In this document: piece after piece, positions 1-64,000 of the stretch | Layout: every line of letters begins with the position of its first letter | Numbering within the stretch: position 1 is the stretch's first letter | Source of the DNA: a virus | Lineage: Duplodnaviria; Caudoviricetes | IMG/VR virus record: IMGVR_UViG_3300028832_000100 | Length of the DNA stretch: 64,000 nt | Strand: one strand, 5' to 3' | Position numbers and translations under genes: made by a program | The notes under the pieces: model-generated | Told to the model about the DNA's origin: nothing | Seen by the model: only the letters and a program-made list of their open reading frames with translations | Databases searched by the model: none

Positions 1-623
1 ATATTCGGCTTCAAAACAGTTCCCAAAACATAATTACTGTTATCACCTTTTGGATATGGCAAAATTTCATATTTTAATGCTTTTATCATCTTCTTTTTTG
101 ATGAATTACTTTTAGCGCAAAAATACACATACCTATGTTTTGAGGATCTAACTTTTCTCACACCGGTTTGGTCGCATTCTTTGTAATGTCTACTGTGCTT
201 ATTCCCACTTGTATATTTATCTGTTCTCTCTTTCGTACATCCTGTATAAATAAAATTACTTGCTTGATAAACATACCCATGATGATTCATTTCTGTGTCT
301 GAATAGGAGACAACTATTATATCAAACTGGGAAAGCATTTTTAAAGTTTTTGAAACAAAATAAGAAAGAGGAATATTAAGTTCTTCTTTTCTACACATTC
401 TGTTTAATTCCCATACCCTGTCGCTATACTCCTTACCACATATTCCTTCGCAAAGAGAATTTGAAGCTGGTTTTCCATAAGTAATAACAGCCATTAGGTT
501 GTTGTTAAAAAACCAACCAAAAGCACAGGTTACTTGCGGAATTCTCCCAGCATAATGACGGGGCATAATAAAAGATAATGCTTCTTGTCTACTTATTTCT
601 CTGACTTCTCCATAGTTTGTCAA
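1..623 (-). CDS. Mom-like (GNAT-fold) DNA adenine-modification protein, 3' end beyond the window
   Basis: Not in the ORF track. TTG start after GAGG. My translation LTNYGEVREISRQEALSFIMPRHYAGRIP...WELNRMC...VVSYSDTEMNHHGYVYQASNFIYTG...KHRYVYF matches Mom-family motifs. Confidence 0.7.
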   Translation of the reverse strand, partial: MTNYGEVREISRQEALSFIMPRHYAGRIPQVTCAFGWFFNNNLMAVITYGKPASNSLCEGICGKEYSDRVWELNRMCRKEELNIPLSYFVSKTLKMLSQFDIIVVSYSDTEMNHHGYVYQASNFIYTGCTKERTDKYTSGNKHSRHYKECDQTGVRKVRSSKHRYVYFCAKSNSSKKKMIKALKYEILPYPKGDNSNYVLGTVLKPN

Positions 624-730
624 AACAATTCCTCTTTATTTGAATTTTTCTAAAAGTAAAATATCCAAAATGAGTCTCCATTACTTATATTATCATAAAA
701 TAGCATTATAATTGATACTACACAATAATT

Positions 731-808
731 GTGGAAATTTAGAACTCTTTATGTACAATTTAAAAGATTGTCCCTTGTTAGGATAGAAGGATGAGTTCAG
801 ACAGCCAC
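731..808 (-). ncRNA. Y-RNA-like structured RNA, copy 1
   Basis: GUGGCUGUCUGAACUCAUCCUUCU...GAGUUCUAAAUUUCCAC; stems GUGG/CCAC and GAACUC/GAGUUC. Confidence 0.75.
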
Positions 809-842
809 GTGAAATATCTTAATTATAATGCTATCCATTTTG

Positions 843-907
843 TGTGGAAATTTAACACTCTTTATTACTATATTCAAGTTTAAGAAGGAAGAGTGCTTAC
901 AGCCACA
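843..907 (-). ncRNA. Y-RNA-like structured RNA, copy 2
   Basis: UGUGGCUGUAAGCACUCUUCCUUCU...AAGAGUGUUAAAUUUCCACA; inner stem GCACUCUU/AAGAGUGU. Confidence 0.75.
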
Positions 908-918
908 ATTTTTAGAAC

Positions 919-1058
919 TGTGCGGAAATTTCACTATCTAATTTTTTACTGTTGCTCTGCCGATTGAGCTATCCCCCGCTGATCGGGGGAGTAGGACTCG
1001 AACCTACAACAAACAGTTCCCTGTAAAATATAGAAGGAAGATAATGTTCAGCCGCACA
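919..1058 (-). ncRNA. YrlA-like RNA (copy 3) with a circularly permuted tRNA-like module
   Basis: The same terminal motif (GCGGCUG...UUCCUUCU...AAUUUCCGC) encloses a T-arm GUAGG-UUCGAGU-CCUAC, a loop-closed acceptor stem UCCCCCG-AUCAG-CGGGGGA, a D-arm GCUC-AAUCGGCA-GAGC and an ACUGU/ACAGU connector helix. Confidence 0.85.
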
Positions 1059-1066
1059 CAGTCAAA

Positions 1067-3280
1067 TTACAGCAATTCTCCCATGAAGTAATCAAGGTCG
1101 AATGCGGTAATGATGGGTACTTCGGTTTTGTCCCTTACGGTGCGCTTTACAAATCCGGTCACTTCATCAACTTCGGTTATGACTTCGTAAGGAGTCGTGG
1201 TGTCGTTGCTGAAAATGATGTCCGCTTGATTTCTGTCTTCTACGACATTCCCTCTTGCGATTGCATTCAACATAACGAGGTCATAAAGGTTCGGTTTGTT
1301 GATATTGACCATCGAATAGCAGGTAGCTGTAACGCCAGAGAGATTGCTTTCGAGATTGTTACCACCATAGTAGGATCTTTCCATAGAGTTGTTCATATCG
1401 CACCAGATGAACTTACGATCAACACAGTCAAAGATGACCGGGATCGCAACAGTAGCATCTGCTGTCAGGTCGATACTCATTTTTACAGTGGTAGGCTCAA
1501 AGATCTCACCGCTGTTTACATCTTCTCTTTCCATCCAACCAAAACGGCAGTTAGGGAGATCTCCGAACTTCTGTCTGGTAAAGTTATATACTTGATATAC
1601 AATGTATCGACCAGCATTCTTTTCAACGGCATCAATGTCAACATCAAGGAATTCAGCAACCCCTTCTCCATTCACACTTCCACCATTGGTGATATCTCCG
1701 GAATGACATGCTTTATACTTGGCAGAACGAAGATTCGTGTAAGAAACATGTTCAACATAATTCCAGTCTTCGTCATAGATGGCGGCAGAGAGGTCGATAT
1801 CAACTCTTTCGCCTCTATCAGTGTTTGTCCACCAGATAAATCCGCGAACCGCTTTCGCATTTTTATTGATCTTTATTTTGCTTCCTCTTACAATGGTTTT
1901 GTTGTATTTACTTGCGCTTCTCTGACTGAAAGGTACGAGATAGTCTTTGAAATTCCCGTCCACATAAACGTTTCCGAGAGACTCTTTTTTCTTGTACTGT
2001 TCGATCAAAGCATTGTTACAAATCCCGACGATTTTATTGCAAACATCCTCGGAGATTGCAGGGAGTTCATTCTTGATATACTTCGCTCTTGCCAAGTTCC
2101 CCTTGGGGAAGAATACCCTAATGGGCGCGTCAGAGGATGCTCTTCCAATGAAGTGCTGTCTCACCTGTAAAAGAACAGGGGTGGATACTTCATTTGCAAC
2201 GCTTTTGAAGTTCTCAACAATATAATCCGGATCAACAGCTTCTCTCACAACCTTATCGAGTTTTCTTGCAAATTCTCCGGGTCTGAGTTTGAGAAGTTCG
2301 GAAGCAACACGCATGTCTTTTTTAAGGATAGCATTTTGAACCTTACCACCAAACATGAGAGGCTTGTGTTCGTTGCGGAGGGTATTAAACGCCTTGTTGA
2401 TGTTGTTATACTTAGGGTACTTGTATTCACTCGGATGGAGAATCTCAGCGATTCTGATCCACTCATAGTGATATCTGAACAGATCTTCTGTAATATCGCC
2501 ACAACCTGCAAGAAGATTGAGGATCATTTTGCGTTCAGATCTCTTAAGGTTGCGATATTTTGTACTCGTTGCAAGGCTGATATCACCGTCAGACATTGCA
2601 GTGATGAGTCTCAGAACATCGGTCGCCGTTTTGAAATACTTTTTAATGTCATAACTCGATTTTACGGGTGCTTCTTCAATGATGAGCTTACCGATCAAAG
2701 CCACATTTTCCTTGAGAGGAATATCGTTAGGCAGGTAGTTACCATAGTCAGCGCACTCCTTAATAACAGTCTTGATATCCTCTTTATCCTGCTCAGACAA
2801 AGACGTTTTGCTCGATACAAGGTTCGAGAATACGCCCATAATATCTTCATATGTTCCCACAGAGAGGACATTGAACGAGCATTCATCGACGAGAGGGAGT
2901 CTCTCATCTTTTTCATACTCCGGCAGAACTTCTCCGAAAGTCCAGTAGTGGATAATCGCATTGACAAACAGTTCGACAAGGCTTGCTTCCATTACTTGAG
3001 TCGGGAAGTTGGGATACATAGGACTATACTGCACATCTGCCCCAACAAGCTTCTTCAGTTTCGGTACGAGTTCGGTATAGAACTTTCCAAACTCATCCCC
3101 AGAAAGGTGAGAAAGTGTTTCAAAGAGTTCTTTAGAGAAAGTGAACCCAAGAGATTGAATGTTTTTCAATCCCGACACAACGAGAGCTTTTTCCCTTTTG
3201 TCCTGTACATAGCTCTTGTCCTTGGGAGTGACAATAACCATGTGCTTTCTGCGGAGCAGTAATTCTTCTGTCTTTTTCAT
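1067..3280 (-). CDS. TROVE/ROT-like alpha-helical domain fused to a C-terminal TerD-like domain
   Basis: 737 aa. Helical N-terminal region with TATDVLRL and RPGEFARKLD. C-terminal RVDIDLSA...HSGDITNG...AEFLDVD are TerD-type motifs. GGAGG RBS. Confidence 0.7.
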   Translation of the reverse strand: MKKTEELLLRRKHMVIVTPKDKSYVQDKREKALVVSGLKNIQSLGFTFSKELFETLSHLSGDEFGKFYTELVPKLKKLVGADVQYSPMYPNFPTQVMEASLVELFVNAIIHYWTFGEVLPEYEKDERLPLVDECSFNVLSVGTYEDIMGVFSNLVSSKTSLSEQDKEDIKTVIKECADYGNYLPNDIPLKENVALIGKLIIEEAPVKSSYDIKKYFKTATDVLRLITAMSDGDISLATSTKYRNLKRSERKMILNLLAGCGDITEDLFRYHYEWIRIAEILHPSEYKYPKYNNINKAFNTLRNEHKPLMFGGKVQNAILKKDMRVASELLKLRPGEFARKLDKVVREAVDPDYIVENFKSVANEVSTPVLLQVRQHFIGRASSDAPIRVFFPKGNLARAKYIKNELPAISEDVCNKIVGICNNALIEQYKKKESLGNVYVDGNFKDYLVPFSQRSASKYNKTIVRGSKIKINKNAKAVRGFIWWTNTDRGERVDIDLSAAIYDEDWNYVEHVSYTNLRSAKYKACHSGDITNGGSVNGEGVAEFLDVDIDAVEKNAGRYIVYQVYNFTRQKFGDLPNCRFGWMEREDVNSGEIFEPTTVKMSIDLTADATVAIPVIFDCVDRKFIWCDMNNSMERSYYGGNNLESNLSGVTATCYSMVNINKPNLYDLVMLNAIARGNVVEDRNQADIIFSNDTTTPYEVITEVDEVTGFVKRTVRDKTEVPIITAFDLDYFMGELL

Positions 3281-3313
3281 TTTTTTAATCCTCCAAAATC
3301 ATAAAATAGATTC

Positions 3314-3402
3314 GTGGTAATTGTGTGAACTAAGAGACCCCGCACTCTGGCGAGGTGTTATTCTTTAATTCTATTAGAAGAAGGAAGTTCAAACATAGCC
3401 AC
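3314..3402 (-). ncRNA. Y-RNA-like structured RNA, copy 4
   Basis: GUGGCUAUGUUUGAACUUCCUUCU...AGUUCACACAAUUACCAC, with an extra hairpin ACCUCGC/GCGGGGU in the loop. Confidence 0.75.
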
Positions 3403-3415
3403 CTGAAGAAAGATT

Positions 3416-3482
3416 GTGGAAATTAGATGTTCGTTAAAAATTTCCAGTTTTTTATGTTAGAAGGAAGAACATCTATAGCCAC
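3416..3482 (-). ncRNA. Y-RNA-like structured RNA, copy 5
   Basis: GUGGCUAUAGAUGUUCUUCCUUCU...GAACAUCUAAUUUCCAC; perfect inner stem UAGAUGUUC/GAACAUCUA; starts 3 nt after the tRNA-Ala CCA. Confidence 0.75.
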
Positions 3483-3485
3483 TAA

Positions 3486-3563
3486 TGGTGGATCCAACGA
3501 GGATCGAACTCGTAACCTCCTGCTTGCAGGGCAGGTGCTCTCCCGAAATTGAGCTATGGACCC
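3486..3563 (-). tRNA. tRNA-Ala(TGC)
   Basis: Cloverleaf, G3:U70, loop CC-TGC-AA (C33), encoded CCA. Confidence 0.93.
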
Positions 3564-3588
3564 ATTGCTTCTGATCTTGCAGACTCGA

Positions 3589-3664
3589 TGGTAGGGCTAG
3601 CAGGAGTTGAACCCGCATTATGACAGTGAAAGCGTCATGTCCTTGCCTTTTAGACGATAGCCCC
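3589..3664 (-). tRNA. tRNA-Glu(TTC)
   Basis: Cloverleaf, loop CT-TTC-AC, CCA. Confidence 0.9.
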
Positions 3665-3668
3665 ATAA

Positions 3669-3742
3669 TGGTTGCGAGAGGTGGGAGTTGAACCCACAGA
3701 CGCGAGCTTATGAGACTCGCCAGCGACCGCCGCTACTCCGCA
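3669..3742 (-). tRNA. Atypical tRNA with CAT anticodon (Met/fMet-like)
   Basis: Loop CT-CAT-AA, normal T-arm, CCA; short D-arm and a bulge in the acceptor stem. Confidence 0.7.
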
Positions 3743-3756
3743 ATATATTATCTATT

Positions 3757-3843
3757 TGGTACTGGTAGTGGGACTCGAACCCACACTACTTATTAGTAAG
3801 GGGATTTTAAGTCCCCTGCGTCTGCCAATTTCGCCATACCAGC
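3757..3843 (-). tRNA. tRNA-Leu(TAA)
   Basis: Cloverleaf with long variable arm, loop CT-TAA-AA, CCA. Confidence 0.93.
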
Positions 3844-3872
3844 ATATTGTAACACTGCTGTATCTGTTACTT

Positions 3873-3901
3873 ATTATAACACAGAATCGGCGTATTGTCA
3901 A
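3873..3901 (-). promoter_or_regulatory. sigma-A type promoter driving the tRNA / Y-like RNA / ROT-TerD unit
   Basis: TTGACA-17 nt-TATAAT with extended TG. Confidence 0.85.
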
Positions 3902-3952
3902 CTACAAAAAGTTCACTATTCATTGATAGTAAAATTGTGATTCGTCAAATAC

Positions 3953-4318
3953 CTAATCAGAAATCTCTCCGAAGTATTCAATCGCTTTGTCCCCTGTATA
4001 TTCTCTCCATGTTTTTCTGTACATAGTAATATCGCAAGGTACTCCATCTCTTAAAGAGTAAACAACGAATTCTTCTGTATTTTTATCATACTTACAATAA
4101 GCATTTTTGTTTTCTCTCGTCAAAGAAATGTACCCAAAAATATTTTTGTTATCAATCCTTGAACGAGACAATTCATCTGCTCTTTTTTCATATTCTTCTT
4201 CTGAATAATCAAACTGTTTTTCATCTTTAATGCGCTTATTATAATGAGATTGTCTATTCTTTTCAGAAGTAGATTCTTCCTCGATGTCGTTAGCGTCTAA
4301 AATCCTTTTTGCTTTCAT
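3953..4318 (-). CDS. Hypothetical protein, possibly a BECR-fold ribonuclease-like domain
   Basis: ATG after AAGGA. SHYNKR...EEYEKRA...YDKNTEEFVV...ITMYRK resembles small toxin RNase domains (by eye only). Confidence 0.4.
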   Translation of the reverse strand: MKAKRILDANDIEEESTSEKNRQSHYNKRIKDEKQFDYSEEEYEKRADELSRSRIDNKNIFGYISLTRENKNAYCKYDKNTEEFVVYSLRDGVPCDITMYRKTWREYTGDKAIEYFGEISD

Positions 4319-4344
4319 ATATTTCCTTATTTCATAATATATAA

Positions 4345-4422
4345 TGGTACTGATGGAGGGACTCGAACCCACACTGCATAGATCCTAAGTCTATTGCCTC
4401 CTTCCAATTGGGCTACACCAGC
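4345..4422 (-). tRNA. tRNA-Leu(TAG) with short variable loop
   Basis: Loop CT-TAG-GA, 5-nt variable region, CCA. Confidence 0.88.
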
Positions 4423-4431
4423 ATATTACAT

Positions 4432-4520
4432 TGGCAGAGGGCAGTGGACTCGAACCACATTCCCATTACAGGAACGAATCGCTTAGCAGGCGATCTTCAC
4501 ACCTCGTGAATTTACCCTCT
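4432..4520 (-). tRNA. tRNA-Ser(GCT)
   Basis: Loop CT-GCT-AA, long variable arm, G73-CCA. Confidence 0.88.
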
Positions 4521-4524
4521 ATTT

Positions 4525-4609
4525 TGGTGGGGGAGGTAGGACTTGCACCTACGAAGCCGAAAGGCATTGGATTTACAGTCCAACCCAATTGCTGCTATGG
4601 GACTCCCCC
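4525..4609 (-). tRNA. tRNA-Tyr(GTA)
   Basis: Loop CT-GTA-AA, long variable arm, T-loop TGCAAGT instead of TTC, CCA. Confidence 0.85.
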
Positions 4610-4693
4610 TCTAATAGATGTCTTCTTCTTTTATAGCATCATACGAGGATATAACGAGCTATAAATAACAGGCTTTATTTTTACGCATCGCAT

Positions 4694-4912
4694 TTATTTT
4701 GCCATATCCAGTCGGACGGATACACAGGGCTGACCATTATATTCACCATGTACTGTGTTGACAGATACTTTCCCATCCCCGAGATTTTTGTCAAAATCTT
4801 TTTGAAGTTCTTCTACTAAATTGAAGATCGGATTCTCTTGATACTTTTTGATTCTCTCTTTCATTTTAGCGATATCCTCATCGGTCATGCTGTTGATTTC
4901 CTCATTCATCAT
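4694..4912 (-). CDS. Hypothetical protein
   Basis: ORF trimmed to the ATG after AAGGA; the upstream part of the track ORF overlaps a tRNA and the ribozyme. Confidence 0.6.
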   Translation of the reverse strand: MMNEEINSMTDEDIAKMKERIKKYQENPIFNLVEELQKDFDKNLGDGKVSVNTVHGEYNGQPCVSVRLDMAK

Positions 4913-4946
4913 AACTATTTTTCCTTTTAGTAAAATAATAATATAC

Positions 4947-4996
4947 AAGGCATTAGTAAAAACATCGTCACCACGTGAAGGTTGCCTTATGACGAC
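4947..4996 (-). ncRNA. Minimal HDV-like (theta) ribozyme at the tRNA-Thr 3' end
   Basis: P1 GUCGUCA/UGACGAU (G+1.U), P2 AAGGCA/UGCCUU, P3 ACC-UUCACGU-GGU, CUAA J4/2; begins right after the tRNA discriminator base. Confidence 0.85.
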
Positions 4997-5069
4997 AGCT
5001 GGCGAAGGGAATTGAACCCCCAACCTGCTGATTACAGGTCAGCTGCACTGCCAGTTGTGCTACGCCAGC
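4997..5069 (-). tRNA. tRNA-Thr(TGT), no encoded CCA
   Basis: Cloverleaf, loop CC-TGT-AA (C33). Confidence 0.92.
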
Positions 5070-5071
5070 GT

Positions 5072-5226
5072 GAAGAGGCATATTTGTATAGCCCGTCACC
5101 TCACGTGGCTGCCGTAGACACGTTCTCTACGGTTTTCTGTTTATGGATATCAGACTCCATATATGAATCCATATAGTGTGAAAGTAATGCGCCTCTTACC
5201 TTCGCACTATACTTCAGGATATACAA
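5072..5226 (-). ncRNA. Unassigned multi-hairpin, possibly pseudoknotted RNA
   Basis: Several strong helices plus long-range AAGAGGCG/UGCCUCUU pairing. Confidence 0.5.
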
Positions 5227-5274
5227 TTTATCCTTTCTATCAAAGAAAACACATGACTTTAGTCATAAGGTAGT

Positions 5275-6459
5275 TCACAAAGTCAAACACTCAATATCTT
5301 CTGCATATTTTGTGCTCGATTTATATATACAACTAAATTCTGTGAATAAATCTTTGATTTTGCAATTTCCAAATATTTCCCCATCTGTGTAGTTAAGATG
5401 GGAAACGAAGACAGAGAACTTTATAGGAAAATCTTCACCGCATAAGGAATAAGCAAGTGATCTGTCACTGTTTACCCGACTCATAAACTCTTTCTTATCG
5501 AAATATCCATACCGAATTGATTTCTGATATTTATTATCAATATTGGTTGCGTCTTCGATTAAAGGGTTTATCTTATCTTTGTCACACTCTGTCGGAAATT
5601 CTCCCGCGCCGTGTCTTGTAAAATAGGATCTGGTAATGTAACAAACCTCAATGTCACAAGAACATTGTAACTCTTTAATGAGTTTTAACGGATTTTGAGA
5701 TGTAGTGTCACTCGCTGTAACATGGGGGTATGATTTCTTATTGTTTTCATCAAGAGCCAGTCCTTGTGCGCCTTCAAACACAATCGTATCGAAAGCTTCT
5801 GCGATATGTTGGAAATCAGCAATTTCAACAACCGATTGCATTTCTCTTATGTCTTGCAGAAAATGATGTCTCAACCTTTCAGATGATATGAGAACCTTGT
5901 ATTCGTCCGGAATACGATAAATTCCATAATACTTCAGACGGTTTGGGAGGTAGACATTTGCAATATCTGTGAGATACTCAAAGATCTCCTCATCTCTCAT
6001 TGAAAACAGCTTAGAAAGACGAAAAGAATAGTTCCCATCCTCATATCGTTTTTGAGTTTCCCAAACGCCATACCCACACGATCCATGCCTACTATCTCCT
6101 CTACTGTCTTCAACAATCCAGTTGATAAAAGCATCATACGGTGTTGTGACACGACAGTCCTTAGAAGCAAAGCATCTCGGACGAACGGGAAGAGTTATAT
6201 ACTCCCTGACAAACTCGGCAGGATATACCATGAAATTTTTATCAAAGTAGGTGGTAGCACCGGAGAATGTCCCACTACCAAAATGATGGAAAACGTGTCT
6301 CCAACCATTTTTGAGATCAACTGTATGTCCTCTCTGACTTCCACCGTTGAAAAGGACATTCAAACACTTACCGTCACTATTTGAAGAAAAGTAATTTGTA
6401 GCAAGACCTTTGCATTCATCCCCGTAGTTGCTACCAATCACTACTTTGATATGTTTCAT
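5275..6459 (-). CDS. Adenylosuccinate synthetase-like protein (divergent PurA family)
   Basis: YGDECKG, GGSQRGHTV, GSCGYG, FEGAQG and TRHGAG motifs. Confidence 0.85.
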   Translation of the reverse strand: MKHIKVVIGSNYGDECKGLATNYFSSNSDGKCLNVLFNGGSQRGHTVDLKNGWRHVFHHFGSGTFSGATTYFDKNFMVYPAEFVREYITLPVRPRCFASKDCRVTTPYDAFINWIVEDSRGDSRHGSCGYGVWETQKRYEDGNYSFRLSKLFSMRDEEIFEYLTDIANVYLPNRLKYYGIYRIPDEYKVLISSERLRHHFLQDIREMQSVVEIADFQHIAEAFDTIVFEGAQGLALDENNKKSYPHVTASDTTSQNPLKLIKELQCSCDIEVCYITRSYFTRHGAGEFPTECDKDKINPLIEDATNIDNKYQKSIRYGYFDKKEFMSRVNSDRSLAYSLCGEDFPIKFSVFVSHLNYTDGEIFGNCKIKDLFTEFSCIYKSSTKYAEDIECLTL

Positions 6460-6463
6460 AATA

Positions 6464-7351
6464 TCACCAAGAAATCTCCGAATTTGTATTTAAGGTCGTA
6501 GCTTCGTATTCTGTGTTATTGGCGCATTCCGATACAATAGAAACGATTGTAGAAGCGATGTTGTCAAGATTAACCACTTTCAAGTGATCAGAGTCAAGAT
6601 ATTTGCCGAATGTTTCCCGAATCACATCGTCAAATAGATAGTAACTGGTTGCTCTGTCATCAACCGCGAGATGATAAATGTCAAACTTCTCTGCCACTTC
6701 TTTATACAGATCCTTTGTCTCGACATCACCCTGCAGACTATCACCCGTGGCTGCTTCGAGTGTTTCTTTCGGAAGGTAAGGGTTAAGAGGTTCATCACCC
6801 ATCGTGATAATGATACCTTTCCGACCGCGATTCCAACAATCGAGCTTAGTATGTCTCAGTCCAAGATACCATGCGCCGGTGTACGATTCATAGCTGTTTC
6901 CACCGCCGCCACCTTCAAAATAGATCTTGTCGAGTTGTTCAGCAATACGAACATCGGATTCAAATTGAGATATTTGAAGGGGAGCACAGTCATAGGCGAG
7001 ATCCCCAATCCCCATAATCATAAACTCAACATCTGTAACCTTTTCGTAAAGTTTGGTCATTACCTCATTCAGTTTCTTGGCAACCTCTGCCGCTGCACTA
7101 CCCATACTGCCAGTAACATCGAGAGCAAGAATGACGGGGATAGTGTTCGGGTGTTCTTCCGTATCAAGGCACTCACGGATCACCCCGCGAGGGTTCAGTT
7201 CGGGTTGAAGTTTTGACGAAGTAAAGAGATCCTGTGCTGTGTAGTTTGAAGAAAGTGTGACTACTCCCTTGACAGGATCGTCAACAACGGATCGACCAAC
7301 AGAGGTTGAGTAGGCTGTATAAGAGGATGTCGTCCAAACGCCACTTCCCAT
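6464..7351 (-). CDS. vWA domain protein
   Basis: MIDAS ALDVTGSMG, GGGGGN..ESY, ITMGDE. Confidence 0.85.
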   Translation of the reverse strand: MGSGVWTTSSYTAYSTSVGRSVVDDPVKGVVTLSSNYTAQDLFTSSKLQPELNPRGVIRECLDTEEHPNTIPVILALDVTGSMGSAAAEVAKKLNEVMTKLYEKVTDVEFMIMGIGDLAYDCAPLQISQFESDVRIAEQLDKIYFEGGGGGNSYESYTGAWYLGLRHTKLDCWNRGRKGIIITMGDEPLNPYLPKETLEAATGDSLQGDVETKDLYKEVAEKFDIYHLAVDDRATSYYLFDDVIRETFGKYLDSDHLKVVNLDNIASTIVSIVSECANNTEYEATTLNTNSEISW

Positions 7352-7968
7352 TATTCTTCATCCTCCTTGACATCTTCGTTCTCTTCGACCTCATCGTCAT
7401 CAAGATCGAAGTCAAACATACCATCAAACATTTCAGAGAAATTGTTACCACCGAACATCATAAGCGGAAGAACAGAACCGAAACCGTTTGCATTGCTCGA
7501 AGACAATCCATCACCTGCATTGTTGCCGTTGAGCATCTGAGACATGAGCATATAAGACATCATCTTGTTCATGCCCTTCTTACCTTTCGTGAAGCTGTTG
7601 CCGAACATCGATACGATCTTCCCGTAGAAGTAGGTATTGCCCATAAATACATGACGCTCAGGCAAAATTTCCTTAACGGTGGAGTCTTCGTAGTCAATGA
7701 CCTTGATTGTGTCCTTCTCAACAGAGGTGACACACTTCGGTTTTCCGCTGACGAGAATGATATCTCCGGGCTCCACTTTATTGGTAGGAATCACAAAGAA
7801 GAATTCCTCCCCAATATTGAACACGAAGTTACTGCAGTTGGTCAGACGGTTGGTTTTAAGATTGTAGGTCTTATACCCACCACTTGTCTTGACAGCCAGT
7901 TCACCATTCATGGTGAGTCTGCACATACCGTTGGCAACCTTGCCAAACATACCGTTGAACATATTCAT
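7351..7968 (-). CDS. Hypothetical protein, translationally coupled to the vWA gene
   Basis: 205 aa, AAGGAG RBS, Met/Gly-rich region and acidic tail. Confidence 0.75.
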   Translation of the reverse strand: MNMFNGMFGKVANGMCRLTMNGELAVKTSGGYKTYNLKTNRLTNCSNFVFNIGEEFFFVIPTNKVEPGDIILVSGKPKCVTSVEKDTIKVIDYEDSTVKEILPERHVFMGNTYFYGKIVSMFGNSFTKGKKGMNKMMSYMLMSQMLNGNNAGDGLSSSNANGFGSVLPLMMFGGNNFSEMFDGMFDFDLDDDEVEENEDVKEDEE

Positions 7969-8018
7969 TTTCTTCTCCTTTTTTCACACTATTATCCCCG
8001 TGTGATAGGGAAATTTAC

Positions 8019-8113
8019 TGGTGCCCTCACTAGGACTCGAACCCAGATCGTCCTCACATCTAGAGGCAGTGCCGGGTTATAGAGCCGGAGTTCTACCATT
8101 GAACTACGAGGGC
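8019..8113 (-). tRNA. Atypical long-variable-arm tRNA (TAT/Ile in the standard register; CTA possible)
   Basis: Acceptor GCCCTCG/TGAGGGC, normal D and T arms, CCA; anticodon arm CCGG-CTCTATAAC-CCGG; about 25-nt extra arm. Confidence 0.75.
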
Positions 8114-8119
8114 ATTTCG

Positions 8120-8230
8120 TCCATGGTTGTTTCTACGATACCATAAAACGCTTGATTGTCGATGGTAGAAAGGAGGAAGAACCATCGAGCAACTTAACCG
8201 ACAGAAGCACTCCGGGAAACTATCGGAAGT
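8120..8230 (-). ncRNA. Candidate sRNA with an anti-Shine-Dalgarno loop
   Basis: UCGAUGGU-UCUUCCUCCUUUCU-ACCAUCGA hairpin flanked by two more hairpins. Confidence 0.45.
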
Positions 8231-8267
8231 ATTTGATGTGCTTTTTGTCTATATTAGACCTTACATA

Positions 8268-8471
8268 TTATTTATCAATAAGAACACAGTATGCTGTGAT
8301 ACCTTGAAAGAATACGGCGTAAACAGAGTTAGAATCATCTGCGAAATAATTCCCGAAGTATTTCATAAAATCTTGATTGGGATCACTGTTGATTTTATTG
8401 AGTTTAATCCAATCAACAAGAATTGCAGTACATCCGAGTTCAGTTTCGTAGAAGTTTTTATACTCTTTCAT
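8268..8471 (-). CDS. Hypothetical protein
   Basis: 67-aa ORF directly behind a promoter. Confidence 0.6.
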   Translation of the reverse strand: MKEYKNFYETELGCTAILVDWIKLNKINSDPNQDFMKYFGNYFADDSNSVYAVFFQGITAYCVLIDK

Positions 8472-8505
8472 CCTTATTAACCTCGTTTTTCTTGATTACA
8501 CTATT

Positions 8506-8534
8506 ATTATAGCATATTTAGTCGTATTTGTCAA
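8506..8534 (-). promoter_or_regulatory. sigma-A type promoter
   Basis: TTGACA-17-TATAAT with TG. Confidence 0.85.
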
Positions 8535-8860
8535 CTACAAAATTCAGAAAGTTCCTTTTTAAGAGTGTCAGCGTTTTCTTGCTGTACGCATTTCAAGTGA
8601 TGAAGTGCATCTGCCATTCTTTTTGATTCATTTGCTTTCTTATTTAATTTTCTCACTTTTCGAGTAAGATGTCTTACAGCAAACTCGTCACGAGACAGCA
8701 TTGCTCTTTTAATGGAAATTTCCATTCCCTTTTCAATGTTAAAAACATCATCCGCATGGCATTTAGCTTCTCCGATGAATGGTTCTTCTCTCATTGAAGT
8801 GTCTGTTAGGAAACACCGAACGAGTCTGTCTTCCTTGTCAATCATATAAATTGCTTTCAT
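8531..8860 (-). CDS. Hypothetical protein
   Basis: Start MKAIYM after AGGAG; GEAKCHADDVFNIEKG motif common in phage proteins. Confidence 0.65.
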   Translation of the reverse strand: MKAIYMIDKEDRLVRCFLTDTSMREEPFIGEAKCHADDVFNIEKGMEISIKRAMLSRDEFAVRHLTRKVRKLNKKANESKRMADALHHLKCVQQENADTLKKELSEFCS

Positions 8861-9095
8861 TTTCTTTTTTCTCCTTATAAGTATTAATTTTTTTCCATTT
8901 CGGCTCACGAAATATAGCACCAACTCTTGTAGCACCATAAACAGTTTTCATATTAACAGGTCTTGCATAGATGTATGTTTTCCAAAAGGTGTTCTCTAAA
9001 CTTATGATAATATACAAGTCCCCACATTTGCTATCTGAAATCACATCTCCAATGGTGAGATTTTTTGCTCTTTTCACCTCATTTAGCGAATACAT
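8838..9095 (-). CDS. Hypothetical protein
   Basis: ORF in a tightly packed operon. Confidence 0.6.
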   Translation of the reverse strand: MYSLNEVKRAKNLTIGDVISDSKCGDLYIIISLENTFWKTYIYARPVNMKTVYGATRVGAIFREPKWKKINTYKEKKENESNLYD

Positions 9096-9369
9096 TTGTC
9101 TCGCCCTCTAAAAGATCAAAGGCAGGTAGATCCTTATATTTCTCTCTCAGCTCATCTGCAGAAATAACCGCTAACCCATATCTGTCAGAATCAGCCAATC
9201 TCTTTTTATATAGATCTTCGTCAAACCTTTTGTTGTTTACACATCCACATTTTGTGCAATATTCTGTGTGACGAACAATCTCAAAAGGATCATGCGCTAT
9301 CAGTGTCTTATAGTGATATGTAATAAGACACTCGACAAAATTGTGCTTACAAGATGAATTTTTTCTCAT
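9079..9369 (-). CDS. Hypothetical protein (Cys/His, possible Zn ribbon)
   Basis: CKHNF...CTKCG. Confidence 0.6.
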   Translation of the reverse strand: MRKNSSCKHNFVECLITYHYKTLIAHDPFEIVRHTEYCTKCGCVNNKRFDEDLYKKRLADSDRYGLAVISADELREKYKDLPAFDLLEGETNVFAK

Positions 9370-9371
9370 TA

Positions 9372-10160
9372 TTAGTTATCCTCCAATACCACACAATTTA
9401 CTTTATGAGTCAAAGCAGTACAACCATCAAGAGCGATTATCCCATTATCCACAAATGGGTCAAAATTGGCATATCTATGCTCCGGGTTTGTACTATATTT
9501 GTTCGGGAACTCAACTCCATCACTGTGGAGTTTTGAGTGACCATAACTGGTATGCCAATGACCACAAACAACCATTTTCCCCTCTACTCTAACACCTTGA
9601 TACCACGCTTCCATTCCATTGATCCAGCGTGCGTACTCCCAGTTTCCATTACGCCAATCTTCAATGCTCGAATAGTTTATCTTTCTTGCATGATAGGGAT
9701 TTGGATCATCTGACTTACACGGGATCCATCCGTGAACGAAAACATACTTGGGTGTTTCATAGAAATCTACGCAAGACTTCCTATAGTCCTTCCACTGCTT
9801 CCACTTCTTAAACCATGTAAAATAATCAATGCCTTTTCCATGGATAATAGTTTTGTCATAATAACTGTCTACAACCGTTTGAAAAGTACCATTACTGAAA
9901 TCATAACTTAGGGCATCCATTCGATTCAGCATGGCATCCATGAGTGTTTCATGGTTTCCACAAATGAGAATCTTTTGGTCGGAAGGAATACTGTTTACAA
10001 ACCTTAAGCAGTCCACAGGTTGACTTCCTCTATCGAGAAGATCTCCGCATGACACAAAGATATGATCTGGATTATCTTTATCAAACCCAACTTCGTCTAA
10101 CGCCGATTTCATCTGGGTGTAAAAACCATGTACGTCACTTACTACGAAGTACTTTTTCAT
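9372..10160 (-). CDS. Calcineurin-like metallophosphoesterase
   Basis: SDVHG, GDLLDRG, GNHE, VHG, GHWH. Confidence 0.9.
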   Translation of the reverse strand: MKKYFVVSDVHGFYTQMKSALDEVGFDKDNPDHIFVSCGDLLDRGSQPVDCLRFVNSIPSDQKILICGNHETLMDAMLNRMDALSYDFSNGTFQTVVDSYYDKTIIHGKGIDYFTWFKKWKQWKDYRKSCVDFYETPKYVFVHGWIPCKSDDPNPYHARKINYSSIEDWRNGNWEYARWINGMEAWYQGVRVEGKMVVCGHWHTSYGHSKLHSDGVEFPNKYSTNPEHRYANFDPFVDNGIIALDGCTALTHKVNCVVLEDN

Positions 10161-10684
10161 ACAAGTCTCTCCTTTATGTCATTTATGATACGACTATAAC
10201 CGTCAAGATCCCCTGTAACCCTGCTGTAAGGAATATTGTACTCGTCAAGTACGCCCAAAATAGACCTCGAAAGATCGTCAGACTCGCTTTCTGTTTGTGT
10301 TCTGCCGATCTCGCAATACGGTTTCGTTCTTTCCAAAAAGTAAGACACATTGTTGTAATTGTTAAAATTATCCATTACAAGATTGTTCAAACTTTCTGAG
10401 ATTTTTTCGTTTTTGTTATAGATGATACTTAGAATAGATGGGCTGTCCGTAACAATGACATCTACCTTATCGGCGCATCTCTCGATTCTGTAAGCTTGAA
10501 TACCAAAAACATAGGGTTGGTAACTGAGAGCGTTGTAATTCTCTTCCCACACCATATCCTTTGCACACTCTGTTACAAGCTCTGCGTTAATGCCATCCAT
10601 CTTTAATCTGGAAAAAATGTAAGCCGCCCCGGTGCTTTTTCCAGAACCAGGTCCACCAAACAGATTTACAACCAGTGCTTTCAA
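10157..10684 (-). CDS. P-loop kinase (NadR/AAA_28-like)
   Basis: GGPGSGKST, VTDSP, GRTQTE. Confidence 0.75.
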   Translation of the reverse strand: MKALVVNLFGGPGSGKSTGAAYIFSRLKMDGINAELVTECAKDMVWEENYNALSYQPYVFGIQAYRIERCADKVDVIVTDSPSILSIIYNKNEKISESLNNLVMDNFNNYNNVSYFLERTKPYCEIGRTQTESESDDLSRSILGVLDEYNIPYSRVTGDLDGYSRIINDIKERLV

Positions 10685-10863
10685 AGTGCCGCCTCCGGTC
10701 TTGCATCAACAAATAAGTCAACGTGGTCACAGTCTTTCATTGTGCAACCTTCTGATCCACCGTAACAGATTTCAAATTCAGTCGGCATACTGTCCACGAT
10801 AATGTTAAAATCCGCTTCCGGGTTATATTTAGAAATCTCTTCGATAAGTTCTTTTACTTTCAT
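10681..10863 (-). CDS. Hypothetical protein
   Basis: MKVKELIEEI-type small phage protein, GGAGG RBS. Confidence 0.65.
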   Translation of the reverse strand: MKVKELIEEISKYNPEADFNIIVDSMPTEFEICYGGSEGCTMKDCDHVDLFVDARPEAAL

Positions 10864-10882
10864 AATGACCTCCTTTCACAAG

Positions 10883-13135
10883 TTAGTGATTCAGGAGATA
10901 TTCCCTCGATACATTCTTAAAGCTCTCCTGACCGTCGAGAGAACGGTACACAACCCCCTCACGCATAACAGACGGATTAACCTCAGAATTTCCATCGGCA
11001 AACTCCTTCATTTCCTCCATTGTATCCTTAGTTTTGTCTATTCCAAGAACAGGAACCCATTTCATTCCCCAGTCAAGAATAATTTCTCTTCCGTCAAGGC
11101 TGGAAAATCTTCCAAGTTTTGCCGTAATAAAATTGAAAATGTAAAGATCATCTTCTTTCAACTGTAAAGGGTTGCCTTGTACATTTCCGACAGATTCTCC
11201 CTGAATACACACCCATTTCTCATCGGGATGCTCAACCAGATACTTTTTCAAGTGATTCTCAATGGCATATTTTTTAGCCATCTCCCAATAAATGTTATAT
11301 CCATGGTAGCACGCCTGTTTTTCGTTTTCCTGTCTTACATTACGGGAGCAAACATAGAACTCAAATCTTCCAAACGGTTTTCTTTCGAGAACATAGGTAC
11401 TGGATGTGTTATGTGTGAGAACACCACATGCAAAATAGTTGTGGTTGTCTTCTACTTCCAAATCAAAAACATATTTTCTCCCGTAGTCTTCTATTTTATT
11501 CACACGAACTACAGTGGTTTCAACAATGCTTGAACCGTTCTCACATACATAATCAGACAGACAATATTTGATATTTCTATACCGGATAGGAAGCTTATAT
11601 TTCATCCCATCACAAATATATGGAGCAACCAACAGGCAGAATTTATCTGTGTTTTTTGTGTCAAGTGACAAAACATTCCCCTTATAAGAGTCCTTTGTGT
11701 TGAGTTTTGCCTCGATATCAAATTTATTTTTTAGAGCATCAATAAGGATATTACACTCGTATAAAGAGAAACTGTTTGTTGCGATGTATATTCTAGGTCT
11801 TAAATTATCGCTATCTGCATTATGAATACAACCATCATCCATATACCAAAACGCAAGTGAAATGGGTGTCAGACAATCACACCACTCCTTTGTAACTGTC
11901 TTTTTCTCACCGTCCCAGCATTTTCTGCACACATCCTCATGAATATCACCAGAAGATACATAGTGTGCCCGTAGCAATTCAGACCCATATCCTGATGTAG
12001 AATTTTTATATTTGTGACAATCATTACCAAGCAATCTTACGGTCTCATCAAAATACTCTTTTTGTTTAATGGAGTGATTGAAAGAGAATCCACCATTAAG
12101 AATACCGTGCTTTACAGAAAGAGAAGCATCACCAAGCAGTTTTCCTAATGCAATTTGTTTTGCTACTTCAGATGATATTTCTTTCCTGTGAAAAACCATG
12201 TCTCCAGCTTTTAATTCACAGGATGGGATATAATCTGTTCCGTTAAAAAATTTGTGGGTTGATGTACACTTAATGTGCTTTTCACGATTCCCACCAGATG
12301 TACCCATTTGTTTAACAACAACATCATACATATCGGAAACGCGCTTCCACTTGAAATATTGTTTGATGTCCTTGTACTCGCATCTTCCACTCTTCGTATT
12401 GTATGATAAAACTTGAACAGGCATCTTTTTATTAACAATTTCACTAATTTTGAAAATTCCACTGTTTGTAACAACTGATACATCGCGATCAAGACAGCCA
12501 TCTAACTTTTCTGTAAGAACGTAATCTTTGCCATTCCCAAGAACCCATGCCATATTTTCGACCCGTTCTTCGTCTGTCTTTTTAATAAACGACGGAAAAC
12601 CTCTTTTTTCCTTGTGCTTATTACGGAATAGTTTGGTGAGAATAGATCTTCCCCATTTTCTCTTCATAAGCCACTTGAAGATTCTCTTTTTGTAAATTTT
12701 CGGATGTCTTGCTTTCATAGAAGTCTCGAAGTCACTTCTGGTAGAATAATCTTTTCGATCGTTGTCTTCTCTCGTGTAGTATTTGATATTGAGAGCTTTT
12801 CCGACATCTTCCCCGAGTCTGTATTCGTCCAATTCGGGGAATGTCGAGCGATGGAAAACAAGTCCCTGCGAGGTAGTTCCGCCACACATCTTGATAGTCT
12901 TCACCCGGTAATTTCTCTTCTCCATGAAAGCAAAACGCTCATCTTCTTTAGGAACTTCCGAATCGTATTCGATGTAGATACATTCGTCACCTACTTTGAA
13001 TACATCTGCCTTGGAAACGATTGCTCTCCACCCATCATTGATGGTTGCCAATTCCACTCTATCATAGTTAGGAATAGGCTCAATTTTTGTAATTTTTGCA
13101 ATATATGCAAGTGATCTTTCTTCGTTAATAATCAT
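10883..13135 (-). CDS. RNA ligase (Rnl2/DRB0094-like) containing an intein
   Basis: N-terminal OB-like domain, KTDEER, TEKLDG, CSRN, IQGE, REGVV, SFKNVS. Confidence 0.88.
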   Translation of the reverse strand: MIINEERSLAYIAKITKIEPIPNYDRVELATINDGWRAIVSKADVFKVGDECIYIEYDSEVPKEDERFAFMEKRNYRVKTIKMCGGTTSQGLVFHRSTFPELDEYRLGEDVGKALNIKYYTREDNDRKDYSTRSDFETSMKARHPKIYKKRIFKWLMKRKWGRSILTKLFRNKHKEKRGFPSFIKKTDEERVENMAWVLGNGKDYVLTEKLDGCLDRDVSVVTNSGIFKISEIVNKKMPVQVLSYNTKSGRCEYKDIKQYFKWKRVSDMYDVVVKQMGTSGGNREKHIKCTSTHKFFNGTDYIPSCELKAGDMVFHRKEISSEVAKQIALGKLLGDASLSVKHGILNGGFSFNHSIKQKEYFDETVRLLGNDCHKYKNSTSGYGSELLRAHYVSSGDIHEDVCRKCWDGEKKTVTKEWCDCLTPISLAFWYMDDGCIHNADSDNLRPRIYIATNSFSLYECNILIDALKNKFDIEAKLNTKDSYKGNVLSLDTKNTDKFCLLVAPYICDGMKYKLPIRYRNIKYCLSDYVCENGSSIVETTVVRVNKIEDYGRKYVFDLEVEDNHNYFACGVLTHNTSSTYVLERKPFGRFEFYVCSRNVRQENEKQACYHGYNIYWEMAKKYAIENHLKKYLVEHPDEKWVCIQGESVGNVQGNPLQLKEDDLYIFNFITAKLGRFSSLDGREIILDWGMKWVPVLGIDKTKDTMEEMKEFADGNSEVNPSVMREGVVYRSLDGQESFKNVSREYLLNH
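11408..12496 (-). mobile_element. Intein (363 aa) with LAGLIDADG endonuclease
   Basis: KLDG|CLDRD...LGKLLGDAS...AFWYMDDG...VFDLEVEDNHNYFACGVLTHN|T. Confidence 0.92.
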
Positions 13136-13138
13136 TTT

Positions 13139-14047
13139 TCATTCTCCTGTTTTGTATTTTTTACAAACAATGATCTTGCAAATACCCCTATCTGTGCGAA
13201 CAACACTGCAAACAAATCCATCTTTCACAAGCACATCGAAAAGGTCTTCCACGGCATTTTTGTAAACCGTAGCATAAACATGGTTTACACCCTCAGAAAG
13301 GCTTGATTTAATTTTACCGCAAACAGACTGAATTGTGTATCCCACGCCGAGAGACTCCAAATCTTTACGAAGATCCAGCGTTTTCTCGCTTTCGAGTTCT
13401 GACTCATCTCTGTGACTCATGGTAATGAGAGAACTCATCGGAAGCGTTTCAATCCATTCACAAAATGCTCTCCACTCCGGCAGTCTGTGATTTTTACGCT
13501 GTGCATAAATTGTTTTGAGTTGTCTGTAGTTTGTGGTCATCCCGGCAGTGAGACGAAATCCACACGGGTTCGTGTATAGAATCTCCAAATACTTGTTCTT
13601 TAAGTCCTCTTCGTACTTTTCGATCTCACTTTCAGATAAATGGTCTTTCGTCCATGTAGGCTCTGCTTGTTTAAGCTCATTGTAGTCTTTGACCTTTTCT
13701 TTCATAATTTCGATCACACGGCTGTCTACATATCCAATGTAGGAATCATCAAGATCAAACTTTGTGATCTTGTGCATTGTTGATTGAGAAGAAACAAAAT
13801 CAAAGAAATGATATCTTTCTGCTTCTGTCCATGCCTTTACGGTCAGTGTAAGATCGAATTGAACAATAACACCAGTAAGCCATTGATCGTGACCAGATCC
13901 TCTGTCACTCTGCGCGAGTTTTCTTATCCCATCCGTTAGATCTCCGTTTAGAGTATCGGTGTTTACAGACATCGGATATTTTGCTCTCTTGATGCTTTCT
14001 TCAAGACCATATACGTTTACATTTTTTACAATGTCTCGGTAATCCAT
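13139..14047 (-). CDS. Divergent ThyX-like (thymidylate synthase-complementing) phage protein
   Basis: GHDQWL, SQSTMH, TNYRQLKTIYAQRKNHRLPEW motifs. Confidence 0.5.
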   Translation of the reverse strand: MDYRDIVKNVNVYGLEESIKRAKYPMSVNTDTLNGDLTDGIRKLAQSDRGSGHDQWLTGVIVQFDLTLTVKAWTEAERYHFFDFVSSQSTMHKITKFDLDDSYIGYVDSRVIEIMKEKVKDYNELKQAEPTWTKDHLSESEIEKYEEDLKNKYLEILYTNPCGFRLTAGMTTNYRQLKTIYAQRKNHRLPEWRAFCEWIETLPMSSLITMSHRDESELESEKTLDLRKDLESLGVGYTIQSVCGKIKSSLSEGVNHVYATVYKNAVEDLFDVLVKDGFVCSVVRTDRGICKIIVCKKYKTGE

Positions 14048-14460
14048 TATTTATACACCTCATTCAAAAGATTCAAAACATTTTTCTCATCACACCCGAT
14101 ATCAATCTTGAAACATCCACAATCTTGCTTAAATAACTCATCCAAGAATTTCTTATCCCTATTCGGGTGATAGTAAATAGAGTATGTTACATCATCGGTG
14201 ATTACATCATGTAATTTAATCGCTTTATTTTCCGTGGCGGTATCTATACCGAATATATTCTTCGCTACGGATTCACCGAACACATACCTCTTAAAGATAT
14301 GATATCTTCCAATTTTTGTTAAAACTTCATTGTCATTTGGATCAATTAAGCACTCGCTCTTCTTGTTCTTGTTTGGCTCTTTAATAGATAAGAAACACTG
14401 TACCCAAGATTTCTTGGGATCTACATCTTTACGCTCTTTGCAATCAGTGTGCTGTTTCAT
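14047..14460 (-). CDS. Hypothetical protein
   Basis: Start trimmed to MKQHTD. Confidence 0.55.
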   Translation of the reverse strand: MKQHTDCKERKDVDPKKSWVQCFLSIKEPNKNKKSECLIDPNDNEVLTKIGRYHIFKRYVFGESVAKNIFGIDTATENKAIKLHDVITDDVTYSIYYHPNRDKKFLDELFKQDCGCFKIDIGCDEKNVLNLLNEVYK

Positions 14461-14992
14461 CAACAACTCTTCCCCTGTATTTCTTCCACTCGTTCTCTGT
14501 TCCTGTCTTATACCACGACACAGAACCATTTTCGTCAATCATCACATATGACAATTTCTTAGCCTTGTCGATTACAAAGATTTTCCCTCTACCTTTTTCG
14601 TTGGTAAAATTACTCTCAATAGAAGAGAAGGTAAACAGGTCGCTCATATCCTTAATGTTAGCAGGATCGATTTTTCTCATGTCTTTTTCCTCCGGAATGT
14701 ATTTTCTTTGTTTTTCCGCTCTTTTTGCTTCTTCCAAGATTTTTCTTTCTTCAAGAAGTTTCTTAGCTTCTGCTCTTTCTTCTGGATAATGAGTGCAGTT
14801 CAATCTATTGCCCTTACAAGAACACGGATCGCACTCTTGTGTTCCACGGCAGTGTCCCTCTACAACTGTGTAGTGGTCTACCACATGCCCTGTCCATTGG
14901 CTATATAGCGGTCTTTCTACATCTCTTGTCTCATAACAAGTACACTCGACAATATTATTAGCTGTATCTATCTTAAACTCTCTTTTACTCAT
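14444..14992 (-). CDS. Hypothetical Cys-rich protein
   Basis: CRGTQECDPCSCKGNRLNCTHY. Confidence 0.65.
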   Translation of the reverse strand: MSKREFKIDTANNIVECTCYETRDVERPLYSQWTGHVVDHYTVVEGHCRGTQECDPCSCKGNRLNCTHYPEERAEAKKLLEERKILEEAKRAEKQRKYIPEEKDMRKIDPANIKDMSDLFTFSSIESNFTNEKGRGKIFVIDKAKKLSYVMIDENGSVSWYKTGTENEWKKYRGRVVDETAH

Positions 14993-15915
14993 ACTTCTCT
15001 CCCGCTTGCTTTGTTATCTGCTTCCATGAATTCAACAAGCTTATTGAACCTATCTTCTCCCCACAACTGTTTATACTTTTTTACAGCCTTTTCGGACTTG
15101 ATAATATCTCTGATGTGCATGTGGTAATTCACATAGAAGATGATTTCATTCAAAATATCAAGATCCTCTCCACGACGCACATAAGGAGATGAAAATTCCG
15201 ACGCAACCACATAAGCACCAACACTCTCGTGATTGTAGTAATGGCTTACACCGTTTTCATCCGTCACTCTCGTGTACAGTTTACCAACATCGTGAATAAT
15301 ACCGGCGAGATGTCTTGGATCGTCACTTTCAAACTGTGTAGCAACCTTCATACAGTGATCGTAGAGTCTGTACTTGTGATAAGGTGTGTTTTGGTCAAAA
15401 TCACGCGCTTTCGTCCACATAAAATTATAGAATTCAGGGCAAAGGTCGGATGTTGTGTCTTGCATAAGCTCAATGTAATCAAATCCCTCAAACTTTTGCG
15501 GATATTGAAACGATCTGACCATTCTATCTATGACCTCTTTCCCGACAGTGCGATCTCTACCAGAATCTCTCTCGATGCACTTCTTCAAGGTCGGACAAAC
15601 AATGATGGCTCTGCAAGAAAACGGTTTACTCACTCTTGCCTTAATATCCTGAATGAAAGAAATTCTTTTCTTGGCAACCAAATTGGTAGCATCCAGAATG
15701 GCACTTCGATCCGAATTTAAAATATCTACAACTCTATCACGAGCAATTTCAAACACTCTCGCGGGATTGTCTTGAATTTCTTCGGATCCATACAATTCCT
15801 TTCTTATAGAATCAGAAGAAACGGATTCAATGTGTCCGATGTGGGAAGTAATTGCTTCAGCAAATGTTGATTTCCCACTTCCTGGCAATCCGACAAGCAT
15901 AATAAATTCTGCCAT
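14989..15915 (-). CDS. Polynucleotide kinase-like P-loop domain fused to an HD phosphohydrolase
   Basis: GLPGSGKST, SSDSIR, DATN; H...HDVGK...HESVGA. Confidence 0.85.
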   Translation of the reverse strand: MAEFIMLVGLPGSGKSTFAEAITSHIGHIESVSSDSIRKELYGSEEIQDNPARVFEIARDRVVDILNSDRSAILDATNLVAKKRISFIQDIKARVSKPFSCRAIIVCPTLKKCIERDSGRDRTVGKEVIDRMVRSFQYPQKFEGFDYIELMQDTTSDLCPEFYNFMWTKARDFDQNTPYHKYRLYDHCMKVATQFESDDPRHLAGIIHDVGKLYTRVTDENGVSHYYNHESVGAYVVASEFSSPYVRRGEDLDILNEIIFYVNYHMHIRDIIKSEKAVKKYKQLWGEDRFNKLVEFMEADNKASGREV

Positions 15916-15924
15916 AAATCAACC

Positions 15925-16104
15925 TCAGTAAAGAGTTACATATACATCATTCCCATGGTATTGGAAACGAATACATCTCACAACGCTTGCAAGGGTATTA
16001 CTTGATAATTCATAGGTTCTAACCTTGCTATACCGATCATCCGTCAATTTCTTGATGAAAAGAGAATCATAGCCACCAAGATCAATCAATTCCTTCAGTG
16101 TCAT
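15925..16104 (-). CDS. Hypothetical protein
   Basis: MTLKEL start after GGAGAGG. Confidence 0.55.
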   Translation of the reverse strand: MTLKELIDLGGYDSLFIKKLTDDRYSKVRTYELSSNTLASVVRCIRFQYHGNDVYVTLY

Positions 16105-16675
16105 CTTTTTCCTCTCCTGCACTTTCATTTTTGATAACATTTTTAGCAATGTATTCCTTTACATCATTAATATCGTAAGAGCAGATCTGAACATACCAAG
16201 TTCCATCTATCTCTTCTGCAAAACAAAACTTTCCGATGTCGTAGTTCAGTTCGCTATCCATCCCTGTGATATTGTCCTTCAGGGGAGCTTCGATGTAGTA
16301 TCTTTTTCCATCTATCGAGAAATAGATGATAATCCCGTACTCGTTCATTCCGGCGTATAACAATTCGTCAATCTTGATCTTGACCCGTGAAGAAAGGAAA
16401 TCCTCGGAAACCTTGTTGGAGATAAAATTAAGAATCGGAGTTTTCTTTCTCTTATCCGTAATCTTAAGCTCTTCAAACGCCTGATTCCAATTAATATAGT
16501 CATAGGTGCTTCTTTCAACTCTGACCTTATCTACAAGGTTTTTACGAGTCATACGGACAAATTCTTCACAGTCTTTCAACTTCCGAAGTTGTTCTTTATA
16601 TAATCTCTCTGCATTGTTGACATTCTCAATATGCTTTTTGTGATCGTCTTCAAAGAAATTATTCCACGGTGTCAT
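16082..16675 (-). CDS. Hypothetical protein
   Basis: Long ORF, start trimmed to MTPWNN. Confidence 0.65.
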   Translation of the reverse strand: MTPWNNFFEDDHKKHIENVNNAERLYKEQLRKLKDCEEFVRMTRKNLVDKVRVERSTYDYINWNQAFEELKITDKRKKTPILNFISNKVSEDFLSSRVKIKIDELLYAGMNEYGIIIYFSIDGKRYYIEAPLKDNITGMDSELNYDIGKFCFAEEIDGTWYVQICSYDINDVKEYIAKNVIKNESAGEEKDDTEGID

Positions 16676-16790
16676 TACTGTTAGCCCCTTCCATAGATGC
16701 ACGATAATCAACAAAATCCAGCTGTTTTACAACCTTGGCAATTTCATAAATGGTCATTCTTCCATCTCTCCCTTCGTTGTTACTATATAC

Positions 16791-16819
16791 ATTATACCAT
16801 AAAAACATGGATTTGTCAA
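16791..16819 (-). promoter_or_regulatory. sigma-A type promoter
   Basis: TTGACA-17-TATAAT with TG. Confidence 0.85.
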
Positions 16820-16824
16820 CTACA

Positions 16825-16857
16825 AAAAATAACCCGATAATATTTACTTATCGGGTA
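16825..16857 (-). terminator. Intrinsic terminator
   Basis: ACCCGATAA-loop-TTATCGGGT followed by a T-tract on the minus strand. Confidence 0.7.
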
Positions 16858-16882
16858 AAGTTACTTTTATGGGCAGTATTAG

Positions 16883-17509
16883 TCACTTCACAATATCTTG
16901 GAAGCTGTCCACATTAAATATGGAAACACCTTTCAAAGAGTCCTCGAATTCTGTGACAAGAAGCCATTGATCCGTCTCCAACTTTTTCTCAAGAACATCT
17001 CTGATGCCTTTGCAAAATCCAACAATAATTTCTTTTGGCGCAGTTTCAGAGAAATGAAGTTTTACAAGGATCTTAGAATCTTTTCCGTCCTTGAATGTTT
17101 CTACATTTACCTTATCAACAATGGTCTTGCAAATATCCTCAACGGGATCAGATGATTCGTATGTACCAAAAGTATCTGCTTCTTTTCCGATAACTGTGAC
17201 ATACAGATAATCGCACTTATCGATATTATCCTTAATTACTTCCAAGATATTACAATGGAAATTTCCAAGAAGATCATTTACACAAAGAATATCTCCTTTT
17301 TTAAGAATAGTCTTGTTAGAGAAGATGGAAGCCGGACAAACATTGTGATAGATCTCGTAATACTGTTCAAACAAGTCTGCATATCCAACAATACTGGATG
17401 AGAGAATATAACTTGTTCTTCCGCACTGTGCGTTGTAGAAGATTCTATTGAGAATCCATTTATTATTCTCTTGTTCACTCTCACTTACTTTATAGAATAC
17501 TTTGCTCAT
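16883..17509 (-). CDS. Hypothetical protein
   Basis: 208-aa ORF. Confidence 0.65.
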   Translation of the reverse strand: MSKVFYKVSESEQENNKWILNRIFYNAQCGRTSYILSSSIVGYADLFEQYYEIYHNVCPASIFSNKTILKKGDILCVNDLLGNFHCNILEVIKDNIDKCDYLYVTVIGKEADTFGTYESSDPVEDICKTIVDKVNVETFKDGKDSKILVKLHFSETAPKEIIVGFCKGIRDVLEKKLETDQWLLVTEFEDSLKGVSIFNVDSFQDIVK

Positions 17510-18237
17510 TTTACTTGCTCCTGCTTTCTGTTGTTCATTATGTTAATGACTTCTTCTCTTGGAATAATTCTTATCGGCTTAACCCAACGGGCACATCTCT
17601 TGGAGTCAAAGTTGTGTCCAACATTCTCGTCTGATGCTTCACACTCGGTAATCACAAAATCCACTCCATACTCGCCGTTGTAATAATTAAATATGTCAAA
17701 CAGATCTGTGCAGTAGTGGATTCCGTTTCTACAGAGCGTTAGCTCCCCTGTGCAGTAAGTTTTTTTGCCAATTTTGAATTTTATTTTTGGATCAGCCGTT
17801 GCAACAAGATTGCCTTTATCTCCAACTCTAAAAGCTTTATAATTAGCCTGTGTGCTAACCAAGTTGTTACAATCGCAAAACACACTATGTCCAATGCTCG
17901 TGACGCTGTCCGGTATCGTGACGCTCGTCAGCCCTGTACAACCTTGGAACGCATTATCTTCAATACTCGTGACGCTGTTCGGGATCGTGATGTTCGTCAA
18001 ACTGCTACAATTGTAGAACGCACCCCATCCAATGCTCGTGACGCTACTCGGAATCGTGATGCTCCTTAAATTGGTACAACAATTAAACGCCCAACTCCAA
18101 ACTGCAGACACAGGTTTACCACGGTATAACGGGGGGATGTTGATGTTCTTATCTTTACAAGTCCCTATTCCCATGACAAAATATGATTTGTCCGAAGAAA
18201 GGTGATATTTTAACCCCTTACTGTATGTCTTTTTCAT
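17506..18237 (-). CDS. BspA-type leucine-rich-repeat protein with a phage C-terminal domain
   Basis: LxSITIPxSVTSIGxxAFxxC repeats; C-terminal LTLCRNGIHYC. Confidence 0.85.
   Translation of the reverse strand: MKKTYSKGLKYHLSSDKSYFVMGIGTCKDKNINIPPLYRGKPVSAVWSWAFNCCTNLRSITIPSSVTSIGWGAFYNCSSLTNITIPNSVTSIEDNAFQGCTGLTSVTIPDSVTSIGHSVFCDCNNLVSTQANYKAFRVGDKGNLVATADPKIKFKIGKKTYCTGELTLCRNGIHYCTDLFDIFNYYNGEYGVDFVITECEASDENVGHNFDSKRCARWVKPIRIIPREEVINIMNNRKQEQVK
17863..18069 (-). repeat. Three 69-bp tandem LRR-coding repeats
   Basis: ATCACGATnCCGnnnAGCGTCACGAGyATTG core repeated every 69 nt. Confidence 0.85.
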
Positions 18238-19020
18238 TCATACCTCCACGAGTTTATCGATGTATTGTCTTCCGTCACCCTTGAAAATGGGAATATCGTT
18301 ATCAATTTCCCATCTACTTCTACCAGTGTTTTCATCCACAACACGAATACAGCAACTGCCTCGCTTCATCGTTGTTGGATAATTATTCCAGTTAATACTT
18401 TTCTGAAGCATGAGCATATCTTGAATATCCTTACAGGACTTTCCGTGCAATTCCTTCGGTGAAAAGTTTGCGTGACCAACCATTTCAATGGAATTTCTTG
18501 TAGCATCGTTTTGTCGCCACAAAATGTTGTTACACACCTCCTCTTGAGGAATGTTAAAGCATCTTGCATCAAACATTGCACCTTTATCCTGTGCTCTTGT
18601 CAAACACTTAATATACTCTGCACCGGCTGCACCGTATATAGCTTTGAGATCCGATACATCGTTAGTAAATGCCTTATTGAAAGCCATCGTAGCCATACTC
18701 GCAGCCACACTTGCGCATTTCTGAATGTTATAATCAAACCAAGAGCTGGTTTCAAGTTTCTTATAATCTACGAGCACGAGAGTGATTTCGTCGGATTGTG
18801 TGTATCCAAGAACACACCCTTGAATATTTTCGCAGAGATATTTCATGGTTTCTTGCATGGTACTTACAAGAACCATGTCAAAAGGCTTCTTAAAACCTTT
18901 TGTAAAGGTATGAAATGCCTTACCATCAATTCTGATGATGACAGGCATTCTCGGAATAAGGTGAGTCCTTGTAATATACTCGTATTTCTTCATTCTATCG
19001 CCAAGAGAATCATTTATCAT
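18238..19020 (-). CDS. tRNA(His) guanylyltransferase Thg1-like protein
   Basis: LGDRMKKYE, RIDGKAFHTFT, YTQSDEI, FDAR, WRQNDATRNS. Confidence 0.92.
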   Translation of the reverse strand: MINDSLGDRMKKYEYITRTHLIPRMPVIIRIDGKAFHTFTKGFKKPFDMVLVSTMQETMKYLCENIQGCVLGYTQSDEITLVLVDYKKLETSSWFDYNIQKCASVAASMATMAFNKAFTNDVSDLKAIYGAAGAEYIKCLTRAQDKGAMFDARCFNIPQEEVCNNILWRQNDATRNSIEMVGHANFSPKELHGKSCKDIQDMLMLQKSINWNNYPTTMKRGSCCIRVVDENTGRSRWEIDNDIPIFKGDGRQYIDKLVEV

Positions 19021-19168
19021 TTTCACAAAATACCCCTTTCTGGCAGTGACCACTCGCAGAAACCTCCTCTTCCCATTTCCAACACACATATTTGGAAGAG
19101 TTCACATCATACTCGCACCAAGAGCAGTTCTTACATTTACACTCGACTGGTATACATTGATTGCTCAT
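19010..19168 (-). CDS. Small Cys-rich protein (52 aa, below the ORF-track cutoff)
   Basis: MSNQCIPVECKCKNCSWCEYD...CWKW...HCQKG, GAGGG RBS. Confidence 0.6.
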   Translation of the reverse strand: MSNQCIPVECKCKNCSWCEYDVNSSKYVCWKWEEEVSASGHCQKGVFCENDK

Positions 19169-19186
19169 CACTTTATCCCTCTTAAA

Positions 19187-19654
19187 TCAACCACCAATGC
19201 GAATAAGGTTGTCAATGTTGACCTTCTGAATTTCAGGAAGTTCAGAAGACTTGTTCAGATATGACGGGGTAAGATACTTCACCACATCGTCAAAAGACAC
19301 TTCAACCCCGTTCATAAACCATGTCGATTTCGCACGAGATTTTCCACGAACATTCGCCAGTTGAAGATAGATAGATTCTCCGTCGATCTTCTTAGCGATG
19401 GAGTTCTTAACGATCCACTCATAGGGGTTCTGCCGTTCAGAAGGCGTGTAGTTCTCGGACGCTCTCTTTGCAATCACTCTTGCAATGTGAGAGTAGTCCA
19501 CGCCGAGTCTAACGACCTTTGTCGTTCTCTTGGTAATGGAAATGCCTTCTTTTTTGGCGAACGCAAGCATGGTGGGGGCGGTTTCGTACTCGACGCTAAC
19601 GAAAGTTCCATTCTTTACCTTGTTTATTGCGTTTTGAACAGCAGTGAAAGTCAT
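19187..19654 (-). CDS. Hypothetical protein
   Basis: ATG after GGAGG, directly behind a promoter. Confidence 0.75.
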   Translation of the reverse strand: MTFTAVQNAINKVKNGTFVSVEYETAPTMLAFAKKEGISITKRTTKVVRLGVDYSHIARVIAKRASENYTPSERQNPYEWIVKNSIAKKIDGESIYLQLANVRGKSRAKSTWFMNGVEVSFDDVVKYLTPSYLNKSSELPEIQKVNIDNLIRIGG

Positions 19655-19687
19655 TGTTAAATCCTCCAATTTCTTGATTGCAATAAT

Positions 19688-19716
19688 ATTATAACATATT
19701 TTGAAGGATTTGTCAA
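19688..19716 (-). promoter_or_regulatory. sigma-A type promoter
   Basis: TTGACA-17-TATAAT with TG. Confidence 0.85.
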
Positions 19717-19719
19717 CTA

Positions 19720-20400
19720 TTACTTTTCGTATTTTTGTTTTAATCCGATATATTCGTCAAGAGAAATCTCTTTCATTTCTCCATCAAACTCGTGGAAATA
19801 TTTTGCAAAAGGAATTGGATTTTCATTATTTTTCTGAATGGAAGTAATTTTGATGGTGTCGAAATCACCATTCGTATCATCAAGTAACTCTTCAACAACC
19901 GTTACCTTGTATTTATCAATTCCGTCGTAAGGAAGCGTGATGGGGAACAATTTGTCAACAAATCTTGTAGCCATGCCACAATAAAAGGGAGTTCTCTTTC
20001 CTTCCTCATAGCAAACAACTCTATCTACATCTGTATAGGTTATTTTACCGTCAAGACTCTCTTCCCTGAATAGGTGTGGCATTCGTGAACACTGAATGCT
20101 TGATTTTAATCCCATTTTTGTAAGCCATTTCGGGTTTTCTTCTGGAAGATTTACACCGGCAATCTGCTCTTCAAAATCTTTTTCTGTGATCGGGCTGAGA
20201 GGCATACCATCAATCAATCTATCCAGAATATCTTTAGTAATCCCAATAGACATTCCAGAATGACCGTCTTCCATCAAGCAGTTATATGCCTTCAAAGCAG
20301 AATCAAGACAAAGCCCATAATACTCATCGTTATTTACCTTCTTTGCGATCTCCACTTCATTTTCAGCCCACGATCTCATATTCATATTATTCATCCCCAC
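19720..20400 (-). CDS. Conserved phage hypothetical protein
   Basis: EDGHSGMS...PLSPIT...QCSRM...FPITLPY. Confidence 0.75.
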   Translation of the reverse strand: MGMNNMNMRSWAENEVEIAKKVNNDEYYGLCLDSALKAYNCLMEDGHSGMSIGITKDILDRLIDGMPLSPITEKDFEEQIAGVNLPEENPKWLTKMGLKSSIQCSRMPHLFREESLDGKITYTDVDRVVCYEEGKRTPFYCGMATRFVDKLFPITLPYDGIDKYKVTVVEELLDDTNGDFDTIKITSIQKNNENPIPFAKYFHEFDGEMKEISLDEYIGLKQKYEK

Positions 20401-20845
20401 TTAATATATCGTTAGCCCAGTCAAGTTCTTCTTGAGTGGCATATCTCACAAATTCTGCTTCGTCGGAACGCATCCACGACCACACGCTGCCAAATTCCAT
20501 ATCAATCACACCATAATTGTCATCGCTCTCTGCTCTCACTATATAAAGATGATTGTTTTTTCTCCATCTAACAATGGGTACATGATCTCCCTGCAGACTG
20601 TATACATTTTCATAATACGGTAGATATTCCTTCAAATCTACCCCTCTTACAAATCCCAGCACCCAGTAATATTTTTTTGCCGTGCTCGACATCATTAACG
20701 TATTTTCACTACCGTAAGCAAAAATACAGTCTTTGCCCAAACAAGATTTATTTTTTTCCAACAGCTCATCCAACGTTTCGCATGTGTATTCCTCTGGGTC
20801 GGCACCACTAATGTATGCAGGAATATGTTGCTTATACTTGATCAT
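20387..20845 (-). CDS. Hypothetical protein
   Basis: ORF with GAGG RBS. Confidence 0.65.
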   Translation of the reverse strand: MIKYKQHIPAYISGADPEEYTCETLDELLEKNKSCLGKDCIFAYGSENTLMMSSTAKKYYWVLGFVRGVDLKEYLPYYENVYSLQGDHVPIVRWRKNNHLYIVRAESDDNYGVIDMEFGSVWSWMRSDEAEFVRYATQEELDWANDILSGDE

Positions 20846-21081
20846 ACGATTGTTACCTCTTTCGTTTCGTAAATGTCGAAGTTATCTCTGTTACCACTAT
20901 CCGTATACACAAGATAACGAAAATCATCAAGCCACATAGAATCTTTTCCAATTTCTCCGCGAGATCTACTCTCCATGAACTTTTTAGAATCTTCCAAATT
21001 CTTGTATGCTTCTTGGCTAACATGGAAACTTCTGATCCCGTCGCAATATCTTTCAATGTAAACGACCCAACAATTATTCAT
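20842..21081 (-). CDS. Hypothetical protein
   Basis: AAGGAG RBS; ATGA overlap with the next gene. Confidence 0.6.
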   Translation of the reverse strand: MNNCWVVYIERYCDGIRSFHVSQEAYKNLEDSKKFMESRSRGEIGKDSMWLDDFRYLVYTDSGNRDNFDIYETKEVTIV

Positions 21082-21100
21082 TTAATATACTCCTTATCTG

Positions 21101-21517
21101 TTAGTATTCACTCAAATCAATTGTTTCTAATTCCATAACTCTTTTGCTGATGCCTAAATTGTTCCAATTCGATTTGTAGCGTCCTTGTAGCTCAATAACT
21201 CTGGAATTATATTCGTTTACTTCTTGCAAAATAATACTCTTATTAGTGGTATACAGCTCGCTGTTTCCATTCAAAACTTCTTCAATGGATTCTTTTTGTT
21301 TCAACAGACCGTCTACCTCTACGCTACTACTGAACTTACAACAAAAGTGACACGAGATCAAAATTGTTAGAACAACTACAAATGTAATAAGAATCAACCC
21401 AAAAATCATACGTGGGATATCAACATCTTTATAGGTATTCTTATCTACAACAACAGTAATAATGGTTCCTACAAGCCCGATGAAAGCCAAAACTCCGAAA
21501 ACAATAAACCAATACAT
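21101..21517 (-). CDS. Membrane protein (2 TM)
   Basis: Two hydrophobic N-terminal segments. Confidence 0.7.
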   Translation of the reverse strand: MYWFIVFGVLAFIGLVGTIITVVVDKNTYKDVDIPRMIFGLILITFVVVLTILISCHFCCKFSSSVEVDGLLKQKESIEEVLNGNSELYTTNKSIILQEVNEYNSRVIELQGRYKSNWNNLGISKRVMELETIDLSEY

Positions 21518-21522
21518 AATTT

Positions 21523-22053
21523 TTACTCCTTAAATTTAATTCTTTTAATCTGGCAACTTTCCATGACAGAAAGTGCTTGCTCGTGTTTCTCAACCGTAGT
21601 TCCGGCACACAGATCCTCGTAAACATAGATTGGTGTTTCCGGGAAAATAGTCTTTAAGAGCAACGCATTTGTAATCACACAAATATCTGTGCAAAGTCCA
21701 CAGATGTAAATTTCGTCGTCTTTTTTGATGCCATAATCTCCCCAATCAAGCGTACCAAATGTGTGCTTATCAATAGCAGTTACATGGGAGGGATTGGAAA
21801 GAATAGCCTCTGCGACTTCTTGCGGAAAGAAATATCCGTCCGTGTTATCAATGCAATGCTTAATAGGTAAATTTTTTCCTTCCTGTGTCTCTAAATATGT
21901 TTCGTCATCGTGACAGTCAAAGGTCAGAATGATCTCCCCGTCAAAATTCCCGATCAAGTTGGAAATGGGATTAACAATTTTTTCCGCTTCCTTATTGGCA
22001 AGACTTCCTGTAATGAAGTCTTTTTGAAAATCAATAATACATAAATATTTCAT
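21523..22053 (-). CDS. Nicotinamidase/isochorismatase-family cysteine hydrolase
   Basis: IDFQKDF, D.H, HC, K, GLCTDICV. Confidence 0.9.
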   Translation of the reverse strand: MKYLCIIDFQKDFITGSLANKEAEKIVNPISNLIGNFDGEIILTFDCHDDETYLETQEGKNLPIKHCIDNTDGYFFPQEVAEAILSNPSHVTAIDKHTFGTLDWGDYGIKKDDEIYICGLCTDICVITNALLLKTIFPETPIYVYEDLCAGTTVEKHEQALSVMESCQIKRIKFKE

Positions 22054-22054
22054 G

Positions 22055-22402
22055 TCATACCTCTTTCCAATTATTTCTCTGAATGATTCTCCTCATATTC
22101 TCAACACCGACTGGATTCATGGAATGGATATGAAATTCATATGGAAAATAGTCGGTTTCTTCTAACCAATCCAATAGCTTTATATAATCCCCACCGTCAA
22201 CTGCATAATCGCCAGCATCATGGTCAAGATCTATCAATACAGGATTGTATAAAAACTCCATGTAAAGTTTTCTGTTGTTATTTTCAATCAGGGATCTTTT
22301 TACACTCTCTAACTTTTCAATAACATCCTTTATTTCGTTTACGCTCCTACACCAAACATATCCTTCTGGTGCCGGGCGCATATCATCAACCCAAATCTTC
22401 AT
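22055..22402 (-). CDS. Cyclic-phosphate-processing receiver domain protein
   Basis: KIWVDDMRPAP, LDHDAG, HSMNPVG. Confidence 0.8.
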   Translation of the reverse strand: MKIWVDDMRPAPEGYVWCRSVNEIKDVIEKLESVKRSLIENNNRKLYMEFLYNPVLIDLDHDAGDYAVDGGDYIKLLDWLEETDYFPYEFHIHSMNPVGVENMRRIIQRNNWKEV

Positions 22403-22885
22403 TTATTTTCTCCTCATTCTATATGCTTTTGGATTTGGAATAGCCATAACATTCAATTTCACTTCTGTTGTTTCTGAAAGTCCTTTTTCAGACCACACTT
22501 CATAGTGAAACAATTTTTTCCTGGGAGGACACACTGCTACACCTGTCCTTCCATGAAGACTGTTGGTATCAAATAACTTTGAGGAAATTCGGTTGAACTC
22601 GTTAAACGCCCTCCAAAATTGCCGTTCAGAGTCTACAAACACGGTATATCCAAGATATTCAGCTTTCTTATCCTCACAAGTCCTTCTGTCGTTTGTAAGT
22701 ACAACTTTACCCTCCTTGATGAGGATTTTCAACATAAGTTCTGATGTGTATCTTGCGTTCTCTTTCTTCCAATCTGTTATTGAGCAATACATCATTACGG
22801 CAACATAAAAGACCGTGCATACAGCGAATACTACAGCGGCTCTATCCATTTCATTTACTCCCTTTCTCTGCCTTCCTATCATCAT
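22403..22885 (-). CDS. Hypothetical protein with an N-terminal TM segment
   Basis: ORF track; true start probably MDRAAV. Confidence 0.6.
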   Translation of the reverse strand: MMIGRQRKGVNEMDRAAVVFAVCTVFYVAVMMYCSITDWKKENARYTSELMLKILIKEGKVVLTNDRRTCEDKKAEYLGYTVFVDSERQFWRAFNEFNRISSKLFDTNSLHGRTGVAVCPPRKKLFHYEVWSEKGLSETTEVKLNVMAIPNPKAYRMRRK

Positions 22886-23210
22886 AAGTAAAGGTGATAA
22901 AACTAGTGAAGTTCTCCATATTATACCCTATAAACATAGGCAATATCCCGTACAGGACCTCACCATCACACTCTGCTTTCTCCTTATACCTTGCAGAAGT
23001 CAGCTCTAACTTATCTCCGATAATTTCCCCCACTATGGATCTGGCAGTATCAGATCTTATTCCGTCTATTACACCCTTAATATAGGACTCTGCCTCTTTA
23101 CTTAGACAAATTACCTTTATACTGCCATGAGTCGTACCAAAAATTACTCTTCGGTCGACATCCTCCACCACTTCAAACTCGAATCCCTTATACTTCAGAA
23201 CTTTAGCCAC
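22851..23210 (-). CDS. Hypothetical protein
   Basis: ORF in operon. Confidence 0.6.
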   Translation of the reverse strand: MAKVLKYKGFEFEVVEDVDRRVIFGTTHGSIKVICLSKEAESYIKGVIDGIRSDTARSIVGEIIGDKLELTSARYKEKAECDGEVLYGILPMFIGYNMENFTSFITFTYDDRKAEKGSK

Positions 23211-23502
23211 GAGGAATCTCCTTCCTATTCAAATCTTGATATCCCTTATAGTCATCAAAGAAAGTTATGTGTAACTCGTCATCCTTCCCTACATAGATAC
23301 TGCTAATGCGAGCATCATCATTATCTCCACCCAGCGTGTCTGCAAAGGTGACTTTATTCATATTCATGAAGTGAAAGTGAATCTTCTCCCACGGCTCAAA
23401 ACAGTAGTGAATCTGACCCCAAGTAAGGTTCCTCTCTACATGACGATCTCTCACTCTTCTACCTCCACAGAACTTCCTTATATTTCTTTCTTGCCCTTTC
23501 AA
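23203..23502 (-). CDS. Hypothetical protein
   Basis: ORF in operon. Confidence 0.55.
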   Translation of the reverse strand: MKGQERNIRKFCGGRRVRDRHVERNLTWGQIHYCFEPWEKIHFHFMNMNKVTFADTLGGDNDDARISSIYVGKDDELHITFFDDYKGYQDLNRKEIPRG

Positions 23503-23561
23503 GGCGTTCCTTTTTGGTAGCCTCTTTTCTCGGCTTGAACCCGACCCATGTCTTTCTTGCC

Positions 23562-23756
23562 TTATCGGTTTTCTTTTGTTTCGATGCTTTCATATCCGAT
23601 AAACCCATATCTCATCTTCCAGTACATCAATGTACCACATTGACTACAGCGCCCGTATAGTTTCTGTATAATCTCTTCGCCATAGTTATCCGCATCATAA
23701 ATGATACCATTGATATCATCACAGCCACATTTCGGACAGATCAGTTCCTTTTCCAT
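23562..23756 (-). CDS. Small Zn-ribbon protein
   Basis: CPKCG...CSQCG. Confidence 0.65.
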   Translation of the reverse strand: MEKELICPKCGCDDINGIIYDADNYGEEIIQKLYGRCSQCGTLMYWKMRYGFIGYESIETKENR

Positions 23757-23759
23757 TTT

Positions 23760-24140
23760 TCATACCTCACTGTTAATTGTTACCTCTGGGTTTCTATATG
23801 ACTTTTCACACAATGAAATTGCGTTAATTTTAACATCTTCCATTTTCCCGGTCTCGTCACAGGTTCCGGTTGAGCAGATACACATTTCAGCTTTCCCGTT
23901 TTGTAGAATCTCACCCCAGGAATCTGCAATATCTGCATCAACGACCAGATCATCTCCATCCATTTTAGAGGAAGCGATCCCAATTACTCCACCGAGATCG
24001 ATCTCACCAAGCAGTGGGTTTATTGCATCCGTGTTAGAAATCACATATAACCCGTCTTTTTCAAGTTCCTTTGGATTTGCATAAAACCTACCATTTCTGT
24101 TAGGCTTCGACATATCCATAAATCTACAGGTGATTTTCAT
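23760..24140 (-). CDS. Small protein resembling prohead protease-like domains
   Basis: KPNRNGRFY...LLGEID recalls the T4 gp21-type NRNGRxY...LGELDH motif, but the His is missing. Confidence 0.4.
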   Translation of the reverse strand: MKITCRFMDMSKPNRNGRFYANPKELEKDGLYVISNTDAINPLLGEIDLGGVIGIASSKMDGDDLVVDADIADSWGEILQNGKAEMCICSTGTCDETGKMEDVKINAISLCEKSYRNPEVTINSEV

Positions 24141-24150
24141 TTTTCTATCC

Positions 24151-24861
24151 TCACATTCTATGGATTATTGCTCTCAAATGCAATCTCTGGATGTTGTACC
24201 CACCAGCTTCAACGGTCTCAACAGAGCACTTACCCTCTTTACCGACGAACACACCATTGAGAGCGTGACCGCAGACATGAACATCACTGTAATCGGTGAC
24301 CTCTCCGATCTCCTTATAGATTCTTCTCCAGATGTCGTTTGTGAAGCAATTTGCGGTTGCTCTTGCTTCTTTTTTAATATCGTCGTCAGTACGTGTGGTA
24401 AGGGAATACTGACCCTTATACACGCGGCAGAAATCCTTGTAGCCAAGTCTATTCAAGGCATATTTCAGATGATCGGTATACTCCGAGTCGTTGTTGTAGA
24501 ACTCACGGTACAGATCCTCTTCCAAGTCGTCAAGAATGGACGGTCTTTTCACAACAAGATCAAGATCCTTTTTGGCATCTACAAGGGCTTCCTTGTAAGA
24601 GTCAATCTTTTTTCTCAACTCCGCAATTTCTTTTTCATGTCGGTCAATGTCTTCTTTGAGGTATTCAATATCGTAGACCTTCCAATATAGGTCGTGGTCT
24701 GCTTCAAAGATTTTTTGATAATCTTTCGACAGAAATCCTTTTGCTACAAGCAGATCCTCTTTCTTCTCAATCTGATTCTTTTTCTTGTCAATAGTGGAAA
24801 GCTTTTTCTCAATCTTTGCTTCCGCATTACTGATAAGCTCATTGAGTTTCTCTGCGGTCAT
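24151..24861 (-). CDS. Coiled-coil phage protein
   Basis: C-terminal AGGYNIQRLH motif; GGAGG RBS. Confidence 0.75.
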   Translation of the reverse strand: MTAEKLNELISNAEAKIEKKLSTIDKKKNQIEKKEDLLVAKGFLSKDYQKIFEADHDLYWKVYDIEYLKEDIDRHEKEIAELRKKIDSYKEALVDAKKDLDLVVKRPSILDDLEEDLYREFYNNDSEYTDHLKYALNRLGYKDFCRVYKGQYSLTTRTDDDIKKEARATANCFTNDIWRRIYKEIGEVTDYSDVHVCGHALNGVFVGKEGKCSVETVEAGGYNIQRLHLRAIIHRM

Positions 24862-24891
24862 AAGAATACCTCCATGAAATTTACTATATCT

Positions 24892-24920
24892 ATTATAGCA
24901 TATTTCTGTTGTTTTGTCAA
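24892..24920 (-). promoter_or_regulatory. sigma-A type promoter
   Basis: TTGACA-17-TATAAT with TG. Confidence 0.85.
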
Positions 24921-24926
24921 CTATTG

Positions 24927-25130
24927 TTACTCAAATTCTTCGTCGCAGTCATTATATTTGTAGAAACCCGCACGAACCTCGGCGATGGTATTATATGTAT
25001 CTGTAAGGATATCGTCGTACTCGCTTTCAGGGTGCATATCAGAAACTTTGATGACTGCACTATACAGCAATGACTCACGTCCTTGCTCTTGTGCAACACG
25101 ATTAAGTAAGAGATTTCTTTGTAAGGTCAT
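24927..25130 (-). CDS. Hypothetical protein
   Basis: GGAGG RBS; lies between two promoters. Confidence 0.65.
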   Translation of the reverse strand: MTLQRNLLLNRVAQEQGRESLLYSAVIKVSDMHPESEYDDILTDTYNTIAEVRAGFYKYNDCDEEFE

Positions 25131-25156
25131 ATATTCTTCCCCTCCATTTTTTCTTT

Positions 25157-25185
25157 ATTATAACACATTCTCCACGATTTGTCAA
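25157..25185 (-). promoter_or_regulatory. sigma-A type promoter
   Basis: TTGACA-17-TATAAT with TG. Confidence 0.85.
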
Positions 25186-25280
25186 CTATAAAAAGAAAAG
25201 GACTACGAATTTGGAGGACTTCACTTAGGGATTTGACAAAATCAAATTTTTGAGCGACTCCTTCAAACGGTTTCAAACAG

Positions 25281-25326
25281 AAAAAGACCACATCTTAGGT
25301 TATTAGCCTTTGATGTGGTCTTTTTT
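25281..25326. terminator. Bidirectional intrinsic terminator after the methyltransferase
   Basis: AAAAAGACCACATC...GATGTGGTCTTTTT. Confidence 0.75.
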
Positions 25327-25327
25327 G

Positions 25328-26718
25328 TTATTGATCAAAAAGGGATAGTTGATTATCTCCGTTGATACTTATCTTAGAGGTGGAAGTTATATCACTAAAT
25401 CTTCCCCTATGTTGAACCCGAGACCTTTTATCAATCTCTTCCGGCGCCATTTCAGATGAAATAGACATCAGTACTTCTTCGAGCCGTGGGTTAATGCTCA
25501 TATTTCGTTCTTGTTTTCTACGAATGATACCATAACACCCCACAGGCGATATATATATATATCTTCAGGTGCATCGCTCGATACGATGTCTTTCATAGAG
25601 CCAAAAACGCATTCTTCGGGAATAGGTGAACAGTTAACTTCATAATCAATATCGAGCTGAACTGTATCTTTGCCCAAGGGAACATAAAGAGTGTCATTAT
25701 CGATTTTTTGAGTATATAACAGCGGCGCGTTTGTTATACTTTGATGTGAAAAAAGAAGGTCATTACAATTCAATAATCGTTTGCCCAACCAGGCAATGAC
25801 TGGAACAGCCCAAGAATTTCCGGTCGCTTGATAGCGGTTTGTCTTTTTGGCATTTGGCAAATCAGTATAGTTGTCTGGGAATCCCATTAGCCTTTCTGTT
25901 TCCAAAGGAGATAGTCTTCGGATACGATTATCTTGGACTATGAACAGTGAGCCATTGGTTGCGGCGGCATTACCGTTCCATTTTGTGCCGTAAGACGCAT
26001 ACAGGCAATCGGTATACTCTCTAAACACCTCAAACAGGTGTCCTTCCTTTGAAAAGGTGAGGGGAGTATGTGGGTACTCCGCGAAAGAAGAATTATGCTT
26101 TTCAAAGAGGATATTTTCCGGAAAGAAATCCGTGCCTCCGGCAATAAGGTATAATCTCTTTCTTTGTTGCGGAAGTCCGAAATATTTCGCATCCAGCACT
26201 CTCCACGCCACATTGCGTTTTGTTCCGTGGATAAAACCAGCATATGTCCATTTCGAGTTTTCAATGGGCTCACTTAATCCCGTCAAAGACGAAACCAAAC
26301 AGCCGAAAGCATTGGTTTTGTCAGTAAGAACGCCCTCAACATTTTCCCAAAACACAATTGTGCGTGGCAACTTGCTTTCAAGACGAATACTGTCGTTTGC
26401 CTCTATGATGTCTACAAATCTTAATGTCAGATTACCACGGTCATCATTGAGACCGTTTTGCCAACCGGCAAGTGAAAATGCCTGACAAGGTGTTCCTCCA
26501 CAGATCAAATCCGGAGATGCGATAGTACGATTACGAATCAGATTGGGAATATCGTTCATATCTCCGAGATTCGCTATATCTGGATAATGTTTTTCTAATA
26601 TTTTTGATGGAAAGTCCGCAATTTCAGAAAACCACTCAAATTTCATCCCAAGCGGCGCCCATGATACAGATGCGGCTTCAATCCCGGAACATACACTTCC
26701 GACGGTGTTAATTTTCAT
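25328..26718 (-). CDS. C5-cytosine DNA methyltransferase, frameshifted near the C-terminus at (AT)7
   Basis: SVCSGIEA, GGTPCQAFS, WENV, QQRKR, GNSWAV. ORF 25498-26718 and ORF 25328-25543 join if one AT unit is removed. Confidence 0.88.
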
Positions 26719-26825
26719 TCGGAGTATCTCCTTTCTTCGGGACTTGTATGCCGTATTTCCAAGAGATCAAAAATCCCTTAGTGAGAGCCCCGTTCTCGTA
26801 GTCCTTTTTAATTTTGACTCAATAT

Positions 26826-28013
26826 TTAGGTTGCGTCGTCAAGTGTGATCGTAGGTGTTCTATATGTGTTTCCTTTTTGTGTAGTAATTACACAGTATAC
26901 AGATCTTTCGGTCCCACTATTTGTGATTACATTTTCCGCAATAGTGAAGTTGTCAGATCCACTGGATATCGCCGTTCCATCTGCTTTGTAGAAAGCGTAA
27001 GTATCCGCTACCTCACCAGAAACACTCAATGTTGCAGTACCACTGACCGTCGATTTAGCAAATGTTGCAACAGCAATTCCACCGAGTTGACTTACTGCAT
27101 TTGCGTCGTCTGTTCCAGAATCACCAAGAGTAAAGGAAAGATCAAGCGTCCAATCACTTGTAAGAGAAGCAAATGTATCGTTGTTGCAAGTGGTATCTTC
27201 GCCCTCAAGCCACAGACGAACAGTTACTTTGTAGTAAACAGAAGACCCAACTGTCGCATCACCAATTACAACAGGGGAGTTTAGGCTTGTTACTTCTGTA
27301 CTCGGTGCATCGTTTTCTGAAATTCCATAGTTACTTGTAAAATAGCCTGCATCTGAAAATTTCAAAATAGCAACCAAGTCAGAATCGGATATAGCTGTTG
27401 TTTGCGCTGTATTCGCAGAGGCACTTTGAGAGAACACTGCTACACGAAATGCTTTGTCTGTCGGAGTAGATCCATCGTACAACAGATTGCATTTATCCAT
27501 GTAAATTTTTCTTGTAACAGTCTCCGCACTTGTTCCTTTTAGATAGAATGAATAATCAATGTATCCGTATGCAATTTCTGTGGGGGCAGAGAACCCATAA
27601 TTAGCATTAAAGTCGTCGTCATAATGGGTTTTGTTAGCGGATGCATCTGCATGTGCGGTGTCTTCATCATATTCCGTATAGACATTTGTTTTTGCATCTC
27701 CGGATCCTTCCACATTCGATGTCGATGTGTACCAGAAAGAAACACCATCAATTGTTGAAACAGGCTCCAAGATTCCTTCTCTTACCTGATTCAGCGAGAT
27801 AAGGTAGTCTCCCTCATTATTACCGTCATTAGCGTCTGATGAGTCTACAGGTGCAATAAGTAGGTTGTTGTTGACCTTCGTGGTCACGGTCATACCGGTT
27901 ACGAGAACCTTGTTGTTCATGGAGAACCATGCGAAGGTGGAGCCGGTTGCGATTCCGATTGCCATCATCAGGCAAAGAACCGCCATGAGGATTCTTAATG
28001 TTTTGCTTTTCAT
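26826..28013 (-). CDS. Secreted TasA/camelysin-like protein with a SipW-type signal peptide
   Basis: MKSK-hydrophobic-GSTFAWFS signal; VTVRLWLEGED..C motif. Confidence 0.7.
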   Translation of the reverse strand: MKSKTLRILMAVLCLMMAIGIATGSTFAWFSMNNKVLVTGMTVTTKVNNNLLIAPVDSSDANDGNNEGDYLISLNQVREGILEPVSTIDGVSFWYTSTSNVEGSGDAKTNVYTEYDEDTAHADASANKTHYDDDFNANYGFSAPTEIAYGYIDYSFYLKGTSAETVTRKIYMDKCNLLYDGSTPTDKAFRVAVFSQSASANTAQTTAISDSDLVAILKFSDAGYFTSNYGISENDAPSTEVTSLNSPVVIGDATVGSSVYYKVTVRLWLEGEDTTCNNDTFASLTSDWTLDLSFTLGDSGTDDANAVSQLGGIAVATFAKSTVSGTATLSVSGEVADTYAFYKADGTAISSGSDNFTIAENVITNSGTERSVYCVITTQKGNTYRTPTITLDDAT

Positions 28014-28085
28014 TTTGTTTTTCTCCTTTTTAATTTTGTGATTTTATTGTGGTTATATATGTACACGGGTTATCCCTAATTATTT

Positions 28086-28808
28086 TTAATATCCTGTGAA
28101 ATTAAGTTGGAATTTAATTCTATCGCCTAAATGACCATTGTTGCAGTCTGGATCGCACCCCTCTATCCAAATGACAATAGTGTACCTTGTAAAAGCACCT
28201 TCTTGAAAGTCTTTTACTGTAATCGAGAATAAATTTTTTCCATCCACCAAAAATGGTTTTGTTTGATATGGGGTTATCTTTTCTAATTCTTTTTGTAACT
28301 TTTGCTGGTTGTCTTCATTAGATTCTTCGAGCGCATATATACGATTACTTCTGTCGTTGGTAGAGTTTGTTTCTTCAATAACCATTATTCTAATCATACC
28401 AAGAGGATCACCGACAGTATCTATCAAAACCATGTCCATATCGTAGTCTAATGCTCTATCTGAATTGTTAATCAAATAGAAACTATATGCTAAATATCTA
28501 CTATCTTTTTTGTCGCTTACATTCCCAAGATCCCCTTTTGCAATATCATCGGGAAGAAATCCATAACTTGTATCATTCAATTCCATTAGTGATCCATAAA
28601 CAAGTCTATCTGTTTGTTCCGACAAATCTTGTTTTGCACTCAATGAAAGTTTTATGTCACTCTGTGATCCAACATTGACCACAAAGTTTCCGACTTTGTT
28701 GCCATAAATAGTGAATCCTGCAAATATGATAAGTAATATAAGAGATACAATTATCGCAATAGTAGATACGCGCATTATCTTTAATCTGCTATCCCACCTT
28801 ATTCTCAT
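28086..28808 (-). CDS. Membrane-anchored protein related to its downstream neighbour
   Basis: N-terminal TM; YSFYL and YTIVIWIEGCDPDC motifs shared with 26826-28013. Confidence 0.7.
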   Translation of the reverse strand: MRIRWDSRLKIMRVSTIAIIVSLILLIIFAGFTIYGNKVGNFVVNVGSQSDIKLSLSAKQDLSEQTDRLVYGSLMELNDTSYGFLPDDIAKGDLGNVSDKKDSRYLAYSFYLINNSDRALDYDMDMVLIDTVGDPLGMIRIMVIEETNSTNDRSNRIYALEESNEDNQQKLQKELEKITPYQTKPFLVDGKNLFSITVKDFQEGAFTRYTIVIWIEGCDPDCNNGHLGDRIKFQLNFTGY

Positions 28809-28819
28809 TATACCTCCTA

Positions 28820-28870
28820 ACAAAAAGAAAAGTTGCTAAACTCGACCCATTAAGATCAAATTTAGCAACT
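28820..28870 (-). terminator. Riboswitch expression-platform terminator
   Basis: AGUUGCUAAAU...GUUUAGCAACU-UUUCUUUUU, overlapping the aptamer 3' end. Confidence 0.8.
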
Positions 28871-28953
28871 GACAATCATTACTCCATACAAGAAGTTTTA
28901 GACTCTTAAGTTTTGCGACACACTCTTTCGAGTGCTGTGCCTTTATTATTTTG
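28857..28953 (-). promoter_or_regulatory. c-di-GMP-I (GEMM) riboswitch
   Basis: AAAGGCACAGCACUC-GAAA-GAGUGUGUCGCAAAAC...GUCUAA...AUGAUUGUCAGUUGC matches the GEMM architecture. Confidence 0.82.
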
Positions 28954-28976
28954 ACTATATAATATATACAATTTTT

Positions 28977-29189
28977 TTAATCAGAAATTCTTTTAATCTC
29001 TCTCTGAATATACCAAATTGCTTTTTCAAGATCCTGCTTTTTATTTCCCTTATGCTCACAACGAGAAATATACTTGACAGCATTTCCGAGATTGTAATTA
29101 AGATTCCATCCCTCTATAACATCTATTGTTTCGTATTTTCCGTATGTATAGTGGGATGGGTGATTTACTTGGTCTTTATTTTCATCCAT
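28977..29189 (-). CDS. DUF3310 protein
   Basis: VNHPSHY...GNAVKYISR...DLEKAIWY. Confidence 0.9.
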   Translation of the reverse strand: MDENKDQVNHPSHYTYGKYETIDVIEGWNLNYNLGNAVKYISRCEHKGNKKQDLEKAIWYIQREIKRISD

Positions 29190-32100
29190 TATTTTTGACC
29201 TCTTAATTCAATGAATTTCTTTATTTCTGACACACCAGCATATTTATCTTCTCCAATAAGTAGAGTTGGTGCTTGCTTTATGTTATGCTCTTGAACGAAC
29301 TCTTTATTTTCGTTTGCATAAAATTTCTTATAGGTAATACCGCTCTTATCCAATAAAGCACAAGCTATCTTACAATTCGGACATGTAGGCGTTGCAATTA
29401 GTATGATTTCCCCATTTTCTACATGAGTTGAATTCGGCTCATCTATATTGCATAAATCGCACTGTTCATATTCTTCTTTTTTGTGCAATATGCTGTTTGT
29501 TATATCGTAGGTTTTCCTATCCTTAAATTCTTGTGCTTTTCCATCATTCCAATTCTGCACTGGGCGATAATATCCCGTTATTCTGCTATATACTTCCGTA
29601 GGTTCTCCGCAATATGGACAAACGGATTGCTCACCAGACAAATATCCGTGTTTCTTGCAAACAGAGTATGTAGGTGACATTGTATAATAAGGAAGTTTAT
29701 AATTCTCTGCTATCTTTCTAACTAAGTTAGCAGCTGCTTTCCAATCCGGAAGTTTTTCACCGAGGAAGGCATGAAAGACCGTGCCAGATGTATAAAGTGT
29801 TTGTAGTTCGTCCTGAATATCAAGTGCAGAAAAAATGTCATCTGTATATCCAACAGGAAGATGAGAAGAGTTTGTATAGTAAGGAACTCCGCTACTCATA
29901 GAGGCGGTTATTATACTTGGATACTTTTCTACATCATGCTTTGCAAGTCTGTATGATGTTGACTCTGCTGGCGTTGCTTCAAGATTATAAAGATCGCCAT
30001 ATTCTTCCTGATAGTCCGAAAGCCGTTCTCTCATGTGGTTTAGAACATTGATTGTAAATTCTTGAGATTCCTTGTTTGTAAGATCTTTTTTCAACCAACA
30101 AGCATTAAGGCATGCTTCGTTCATACCGACTAACCCGATTGTTGAAAAATGATTATTTAATGTACCCAAATACCGTTTGGTGTATGGATAAAGACCTGCT
30201 TCAAGTAGTTTAGTGATGACGGTACGTTTGACTTTCAGCGAACGCGCCGCGATATCCATCATCTTGTCGAGCCGTTCGTAGAACTCGGTTTCGTCTTTTG
30301 AGAGATAAGCAATTCGTGGCATATTGATCGTGACCACGCCGACAGAGCCGGTGCTTTCGCCACTTCCGAAGAAGCCGCCCGATTTCTTACGCAGTTCGCG
30401 CAGATCCAGACGCAGACGGCAACACATGGAACGAACGTCGCTCGGCTCCATATCGCTGTTGATGTAGTTTGAGAAATAAGGCGTACCGTATTTTGCTGTC
30501 ATTTCAAACAGCAGTTTGTTGTTCTCGGTTTCAGACCAATCGAAACCTCTTGTTATTGAATAAGTAGGTCATTTTTACCCTCGGTTTCCCGATATTTATT
30601 AGGGGATTAGACTATATCATCATCTTGCTTTGCAAGATGTGTGGCACTTCGATTTAAGGGGTTTTCACCCAGCAAGCATCTCATCTTGCCCCTACTCCTA
30701 ATGGGGAATTACACCCCCAAAATGGGATAGTCGTTTGAGTTTGTATAATAAATCATTTCCAAGTGTTTTTTAATAGTATATCTCTTATAGTAGCTGCTGA
30801 AACACCATATTTTTTACCAATTTTATAATATGGTGCATATTTGCCTCTATGTTTGATTTCTTCCACTTGTGCATATGTTAATTTTGCGTTGTAGTGATTT
30901 TCTCCTTTTTTACGCAAACCAATATCATAAGCATGCTTATTATTTTCAGAATAAGAAACAATTTCTAAATTGGAAACACAATTATTCTTTTTGTTTCCAT
31001 CTTTATGATTAACAGTATCTCCTAATTCATCCAAAAATGCATTGGCAACAAGTTTGTGTATGTAAAAATTTTTTCTTCTGTGTCCATCTCTTAAGCTCAC
31101 ATAATAATAACCATTTTTGCATTCACATTTGGAGAGAATCCTCTCTTTAAGGATCATTCCATTTTTACTGCCATTTTCTACATGCCTTTGAAGGCTCTTT
31201 ACCTCTCCGCTATCACTTATTTTATAAAGACCTTCATAACCACATATGTCTTTCCACATAATAATCACCTCCAATAAAAATTGAAAATGATTTATTATAC
31301 CTTACCACAGGATTCCCATGCTACTATTTGTAGTTTAGAGTCCCCTGTTAGCACGATTCTTTATCACAATTTTCTGTGAATACTGTTTGTGAATCGCACA
31401 CCCAGCATTTACTGGTTCACCACATTTTCATAATACATCACTGCATTATGCCACAACTACTTCTATGGGGTATTGGAAACCTCTGCCATTAGCGTCGCCC
31501 TCGATCATGATCTCGATGAACGCCTTGTTCACCATATCCATTTCTTTCTTGCAGTCTTTGTACTTGAAGTCCATCTCCTTGCCGCCCACGATGGCGTTGA
31601 GCTCCGCCAGATCAGAAGGAACCGTCCAGTCGAGAGTGATGTTGGTGAACGGTGCTTGAGTACCCCAACGAGAAGGAGTATTCACACCATATACAAAGGA
31701 CTGGATGCACTGCTTGACTTCCTTATAGGAAAGGTTGTCCACCTTGACGAACGGCGCGAGATAGGTATCGAACGAGGAGAACGCCTGCGCGCCCGCCCAT
31801 TCGTTCTGCATGATGCCGAGGAAGTTGACCATCTGGTTGCAGAGCGTAGATAAATGGCTTGCAGGAGATGATGTAATCTTTCCGAGCACACCCCCAAGTC
31901 CTTCTTGAATAAGTTGCTTCAAAGACCAACCAGCACAATATGGTGCAAGCATTGATAAATCATGTATATGAATATCTGCATTTCTGTGTGCGTTTGCAAC
32001 CTCATCATCATAAACTTCGGAAAGCCAATAATTGGCTGTAACTGCCCCAGAATTTGATAAGATCAATCCACCTAATGAATAAGAAACAGTAGAATTTTCC

Positions 32101-32483
32101 TTTACACGCCAATCGCTCACTTTAAGATAGCTGTCTACAACTTTCTTATAATTTATTAAAGTATCTTCTGTTTCTCGAACCTTTTGATGTTGATACCTGT
32201 ATTTAATATAATGTTTAGCAAGATTATACTTGTTAAGTCTTATAAGTTCGTTCTCTATAATATCTTGTATCTCTTCTACAGATAAATCTATTATCTGGTC
32301 ATTAGAAATATCAATTACCGCTCTCTCTGCAATTCTTCCTTGAATTGATTTAATTAGTTTTGTAAAACTCGCTCCTTCTACTCGATCTTCTTCATCTACA
32401 TCTTTGTTTGCTTCCTCTAAACACTTTTTTATTTTTTCAATATTAAAGTCTTGTAGAGTGCCATCTCTTTTGATAACTTTCAT
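29189..32483 (-). CDS. nrdD: Anaerobic ribonucleoside-triphosphate reductase (ATP cone, C-terminal glutaredoxin-like domain); exons 31465-32483 and 29189-30569
   Basis: MCCRL, ATPAES, YSRITGY, CPNC; splicing restores GRGFQYPI|PTYSIT. Confidence 0.93.
30570..31464 (-). mobile_element. Group I intron in nrdD
   Basis: 5' exon ends in U (CCCAU) paired to GUGG; AAGUAG/CUACUU P10; GAUAUAGUC core; terminal G. Confidence 0.92.
30753..31274 (-). CDS. NUMOD4-HNH homing endonuclease (intron-encoded)
   Basis: WKDICGYEGLYKISDSG, IHKLVA, VNHKDGNKKNN..SNLE. Confidence 0.9.
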   Translation of the reverse strand: MEVIIMWKDICGYEGLYKISDSGEVKSLQRHVENGSKNGMILKERILSKCECKNGYYYVSLRDGHRRKNFYIHKLVANAFLDELGDTVNHKDGNKKNNCVSNLEIVSYSENNKHAYDIGLRKKGENHYNAKLTYAQVEEIKHRGKYAPYYKIGKKYGVSAATIRDILLKNTWK

Positions 32484-32498
32484 GGATAACCTCTTTTG

Positions 32499-33092
32499 TT
32501 AATATATTTTTGTTAGTCTTTCTTTTGACTGAAAGTAACTCGGTCTTGGTTGCTCGACCTCGAACATTTCCTTTATCTCCCCCAAATGAAACGGTTTTCC
32601 ACCTTTCACTGGTAAAGATACTGCTCCACCCTCCTTTTTAGAAATAATATCTCTTGCTTGCTCAATGTTAAGAATATGGTCGCCAGTGTTAGTAAATTTT
32701 CTAACAATGTCACCACGGGAATGACCTTCAAACGGATTTGTGCATACTTCAAAGCAACCATCACTATCTTTGTAGATGATAGAACTTTGCTCATATTTCA
32801 TCCCTAATTCAAATGCCCGTTTTTTAGTAATCCCTGAAATCAACAAAGAACGCTCATCAAATTCTTCTCCATCTTCAACCCATCTGCTTATGAACTCAAT
32901 GAACCCATATCCAAGATCTCTAACTTCGGATTTTAGATTTGCCATTCGTTTACGGTTTTCTTTCTCTGAATATTCTCCTCTGTACGGGGAAATAATAGCG
33001 CAAGAAGATTCGTCCGATAAGTGCTTTAACAATCTAGATGTAGTAGATTCTTCAATTTCATTTAGTTCCTCAAAAACCTCTCTGTAATTCAT
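32499..33092 (-). CDS. DUF3293-like protein
   Basis: AIISPYR...EN...ERSLLI...KYEQSSI. Confidence 0.5.
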   Translation of the reverse strand: MNYREVFEELNEIEESTTSRLLKHLSDESSCAIISPYRGEYSEKENRKRMANLKSEVRDLGYGFIEFISRWVEDGEEFDERSLLISGITKKRAFELGMKYEQSSIIYKDSDGCFEVCTNPFEGHSRGDIVRKFTNTGDHILNIEQARDIISKKEGGAVSLPVKGGKPFHLGEIKEMFEVEQPRPSYFQSKERLTKIY

Positions 33093-33113
33093 TTTTTATC
33101 CTTTCGTGAAAAA

Positions 33114-33144
33114 TATAGACAGAGAAGATTATTCTCTGTCTATA
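33114..33144 (-). terminator. Intrinsic terminator
   Basis: Perfect TATAGACAGAGAA/TTCTCTGTCTATA hairpin. Confidence 0.75.
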
Positions 33145-33149
33145 AAGTT

Positions 33150-34364
33150 TTAGTTTTCAAAGTAAGACCAGAACTCGTCGAAAGCTTTTTGTACGCTGTC
33201 TGTACCGGGTTCATGTACTTTTTCAACAGGCTTCTCAACACTGACAACTCTTGCTCGTGTAATCTCAGTCTGTTTCGTTCCTCTGTACTCGTTGTGTGCT
33301 TTAACAGTACCTTTAAGCGTCATCGCTACACTATCAAGGCATTTTGAAGTCTTCCACACAAGAATATCATTTCCGACAACAAACTTGTAGATGTAAATAT
33401 ATCCATACTCACCATCAATGGAATACACACATTCAGGAGTTGCGGTGAACTCAATACGATCTCCGACATTCCCCACATAATCAGACTGACAGATTTCTCT
33501 CTCGGTCTTCTCTTTGTTATTCTTCAAATACAGGCTGTAAGCGGAAGAAAGAAGACCAATATTTTCTTCCCCAACACTGCTGTGAGAAATGAGAACTTTA
33601 AGATTGTTAATCCAAGAATTGGTGTCAGGACTTTCCTTTACCAATCTCTTGATCTCCACAACGATTTCTTTCGTACCAGCATACACTTCGTGACGCTCGA
33701 CAATGATCTCTCCAAGCATATTCTTTCGCTCGGTAATCAGGTTGTAGATATCACTTGCGGTAGTGGTAGGAAGATCCACATGACCTTCATCAACGAGTCT
33801 GTCGAGCATCGCTCTCGAAATATACCCATACTTTTTGATGTGCTCTACTGTCTGTTCAAGAACATCATCAACATCGTAGAATCTCTTGTCGAATCCAATA
33901 TGCTCCTCATTGAGTTTGTCGATGTATTCATCAATGGTTTCAAACCAAGAGAGATAAGAAGCATAACTATTTGCACTGATACCGATATACTCTTTCAAGC
34001 AAGTTTTTCCAACTTGAACGAAACCTACCCCCTCTTTGTAGAGAAGAACGGTGTGCTTACGAGTTCTGACATCGGTCTTACAATGGTCGCACTCACAGCG
34101 AGTGAAATATTCAGACGGGATCTCGATATTACTTACTCCCTTGATAATGTTTCTGCCACAATCCGGATCAAAGTCAAGGGTTGCAACAAACTCATACCCA
34201 TCAATCTTGTATTGACCATCAACAGTAACCTCAACATACTTGTGGTTATTCTGAATGAACGGCTCTCCAAATTCAAGAGTGACTTCTGCTCCGTACTTCT
34301 TGCGAATTTTTTCAACCTTTTCTTCGAGAAGATTTTTCAAGCCATAGAGAATAGTACAAGTCAT
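33150..34364 (-). CDS. Phage protein with a Zn-binding motif and a C-terminal OB-fold-like domain
   Basis: CDHC...QVGKTC; YVGNVGDR...KGTVKAHNEYRGTKQT. Confidence 0.7.
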   Translation of the reverse strand: MTCTILYGLKNLLEEKVEKIRKKYGAEVTLEFGEPFIQNNHKYVEVTVDGQYKIDGYEFVATLDFDPDCGRNIIKGVSNIEIPSEYFTRCECDHCKTDVRTRKHTVLLYKEGVGFVQVGKTCLKEYIGISANSYASYLSWFETIDEYIDKLNEEHIGFDKRFYDVDDVLEQTVEHIKKYGYISRAMLDRLVDEGHVDLPTTTASDIYNLITERKNMLGEIIVERHEVYAGTKEIVVEIKRLVKESPDTNSWINNLKVLISHSSVGEENIGLLSSAYSLYLKNNKEKTEREICQSDYVGNVGDRIEFTATPECVYSIDGEYGYIYIYKFVVGNDILVWKTSKCLDSVAMTLKGTVKAHNEYRGTKQTEITRARVVSVEKPVEKVHEPGTDSVQKAFDEFWSYFEN

Positions 34365-34394
34365 ATTGATTACCTCTCTTTCTTTACTATATAT

Positions 34395-34423
34395 ATTATA
34401 TCATAAAAAGAGAGTTTTGTCAA
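34395..34423 (-). promoter_or_regulatory. sigma-A type promoter
   Basis: TTGACA-17-TATAAT with TG. Confidence 0.85.
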
Positions 34424-34432
34424 CTATATATT

Positions 34433-34654
34433 TTAAGGATTTTTCCTCTTGTATGCATCGGAAAACAGTATTCCAGTATTGTCTCCTCGTGCAATAATTC
34501 TTCCGTAGAAATCTCTTGTTGTATTGGACGATTTGTTATATGTACCAAGAATCCTTTTATAAAAATCTCTCACAACTTTATCACCATTCGGCTTTGTTTC
34601 TATATAACCGATAGTTCTACCATGAAAATCTTTGATCGCTTCTTGATTAGTCAT
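34433..34654 (-). CDS. Small protein with three (R/K)DF(H/Y)(G/K)R repeats
   Basis: KDFHGRTIG / RDFYKRILG / RDFYGRIIA. Confidence 0.7.
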   Translation of the reverse strand: MTNQEAIKDFHGRTIGYIETKPNGDKVVRDFYKRILGTYNKSSNTTRDFYGRIIARGDNTGILFSDAYKRKNP

Positions 34655-34657
34655 TTA

Positions 34658-35035
34658 TTAAAAAGCCTCCTCGTCTTTCATGTAGCCTATTATTGATTTG
34701 CATTGAGCCAGCGCATTATCCTTGCTGATATCTCTTGCCTGTGTTATATCTGAAAAAGATTTTTTACCTTTGTTCAAAAAATTATCTATTATGCGGACAA
34801 CTTTTTTACCATCAAACTCCATTCTGGAAAAATAACATATACAGGAGTCTTCTAATTTATCCGAAGTAGGATCTATTGGTCCATATTCCATAACTCTTAC
34901 AAATCCCATTGAGGTACTTATCACTAAATACCAAAACAGACCGTCATCGTTATTTGCTTCTATTGCACAATTACCATAATCTTCAATATCTATTGATCCA
35001 AGATATGACTCTTGTCTACAAAATTCAATCCGCAT
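34658..35035 (-). CDS. Hypothetical protein
   Basis: ORF in operon. Confidence 0.65.
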   Translation of the reverse strand: MRIEFCRQESYLGSIDIEDYGNCAIEANNDDGLFWYLVISTSMGFVRVMEYGPIDPTSDKLEDSCICYFSRMEFDGKKVVRIIDNFLNKGKKSFSDITQARDISKDNALAQCKSIIGYMKDEEAF

Positions 35036-35711
35036 TTTCTGAATTTTCTTCGTTCAATTCATCTGCATTATCAATATGAATTGTAGCAGGAGTCAGTTTA
35101 ACCTCTCCGTTTTGAATAGCAGTCAAGAATTTAATACCATCATTCATCTGCTTCAGTTCTGGATCTTCTTCAATCTCTTTTTCAAGTGATTTCTTTTTAA
35201 CATCAATGGATTCCAAATACATATCAATTAGTTCTTCTTTTTCTTGTTCTGTAAAGTAATCCCAATTTGAATCGATCTCAAACCCAACATCAGAAATCAA
35301 AACACCGTCTAACTGATTAACCAACTGCTGAATGACTGTTGCTGCAACGCCAAGAAATCTATCACTCTTTATCTTTCCGAGTGGTGTTACATAAGAAGCA
35401 ACAACCTCCTGATTTCTGACAACAAGATATTCCTTGTCTGGAATACTCGGTGAACTTTCTCTCGAAATGGTAAGACCTTTTGCATTATACAAAACAGGGT
35501 TTACATAACTTCTTACATCCCCGTTATAGTTAATTACTATAATTCTTTTGTTTTTACCAATCTGATTTGCTGAAAGACCAAGTAGATTCTTTTCTTTTAC
35601 TGTGTGCTTCAATTCGAGAATAATGTCACGCATTTCCTTACTTTGCTTAACAGTATCAATCTCATCCGCTCTTTCGCACAATTCTTCATAATCTGTTACA
35701 ATTTCTGCCAT
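35025..35711 (-). CDS. Peptide deformylase-like protein with degenerate catalytic motifs
   Basis: GLSANQIG, YVNP, ESSPSIP (normally EGCLS), QQLVNQLDG (normally QHEIDHLDG). Confidence 0.8.
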   Translation of the reverse strand: MAEIVTDYEELCERADEIDTVKQSKEMRDIILELKHTVKEKNLLGLSANQIGKNKRIIVINYNGDVRSYVNPVLYNAKGLTISRESSPSIPDKEYLVVRNQEVVASYVTPLGKIKSDRFLGVAATVIQQLVNQLDGVLISDVGFEIDSNWDYFTEQEKEELIDMYLESIDVKKKSLEKEIEEDPELKQMNDGIKFLTAIQNGEVKLTPATIHIDNADELNEENSENAD

Positions 35712-35714
35712 TTA

Positions 35715-35996
35715 TCAAATCTCCGTTATTGTCATTTGGTATATATCGTTTTCAAGATCACCGGAAAGGCTAATTAAAAAATCTTCATCTTCATAAAGAT
35801 AGTTCATATTTGCGCTTTCATCAGTCAATATACCATTGTCTTCTTGTGGGATCAAAAGATCAGAGTCTTCCAGTATGCTGAATATCTTTCCGAACTCATC
35901 GCTGGAATCAATGTCAACAACAAAGGATCCGTCTTCGCTGTATGTTCCAGATTTATTTATGCCCAAATTTTTCAAAATTGTTTCTGCTACAATCAT
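35715..35996 (-). CDS. Hypothetical acidic protein
   Basis: ORF in operon. Confidence 0.65.
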   Translation of the reverse strand: MIVAETILKNLGINKSGTYSEDGSFVVDIDSSDEFGKIFSILEDSDLLIPQEDNGILTDESANMNYLYEDEDFLISLSGDLENDIYQMTITEI

Positions 35997-36337
35997 TTGT
36001 GGATCATTTTTTGTAAGTCATCCAATGCGTTTCTATTGGATTGAATTACACCTTCCTTTGAATATTTCTTGTCAAGAGATGATGTTTTCTTTTTCATCAT
36101 ATCACTATAATTCTTGTGCTTCTCTTTCCTCGTTGGTTGGTTCAATAAGAAAGAAACCCAAGACATTGTTTCATAGGATTGCATAACGGGTTGGAAAACT
36201 TTTTTCATATTTTCCAATCTTTCCGGCTCTACCAATCCCTGTTGAACTACCTCTTCAAACTCTTTTATTTGCCCCTTTAATTCCGCATATTGCTCACAAA
36301 CTTGGGCGTAATATTCATCAAAATCTTTTTTGCTCAT
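35993..36337 (-). CDS. Hypothetical protein
   Basis: ORF in operon. Confidence 0.7.
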   Translation of the reverse strand: MSKKDFDEYYAQVCEQYAELKGQIKEFEEVVQQGLVEPERLENMKKVFQPVMQSYETMSWVSFLLNQPTRKEKHKNYSDMMKKKTSSLDKKYSKEGVIQSNRNALDDLQKMIHK

Positions 36338-36393
36338 ATTGTTACCTATCTGTAAAAATGAAAGTAATTGGGGGATATTTTATCCCCCAATCA

Positions 36394-36891
36394 TTACAGC
36401 CAAAAGAATTCATTAAACCATCTATTGGTACTATTAAACTCCTTGATAGCGCGATCAAACTCTTCTGCCGCTTTCTTGTCACTATAAGACACACGATACA
36501 CACCATAGGCATCATTGAATTCTTTAAGTGCCTTATACTTATTCTGCTCTGCATCCTGAACTGCTTTCTTTGCAGGATTCAGAAGATTGTCAATATCCTC
36601 ATGGTATTTCTTGGATATTTCCTTCGCCTTTTCCAGTGCAACAGAATAGAGTGCCCTTGCTTCGGTCACTTTTTCTTCACACTTCTGAACCTTGTCCGCA
36701 AGGTCTTTCTTTGATGGTGTTTTAACTTCATCTGACTTTTTACAGCCTTTTGATTCTTCACACTCATCACATGGTTTCACACAGTCACAATCAGGGTCAT
36801 CTTCATACCCTTCAAGATACAGTGCTTCTGCTTCTTGACACTCTTTCTCAGTGTCAAACACTTCTTTTAACATTTCGGAATAATACTTCAT
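36394..36891 (-). CDS. Hypothetical coiled-coil protein
   Basis: MKYYSE...FDTEKECQEAE; AGGAGGG RBS; GGGGATA hairpin follows. Confidence 0.75.
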   Translation of the reverse strand: MKYYSEMLKEVFDTEKECQEAEALYLEGYEDDPDCDCVKPCDECEESKGCKKSDEVKTPSKKDLADKVQKCEEKVTEARALYSVALEKAKEISKKYHEDIDNLLNPAKKAVQDAEQNKYKALKEFNDAYGVYRVSYSDKKAAEEFDRAIKEFNSTNRWFNEFFWL

Positions 36892-36982
36892 AATTATTCC
36901 CTCCTATAAAATATATTTACAAACCTGTTGCTTCGGAACTTACCAAAATATTGGGCTTATCTTTGCACACAGGAAAGTATCT

Positions 36983-37663
36983 TTATTGGTCATTTTTTCT
37001 ATAAGCGCGTCTACGACAAATACTTCTTTCCTTGAATGGGTAAACCTCATTCATAGATTTCTCAAATTCTGCCATATCAATTATTTCCGGTATTTGATCT
37101 CCAAACACACTCATATTGATTCTAAATTTTATACCAAACCTTGAAAAGAAATCTTCTGCATCAGTTTCATCTGTTACAGTTTTTGAAACATCAACCAACT
37201 TATATGTATGACAAGAATTATGTGTCTCATAATATCCAATTTCTGAATGATCTTCATATACTTTTCCATAGAAGAAACTTTCTTGCCCGAAGTTGCTTGC
37301 AATTGCTTCTGCATCTTTGTATGGGATGTTAAAAATCACAAAAGATTTTTCTTTTCCTTTGTACTCTCCCTTAATTGGGACATACTGAAATCCACCATAT
37401 TGAAGAGTGTCGTTACCGGTCTTTTCAATTCTTCTCAAAAGTTCTGTGGTTTTAAGATCATCAACCGCTTTTCTGTTATATGTGCTGAAATTTGCTGCCC
37501 ACTTTGCGAATTTTTCCTTGAACTCTTCCTCAGTGCTGTTTTCCCATCCAAGAGGATTTTCAGGAGATACAATGGCAAATGTTTTAATCTTGCCAGTTGG
37601 ATCTCCCCACAGACTTCTTTTTAATTTTCTATATCTATTGCTATTCTCTTTTATTACTCTCAT
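36983..37663 (-). CDS. DUF3293-like protein
   Basis: FAIVSPENP...GEY..EKSFVI...FGQESF. Confidence 0.55.
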   Translation of the reverse strand: MRVIKENSNRYRKLKRSLWGDPTGKIKTFAIVSPENPLGWENSTEEEFKEKFAKWAANFSTYNRKAVDDLKTTELLRRIEKTGNDTLQYGGFQYVPIKGEYKGKEKSFVIFNIPYKDAEAIASNFGQESFFYGKVYEDHSEIGYYETHNSCHTYKLVDVSKTVTDETDAEDFFSRFGIKFRINMSVFGDQIPEIIDMAEFEKSMNEVYPFKERSICRRRAYRKNDQ

Positions 37664-37664
37664 A

Positions 37665-38876
37665 TTACTTTCCCAAGTTTATTTTATAAATGGCGTCACA
37701 AACATTCTGTGGTGTTGCAATAATCAGCGTTTGAGATGGCTCGCTGTGTAATCTCAAATTCATCGCATAATCGTCTGTCCCCATAAGACTTCCGTTGCCA
37801 ACCGTAACGCACCCGCATTTCTCATCTGCTGAAAAATGATGTAAATGTGCAGTACACATAAGATCATAACTCTGCCTTGTCACAAGGGTAATTTTATCAA
37901 GAGCAACCAACGGTTTATCCTTATCTCCGTGCACACCTGCAACATTATGACCGCAGACAGTGCATGTTATAATATCTTCTGAAAACTCGTTGTCATATAT
38001 ACTAACATCAAATCCCTTTAATCTCTGTCTTAAATAGAACGGAATAAATCTTGCAAGGGATTCAAGATCTAATGATTCACTCTTGTTTGGTTCAATTCTT
38101 GAATGGTTGTCTAAACAATCAAAATAAGAGATGTGCATTTTTTCAGAAAGTCTAACAATCATCTCTGCAAGAATTTCGCTTACTTCCATGATTTGGGAAA
38201 TTACATCTTCCCTGCTTTGAATGCGAATTTGTGTATGAATTCTTCCTGCAATAAGATCGGACAGGTTAATAATTGTTAGATTTCTTATGCAGTTTTCCTC
38301 ACATCTTTTAATAACTTCTGCAACAAGTCTTGAAACTCTTTCTCTACAAATTTCTGGGTTAAAACGATTATAGGCGTTTTCAAACTCTAACCCATAATGC
38401 CAGTCGCTTATTAGAAGAATACCTTCTTTTACACTGTTTGTTGCATATTTTTCAAAAAACTTATCAACGGAAAGAGCCTTCTCCTTTGACATTCTATCTG
38501 CAAAAGATTCAGCAATCTCTTTTATACTCTCTTCTCTTGCAAGTCTTCTTACATACCTACCATTTTGAACTCTTTCATCAGAAAGTTTTGCTCTTTCTTT
38601 CTTGATCTCCAACAAAATGTCTTGAAGATTAGACAGATACGAAGATTCATCATCACTTAATACCGCTTCTGATTTTTGATTGTCTGTCATAGAATGATAC
38701 AACTTCCTAAAACGACTTTCATCCTTGTGTATACCAGAAGCATCTTCTATAATTTTTGCGAACTCTGACCATGAACAGTCAAGAAGGTCTTTCAAAAGAA
38801 CAACCCTCTGAATATAATCCTTGTCTTCCTCATTGGGAAGTCTTTGAAACTTATCCTGCAATTCTGATCTATCCAT
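37665..38876 (-). CDS. Metallophosphoesterase-fold protein
   Basis: ISDWHYG, SDLI.G, DNHSR, VHGD, AHLHH. Confidence 0.8.
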   Translation of the reverse strand: MDRSELQDKFQRLPNEEDKDYIQRVVLLKDLLDCSWSEFAKIIEDASGIHKDESRFRKLYHSMTDNQKSEAVLSDDESSYLSNLQDILLEIKKERAKLSDERVQNGRYVRRLAREESIKEIAESFADRMSKEKALSVDKFFEKYATNSVKEGILLISDWHYGLEFENAYNRFNPEICRERVSRLVAEVIKRCEENCIRNLTIINLSDLIAGRIHTQIRIQSREDVISQIMEVSEILAEMIVRLSEKMHISYFDCLDNHSRIEPNKSESLDLESLARFIPFYLRQRLKGFDVSIYDNEFSEDIITCTVCGHNVAGVHGDKDKPLVALDKITLVTRQSYDLMCTAHLHHFSADEKCGCVTVGNGSLMGTDDYAMNLRLHSEPSQTLIIATPQNVCDAIYKINLGK

Positions 38877-38877
38877 A

Positions 38878-39360
38878 TTATTCCTCGTCTTCATCAGTAT
38901 TTTCTACTACTATCATGTTATCTTCTGATTTTATTCTTGATAGATATGCTTGAACAGCACTCAACACTTTTTCTTTTGATTGTCTGTCAAGACCATCACC
39001 AAGACCAATGTTTAACTCGTTTGTAGTATTATTTATATTAATAACAGGACACTCATCGACCTGATTTAATGACTTGTTTGATTTCTCGATGGATTCTTGA
39101 ACAACTTTCATATAAGATATAAGATCGCTATTACTAAACTCATCTGACCGTTTATTCAGTCGCTCCTGCATTTCGTCAGAAACAGAATCTAAAAGATTGT
39201 TTAGTTTCATAAGTCTTGCAACATTCTTCTTTGACATATTCATGTTGAATAATGTTGTAAGATCTTTTATCTTTCCTATATCTTCTTCTGCAATTATTTC
39301 ATCAGCAATTTTTGCTGTTTTTTCTTCAAGTTCATCATATTTTTTTGGTAAATTTTCCAT
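38878..39360 (-). CDS. Hypothetical protein
   Basis: ORF in operon. Confidence 0.7.
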   Translation of the reverse strand: MENLPKKYDELEEKTAKIADEIIAEEDIGKIKDLTTLFNMNMSKKNVARLMKLNNLLDSVSDEMQERLNKRSDEFSNSDLISYMKVVQESIEKSNKSLNQVDECPVININNTTNELNIGLGDGLDRQSKEKVLSAVQAYLSRIKSEDNMIVVENTDEDEE

Positions 39361-39361
39361 A

Positions 39362-39682
39362 TTACAGTATATTCTTATATGTAGAAATTATCTTGCTTGA
39401 TAAACTATCTTCCAATGCCTTTGACAATGGATCAAATCCATCAAAAGCGGATGTAATTTTTTCTTCCATCATCTTGTTAGGTATGAACTTGTATCTAACG
39501 CCGCAATCGGTCATACCAATACATAGATTTCCAATCCCAATATCTGCTACGAGAACATCATCATTACTCATTGTTGCAACGGCATGGGCTACACACAAGG
39601 TTTCTTTATTTTTTAATGATTCTATTGTTACTCTCGGTATATTAGTGACAGAGGATAAATTGTCAACAACATCAATATTCAC
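39362..39682 (-). CDS. Hypothetical protein
   Basis: ORF in operon. Confidence 0.65.
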   Translation of the reverse strand: MNIDVVDNLSSVTNIPRVTIESLKNKETLCVAHAVATMSNDDVLVADIGIGNLCIGMTDCGVRYKFIPNKMMEEKITSAFDGFDPLSKALEDSLSSKIISTYKNIL

Positions 39683-39881
39683 TTCTGTTAATCCTCCTCA
39701 TTACTTTTATTGGCTCTTTTCTTTGCAAATAATCCAAACTATATTTCATTGTATCTTCGTAGGATGAATAAGATTCTTCAAGTCTTTCTTTAACAGCATT
39801 TTCTAAAACTACATCCTTGTCATTTTGCATGGAATCTATGTCACAAAAAATGTGCATTATTTGTTCTTTTAGTTCACTCAT
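39672..39881 (-). CDS. Hypothetical protein
   Basis: ORF in operon. Confidence 0.6.
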   Translation of the reverse strand: MSELKEQIMHIFCDIDSMQNDKDVVLENAVKERLEESYSSYEDTMKYSLDYLQRKEPIKVMRRINRSEY

Positions 39882-40279
39882 TTATCCATCACCGATTGTA
39901 GTGTATATTTATTAGTGTCAAATGTATAGTTTTGAATCACATTGCAAATAGATTCATATGCACTTTGAATGTTCTTTGCATTTGGTCTTAATTCTCTCAC
40001 CTCATTGAGAGAAGTTGCATAGTCTTTACCTTCAACATTCACAAGTTGATACAGTAAAAGCCCACAAGTTACAGTTTCTAACTCCGATATTGTAGGTACA
40101 CGAATGGTCATCCCACCGAACATTTCAATAAAACGGAGCATATTTTTTCTATCAAGCACATAAGACATTTCAGACAAAACTTCATATTCTGGATTTCCAA
40201 TTAACTTATACAATGAAAACAAGATAATGGAATTTATATCATATTCTTTTAATTTATTTAATTCATTCTTGATCGCCAT
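39878..40279 (-). CDS. Hypothetical protein (Mor-like motif)
   Basis: FIEMFGGMTIRVP. Confidence 0.6.
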   Translation of the reverse strand: MAIKNELNKLKEYDINSIILFSLYKLIGNPEYEVLSEMSYVLDRKNMLRFIEMFGGMTIRVPTISELETVTCGLLLYQLVNVEGKDYATSLNEVRELRPNAKNIQSAYESICNVIQNYTFDTNKYTLQSVMDK

Positions 40280-41177
40280 ATATTGCTACTCCGGTACATT
40301 CCTCGATTTGGTTAAGAATTAAACTATCAATCACTGCATCTGACGGTTCCCATGAATGTATGACCGCAGATAAATCTCTTGCAAGTGTCTTCTTACTTCT
40401 ATTAGCCAAAAACAGAATATAGTTTTTTAAGTCCTTGCAGTTACCGTATGCTATTACAGATTTTAATGGGTCTGAATATTCGCGCATTCTTGCAGTATAA
40501 AATTCATAGACACCACTTGTCATCTTTTGAACCTTTTTCATATCTTCTGCCGACAAAGTTATTTGGTTAATGATAGTCAATAGAACACTTGCATATAGAT
40601 CACTGAATATATCTTTCCGTCCAAAATATGGTGTCCGTTTACAAGTTTCATAAACGCATTTTGGAAGTGTTTCCAAGCACATTGAAAATTCACACCCGTT
40701 GTAATCGTGATAGCTTTTATAAGCAAGCAATATTCTATCACGGTCAACATCATGTGCATCACAATCTTCATAGGACTTGTATGTTTGATTGAAGTTTAAC
40801 TGCTCAAAATCCACCTTTCTTGCATAGATTGTTGAACGAATATAATTCGTTATACTCTTAATCTTTTGCATTTGTGGATTTCCGTTATTGTCAAAAACAA
40901 ACTGCTTCTTGTTTTTCAGCCGATTAAAAAGATATGTTGCACAATGTAAAGAAAATTCATCATAATAATCTGCCCTTCGGAAGAAATTATGCTTTCTTGC
41001 AAACATTTCGCATAGAAGATAAAGGTACTCAAACAACTTATCATCTTTGCAATTTTCGCTATATGCATTTTCATCAATCCACATAGCCATATCTACATAT
41101 CGGACACCAAGTGGCTTTTTATAAGTCATTACACTTTTCACAAAGTAGTATGAGTGAAATGTCGAAAACAAGTTCAC
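40263..41177 (-). CDS. Hypothetical protein, possibly a divergent sigma factor
   Basis: Helical; adjacent to sbcCD; weak resemblance to sigma region 2. Confidence 0.4.
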   Translation of the reverse strand: MNLFSTFHSYYFVKSVMTYKKPLGVRYVDMAMWIDENAYSENCKDDKLFEYLYLLCEMFARKHNFFRRADYYDEFSLHCATYLFNRLKNKKQFVFDNNGNPQMQKIKSITNYIRSTIYARKVDFEQLNFNQTYKSYEDCDAHDVDRDRILLAYKSYHDYNGCEFSMCLETLPKCVYETCKRTPYFGRKDIFSDLYASVLLTIINQITLSAEDMKKVQKMTSGVYEFYTARMREYSDPLKSVIAYGNCKDLKNYILFLANRSKKTLARDLSAVIHSWEPSDAVIDSLILNQIEECTGVAIYGDQE

Positions 41178-43039
41178 TCTACTCTGCTGATGTTACCATC
41201 CTTTACAACTTTTAATATGCTGTCATACGGAATTTGCAAATCGGAGTGGTGTGTAATGATAAAAACGGTTTCAAGATCATTAAGTTCATTTGCAATAAAA
41301 TCGATAATTGTTTTTGAACTTTCACAATCCAAATTATCAAAAATCTCATCCAAAACAATAATGTTAGAAGAAAAGTCCTCTGTTTTACAGAGCATTTTTC
41401 TAATAGCAAATTGAATAATGAGATCAACCTTTTGCTTCTCGCCACCTGACAAAGATTCATACTCTCTGTCAAACAATGTTATATTTAGAGAATTTCCATC
41501 GAGATAGAAAGAAACACACGGTTCTCCAAAAATTCTTTCACTATATGACTTTGCTATATTATTAATATAAGAAACAACCCCGGAAAGCAAATAACCCCTA
41601 AAATCTCTGTTTGCAAGATTAGAAATTTTAGAAAGTGCATCAATATGGCTTTGCAGTTTTTGTTTCTCTGCAATATAATACAACTCTTGTTCTTGAAATT
41701 TTTGAAGTTTGTTTTCTAATTCTTTTATCTCTTCCTTAATAGATAAAATAGATTCATTATATTTGTCTATGTCGGATTTCAGAATGAATGACTCGGTTTT
41801 CAAAGAACTGACTTTACCTTCAAAGTTTCTTTTCTCTACCTCATGTTTCTTTTTCTCATCATTCAGCGTTATAATAGTATTATCATTGTCAGTAAGAAAC
41901 CTTTTGTATTCTTCTTCAATGACCGACAGTTCCGCATCTTGATTTGAAATCAAATCTTTTAAGGAATCATTTTCTTGTGATATGGTCGTTTTCAGTTTCC
42001 CTATTTCTTCTGTCAATGGTGCTGTATCTACTTTAACAACATTTGGAATTTTTTGTCCGCAGGTTGGGCAAATATCCGTAATAGAATCCAGCCGATTTTT
42101 CTCCTGCATTAAATATGGGAGTCTTGATTGAAGATCATATATATTCGATTTCTTTTCATCTATTAAATTAGAATATTTACTGGAAACGAAATTTCGTTTT
42201 GAAACATAAATTTCGTTTTGTTTCGTTCTTTCTTCGTTTGCTTTTGATATATTGGATTCTATTTTTGATAACAAATCTTCTAAATTGATAATCTGTTTTT
42301 CAAACTCTTCAATATTTTTATCTACTTCGATCTTCTTATCAACAAGTTCTTGGATCGACTTTGCATTGTTTAACTGATCTTTTACTTTGTTTAATTCTTT
42401 CTCACAAAAACTCTTACTGACTGAAAATTCAGTTATCTTTGATTCAGCATCTCTCATGCTTGAAGATAGTGTATCTTTTCTTAATGAAATCCTATTCTTT
42501 ATATCCTCGATCATGTAATCTGATTTTGTCAATTTTTCAAGTAATTCTTTTCGTCCAGACGGTGATCTGCTTGAAAGCTTACATGGAAGTCCTTGACCGA
42601 GCAGAATAACAGATCCGATTAGGTCAGATGTAATGTCTGGGAGAATGGTTGACAAAATGGATTCTCCGTCCCTTAATCCTTTACCAGACACATCCTTACC
42701 ATCCATCAATATATTTAGATTGGTTTTATATATGGAATGATCTTTTGTTCTTCTAACAATATAATCTGTTCCATTAACGGAAAATGATAATGTGACACAA
42801 GCACCATCACTTCCGTACCTGTTAGATACATCTTTGTTTCCTCTTATAGTATCCCCTGTTAAGCACCAACTAATGGCTTCCCATATACTACTTTTTCCTG
42901 ATCCGTTTGAAGAATAATATTCTCTGTTTCCGTCTATGCTCCCTTGAACAAGCACATATCCACCATTCTCTAAAAAAATGTGTGCTGATTCAAAAGACAT
43001 AAAATTCTCAATGACAATATCTTTGAATCGAATTATCAT
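41174..43039 (-). CDS. SbcC/Rad50/gp46-like ATPase
   Basis: NGSGKSS, coiled coil with CPTCG hook, LSGGE, VLDE. Confidence 0.93.
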   Translation of the reverse strand: MIIRFKDIVIENFMSFESAHIFLENGGYVLVQGSIDGNREYYSSNGSGKSSIWEAISWCLTGDTIRGNKDVSNRYGSDGACVTLSFSVNGTDYIVRRTKDHSIYKTNLNILMDGKDVSGKGLRDGESILSTILPDITSDLIGSVILLGQGLPCKLSSRSPSGRKELLEKLTKSDYMIEDIKNRISLRKDTLSSSMRDAESKITEFSVSKSFCEKELNKVKDQLNNAKSIQELVDKKIEVDKNIEEFEKQIINLEDLLSKIESNISKANEERTKQNEIYVSKRNFVSSKYSNLIDEKKSNIYDLQSRLPYLMQEKNRLDSITDICPTCGQKIPNVVKVDTAPLTEEIGKLKTTISQENDSLKDLISNQDAELSVIEEEYKRFLTDNDNTIITLNDEKKKHEVEKRNFEGKVSSLKTESFILKSDIDKYNESILSIKEEIKELENKLQKFQEQELYYIAEKQKLQSHIDALSKISNLANRDFRGYLLSGVVSYINNIAKSYSERIFGEPCVSFYLDGNSLNITLFDREYESLSGGEKQKVDLIIQFAIRKMLCKTEDFSSNIIVLDEIFDNLDCESSKTIIDFIANELNDLETVFIITHHSDLQIPYDSILKVVKDGNISRVE

Positions 43040-43040
43040 T

Positions 43041-44075
43041 CTATTCTCCTTCGCAGATTAGGTTTAGTTCTTCCGCAACGACTAAATCGTTCCCAAGAAC
43101 ATTTATAATAAATTCTGAAAACTTGTTTTTTGGCGTTGAAGAGTCATTAAAAAGTTGTTCCTTATCGGAATACTCACTTCTCGTTACAGTAATTTTATAA
43201 TATTTAATATTGTTGTTTTCCTTTATGATTTTTCTTACAGAATCCGCTTCTTGTTCTTCGCATGAAACAGATACTACTGCATTTTTCATATATGTAACAG
43301 AATCACATAACTTTTTTGTGTCTACTTTGTAAAAATTAAAAGCAAATGGATTTTCTACATATTGTATTGAAAACGATTCTGTATTGAAAATTGCAATATT
43401 GTGGCTATACTGAAATCCGTCTTCTGAAAAATTTTGCCCTGTAACATTTCCAATATTGATAATCTTATCTGTCACTCTCATAAAATTATGAAGATGACCA
43501 TTTATGCACATATCAAAATACTTGCTAACTTCTTCGATGTTCAAACCGCTTGTTGACACATACTTCCCATACTGCAACCCATTTATCTCATTGTGGCTCA
43601 AAAGAAGTCTTTTATTGCTTTGAAACAATGTATTACCAAAAATATCTTCAAGAGATATTGATTCATTGTTATTCGTACTTACATAGGGCAAGAAATAAAT
43701 GCCAACACCGCTGATAGATATTCCAGATGGTTTGTCAATTACAAAAGAGTTTGGAATAGAAGCAAGTACATTTGTTGCATTATAAGAAAGGCTCTTATTG
43801 GAAGCATCGTGATTTCCAACAATGTAATAATGGGGAATAGATACATCCCATTGAACCTCTTTTAATGCCGATATTTCCTCGCTGTTCAACTCCGGCTTAT
43901 CAAAGAAATCCCCACAATTAAAAATTGCGCTACAAGAATATCTTTTTGCTGTTTCTTCAATAAATAACAATGTGTTTAGTTGGTTCTCCAACCGATCAGA
44001 AAATCTGTTCCCTCTTCCTCTTATAATTGAAGAGTTTTGACAAAAATGATTGTCAGAGTAAACAAGTATGTTCAT
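43041..44075 (-). CDS. SbcD/Mre11/gp47-like nuclease
   Basis: SDNH, GDFFD, GNHD, SH, GHLH. Confidence 0.92.
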   Translation of the reverse strand: MNILVYSDNHFCQNSSIIRGRGNRFSDRLENQLNTLLFIEETAKRYSCSAIFNCGDFFDKPELNSEEISALKEVQWDVSIPHYYIVGNHDASNKSLSYNATNVLASIPNSFVIDKPSGISISGVGIYFLPYVSTNNNESISLEDIFGNTLFQSNKRLLLSHNEINGLQYGKYVSTSGLNIEEVSKYFDMCINGHLHNFMRVTDKIINIGNVTGQNFSEDGFQYSHNIAIFNTESFSIQYVENPFAFNFYKVDTKKLCDSVTYMKNAVVSVSCEEQEADSVRKIIKENNNIKYYKITVTRSEYSDKEQLFNDSSTPKNKFSEFIINVLGNDLVVAEELNLICEGE

Positions 44076-44957
44076 TTACCTCTCCGATAGTATCTTTGCG
44101 ACAATATATGAAATCATATCTGACTGAATAAAATTTCCGGTTTTAATTCCTTCGTCCACGGAATTCAAAAAATGTAGAATTTTAATAAGTGCCTTTGTAG
44201 AATACCTTCCTGTAAGTTTTGAAACAACATAAAACTGTTTTGAATTCATACCGAGTTTATCTGCTGTTGGACACGGACTACCCTGTATCAAAAGAATATT
44301 TCTAAAATTATTTGATAAAAGAGTTACAATCCCAAAAACTTCATCATCGGAATATTTGCCAGAAATCAATTCATTTTTCGCTTTTTGTATATCCCTCTCA
44401 CAAAGAGAATTAACAAGATTAAAAACATTTTTATTTACACACCCACTAATTGTTCCATCTGCAAGAAAATCTTTTAGTACATACTTTCTTTCTTGCTCGG
44501 AAAATATTTGCACCTTTTCACATTCATTATATGCAAAATATGCGTCGCTATCAACAGAATCATGCAAATCTTGCAATGCACTATTTTCAGCACCGAAGCA
44601 CATAGTGTCTATCATTTCATCTATTTGCCACTTTTCCAATTTTGGAACTTTGCATACATAATCTTCCGACAGATTCTTTCCTGCTTTTTTGCAAACAATA
44701 TAAACATTTTCTTTGCAAAGATCATCAACGGAATCAATAGAATCTACATGACACAGCATAATGTTGTCATTGTCGGAGAACATTGAAAAAGCACTATTTT
44801 GAAGGGTTGACAAGTCCGCATATTGTATTTGTTTGTTTGAAAGATTTGCAATTTCTTTGACATATTGATCTGGAATAAAATTGCAATCGGATTGGAACAC
44901 AATGAATTTTGGTGCCTGACCGCTTTCCACCATCTTCTTTACAAACTCTATATTCAC
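44076..44957 (-). CDS. Clamp loader delta subunit-like (HolA)
   Basis: NECEK, NVFNLV, C-terminal DEGIKTG; context. Confidence 0.65.
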   Translation of the reverse strand: MNIEFVKKMVESGQAPKFIVFQSDCNFIPDQYVKEIANLSNKQIQYADLSTLQNSAFSMFSDNDNIMLCHVDSIDSVDDLCKENVYIVCKKAGKNLSEDYVCKVPKLEKWQIDEMIDTMCFGAENSALQDLHDSVDSDAYFAYNECEKVQIFSEQERKYVLKDFLADGTISGCVNKNVFNLVNSLCERDIQKAKNELISGKYSDDEVFGIVTLLSNNFRNILLIQGSPCPTADKLGMNSKQFYVVSKLTGRYSTKALIKILHFLNSVDEGIKTGNFIQSDMISYIVAKILSER

Positions 44958-44961
44958 ACTA

Positions 44962-45759
44962 TTACTCCCACAATAGATTTTTCATTTTTGCATCAATCAA
45001 GAAATTTTCAAAAATGTTCTTTTTTGATAAATTATTCATTTCTAACTTTTTGCACATGGATAATATTTCAGAATAAAGAGGATAAACATCTGAATTTTTC
45101 AAACAATTCTTGTATATTGTATTTCTTAAAATTCCGACAAACGGCAGAAAATCAAGTCGATCATTGTTTGTTAATTTTTTGTCAAAGTTAAACTTGTTTG
45201 GTATTGTTAGAACATTTGATATGTTGGCACGATTTAGGTTCTTAACCATGTTGTTTACCAACGACTGATAGGGTTCTAAATCTATATCTTTGTAATTTAG
45301 AATTTCACCCGGAGTTTCAAACAGTTCAAGAATATATGGATTGGAGCCATTATAAAAATGGCTTAATTGCTCATTCGTGTAAGGAACAAAATGAATTTGA
45401 TAACATCTATTCATTATTGTTTCGAGAAGTTTTCCATCCTCGCAAATAACACAAGCAATACACAATTTAGGTGGTTCTTCCAAAAATTTTAACAGCGAAT
45501 ACTGATCCTTTTCTGATAAAGAATCGCCATCAATAATATATAGCATCGGAACACTATTAACATATATCTCAATAATGTCATCAAAATTCAGTTTTTTGGT
45601 TATATCCTTTTTCTGAATATTCAGTTTTTCAGCAATGTTGCTGGCAGTCGTTTTTCTACCGCTCCCACGCTTGCCAACCAATGCAATAGATCTCGGACAA
45701 GTTTCGATTGTTAAATTTTCTACAAAGTTATTGATCTCATCTTGAAATAGCAACTTCAT
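44962..45759 (-). CDS. Clamp loader delta-prime-like (HolB)
   Basis: GKRGSGR, SLLKFLEEPP, LLETIMNRC. Confidence 0.8.
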   Translation of the reverse strand: MKLLFQDEINNFVENLTIETCPRSIALVGKRGSGRKTTASNIAEKLNIQKKDITKKLNFDDIIEIYVNSVPMLYIIDGDSLSEKDQYSLLKFLEEPPKLCIACVICEDGKLLETIMNRCYQIHFVPYTNEQLSHFYNGSNPYILELFETPGEILNYKDIDLEPYQSLVNNMVKNLNRANISNVLTIPNKFNFDKKLTNNDRLDFLPFVGILRNTIYKNCLKNSDVYPLYSEILSMCKKLEMNNLSKKNIFENFLIDAKMKNLLWE

Positions 45760-46778
45760 TATTTACACCTTGCAATCTGTAACAATGCAATCTCTACGGT
45801 TTCTTTCGGGTAGGAATCCCCTTTTAACTTTTGTTTTAGATCAAGAAGTTTATCCAACACCCAAGAATAGTAAGCAGGTGCATTATCAAAATTTATGCAC
45901 TTCTTAATAGATTCTTCTGCTGATTGTGGAAGTTGCAACAATGAAAAATCACCAAACAACGCATATTTATCAATGTCAAGACAAAACGAGATGAACTGAT
46001 CCACAAACAATTTTATATCCGTTCCGTTTTGATATGCCTCATACACAACCTTCAAAACAGTCTTATCATCACCGTCTATGCAACCATTTATTAGACTAAA
46101 ATAGGAATCAATCCCAAATCTTCCAAGACTTGCCAAAACATTATTAGCCGTAATTTGATTGGAGTATCCAGCACATTTTTCAAGCATTGACAATGACTGT
46201 CTTATGCTACCGCCACAAATTCGAGAAATGTAATCAATACCATCATCAAAATCCTCAAAACCCTCTTGAATACATACATATTTCAGTCTGTTATATATTT
46301 CTTGTGGCTTTGCCTTTTTAATGTCAAATCTCTGACATCTGTTGATGATCGTCTGCGGAATTTTCTGCGGGTCGGTTGTGCAGAACATAAAAATTGTGAA
46401 TTCAGGTGGCTCTTCAATGCACTTCAAAAGAACTTGAAAAGCAGCTGTCCCAAAAGCGTGTGCTTCATCAAAAATATAAATCTTATATTTACCTTCTAAT
46501 GATCTTTCAGAAGCAGAAGCTACAATCTCTCTTGCATTATCAACACCACTATTAGAAGCGGCATCAATCTCTATTGGGCTTCCAACACCCTTATTTATGG
46601 CATTTGCCACTATACGAGCGAGTGAAGTCTTTCCGGCTCCTGTTTCCCCACAAAAAAGATAGCAGTGTGGAAATCGGTTGATTTCTATCTGCCTTTTAAG
46701 AATCTTGACAACAGAATCCTGTGCTATAACCTCATCAAAGGTTTTGGGTCTATATTTGGTGTGTAAAGATTCAGCCAT
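45759..46778 (-). CDS. dnaX: Clamp loader gamma/tau subunit
   Basis: KYRPKTF, GETGAGKT, EIDAAS, DEAH, LLKCIEEPP, NRC. Confidence 0.92.
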   Translation of the reverse strand: MAESLHTKYRPKTFDEVIAQDSVVKILKRQIEINRFPHCYLFCGETGAGKTSLARIVANAINKGVGSPIEIDAASNSGVDNAREIVASASERSLEGKYKIYIFDEAHAFGTAAFQVLLKCIEEPPEFTIFMFCTTDPQKIPQTIINRCQRFDIKKAKPQEIYNRLKYVCIQEGFEDFDDGIDYISRICGGSIRQSLSMLEKCAGYSNQITANNVLASLGRFGIDSYFSLINGCIDGDDKTVLKVVYEAYQNGTDIKLFVDQFISFCLDIDKYALFGDFSLLQLPQSAEESIKKCINFDNAPAYYSWVLDKLLDLKQKLKGDSYPKETVEIALLQIARCK

Positions 46779-47154
46779 TACTTAAATTCCTTTTCACTTT
46801 GATTGATTTTCGTGGAAGCCATCCCATCCACACTTCTCCAACATTTTCTCTTGTTTTTATATCAAATCCCATTCCCTCTATCTTTATCATCTTTCCCATA
46901 ATTGCAGTAATAATAATCCTCATATACTTTTGCGTTGGGACAATACCATTATTCCAATTCTTGTGTAATGTAAAGTTTTCCGATGGATGAATAATGTAAT
47001 CCTCTAACTCAATTAAATAAAAACCTCCGACTTGAACATCTGCTGTCAATAATGTTTCTTGCTTATCAATTTGAAGAACATTAAAATCATTTGGTATATC
47101 AGATAAATCAACAGCCGTAACAAGTTTCAATTGTTTGCACAATGTATCACTCAT
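46771..47154 (-). CDS. Hypothetical protein
   Basis: ORF in operon. Confidence 0.65.
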   Translation of the reverse strand: MSDTLCKQLKLVTAVDLSDIPNDFNVLQIDKQETLLTADVQVGGFYLIELEDYIIHPSENFTLHKNWNNGIVPTQKYMRIIITAIMGKMIKIEGMGFDIKTRENVGEVWMGWLPRKSIKVKRNLSNG

Positions 47155-47818
47155 TGTAAGGGTTCATATAAACGGCAGAAAAGTCTGCCATGTGTAAAAC
47201 AGCAGCAAGAGGATGTTTTCTATATACCTCTCCAAGACTTTCTACATTCAGCACGTTAGAGTCAAACGGACCTGCATGGTGAAGAATAGCACAAGATTCT
47301 TCAATGTTGATTGGCATAAAGCACCTAACAATATATTCCGATTCTTGACCACGAGATCCATAGCAGAATCTTTCAGACGCATCTCTAACCTTAAATGCTT
47401 TTTGTGCAACCCAGTCAAATTTTCCAATTTCATCGGACTTGCTTCCAAACGAAGAATACACCTTCTTGTTTTGCACATATTCTTCATACAAATTAGACTT
47501 GCTGATGTCATGCAATAAGCATACAATAGCAATAGAAGTTTCTGCATCTTCTGACAATGCAAGCTTATCAACTAAACTTCTGTTGTTGTTAAGGAATGAC
47601 ATACCAAAAGAATAAACAGAAAGACAGTGCTCACACAAGCCACCTTCATAAGCACCATAACTCTTCGTTGAAGCCGGTGCATGGAAAAACCTGTGAGAGT
47701 TTAGATATTCTGCAAGGCTGTCTAAACGAAATGACGGTCTTTTTTCCTTTATTTTCTGTAACAAAGATAGAAATGTTGACTTGTTGGCTTCAATTTCTTC
47801 TTGTGTAAGAGCCATCAC
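47147..47818 (-). CDS. HD-domain phosphohydrolase
   Basis: FFHAPAST...GGLCEH...LLHDISK...HMAD. Confidence 0.85.
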   Translation of the reverse strand: MMALTQEEIEANKSTFLSLLQKIKEKRPSFRLDSLAEYLNSHRFFHAPASTKSYGAYEGGLCEHCLSVYSFGMSFLNNNRSLVDKLALSEDAETSIAIVCLLHDISKSNLYEEYVQNKKVYSSFGSKSDEIGKFDWVAQKAFKVRDASERFCYGSRGQESEYIVRCFMPINIEESCAILHHAGPFDSNVLNVESLGEVYRKHPLAAVLHMADFSAVYMNPYNE

Positions 47819-48171
47819 ACATATCTCCCAGAGTTCACAAGGTCACGCTTGTAAGCAACACGATCCCCAAATGTGATATTGTCCACACCATAATGATGAC
47901 CGTTGCTCTGAGCGATTCTCTTTAGTCTGTAGTTTGGATCTACACTGTACCGAATGGTACGAACATCCATTTCATACTGCTCTGCAATTTCGTTGTAATT
48001 CCAACCTTTTTTGAGCATCTTTGAAATATTTGCCACATCTGCGGAAGAAAGCTTTCTCTTTCTGTCAAATTCTGTTCCTGTAAGAATGATGGAATGATCT
48101 ACTTCCTTATCATCCATTTTTGAAACTTTCCGTTTCAATCTTGCCGATTTAATAGTTCTGATAATTCCCAT
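47815..48171 (-). CDS. HTH-containing protein
   Basis: GWNYNEIAEQYEMDVRTIRY; GGAG RBS. Confidence 0.65.
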   Translation of the reverse strand: MGIIRTIKSARLKRKVSKMDDKEVDHSIILTGTEFDRKRKLSSADVANISKMLKKGWNYNEIAEQYEMDVRTIRYSVDPNYRLKRIAQSNGHHYGVDNITFGDRVAYKRDLVNSGRYV

Positions 48172-48184
48172 AATTAAATTCTCC

Positions 48185-48322
48185 GTCAACTACCAACTAC
48201 CTAAAGGTAGATTGGATTTCAAATTTGTTAAAATTTTTCTCGCTCAATGCACCTAACGGTGCAAGTATCAACGAGCTATCCCCACCGTTGCAGTGGTTCT
48301 CTGACGACTAAAGTCACCAGAT
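48185..48322 (-). mobile_element. Non-autonomous IS200/IS605-family remnant (orphan omega-RNA-like right end)
   Basis: Hairpin CTGGTGAC-TTTA-GTCGTCAG, GGGGATAGCTCG...GAGC scaffold, hairpin CTACC-TTTA-GGTAG ending TAGTTGAC. Confidence 0.6.
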
Positions 48323-48334
48323 ATCTTTATTGAG

Positions 48335-48363
48335 ATTATATCACAAAAGCACTGTTTTGTCAA
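48335..48363 (-). promoter_or_regulatory. sigma-A type promoter
   Basis: TTGACA-17-TATAAT with TG. Confidence 0.85.
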
Positions 48364-48713
48364 CTATACTCTTCTTTTAACTTATCCACAAGAAAAGACA
48401 TCAATTTTCCATCAATTATAAAATAGTCTTCTTTATCTTCAAAGAAAAAGTTAAAAGCAATGGCACTATTTTCAAATCTATTGGCGAAAGACTCTTCCTT
48501 GCTCTTTTTTAGCCATTCCTTTTTAATGGAAAACGAATCCTTTGGTGTCATGCAAGTCTTACACTCAATGGATAGGGAAGCCCCATCAACCGATATATCG
48601 GATTTATAAAACTTCCCAGCCCCAGAATTTGAATTTCTTACCCCTCCAAGAAGTTTTGCTACTCTACCTTCTTGTATTTCCGAAGCATATCTTGTTGCGG
48701 ATTTGTTTTTCAT
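48360..48713 (-). CDS. PD-(D/E)xK nuclease, Holliday-junction-resolvase-like
   Basis: QEGRVAK...NSGAG...SD...IECKT. Confidence 0.75.
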   Translation of the reverse strand: MKNKSATRYASEIQEGRVAKLLGGVRNSNSGAGKFYKSDISVDGASLSIECKTCMTPKDSFSIKKEWLKKSKEESFANRFENSAIAFNFFFEDKEDYFIIDGKLMSFLVDKLKEEYS

Positions 48714-49225
48714 TTGCACAAACCACCCATGTATTTGTGTATTTCTTCCAATGTAAAGTTGTTTTTGATAAGATCAATGCACATATTATTGAAATCGTGT
48801 TCGTTTTTTATGCGATAGATAAGTCCATTATTTTCGTATTTTTCATGGTCATCCACACAAAACCATCCGTCAGCAGAATCAAAAGAATACTCACCGTCAA
48901 AATAACTGTAGGTAATTACCCTTCCTTGGATTCCATTCCCTCGTAATGTCTTCGTACAACCATTCAAAATAATAACTTTCAAAAGATCTTCACACCCACC
49001 AAAACATATAGGAGAATATGCAATAGCATAAACACCGTCATCACCAATCATCTTATTGTCTAATATATAAGAAGACCTTGTTGATTCTAAACAACGAATG
49101 CTGTCATTTAACTCTGCTATTGCCTTTCCAATGCTGTTATACTCTGCTTTAAGACAATCAACCTTTTCTTTCTTCTCTTTTATGGAATCATCAAATGCCA
49201 ACAATGTGTCATCTTTATTCTTCAT
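48710..49225 (-). CDS. Hypothetical protein
   Basis: ORF with GGAGG RBS. Confidence 0.7.
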   Translation of the reverse strand: MKNKDDTLLAFDDSIKEKKEKVDCLKAEYNSIGKAIAELNDSIRCLESTRSSYILDNKMIGDDGVYAIAYSPICFGGCEDLLKVIILNGCTKTLRGNGIQGRVITYSYFDGEYSFDSADGWFCVDDHEKYENNGLIYRIKNEHDFNNMCIDLIKNNFTLEEIHKYMGGLCK

Positions 49226-49226
49226 G

Positions 49227-50414
49227 TTATTCTTCCTCCTTATTTAAGTCAACACCAAACTCACCAGACGAAGAATTTAGCATTTCTTCAAATAATTTTA
49301 CATTGGGATCATCTTTTTTAGACAATTTTTCATAAACTGCATCATACAGATTTTTCCATAATTCCAAATGCTCTTCAAAGAATGGTTTTAGATTTTTCAT
49401 CCCATGAATCTTAATCTCTTCTCCATTTTCATCGTTTAGAATTTCACCTGTTTTTGTATCTATGATCTTAAAATATCCCTTTGCAGGACTTACAATCAGA
49501 CCAAAATAGGTTGCGACATCAATAGTATCTTGCATAATATCAACACCACGGTCATAATTGATATATAGTCTTCCAACTTTTCTGTCCCACTTGCAAACCT
49601 TTGTTTTCAATACAGCTGCCTCCATAATGTATCCGGCAGGGGATTCTGCAGTAGATTTTACTTCATTTCCTTCTTCATCAAAGAATTTATCTTTCTTAAA
49701 CATCATTCTAACTGAGCAAGCATGCCTCCATGCTCTACCACCAGATGTTGTAATCGGGTTTCCATACCCACCTATATTCTCTCTGATTTGATTTATACCA
49801 ATGAGCGTACAATCATACTTAATAAGCAACCCTGTAATTCTTCTTACAAAATCACCGAGTGCTTTTGCAACCCCGCCCATATCTTTCTTCTCGAAGGATT
49901 CACCATAAGTCTGCAAAGGAGTGAGCATATTAAGAGAGTCAATAATAACAAGACCGACTTCTTCTGATTTTACTGAATCATAAATCACATCAAAAATTGA
50001 TTCTGCTGGCATATCACTGCCCGTAAAACGAACAGTCTGCACTGGGTGTCCGTTCGTCTTATACCCAAACTTTTCTGCCCACATCGGATCAGCACCGCAC
50101 TCCAGATCTACAAACAAAATCTTCCTCGGATCTTCAGGGTTTCTTTCCAATTCTTTCCGTTGGTAAGAAGCAGCCACTAAATAAGCAGTTGATGTTTTCC
50201 CTGAACTTTCAGGACCACAAAACTCAATGATTCTCTTTTCTGGTAGTGAATTATATAGACAAAAGTCAAGACCGGGAGAGCCAAAAGAAAGTGTCCCGAA
50301 AGCAGTCAGATCATCCACTCCAAGAGATATGACTTGCTTATTCTTATCTTGGGAATCCCCAAAATTCTTATTCGTTTCTCTGATGATCTGTGCAAGTGTT
50401 TTCTTTTCTGCCAT
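49227..50414 (-). CDS. recA: RecA-like recombinase
   Basis: GPESSGKT, VIIDS, INQIRE, TSGGRA. Confidence 0.93.
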   Translation of the reverse strand: MAEKKTLAQIIRETNKNFGDSQDKNKQVISLGVDDLTAFGTLSFGSPGLDFCLYNSLPEKRIIEFCGPESSGKTSTAYLVAASYQRKELERNPEDPRKILFVDLECGADPMWAEKFGYKTNGHPVQTVRFTGSDMPAESIFDVIYDSVKSEEVGLVIIDSLNMLTPLQTYGESFEKKDMGGVAKALGDFVRRITGLLIKYDCTLIGINQIRENIGGYGNPITTSGGRAWRHACSVRMMFKKDKFFDEEGNEVKSTAESPAGYIMEAAVLKTKVCKWDRKVGRLYINYDRGVDIMQDTIDVATYFGLIVSPAKGYFKIIDTKTGEILNDENGEEIKIHGMKNLKPFFEEHLELWKNLYDAVYEKLSKKDDPNVKLFEEMLNSSSGEFGVDLNKEEE

Positions 50415-50417
50415 ATA

Positions 50418-51005
50418 TTAAAAATCCTCTCTTGATGACGGTACAATTTCCCTAGGCGAATAAGCAGAAAGTTGCATCTCTTGCATTCTTCTGCTAATGA
50501 TCTTATGAATAGTCTGTGCCATTGCTTTTGCAGCGTCAATCTTCAACTTAATCATTTGATATGCGTGTTGGTAAATATTACTTACCACCGTTTCGTATTT
50601 AGATGCTTCTTCGCCAATGGCGGTCAGTTCCGCTACAGTTGTTTTGTTTTTCTTATCAGTATCTTTTACTTGATTATCAAGATATGCACCGTTAAATACT
50701 TCCTTTTGAGCTGCCTTTGACATATCGGCAAAAACACCCATCTGCTCTTGATTCTCACACATGGAGTAGATCGTACTTGATAAATTCATGTAGTATCTCT
50801 CCAAATCAAAATCGGTAATGTCTTGAATATCTCCTTGAAGTTTCTGCTTGATGTCACCCATTAACCGATCTAAGTCAGTACAATACTCTCTTACAAGTGC
50901 ATCCACAGAAGCGTTAAAATATTGAACATTATCTCTTGTTTCCTTAACAAGTCTTTCTACTTTTTCAGTATCAACATTATTAAGATATGTTATATTGTCT
51001 GCCAC
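50418..51005 (-). CDS. Helical hypothetical protein (possible recombination mediator)
   Basis: Lies between recU and recA. Confidence 0.6.
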   Translation of the reverse strand: MADNITYLNNVDTEKVERLVKETRDNVQYFNASVDALVREYCTDLDRLMGDIKQKLQGDIQDITDFDLERYYMNLSSTIYSMCENQEQMGVFADMSKAAQKEVFNGAYLDNQVKDTDKKNKTTVAELTAIGEEASKYETVVSNIYQHAYQMIKLKIDAAKAMAQTIHKIISRRMQEMQLSAYSPREIVPSSREDF

Positions 51006-51479
51006 TTAATCACCATCCTTCAAATCTGATAGCAATGAATAGTCACTATCTAAAAAAACTCTTCTCTTTTTTGAAGGAAAAACAAAAAATCTATATTCTG
51101 AATTTCCGATATACTTCACATTAAAAGATTTAAGACCGTCTTCCTTCATCCTCTTGATAGTAGAAACAGGAATATACAATTCAACCCCATGCTCTACCAT
51201 CCACAGTAAAACACCAATACGAACACCATCTATCCCGAAATATGATAGCAATTTGTCATATTGTGTAAGGTTTGCAAATGGAAAAGTATTTCCATTGTGG
51301 CTTTTACACTCCAAAAGAAATAATTTTCCATTATTAAATCCTATAAAATCGCTGACATTTGAAGAAGTAAACTTATAACCAGTAACTTGGTCTGGGACTC
51401 GGTACAAAAACCCTTTAGGAAATGTTTTGTACCAATTCTCCTTTACTTTCTGTTCGTATTGTTTACCCCTCGAACTCAA
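51006..51479 (-). CDS. RecU-like Holliday junction resolvase
   Basis: RGKQYE, SDFIG, LECKS, NLTQ. Confidence 0.8.
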   Translation of the reverse strand: MSSRGKQYEQKVKENWYKTFPKGFLYRVPDQVTGYKFTSSNVSDFIGFNNGKLFLLECKSHNGNTFPFANLTQYDKLLSYFGIDGVRIGVLLWMVEHGVELYIPVSTIKRMKEDGLKSFNVKYIGNSEYRFFVFPSKKRRVFLDSDYSLLSDLKDGD

Positions 51480-52600
51480 CTTAAATGAACCTCAGGAATT
51501 ACATTGTATACATTTCCACGAGCAATAACAATCGCTTTGTGGTTTCCAAAATTGATAGTGACATACTTATCTTTACAAATTTCAAGAGTTGATTTAACAT
51601 CATTGAAATCAAACACCGCTTCATAGGATTCTGCAAGATTGCTTTCTGAATTAAGGTAATTAACTGTTTCCTCGTTCTTTGTTTTAACATCAGAAACATT
51701 AACAGAATCCGTAGAGAATACAAATCGACCATACGGCTTAAACATTGTCTTACCTACATTGAATACCATAAGTCTATTGATAGTGGAAATAAGCGCATCC
51801 TTATCAATGACAACAGAATGATTATAATCACCAAAAGCATAACCTCTAATTGCTTCTACAGGATATGCTCCAAGAAGTGTGTCATCACAAGTAAGAATAG
51901 ATGTGATCTGAACAGTGGGTGTTTTCAATGAAAGTTTTGTCTGAATAATTTCTTCCGATGCTCCAACGGCATCATAACCCAATGAAAGGTGTACTTTTTC
52001 TTCTGTAAACAACTTGAATAGTTTAACCAACTTTTGGTTGAGAAGAATTTTAATTGGCTTTTCCAATGTAAAGTTGTTAATGCAAGCCCCAGTGGTAAAG
52101 GTGATCGCGCCTGTTTCATCGACATAGAACAACTTCTGAACAGCACGAGTGACAATCCCCTTGCTTAATTCCTTGCTATTGTATTGAAGGATACTCATAA
52201 GAATATCACTATTTACATCCATCTCATTTGTTACATTGTTGATTGTAATTTCCGGTAGCTTTAACAAACAATCACCGTCATAAATCAACGGAATTTTATA
52301 TGTTCCATTCGCTACAACCACAAGTGAATTATCTGCAATGCTGAGATCCACAGATGTTGTTGTAATCTGTGACACCAACTTCAAAAAAAGACTTGCATTA
52401 ACAGTTGCATCAAAAGTATCTTGTGAATCAATGGGAAGAAAAACGGTTGCAAAATACTCTCTGTTTGTCACATCAAGTTTAAGAACCCCACCGTCGGCAT
52501 GAATTTGAAGTGACTCTGTGATTTCCGTAAATTCTGTGGTATCTACCGCAGTTAAAATTTTCTGACAGACTTCTTGAATGTCTTTTGTTTTTAATAGCAT
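51476..52600 (-). CDS. dnaN: DNA polymerase beta sliding clamp
   Basis: 374 aa, three-domain repeat pattern, DVTNRE, YP motif. Confidence 0.8.
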   Translation of the reverse strand: MLLKTKDIQEVCQKILTAVDTTEFTEITESLQIHADGGVLKLDVTNREYFATVFLPIDSQDTFDATVNASLFLKLVSQITTTSVDLSIADNSLVVVANGTYKIPLIYDGDCLLKLPEITINNVTNEMDVNSDILMSILQYNSKELSKGIVTRAVQKLFYVDETGAITFTTGACINNFTLEKPIKILLNQKLVKLFKLFTEEKVHLSLGYDAVGASEEIIQTKLSLKTPTVQITSILTCDDTLLGAYPVEAIRGYAFGDYNHSVVIDKDALISTINRLMVFNVGKTMFKPYGRFVFSTDSVNVSDVKTKNEETVNYLNSESNLAESYEAVFDFNDVKSTLEICKDKYVTINFGNHKAIVIARGNVYNVIPEVHLS

Positions 52601-52603
52601 TAC

Positions 52604-55600
52604 TTATTCTCCTAAAATTTCTTTCAATATAGATTGTTCAAATTCAGAATGAATTTGTGAAAATTCACTGAATTTATCTTCTGTTTTTGGTACAAAATTT
52701 TCATATTCCTCTTCCAAATGGCTTGAATAGTCGTTAAAATACCACTGCTTCTCTATTTCAACATCGCACTTAAAAGGAACATTTGATATCTCTGGTTGTG
52801 CTGACTCCCTCATTATTTTAGACAGGAGTTCTGCAACACGATCTTTATTTTCTTGCGGACACTCACCAATTAACTCCATTCGTGCACTTAAAAATGCACT
52901 CGACTATATCTTATATCTGCAATATATCTTCTTGCTTCCATTTAAGGGTTGTCATCCCACTATGCATTTCAGCATAGCCGTACTCTACTTGCTTCTCAAT
53001 AGTTAGTTATATATGCAGTTCCTAACTATCTATGCTTTCGATAGTCTGTGAGGGTAGAAATGTTTTATATAATAAACTATCTATATTATTACTTATAAGA
53101 AAATCACGAACATCTTTATTCATTTCACATGCAACAGATTTTGGTACATAAACATACGGAAAACATCTTCCGTCTTTTTTTCTATCAAATCTCAAAGCAC
53201 ACCGCTTTTGTGGGTAAAATGAAAAAATCTTATCTATAAGCAAATTAGTTTCTTCTATACTAAATGAATTACAATATATGTGCATATAATGTTTTGTTTT
53301 GTGCAATGAACCATCATCTAAATATAAAAGGATGATACCATAAGAATCTAAATCTTCTATTGCTGATTTTAAACTCATATTTCCAACCAATGTTGTTTCA
53401 ACTGTTACATGCGTTGTTATGCCATACATGTTTGAATTTTTATTATACCCTGAAAAGCATTTTATATCTTTAGTTTTCAAACCAAAACTTTCAAGTATGC
53501 TTCTTTTATACTCCACATAATCTCTTTTTATTGAGTTTGTAGAAACCCGATATCTCTTATTTTCTGTTACATTTTGTGTTATATAACATCCATCGCCTAA
53601 TTTTAAACTTAATAGTAATTGATATAGTTTATTATTCATATTTCTCTCCCTGCTGATTGGCTACACGCGAATTGTTCACGATACGCACTATATTTTCACT
53701 TAATAATACAATAAGTAATAGGGCGTTTTTGCTTTCCAGCATATCAAGAAGTTTATACACGACAAGTTTTTGACTATGGTCTATCGTGTACAGCGATTAG
53801 CAACTTGAATCCAAGTTCTTTCAGTTCCTTGCTATTATGAACATTTATCATTGCAAGTTTAGACATAGAAGCAGCACCGCCTTGAACCCTTGCGTTTACA
53901 CACTGACGTTCTGCCTGTGAAATAAATCCACTATTGTCTTTAATCTGTATACCGCATTTTTTAGCGTTTTCTATAATACTGTTGATTTGATTTTTTCCTC
54001 TTGCATTTGATAAAAGTTCTTCAAATTTTTTAACATTTGGATCTTCTTTTTTAATCCCGTTACACCCCAGTATTGGATTAAATACAGAACCGAACGATTC
54101 ATTTGTACTTTTTATCTCATATCTTGGGAGCGCAAGGTCTGGAAGTCTTCTTCTACGACCCCAAAAATCTTCGACATACACATTCTTCTTTGCAAATTCC
54201 ATAGTGTCTTCAATCCATTTCTTGACTTTAGGAAATCCAAGATAAAACTTATCAACAATATCTTGTGCTTCTTTAATATCAATATTAAGACTGGCTGCTA
54301 TTGACTTTGCTCCCATCCCATAGCTGATTCCCAAATGGAGTATTTTCATCTTTTTTCTTCTTGTTTTTCCTTCTGGGTTTGGGCTTCCATCCTCATGTCG
54401 CTCCATATTGTCCCAATAGGAGTTATGATATACCCCTGTACCAATTGTGGCATAAAAATCACGACCACTCTTAAAACCATTTATCATAGTTTCGTCGTTT
54501 GAATAAGATGCCATAATTCGAGGCTCTTGTTGCTCTATTTTCATGTGTTACCACATGGTTCGGACTATCTCTTGTACACAAACATGTGTACCCCTCTGTT
54601 TCGACATATAAAATGCCTACTCTACTCGGTTACTCGGTTTTACCCTACCCTTTCGATAGTCTCTACGCACATTAAATATATTTCCAGAACATGCCCGCAA
54701 ACTCTACTTTGCAGACATCGCTCTTTTTAATTTTTGACATTATGTGTTTCAACGAAAGTGATTCAAATTCTGTGTTTTTCTTAACCCACAAAGCAGCGCT
54801 TTTTACGCTGTCAAAAATAGTATCAGACCCATCAGATACGCTTGTTGCTACCACCTTGATTCTTCTTTTTCTTGCGGTTGCTTCTATTGCATCTATTGGT
54901 CTTTTTTTACCTTTTCCATGGGTATTTCCTTTTAATTTGTTGGATATCTTATTTCTGGTTTCCTGAGAAAACCCATGTTCTTTTCTAATAGCAGTCATTT
55001 TTTCTGATATTTTCCTACGGGTATCCTCAGACTGCATCCTTCTCTTATGTCTAACTTTTACACACTCTGAATCCATTGGGTTTGAATCTCCTCCTGGAGT
55101 ATTATTATACCCGAATTCAGATGAATTTGAATTGTAAAAACTGATCCAATACATTTCTTTGTAGTTAAGATCGTCTTCATTATCCGCTGAATCAATTTCT
55201 TCCACGGTAAAATTTTCAACACCATATTTACGCATAGATTCATACAAATGATAATCACAATGATTCCTATATCTATTCATGTGGTTTTTCCATCTGTCGT
55301 CTAGTGACTTCTTAGTTTGTCCTATATACACTTTTCCGTTTATGGTGTTTGTTATTTTATAAATTATCATATGTGATCTCCTTAATTTAATAGTCTTACA
55401 ATATTATATACAATTAAAGACATCACACAACAAGTTCAAATATATTTAATTTGGCACGGGATTGACCACAAATGGAGAACCACACCACAAATGGCTTTCC
55501 CCGTTTAAGAGGGTTTTACTTCAGCCAACATTAACCGAAGTCGGATCCGACCAGCACATTTCCGTCTTCTGCTGTAAACATTAAGCGAATCTCATTATTC

Positions 55601-57290
55601 TTCGATGGTATATTTTGCATTATGTTATCGTTAGCCTCTTTATGCTAACCTCTATGAGTATGTAGTTTTCCTCATAGTTCAGACTATATCATTAACCTAT
55701 TATAACCTTTCAGTGAAATAGGTTATTGTGCGCTCGTGCGAGAATTATTGATTTTATCTCTCATCTCGTAGTCGTTGCTCCTTCCACAGACTTTCTCTGT
55801 GGCTTGGATCAGGATTGGGACAAAATTTACTACATCCTTTCCCTGAATTCACACAATTTTCATCTCAACATTACTGTTGAGTGCCTCCGTAATTAAAGGT
55901 TTGGATCGCTGGAACTAAATCTTCCTGTATCTGCCCCAAGAGTGTTAAAATGTGCATGAAGTCTATTGTCTTTTACTGAAACTACTTTTGGTAACTTATC
56001 AATATAAGTATTTACTAATTTTAACAAACCTCTCTGCTCTAATATCAGTTTTGTTATTGGCAGATCAATTTGTTTTAGTATTCCTTCTCCTGTTCCTCTT
56101 GGTGTTTTTGGATCAATAACACCAACTTTTAGAATGTCATACAAAAAAACTGCAAGTTGAGATGGACTTGATGTATTTAATGGGTTTTCCACTATATCTA
56201 CATCAAAAAATCTGTATGGTCCTTTTCCATCCATATCGTCAAAAGGATATTTCTTTCTTACAGCAATTGGATCTTTTCTGTCATTAGCACTTGCATATAC
56301 TCTATCAAGTTTATGTTTTTGCTTCCATTCTTCTATGACAGGCTCGTACTCTTTTAGAGCACTTTTAATTCTCTTATCACAATCTTCCAAAAGGAGATTA
56401 TATTTCTTGCTCAAACGATCACAATAAGAAGTATCTAATGCAATCCCGGTAAGTTCCATAGAAGCAGCGACAGAGATGATTGGGAACTCAATCCTAAACA
56501 GCAAATCCAATAACTTCCTATTCTCTGCTTTATTGTATTGAACCCATTGCCAATCATATAACTTCAATGTCATAAACGGGTCTGTCGCTGCATAAAGAGC
56601 AAATACCTCTGGACTTACAACGGCATAATCTATATCCTTGAAAAGATGTTCTATTGAATACTTCTCAATACTTCCATCAATCTTTGAAATGTACTGATCC
56701 TTCAAGGAGTATGACTTTTCATTCTCGTCTAAAATCTTTGCGGCAACAAGTGTGTCCCAATATATTTTAAGATCCACCCCTGTTGTGCATTTTATTACCT
56801 CGTAGTCAAACTTTGCATTATGATAAACAGTTTTTGTATTCTCTAATCGAGAAAATTCTTGCTTAATATCATCTTCTGAAAGTTGGTCTTTCAACCGTTC
56901 TCCGCTATGAGGGTCAACATGGTTCAATGGAATATATGCATTTTTCATTCCATAAGTATAAATACAAGGACCCATTAACTTACAAGTTAGCGGATCCAAA
57001 CTCATGTTTGTTTCGGTATCTATTGCTATTATTCCGTTCTCTATTGCTTTATTGATATATTGATGCAAAGATTCCCTGTCCTTTATAACAACAGTGTTTT
57101 CTGCATACTTGCCAAGTATTCGATATACTTCTTCACGAATCATTCTTAACTTGGTATCTATATCAACCTTACCGCCTGACCGTTTTCTTACTTCTTTTGG
57201 GGAACTAATCTTGTTGAGTACATTTTTGATTGCTTCTAACGAATCTTGTGGGGAGAAAGAATCTCCCCACAAAGATACTTCATAGCCCAT
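52604..57290 (-). CDS. polA: Family A DNA polymerase in four exons: 55896-57290, 55534-55617, 53783-54532, 52604-52876
   Basis: 3'-5' exo DTET/HNAKFD/YAATD; splicing gives SSDPNL|QNIP, GSDFG|QQEPR, AVHD|ELI; about 833 aa. Confidence 0.93.
52877..53782 (-). mobile_element. Group I intron 3 of polA
   Basis: P1 UACACGAU/GUCGUGUA, AAGAUAUAGUC core, terminal G. Confidence 0.92.
53022..53639 (-). CDS. LAGLIDADG homing endonuclease (intron-encoded)
   Basis: LSLKLGDG...LLYLDDG...CNSFS. Confidence 0.88.
   Translation of the reverse strand: MNNKLYQLLLSLKLGDGCYITQNVTENKRYRVSTNSIKRDYVEYKRSILESFGLKTKDIKCFSGYNKNSNMYGITTHVTVETTLVGNMSLKSAIEDLDSYGIILLYLDDGSLHKTKHYMHIYCNSFSIEETNLLIDKIFSFYPQKRCALRFDRKKDGRCFPYVYVPKSVACEMNKDVRDFLISNNIDSLLYKTFLPSQTIESIDS
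54533..55533 (-). mobile_element. Group I intron 2 of polA
   Basis: P1 CUUCGGU/GCUGAAG, P10 UGUUG/CAACA, AAGAGAUAGUC core, terminal G. Confidence 0.92.
54672..55370 (-). CDS. GIY-YIG homing endonuclease (intron-encoded)
   Basis: IIYKITNTINGKVYIGQT...RW..H...E...GYN; NUMOD3-like tail. Confidence 0.92.
   Translation of the reverse strand: MIIYKITNTINGKVYIGQTKKSLDDRWKNHMNRYRNHCDYHLYESMRKYGVENFTVEEIDSADNEDDLNYKEMYWISFYNSNSSEFGYNNTPGGDSNPMDSECVKVRHKRRMQSEDTRRKISEKMTAIRKEHGFSQETRNKISNKLKGNTHGKGKKRPIDAIEATARKRRIKVVATSVSDGSDTIFDSVKSAALWVKKNTEFESLSLKHIMSKIKKSDVCKVEFAGMFWKYI
55618..55895 (-). mobile_element. Group I intron 1 of polA (ORF-less, 278 nt)
   Basis: P1 CCUU/GAGG, AUGAUAUAGUC core, terminal G before CAA AAT. 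Confidence 0.9.
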
Positions 57291-58105
57291 CAATAATACC
57301 TCGTAGGTCTTTCAGCGGTTGGTGCTGTCGTACTCATCGGTACTTCCCACGGCTTTGCACCTGTCATCGGAATGTCATTTGGTGCAAATTGCGGTTGTGC
57401 GGGAGTTGGAATTGGCGCAGGTTGAGGCGCAACAGGCTGACTATAATCTCTCTGATATGCAGGCGTTGTAGCAGGTGCGCTTCCCTGTGGCGTTTGATTG
57501 TTCTTAGCAGGGAATGAACCGGTTTCCAAAAAAGTGTTCATCTCCTGTGCGTTCTTATTGAGTACATGGGAATTGAGAATAGAGAACCCATCGAAAGCAT
57601 TAGGAATATTCGGGTAATACTGCTCTGGATAGTTTGCAGGAACACAGTAATTGATGCTGTATGTTGTCTTCATGTCACCAGGCGCACCATTTCTCTTAAT
57701 CTTGAAAAGATTTTGGGAAAGAGGACCGTACTCTGTAATCTTATTGTAGAGGTCGTCCGCAAACCATGCAGGTCTTTCCCATACCTTAGGTGTGGGAACA
57801 ATCGTCCCATTTTCTGATTTTACATACTCAATGAGGTGTACAAAGATTCTTGTCATAAGTTTAACATTCTTTGCACAAAGCGGACAGGTTTCTACGGGAT
57901 CTTTCGGATCTCTGATGCAGTTCACATTCCGAAACTTTCCACCGATGTTGACGCTGTGCACAACAGCAATGTCAAACGAATCGGGTGTGTCGTGCATAAA
58001 CCTAACAACCGCCTCATCATTGTTGTTTTTCAAAGAAAAAAATCCAACCCCTGTATTAGATCCATTTGAATTTCTTTGAATTTCACCATACGAAATTTGT
58101 GCCAT
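57290..58105 (-). CDS. Single-stranded DNA-binding protein (gp32-like)
   Basis: FFSLK...VVRF...H...C...CPLC; P/Q-rich tail. Confidence 0.75.
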   Translation of the reverse strand: MAQISYGEIQRNSNGSNTGVGFFSLKNNNDEAVVRFMHDTPDSFDIAVVHSVNIGGKFRNVNCIRDPKDPVETCPLCAKNVKLMTRIFVHLIEYVKSENGTIVPTPKVWERPAWFADDLYNKITEYGPLSQNLFKIKRNGAPGDMKTTYSINYCVPANYPEQYYPNIPNAFDGFSILNSHVLNKNAQEMNTFLETGSFPAKNNQTPQGSAPATTPAYQRDYSQPVAPQPAPIPTPAQPQFAPNDIPMTGAKPWEVPMSTTAPTAERPTRYY

Positions 58106-58169
58106 AACTTTCTAATTTTCTCCTTAAAAATAGTTTTTTATTTTTTGTAATTTTTCTGACTTTAACATT

Positions 58170-58198
58170 ATTATATCACACTTTGTTTATTTTGTCAA
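58170..58198 (-). promoter_or_regulatory. sigma-A type promoter
   Basis: TTGACA-17-TATAAT with TG. Confidence 0.85.
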
Positions 58199-59154
58199 CT
58201 ACAAATATCATTTTCTTTCAAAAGAGCAAAAAATTCCTCTCTTGTAAGGTCAGATACATCTTTACCTGCATACATCACTACATCTGTTATATATGCAGTA
58301 TCAGACAGATGCTTCTTAAATTTTTCTGCCCCTGTCCTTCCAGCCGCATCCCCATCGAACATTAAGACATAGTTTCTTATACCGCTTTTCTTCAAAATAT
58401 CATATTGATAATTAGAGCCAGTTCCAAACAACCCAACAGCAGGAAATCCATACTTCCAACAGTTTAGTGTGTTTAACTGCGATTCACATACGAAAACCCT
58501 TTTTATGTTTTCTTTTAATATAAAGTTCAAAAGATAAATCGGCTTTTCAACACTGGCTGGTATATGAAACCTTTTTCCAACAACGGATCGTTCTGTTACT
58601 GTTACTAAATTTCCAACAGCATCCCAAACAGGAAAGGTTATGGAATTGGTTTCAGCATTATATCCAATTTGAAACTTGTCAATAACATCATCAGTAAGAC
58701 CTCTTTGATACATATATGGATGTTTGAGATTGCACTTTTCTATTTCATATTTTAGTGTATTTTCACACTTTTTCTCAATAGAAGGCAATCTAATCTCATC
58801 AAGAAGAATCGAATCGTCTTGGAGAATATCTGATGAGAAATTTGATAGTATCCAATTCTCTGCATCTTCTGTACTAATACCAAAAGTATCTCCAACAAAT
58901 TTTGGAAACCGCGCTGAATAACTACATGAAAAACAATGGGCATACCCATACTCCACAGATCCATCTTTCATACAGTAGATATTCATGGCAGGTTTTCTTT
59001 CAAACCCACCTTTATGGAAAGGACAAGTACAAATTATATTGTTTCCCTTTCGTTGAATATCTTTGAATCTTCCGTCATTCAGTTCTTGCTTCATCTTTTT
59101 TAAGACAGATTCTATATCTGAATTAAATATCTTGTTTTGAATGACTAACTCCAT
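58195..59154 (-). CDS. DNA primase (CHC2 Zn finger + TOPRIM)
   Basis: CPFH...CFSC; VCES; FDGDAAG; KD. Confidence 0.9.
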   Translation of the reverse strand: MELVIQNKIFNSDIESVLKKMKQELNDGRFKDIQRKGNNIICTCPFHKGGFERKPAMNIYCMKDGSVEYGYAHCFSCSYSARFPKFVGDTFGISTEDAENWILSNFSSDILQDDSILLDEIRLPSIEKKCENTLKYEIEKCNLKHPYMYQRGLTDDVIDKFQIGYNAETNSITFPVWDAVGNLVTVTERSVVGKRFHIPASVEKPIYLLNFILKENIKRVFVCESQLNTLNCWKYGFPAVGLFGTGSNYQYDILKKSGIRNYVLMFDGDAAGRTGAEKFKKHLSDTAYITDVVMYAGKDVSDLTREEFFALLKENDICS

Positions 59155-60428
59155 CAGAAAACATCCTCTCCACCGAAGTTTGGATCTTCAAACTCTGCTC
59201 TCATGTCTTCAACTTTACTTGCATCTTGCGGAAGTTCCTCGTTTGGTATATAAGTGAAAATTCCTTTGTCAAAATCTACGGCGTACTTTATTTTAACACC
59301 GTTTTGACTATCCCTTGATTTTACCAAACTCATAGTTAGCACACCGTCTTTTTGCTCAAAAAACAAAATTATGGTGCTGTCCTGCGAAATTCTGTCTGAC
59401 TGTGCAATGTGCTCTGTACCAACCCCATTTTCGGTTGAAGTTCTATTCTGTTGAGAAACAGCAATAATCGGTATTTTCTTCATTACTTGAAGATTTTTCA
59501 AATCCTTTGAAATATTAGCAGCCCGCTCAACAGGATTTTTTGCCTTCCTATCATCTTCCAACAACGAGTGTTGGTCAATAAAAAGAACATCAAGATTGTC
59601 CTTTTCTATGAATGACCTCAATGCGCCTACACCAGCGGGTCCGCTTATCATGTTGGGGGTTAGCACACGAATAGAACCCTTTACCTTTTCTTGAATACCA
59701 TCCAAAAACATCTTATAGGAGTTTTGAAGATCAATATTGCCGTGTATAATTCCTTTGTTGGATATGTGAGAAATAAGGGTGTCAATTCTATACCCAACCT
59801 TGTTTGCGCTCATTTCACCCTCGTAAATTCCTACACGAAGACCTTGCTGTGCAGCTGCAACTGCACATTTGAACAACACAAAACTTTTACCAGAGTTGGT
59901 TCTTGCAGCGATAGTAGCCAACTCCTCTGTTCTATCCCACCCTCCAATAATCTCGTCCAATTCTGCAAATCCGGTCTTTATATAGAATTTGGAAAAATCC
60001 CTTGACCTTTCAACATAAGAATCATATCGTGATGTGTCTGCAATTATGTCAACAGAGTTTATTCCAACACCCCTCGATTGGTTCTCAACTGAATGCTTAT
60101 ATATTTCAAGTGCTTTATCTGTTTGACCATTTTGCAAAGCAATACGAATATTATTAAATGTAGTTACTAAAAACCGAGTATCACGATCCTTAATAAGCTC
60201 TTGCAAAAGGTAACTGTCATCTTCAGAAACATTTATAACATCGAAGTTTCTAAAATTATACAGAAATGTCTCCATATCTGGTACACATCCGTATTGAGAA
60301 ATATGACTAATTATAAATGTAAATTCGTCTTGATACTCTGAAAAATATTCTTTTGTAAGATTATTTTCAGTAATAAAGGAAGAATCCTTATTTTTTAGAA
60401 TTTTATTTAGTACCTGTAATTGAATCAC
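59154..60428 (-). CDS. Replicative DnaB-like helicase
   Basis: AARTNSGKS, EGEM, FIDQ, SQQNR, KSRD. Confidence 0.9.
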   Translation of the reverse strand: MIQLQVLNKILKNKDSSFITENNLTKEYFSEYQDEFTFIISHISQYGCVPDMETFLYNFRNFDVINVSEDDSYLLQELIKDRDTRFLVTTFNNIRIALQNGQTDKALEIYKHSVENQSRGVGINSVDIIADTSRYDSYVERSRDFSKFYIKTGFAELDEIIGGWDRTEELATIAARTNSGKSFVLFKCAVAAAQQGLRVGIYEGEMSANKVGYRIDTLISHISNKGIIHGNIDLQNSYKMFLDGIQEKVKGSIRVLTPNMISGPAGVGALRSFIEKDNLDVLFIDQHSLLEDDRKAKNPVERAANISKDLKNLQVMKKIPIIAVSQQNRTSTENGVGTEHIAQSDRISQDSTIILFFEQKDGVLTMSLVKSRDSQNGVKIKYAVDFDKGIFTYIPNEELPQDASKVEDMRAEFEDPNFGGEDVF

Positions 60429-61132
60429 TTGCAGATACCTCTCTTATCCGCTCCGAAAAGCTCTACTGTTTCACTATAATTTATAACACGACTGTACAAT
60501 CTTTCTCCAATTACTCCACGAAGTTCACTAGGAGTGACATTCGAGGTGAAAATAGAGGATTTCCCAGCATCTATTCTTGCATTGATGTAGTTTAATAATT
60601 GCTCGTGGTCATGTGGCGATAACTCTCTTGTTCCTATCTCGTCCCAAACAATAAGATCGGCATCATATACATTGTCCCTAAACCATTCAAAATAGTCATT
60701 TTTACTGCCGTAATTCTCTTTAATAGAAAGAAGGAGTCTTGGGACATTAACAAACATCGCTCTGCACTTCAAATCTGTTTTATGCCATATAGCACCAAAA
60801 TACCCCTGTATTAGACGAATAGCCCAAGAGGTCTTCCCGTTCCCTGTTATATTTGAGTAAATGAATAGGTTTTTTCCTTCATTTACAAAATTCTCAATGT
60901 CACTTTGAATATCGGATAATCTCTTAAAAGATTCAGCATCAGACATATTTGAATCTAACTGTAACCCGATATGCTTTCTCTGCTTAACAGATAAACCAGC
61001 CATATCGAACAAACAATTTAACTTAAACAACTTTATGCAAAATACATCTGTTTGCATACATGGTGCTTCAATATTCTTGTTGAGTGCCTTTGCACAACGA
61101 TCTTTCATCCAGCACTCATTTGATAGTATCAT
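60425..61132 (-). CDS. DnaC-like helicase loader
   Basis: TGNGKT, VWDEIG, FTSN, ERLYSR. Confidence 0.88.
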   Translation of the reverse strand: MILSNECWMKDRCAKALNKNIEAPCMQTDVFCIKLFKLNCLFDMAGLSVKQRKHIGLQLDSNMSDAESFKRLSDIQSDIENFVNEGKNLFIYSNITGNGKTSWAIRLIQGYFGAIWHKTDLKCRAMFVNVPRLLLSIKENYGSKNDYFEWFRDNVYDADLIVWDEIGTRELSPHDHEQLLNYINARIDAGKSSIFTSNVTPSELRGVIGERLYSRVINYSETVELFGADKRGICK

Positions 61133-61833
61133 TAAAATATTACCTCGCTTAATTGATCCTTGCTTGTTATCTGTGAAGATTCCGGCAACCTATAACTTAC
61201 CCCAAACTGTCTTCTGTAAGATTCAATTGCCCAAGAAGCATCTCTAAAACCACCAACGATAGCGATCTCTATCAATTTCAAGGCAACATCCAAATTGTGG
61301 TTAGAAAAATCATCAATGTTTTTCTGAAAAATTTCGATGGATCTCTTTGACAAAAAACCTTTCGGATTTGCACCAACGGCATCAATCCAATCATAGTAAG
61401 CGGATTTTAACTCTTCATTGTCACAAATAATATATGATTTTAGAGCATCAAATTGAGATTGCCTTCTCGTTTTTCTTGTTGCCTTTGATTTCTTCTCAAC
61501 CGCAGAAACAATCTCTTCATTTGCTGACATCAATGCAATAATTGATTTTACATTAAGGTAAACAGACCCATCCTCATTCTTTTCCAAAATGTTCAGGGCA
61601 GAAAGCACTTTCTCGGATTCAATCTGCTCATCCTTACTCAAAGTTGTTCTTCTTTCAATGTATGATCTGTCAAGAGTGCAATACTTGTTCTCTGCAAGAA
61701 CATTTTTTCTCGTTGCTTTATCATATATATTTAGAACTTCTGATATATAAATTGCTGGTTTTAGACCAACTATCGAAGCAATCTTTGAGTTAAAACAAAT
61801 ATTATTACTTGTACTTAATAAATCAAGAAGCAT
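61132..61833 (-). CDS. Replication initiator-like protein
   Basis: N-terminal IASIVGLKPAIYI...ERRTTLS wHTH pattern; upstream of the loader. Confidence 0.55.
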   Translation of the reverse strand: MLLDLLSTSNNICFNSKIASIVGLKPAIYISEVLNIYDKATRKNVLAENKYCTLDRSYIERRTTLSKDEQIESEKVLSALNILEKNEDGSVYLNVKSIIALMSANEEIVSAVEKKSKATRKTRRQSQFDALKSYIICDNEELKSAYYDWIDAVGANPKGFLSKRSIEIFQKNIDDFSNHNLDVALKLIEIAIVGGFRDASWAIESYRRQFGVSYRLPESSQITSKDQLSEVIF

Positions 61834-61836
61834 TAG

Positions 61837-62664
61837 TTACCTCGAAATCATTTTTTTCATTTTTGAATTTCTTAATCTTGATAAACTGGTATCAACCAAT
61901 TCATAAATTCTTTCTTGTTTTAATGCGGAAAAGAACTCTCGCATATCTTTAATTCTTTTTTCTGAAACTCTGTACTGCTCGGCAAAAGATTTATAAAAAT
62001 CATCATCAAAAGATTTTATAATTTTATGAACTTTTCTTTTGTTTATATTCGTAAACATCTCGGATTTATCTTCTCTATATTCAAAAACATCTTGATATGT
62101 TATCATATCAAGAAGAACGGCTGTGAAATAATCATAGGCATTTACGCAGTCTGAAATCATCTTTTCAACGGTGCTTTCTGTCAACGAAACATCTGGTTCT
62201 GAAACCGCTCCAATAAAGTCCATTGCCAAATCACCTGCTTCATCAGTCAGCTCATCCATGCTAACAGTACCCAAATTTGAACTTCTCTTATCCTTGTTTA
62301 GAAGTTGATAATGTGTTAATCTCATACAGCGCATCTTAATGTTCACTGCTTTATCAGGTCCATTAGGATCCCCATACAGTTTTGAAGATTCTTTTAGCCA
62401 AACTCTATTTTGCAACACATAAGTAATGCTGTCTATTAGCCAACTGTAACAATCAGTCACATCCACGCCAAACTTACTGTTGCTATAATATTTATCTATT
62501 AGCTTCCAATACCTAGCTACAATGGCACTGAAATATGCTTCTGAAATTAACTTATCATTTTCATTTTCTATATACAAATCGAATAATTTGTTTTTGTTTA
62601 TTTTTCTCCAACCATCTATTCGATCTGCTACACTCTCATACAATCTTAAATAATCGTTTAACAC
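61837..62664 (-). CDS. Possible sigma-factor-like protein
   Basis: IVARYWKLI...DCY...KDKR...VSMDEL spacing resembles sigma-70 regions 2-3. Confidence 0.4.
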   Translation of the reverse strand: MLNDYLRLYESVADRIDGWRKINKNKLFDLYIENENDKLISEAYFSAIVARYWKLIDKYYSNSKFGVDVTDCYSWLIDSITYVLQNRVWLKESSKLYGDPNGPDKAVNIKMRCMRLTHYQLLNKDKRSSNLGTVSMDELTDEAGDLAMDFIGAVSEPDVSLTESTVEKMISDCVNAYDYFTAVLLDMITYQDVFEYREDKSEMFTNINKRKVHKIIKSFDDDFYKSFAEQYRVSEKRIKDMREFFSALKQERIYELVDTSLSRLRNSKMKKMISR

Positions 62665-64000
62665 TTGTTTTCTACTCGCATTTCTACATTAAAATCTTGT
62701 ATATATTTCCTCAAACTTTCCATTGCAGATTCCGAAATTTCATCATCAATAACAAAATCTGCAATATATTTTTTATCGGTAATAATTTCTAACACTTTTT
62801 CATCTAATGTGTCTTTACAAATCAAATTGTAAATAAATACCGGCTTCTTCGTTCCAATTCTATGTATTCTATCGCATGCTTGGTCAAAAGCACCTGCTGT
62901 ATATGGGGTTGATAGGAATATCATATGTGAAGCGGAGTTCAATGTTATTCCTGTTCCGCACTTCTGCCAAGTTCCAAGAAACACTTTATCTGCACCGTTT
63001 TGAAAAGAATTGACATTTTCGTTTATCTCATTATCTTTTTGATCCCCTGTATTGATAGAAGGTTTTAAGTCATCTATTTTCTTTGCAAGATAATATATTG
63101 GTTCCTTAAAAGAAGAAAATACAATTACTTTCTCTCCGTTTGAAACAATTTGTCTTATCAAGTCCTCTGCTCGGTCTATTTTAGAAGATGGTACATTATC
63201 AGTTGTAAGGATGCTCGGCAATTCAGCAGCTTGCCTCAATCTTGCGAACATTGCAAGTAGTGACTTTGTACTTATGTGTACTTTATCAACCTGCTCAACG
63301 ATTCCATTAAGGATGTTGTTGTAAAACTGCTTGTGGTACTCATTCAACTCTACATATTCTACAATGACATTCTTTTCTGGCAGATTCAACAAATCTTTTG
63401 TTCTTCGTATAGAGCAATTACTCAACTGTTCCTTGATAATATCCAAGTTACGATATCCCAAAAATCTCGTTCCAAACTTATCGTCAAATACACAGTAATA
63501 ATGCTCAAAAATAGAAGAACTTGAATGATCCTCTCCTATAAACTTCATCGGTAGATGACAATCAGTTACATTGTTAAGAAGCATTGTACCTGTTGCACAA
63601 ACTGCATACTGAACCCCCTTTAATTTAAGGAAATTTTCAGATTGCTTTGCTCCTGCACTTTTTACAGCGTGGGCTTCATCAAGAACGATCATATCAAAAT
63701 TGTTTATTTTGTTTTTCTTGATAGCATTAACGATGTCATTTGATCGGATAGTTTCAATATTTGTAATAACAAAAAATTCATCTATCTTTCTTTTTAGGTG
63801 GTTTACACGCTCTTTTAATGAACCTATTGTAACCTTACCTGTCCTAGAAGTTCTCTCTCCAAGTATTGTAGCAGACAAGTTGGAGTGCTTTTGAATCTCA
63901 TTCTTCCAGTTAAATTTGAGAGAATTAACCCCGCACACAATTAGGCAGTGTTCTATCTTCTTTTGTCTGTACAGATGATTTGCCATCATTATGATTTGCA
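62658..64000 (-). CDS. SNF2-family helicase, 5' end beyond the window
   Basis: LDEAH, ATGT, RRTK, GTGITL, QACDRIHRIG. Confidence 0.92.
   Translation of the reverse strand, partial: QIIMMANHLYRQKKIEHCLIVCGVNSLKFNWKNEIQKHSNLSATILGERTSRTGKVTIGSLKERVNHLKRKIDEFFVITNIETIRSNDIVNAIKKNKINNFDMIVLDEAHAVKSAGAKQSENFLKLKGVQYAVCATGTMLLNNVTDCHLPMKFIGEDHSSSSIFEHYYCVFDDKFGTRFLGYRNLDIIKEQLSNCSIRRTKDLLNLPEKNVIVEYVELNEYHKQFYNNILNGIVEQVDKVHISTKSLLAMFARLRQAAELPSILTTDNVPSSKIDRAEDLIRQIVSNGEKVIVFSSFKEPIYYLAKKIDDLKPSINTGDQKDNEINENVNSFQNGADKVFLGTWQKCGTGITLNSASHMIFLSTPYTAGAFDQACDRIHRIGTKKPVFIYNLICKDTLDEKVLEIITDKKYIADFVIDDEISESAMESLRKYIQDFNVEMRVENKC

Follow-up and report, generated by a model that had tools for sequence, protein, structure and literature searches.

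The 51 nucleotides immediately downstream of the tRNA-Thr(UGU) gene in this DNA very probably constitute a minimal, P4-less self-cleaving ribozyme of the theta type that is cotranscribed with the tRNA. Ribozymes of this type are minimal and HDV-like and accompany tRNAs in gut Caudoviricetes (Kienbeck et al. 2024, PMC10879173), and comparison with relatives in other viral contigs makes it nearly certain that the element is a genuine member of this class. Self-cleavage is likely to occur at the linkage between U4997 and G4996. The element is placed exactly at the 3′ end of a tRNA gene that lacks an encoded CCA, and it belongs to a recurrent class of tRNA-attached elements whose stems covary.

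A nested pseudoknot directly after a CCA-less tRNA

The window, by which we mean the whole stretch of 64,000 nucleotides that was analyzed, is phage-like in that it carries replication genes, nine tRNAs, and homing elements. The nearest phage record in GenBank was obtained from human faeces and matches 27% of the query at 66% identity. The tRNA-Thr(UGU) ends with its discriminator, U4997, and is followed at once by GUCGUC. When the 3′ ends of all nine tRNA genes in the 64-kb window were read, eight were found to encode CCA and tRNA-Thr(UGU) was the sole exception. The initial annotation had singled out this tRNA as the only one without CCA and had placed the start of the adjoining element directly after the discriminator, and both points hold for the window. 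The tRNA is an ordinary threonine tRNA rather than a suppressor, and no sign of stop-codon recoding was found within the window. In its anticodon loop, CCUGUAA, a C takes the place of U at position 33.

When both strands of the window were scanned with a descriptor based on structure alone, one element was recovered, at positions 4996 to 4946. The minus-strand sequence is parsed as GTCGTC, A, TAAGGCA, ACC, T, TC, ACGT, GGT, GACGAT, GT, TTTTA, CTAA, and TGCCTTG, which correspond in order to P1, J1/2, P2, P3, the three fields of L3, P3′, P1′, P1.1′, L4, J4/2, and P2′ (Table 1). The element had been described as a 50-nt pseudoknot with all HDV elements. The nested pseudoknot stands, but the length is 51 nt, the terminal U4989·G4946 pair of P2 having been left out; with it, P2 comprises 7 bp, of which six are Watson–Crick pairs and one is this G·U pair. 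Similarly, P1, P2, P3, L3, and J4/2 are indeed present, but P1.1 consists of one C-G pair and a U·U mismatch, whereas a two-pair P1.1 is expected of the HDV-like family. Position 2 of P1 is a U that is paired with A, and P4 is absent, as it is by definition in the minimal HDV-like form. Within L3, U4979 and G4974 are equivalent to the U20·G25 pair of the HDV and CPEB3 ribozymes (numbering of PMC4836649). The cut site predicted from the parse agrees with the one proposed earlier, between nucleotides 4997 and 4996. Nested folding places the tRNA and the ribozyme in domains of their own.

Table 1. Positions of the tRNA, the predicted ribozyme substructures, and the genes discussed in the text
Feature	Positions	Strand	Basis or remark
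tRNA-Thr(UGU)	4997..5069	minus	ARAGORN and Rfam tRNA model, 63.2 bits
Predicted scissile phosphate	4996..4997	minus	G1 position in parse; cleavage inferred
Predicted ends: U4997 with 2′,3′-cyclic phosphate, G4996 (G1) with 5′-OH			Inferred
P1 5′ strand, GUCGUC	4991..4996	minus	6-bp P1, G1·U4964 wobble
J1/2, single A	4990..4990	minus	Descriptor parse
P2 5′ strand, UAAGGCA	4983..4989	minus	Descriptor parse
P3 5′ strand, ACC	4980..4982	minus	Descriptor parse, covariation
L3, UUCACGU	4973..4979	minus	U4978 and C4977 form the P1.1 5′ strand
P3 3′ strand, GGU	4970..4972	minus	Descriptor parse, covariation
P1 3′ strand, GACGAU	4964..4969	minus	Descriptor parse, covariance model
P1.1 3′ strand, GU	4962..4963	minus	G4963-C4977 pair; U4962·U4978 mismatch
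L4, UUUUA, in place of P4	4957..4961	minus	Descriptor parse
J4/2, CUAA	4953..4956	minus	Candidate catalytic C4956
P2 3′ strand, UGCCUUG	4946..4952	minus	Descriptor parse
72-aa ORF	4694..4912	minus	No Pfam or PHROG match
Calcineurin-type metallophosphoesterase	9372..10160	minus	Pfam Metallophos
DRB0094-family RNA ligase with intein bearing LAGLIDADG endonuclease	10883..13135	minus	Pfam; TIGR02306, E 1.4e-26
Polynucleotide 5′-kinase/HD phosphohydrolase fusion (Pnk-HD), 308 aa	14989..15915	minus	Pfam AAA_33 and HD
cREC, predicted cyclic-phosphate-processing receiver	22055..22402	minus	PF20274, E 6e-19

Standard searches do not register the element. The HDV-type Rfam families gave no match in the window, either at the gathering score or at E values up to 10. 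Since these models include P4, a miss is expected and is uninformative for a form that lacks this stem. Likewise, nested minimum free energy folding of 57 nt gave no signal (z = −0.47) and predicted a competing AAGG/CCUU hairpin. This silence is expected because the element is a double pseudoknot, and it is not evidence either way.

A covariance model that does represent the P4-less form was built from a gap-free alignment of the elements of five other phages, with the window element excluded. MAFFT alone misaligned the ragged 5′ ends, and P2 was taken from a separate field parse. With this model, whose calibration is rough, the window element is matched over its full length with a score of 50.6 bits (E about 9e-10), and the second-best match in the 64 kb reaches 13.5 bits (E 0.44).

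Covarying relatives in viral contigs

A pattern search of IMG/VR in which P3, L3, the GU after P1′, and CUAA were fixed returned 55 stretches, and freeing the P1.1 partner in the same pattern added only 18 more. Among 43 unique IMG/VR contexts, which hold only the 13-nt core, G1 together with a perfect P1 and a P2 with at least six of seven positions paired was found in 29, compared with a mean of 0.03 when the 5′ strands were shuffled. A non-circular set was also assembled, wherein 30 contexts were picked solely because a tRNA ends 10 to 22 nt upstream of P3. In these tRNA-selected relatives, P1 is perfect in every case (30/30) and P2 is paired at six or more of its seven positions in all but one (29/30). 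Chimeras that join the 5′ half of one element to the 3′ half of another retain a perfect P1 in 3% of cases and a comparable P2 in 6%.

Covariation is also extensive in a model-guided alignment of 41 distinct sequences, which was fitted to the structure and thus leans that way, a bias from which the tRNA-selected set is free. Here, P1 and P3 together are 99.7% paired, and 105 of their cells are doubly changed. In 500 shuffles this P1/P3 pairing signal was never matched, and no slid register came close to it. P1 by itself is 99.6% paired, with compensatory changes in five of its six pairs, and P3 is paired in 100% of the relatives. The first pair is G1·U in 39 of the 41 sequences, and position 2 of P1 is a U-A or C-G pair in 11 of these 41 natural relatives.

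The nearest relative, on a 233-kb IMG/VR contig (L010), is 84% identical to the window over exactly the tRNA and the ribozyme, with no similarity beyond them. Its P1 strands (GTCCTC/GAGGAT) differ from those of the window element (GTCGTC/GACGAT) by a compensatory change. Of 31 related elements, 26 have their G1 no more than 2 nt away from the 3′ end of a tRNA, and tRNA-Thr(UGU) is the commonest partner.

The catalytic position was assessed with a decoy scan in which A, G, or U was placed where C is expected, following the control logic of the theta study, which also used non-C decoys at this position (PMC10879173). Pooled with the earlier matches, the scan covers at least 126 unique core contexts. 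Among the matches listed, 35 copies are well formed; 34 of these have the catalytic C, and one is well formed solely with another base at this position. The earlier identification of a theta ribozyme at the CCA-less tRNA is thus supported by covariation, by adjacency to tRNAs, and by conservation of the catalytic C.

The P1.1 mismatch and other HDV-like ribozymes

Four published pairs of tRNA and theta ribozyme self-cleave in vitro and are inactivated by a C-to-U change; 77% of the tRNA-associated theta matches lie within 1 nt of the tRNA, and only 4.5% of the tRNAs concerned encode CCA (PMC10879173). The window element shares with theta ribozymes the 6-bp P1, the 1-nt J1/2, the 7-bp P2, P3 as ACC/GGU, L3 as U-NC-NCGU, J4/2 as CUAA, and a short L4 in place of P4. 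In the accessible part of the published sequence set, J1/2 is 1 to 3 nt long, which accommodates the single nucleotide seen here; the same 5-nt L4 also occurs; and entry 1782 has the same ACC-T-TC-ACGT-GGT and CTAA fields as the window element. Theta ribozymes have been defined in part by a cut no more than 5 nt from the tRNA 3′ end, and in the window this distance is 0 and the tRNA lacks CCA. The window phage also carries an RNA ligase of the DRB0094 family, which the theta study found to be enriched.

Two features set the element apart from the most abundant published theta sequences, about 130 in number. In these entries, P1.1 is formed by two standard or wobble pairs (CC/GG, TC/GA, GC/GC, or TC/GG), whereas the window element has TC/GT, a C-G pair followed by U·U. 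Furthermore, their position 2 is a purine, the sequences starting with GG or GA, whereas the window element has U. The state of P1.1 is not peculiar to the window. IMG/VR contains 26 distinct elements that combine this core with a U·U P1.1. Across 32 unique well-formed elements, the bases after P1′ are GU in 26, GA in three, GG in one, and an ambiguous TG in two, and no other type of P1.1 mismatch was found among these 32 elements with the core. Because U·U is the majority state among copies with this L3, it is the norm for them rather than random decay. Six P2 words and two L4 words (TTAAA and TAGTAA), all drawn from elements of the U·U type, are absent from the accessible part of the published theta supplement. 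To judge from that part, the published descriptor probably misses a subclass with a U·U P1.1 or a pyrimidine at position 2.

A precedent for this P1.1 is provided by the mammalian CPEB3 ribozyme, which is active with one G-C and one U-U pair in P1.1, the same arrangement as in the window element, and whose numbering of U20, C22, A23, and G25 fits L3 as UUCACGU (PMC4836649). In both CPEB3 and the window element, moreover, P1 begins with G1·U and J4/2 opens with the catalytic C. They differ in that CPEB3 has a full P4 hairpin, resides in a mammalian intron, and is not linked to a tRNA. Going by the numbering rather than by an alignment, we take the L3 sequence of CPEB3 to be identical to that of the window element.

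The drz-Mtgn minimal HDV-like ribozymes of the human microbiome served as the starting motif of the theta descriptor (PMC10879173). Set side by side by description only, they have a P4-less HDV fold like that of the window element but differ in being described without a tRNA context. The arrangement at the locus is more closely paralleled by an engineered fusion in which an HDV ribozyme directly follows a tRNA, and the cut tRNA carries a 2′,3′-cyclic phosphate and needs treatment with T4 PNK before use (PMC12381190). The engineered fusion differs in being artificial, in using the full-size HDV ribozyme, and in having CCA encoded, whereas the window tRNA would need CCA to be added after healing.

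Cleavage, healing, and competing interpretations

We propose that the RNA would fold into a nested double pseudoknot with P1 and P2 on the outside and P3 and P1.1 on the inside. C4956 and a bound Mg2+ would then catalyze attack by the 2′-OH of U4997 on the phosphate between U4997 and G4996. This reaction would free a tRNA that ends at its discriminator with a 2′,3′-cyclic phosphate, and the ribozyme, with a 5′-OH, would stay attached to the mRNA of the downstream 72-aa ORF as its 5′ end. The cyclic phosphate would have to be opened and removed, which could be done by the phage Pnk-HD fusion, by the phage metallophosphoesterase, or by a host enzyme, after which a CCA-adding enzyme would build the acceptor end. 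A Pfam scan of 48 window ORFs revealed no such enzyme, so it is presumably supplied by the host or encoded elsewhere in the phage. The initial annotation was on firm ground in stating that cleavage of the HDV type leaves a 2′,3′-cyclic phosphate, which must be removed before the tRNA is used (PMC12381190). As a separate observation, host RNase Z could in principle generate the same 3′ end on tRNA-Thr.

Among the genes of the window, the most plausible candidate for healing is the Pnk-HD fusion, as judged from its domains and conserved residues. Its N-terminal half matches AAA_33 (E 9e-20) and the NCBIfam model for bacterial Pnkp (E 1e-14), and the top Foldseek matches of the protein are Clostridium thermocellum Pnk (CthPnk), T4 PNK, and mammalian PNKP. 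The P-loop (G9-K15), D35, and R38 of the kinase are invariant in 28 homologs, as are H180, H208-D209, H229, and H265 of the HD domain. This second domain, which carries an HDxGK motif, matches Pfam HD with an E value of 6e-4, just below the curated cut-off. By sequence, residues 179 to 285 are most similar to the HD region of CCA tRNA nucleotidyltransferases (E 1.9e-6). By structure, the isolated HD domain gives weak Foldseek matches to PhnZ/TmpB, the HD region of the A-adding enzyme, and YhaM (E 2e-3 to 1e-1), with an E value of about 1e-2 and a TM score of about 0.56 for the structural match.

Two characterized enzymes suggest what such a protein might do. The HD domain of Escherichia coli Cca strips 2′,3′-cyclic phosphates from tRNA (PMC6961547), and Runella HD-Pnk combines a 2′,3′-phosphoesterase with a kinase (PMC6097658). 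The window protein has the kinase before the HD domain, the reverse of the Runella order, and unlike CCA-adding enzymes it has no nucleotidyltransferase domain.

The metallophosphoesterase is a plausible second candidate. It weakly resembles the phosphatase portion of bacterial Pnkp and matches positions 172 to 275 of PHROG 8238, a profile of 737 positions annotated as 'RNA ligase'. Its gene belongs to a run at 13135 to 9372 that comprises the DRB0094 ligase, an AAA_28 kinase, and this Pnkp-like metallophosphoesterase, and a Thg1-like enzyme is also encoded in the window. cREC, whose role in cyclic-phosphate processing is itself a prediction (PMC7824862), is a plausible but weaker candidate, and we place it last because its neighbors, an adjoining isochorismatase gene and a nearby gene for the anti-Thoeris protein Tad3, point to conflict over NAD and ADP-ribose.

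Kinase-domain matches to Pnk-HD are present in 14 of 19 theta-bearing IMG/VR records, two of them full fusions and 12 kinase only, and in none of five convenience controls, which are mostly incomplete, unrelated records; the comparison is too small and too confounded by phylogeny to lend support. Phage-encoded healing of the ribozyme-cut tRNA-Thr, as suggested in the initial annotation, is accordingly a proposal that we put forward tentatively, as somewhat short of evenly balanced.

The close rival to this proposal accepts the ribozyme as real but takes the RNA-repair genes of the window, namely Pnk-HD, the metallophosphoesterase, the kinase, the DRB0094 ligase, and the Thg1-like enzyme, to be a heal-and-seal kit directed against host anticodon or other tRNA nucleases, with the cut tRNA healed by the host or incidentally. 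Countering host anticodon nucleases with a kit of this sort is a textbook strategy. The gene set mirrors what T4 Pnkp/Rnl and bacterial Pnkp provide, namely kinase, phosphatase, and ligase activities, and kits of this kind are described as counter-defense in large phages (PMC7824862). The scarcity of the full fusion among theta-bearing records and the NAD/Thoeris setting of cREC point the same way. However, theta-bearing phages are reported to be enriched 140-fold in the DRB0094 ligase and 250-fold in the CCA-adding enzyme (PMC10879173), and the HD domain is similar to the one found in CCA-adding enzymes, of which the E. coli version removes 2′,3′-cyclic phosphates (PMC6961547). The two roles are, moreover, not mutually exclusive, and we regard this alternative as nearly evenly balanced.

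Doubts of another kind concern the ribozyme itself. It might be a decayed, inactive theta relic in which U·U disables P1.1, the tRNA 3′ end being produced instead by RNase Z of the host or by a different nuclease. The single standard pair in P1.1, compared with two in the abundant published sequences, speaks for this reading. Yet we consider this very improbable given that U·U predominates for this core in IMG/VR, that P1 and P2 covary fully in the U·U copies, that the catalytic C is retained in nearly all well-formed copies among the matches listed, and that CPEB3 is active with the same P1.1 (PMC4836649). Alternatively, the selected function could lie mainly on the messenger side, wherein the cut splits the mRNA of the PurA-like gene and the tRNA from a downstream mRNA that gains a structured 5′-OH end, or the tRNA and ribozyme could be a mobile, self-contained cassette that functions wherever it is inserted. 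Indeed, the pair sits between protein genes, with the PurA-like gene upstream, and the ribosome-binding site of the 72-aa ORF begins about 20 nt past P2, so the cut would also set the 5′ end of the mRNA for this ORF. Homologs of the PurA-like protein from the protein database (up to 64% identity) lie in loci that retain the three-gene block but lack both a tRNA and a theta ribozyme at this place. A search of viral contigs for loci related to the upstream PurA-like protein found none. The lack of the tRNA and ribozyme from those loci, together with the confinement of the L010 similarity to the tRNA and ribozyme, suggests that the pair behaves as a discrete unit. However, the invariant partner among the relatives is the 3′ end of a tRNA, not an ORF downstream, and a messenger-side or mobility function would add to tRNA trimming rather than replace it. 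We therefore judge it unlikely to be the main one and favor a theta ribozyme that trims tRNA-Thr.

The theta ribozymes reported in 2024 revealed an RNA-only route by which gut phages trim tRNA 3′ trailers. The findings made here bear on the scope of this class. The CPEB3-like P1.1 is not a product of decay; it is what usually accompanies this L3 among public viral contigs. The motif as published, to judge by the accessible part of its sequence set, probably under-counts theta ribozymes of the U·U type. The tRNA-ribozyme pair behaves as a discrete unit that is common to otherwise unrelated phage contexts and absent from the corresponding locus of the nearest relatives.

A further implication concerns the fate of the cut tRNA. 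The words 'cyclic', 'kinase', and 'phosphatase' do not occur in the theta paper (PMC10879173), which thus leaves undiscussed the 2′,3′-cyclic phosphate that blocks addition of CCA to a ribozyme-cut tRNA. This same need for healing may explain why theta phages are enriched in genes for RNA ligase and for the CCA-adding enzyme, and the presence of plausible healing enzymes in the window phage makes the gap directly testable. The combined proposal, that the U·U elements are a distinct, widespread theta subclass missed by the descriptor and that in phages such as this one their cutting is coupled to healing by a phage Pnk-HD enzyme with an HD domain of the CCA-enzyme type, is an improbable one on present sequence comparisons. 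If it were true, the tRNA would be inert as its 2′,3′-cyclic phosphate and chargeable only once the phage enzyme has been made, such that the phage would control the timing of its tRNA-Thr or shield the 3′ end until then.

Interrupted and apparently split genes

The DRB0094-family RNA ligase gene of the window is interrupted by an intein with a LAGLIDADG endonuclease. In two relatives, contigs that also carry the PurA-like three-gene block, this ligase is arranged differently: in L076 it is split around a GIY-YIG endonuclease gene instead, and in L074 it has no interruption.

Two further genes appear to be split. The family A DNA polymerase ORF encodes the exonuclease domain and only the start of the polymerase domain, and a group I intron is placed at its end; thus, the polymerase gene appears to be intron-split. 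The two ORFs of the anaerobic ribonucleotide reductase NrdD, which cover successive portions of the profile, are separated by a gap of ~940 nt containing a 173-aa ORF. This split looks like the result of an intron or homing-element insertion; Rfam flagged neither between the two ORFs.

Features of the window discussed here, with supporting matches
Feature	Position	Strand	Match or content
737-aa protein	1067-3280	-	NCBIfam NF041916, E 8e-122
tRNA-Thr	4997-5069	-	
Three-gene block	5275-7968	-	~200-aa protein, ~290-aa protein, divergent adenylosuccinate-synthetase-like protein
tRNA, 95 nt	8019-8113	-	ARAGORN, Ile(UAU)
DRB0094-family RNA ligase, intein-interrupted	10883-13135	-	PHA02142 OB-fold + RNA_ligase
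Thg1-like 3'-5' nucleotidyltransferase	18238-19089	-	PHROG 4717, E 9e-95
Anti-Thoeris Tad3 homolog	19720-20400	-	
Isochorismatase/nicotinamidase-like protein	21523-22053	-	
cREC protein	22055-22402	-	
c-di-GMP-I riboswitch aptamer	28861-28951	-	65.6 bits
NrdD, two ORFs	29189-32483	-	Profile match
NrdD ORF	29189-30502	-	Profile positions 231-562
173-aa ORF	30753-31274		
NrdD ORF	31446-32483	-	Profile positions 1-207
Group I intron	55660-55906	-	Rfam, 70.8 bits
Family A DNA polymerase ORF	55893-57293	-	

Gene clusters and other features

The three-gene block is kept across many large phage-like contigs (among them L074-L078), and its adenylosuccinate-synthetase-like protein has 2193 homologs at E <= 1e-20. 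Elsewhere, the close proximity of the genes for the Tad3 homolog, the isochorismatase/nicotinamidase-like protein and the predicted cyclic-phosphate-processing receiver (cREC) protein suggests that they form an NAD/ADP-ribose counter-defence cluster.

The 737-aa protein matches the MXAN_6230/SCO0854 family of RING-domain proteins below the curated cut-off, and has no match in Pfam. The phage window also contains a c-di-GMP-I riboswitch aptamer.

tRNAs and further theta-type elements

The anticodon loop of the tRNA-Thr (CCUGUAA) carries C at position 33, where U is usual; its closest relative, in the IMG/VR contig L010, has U33. In the 95-nt tRNA the extra arm is long and the anticodon loop (CUCUAUAAC) is larger than normal, which makes its assignment as Ile(UAU) doubtful. 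Despite the presence of the Thg1-like gene, ARAGORN identified no tRNA-His in the window.

In several IMG/VR phages (L032, L016, L009, L006 and L041), the covariance model detects a second theta-type element no more than a few kb from the first, and the core of this second element differs in some of them. Therefore, the presence of more than one predicted theta ribozyme per tRNA cluster is common.
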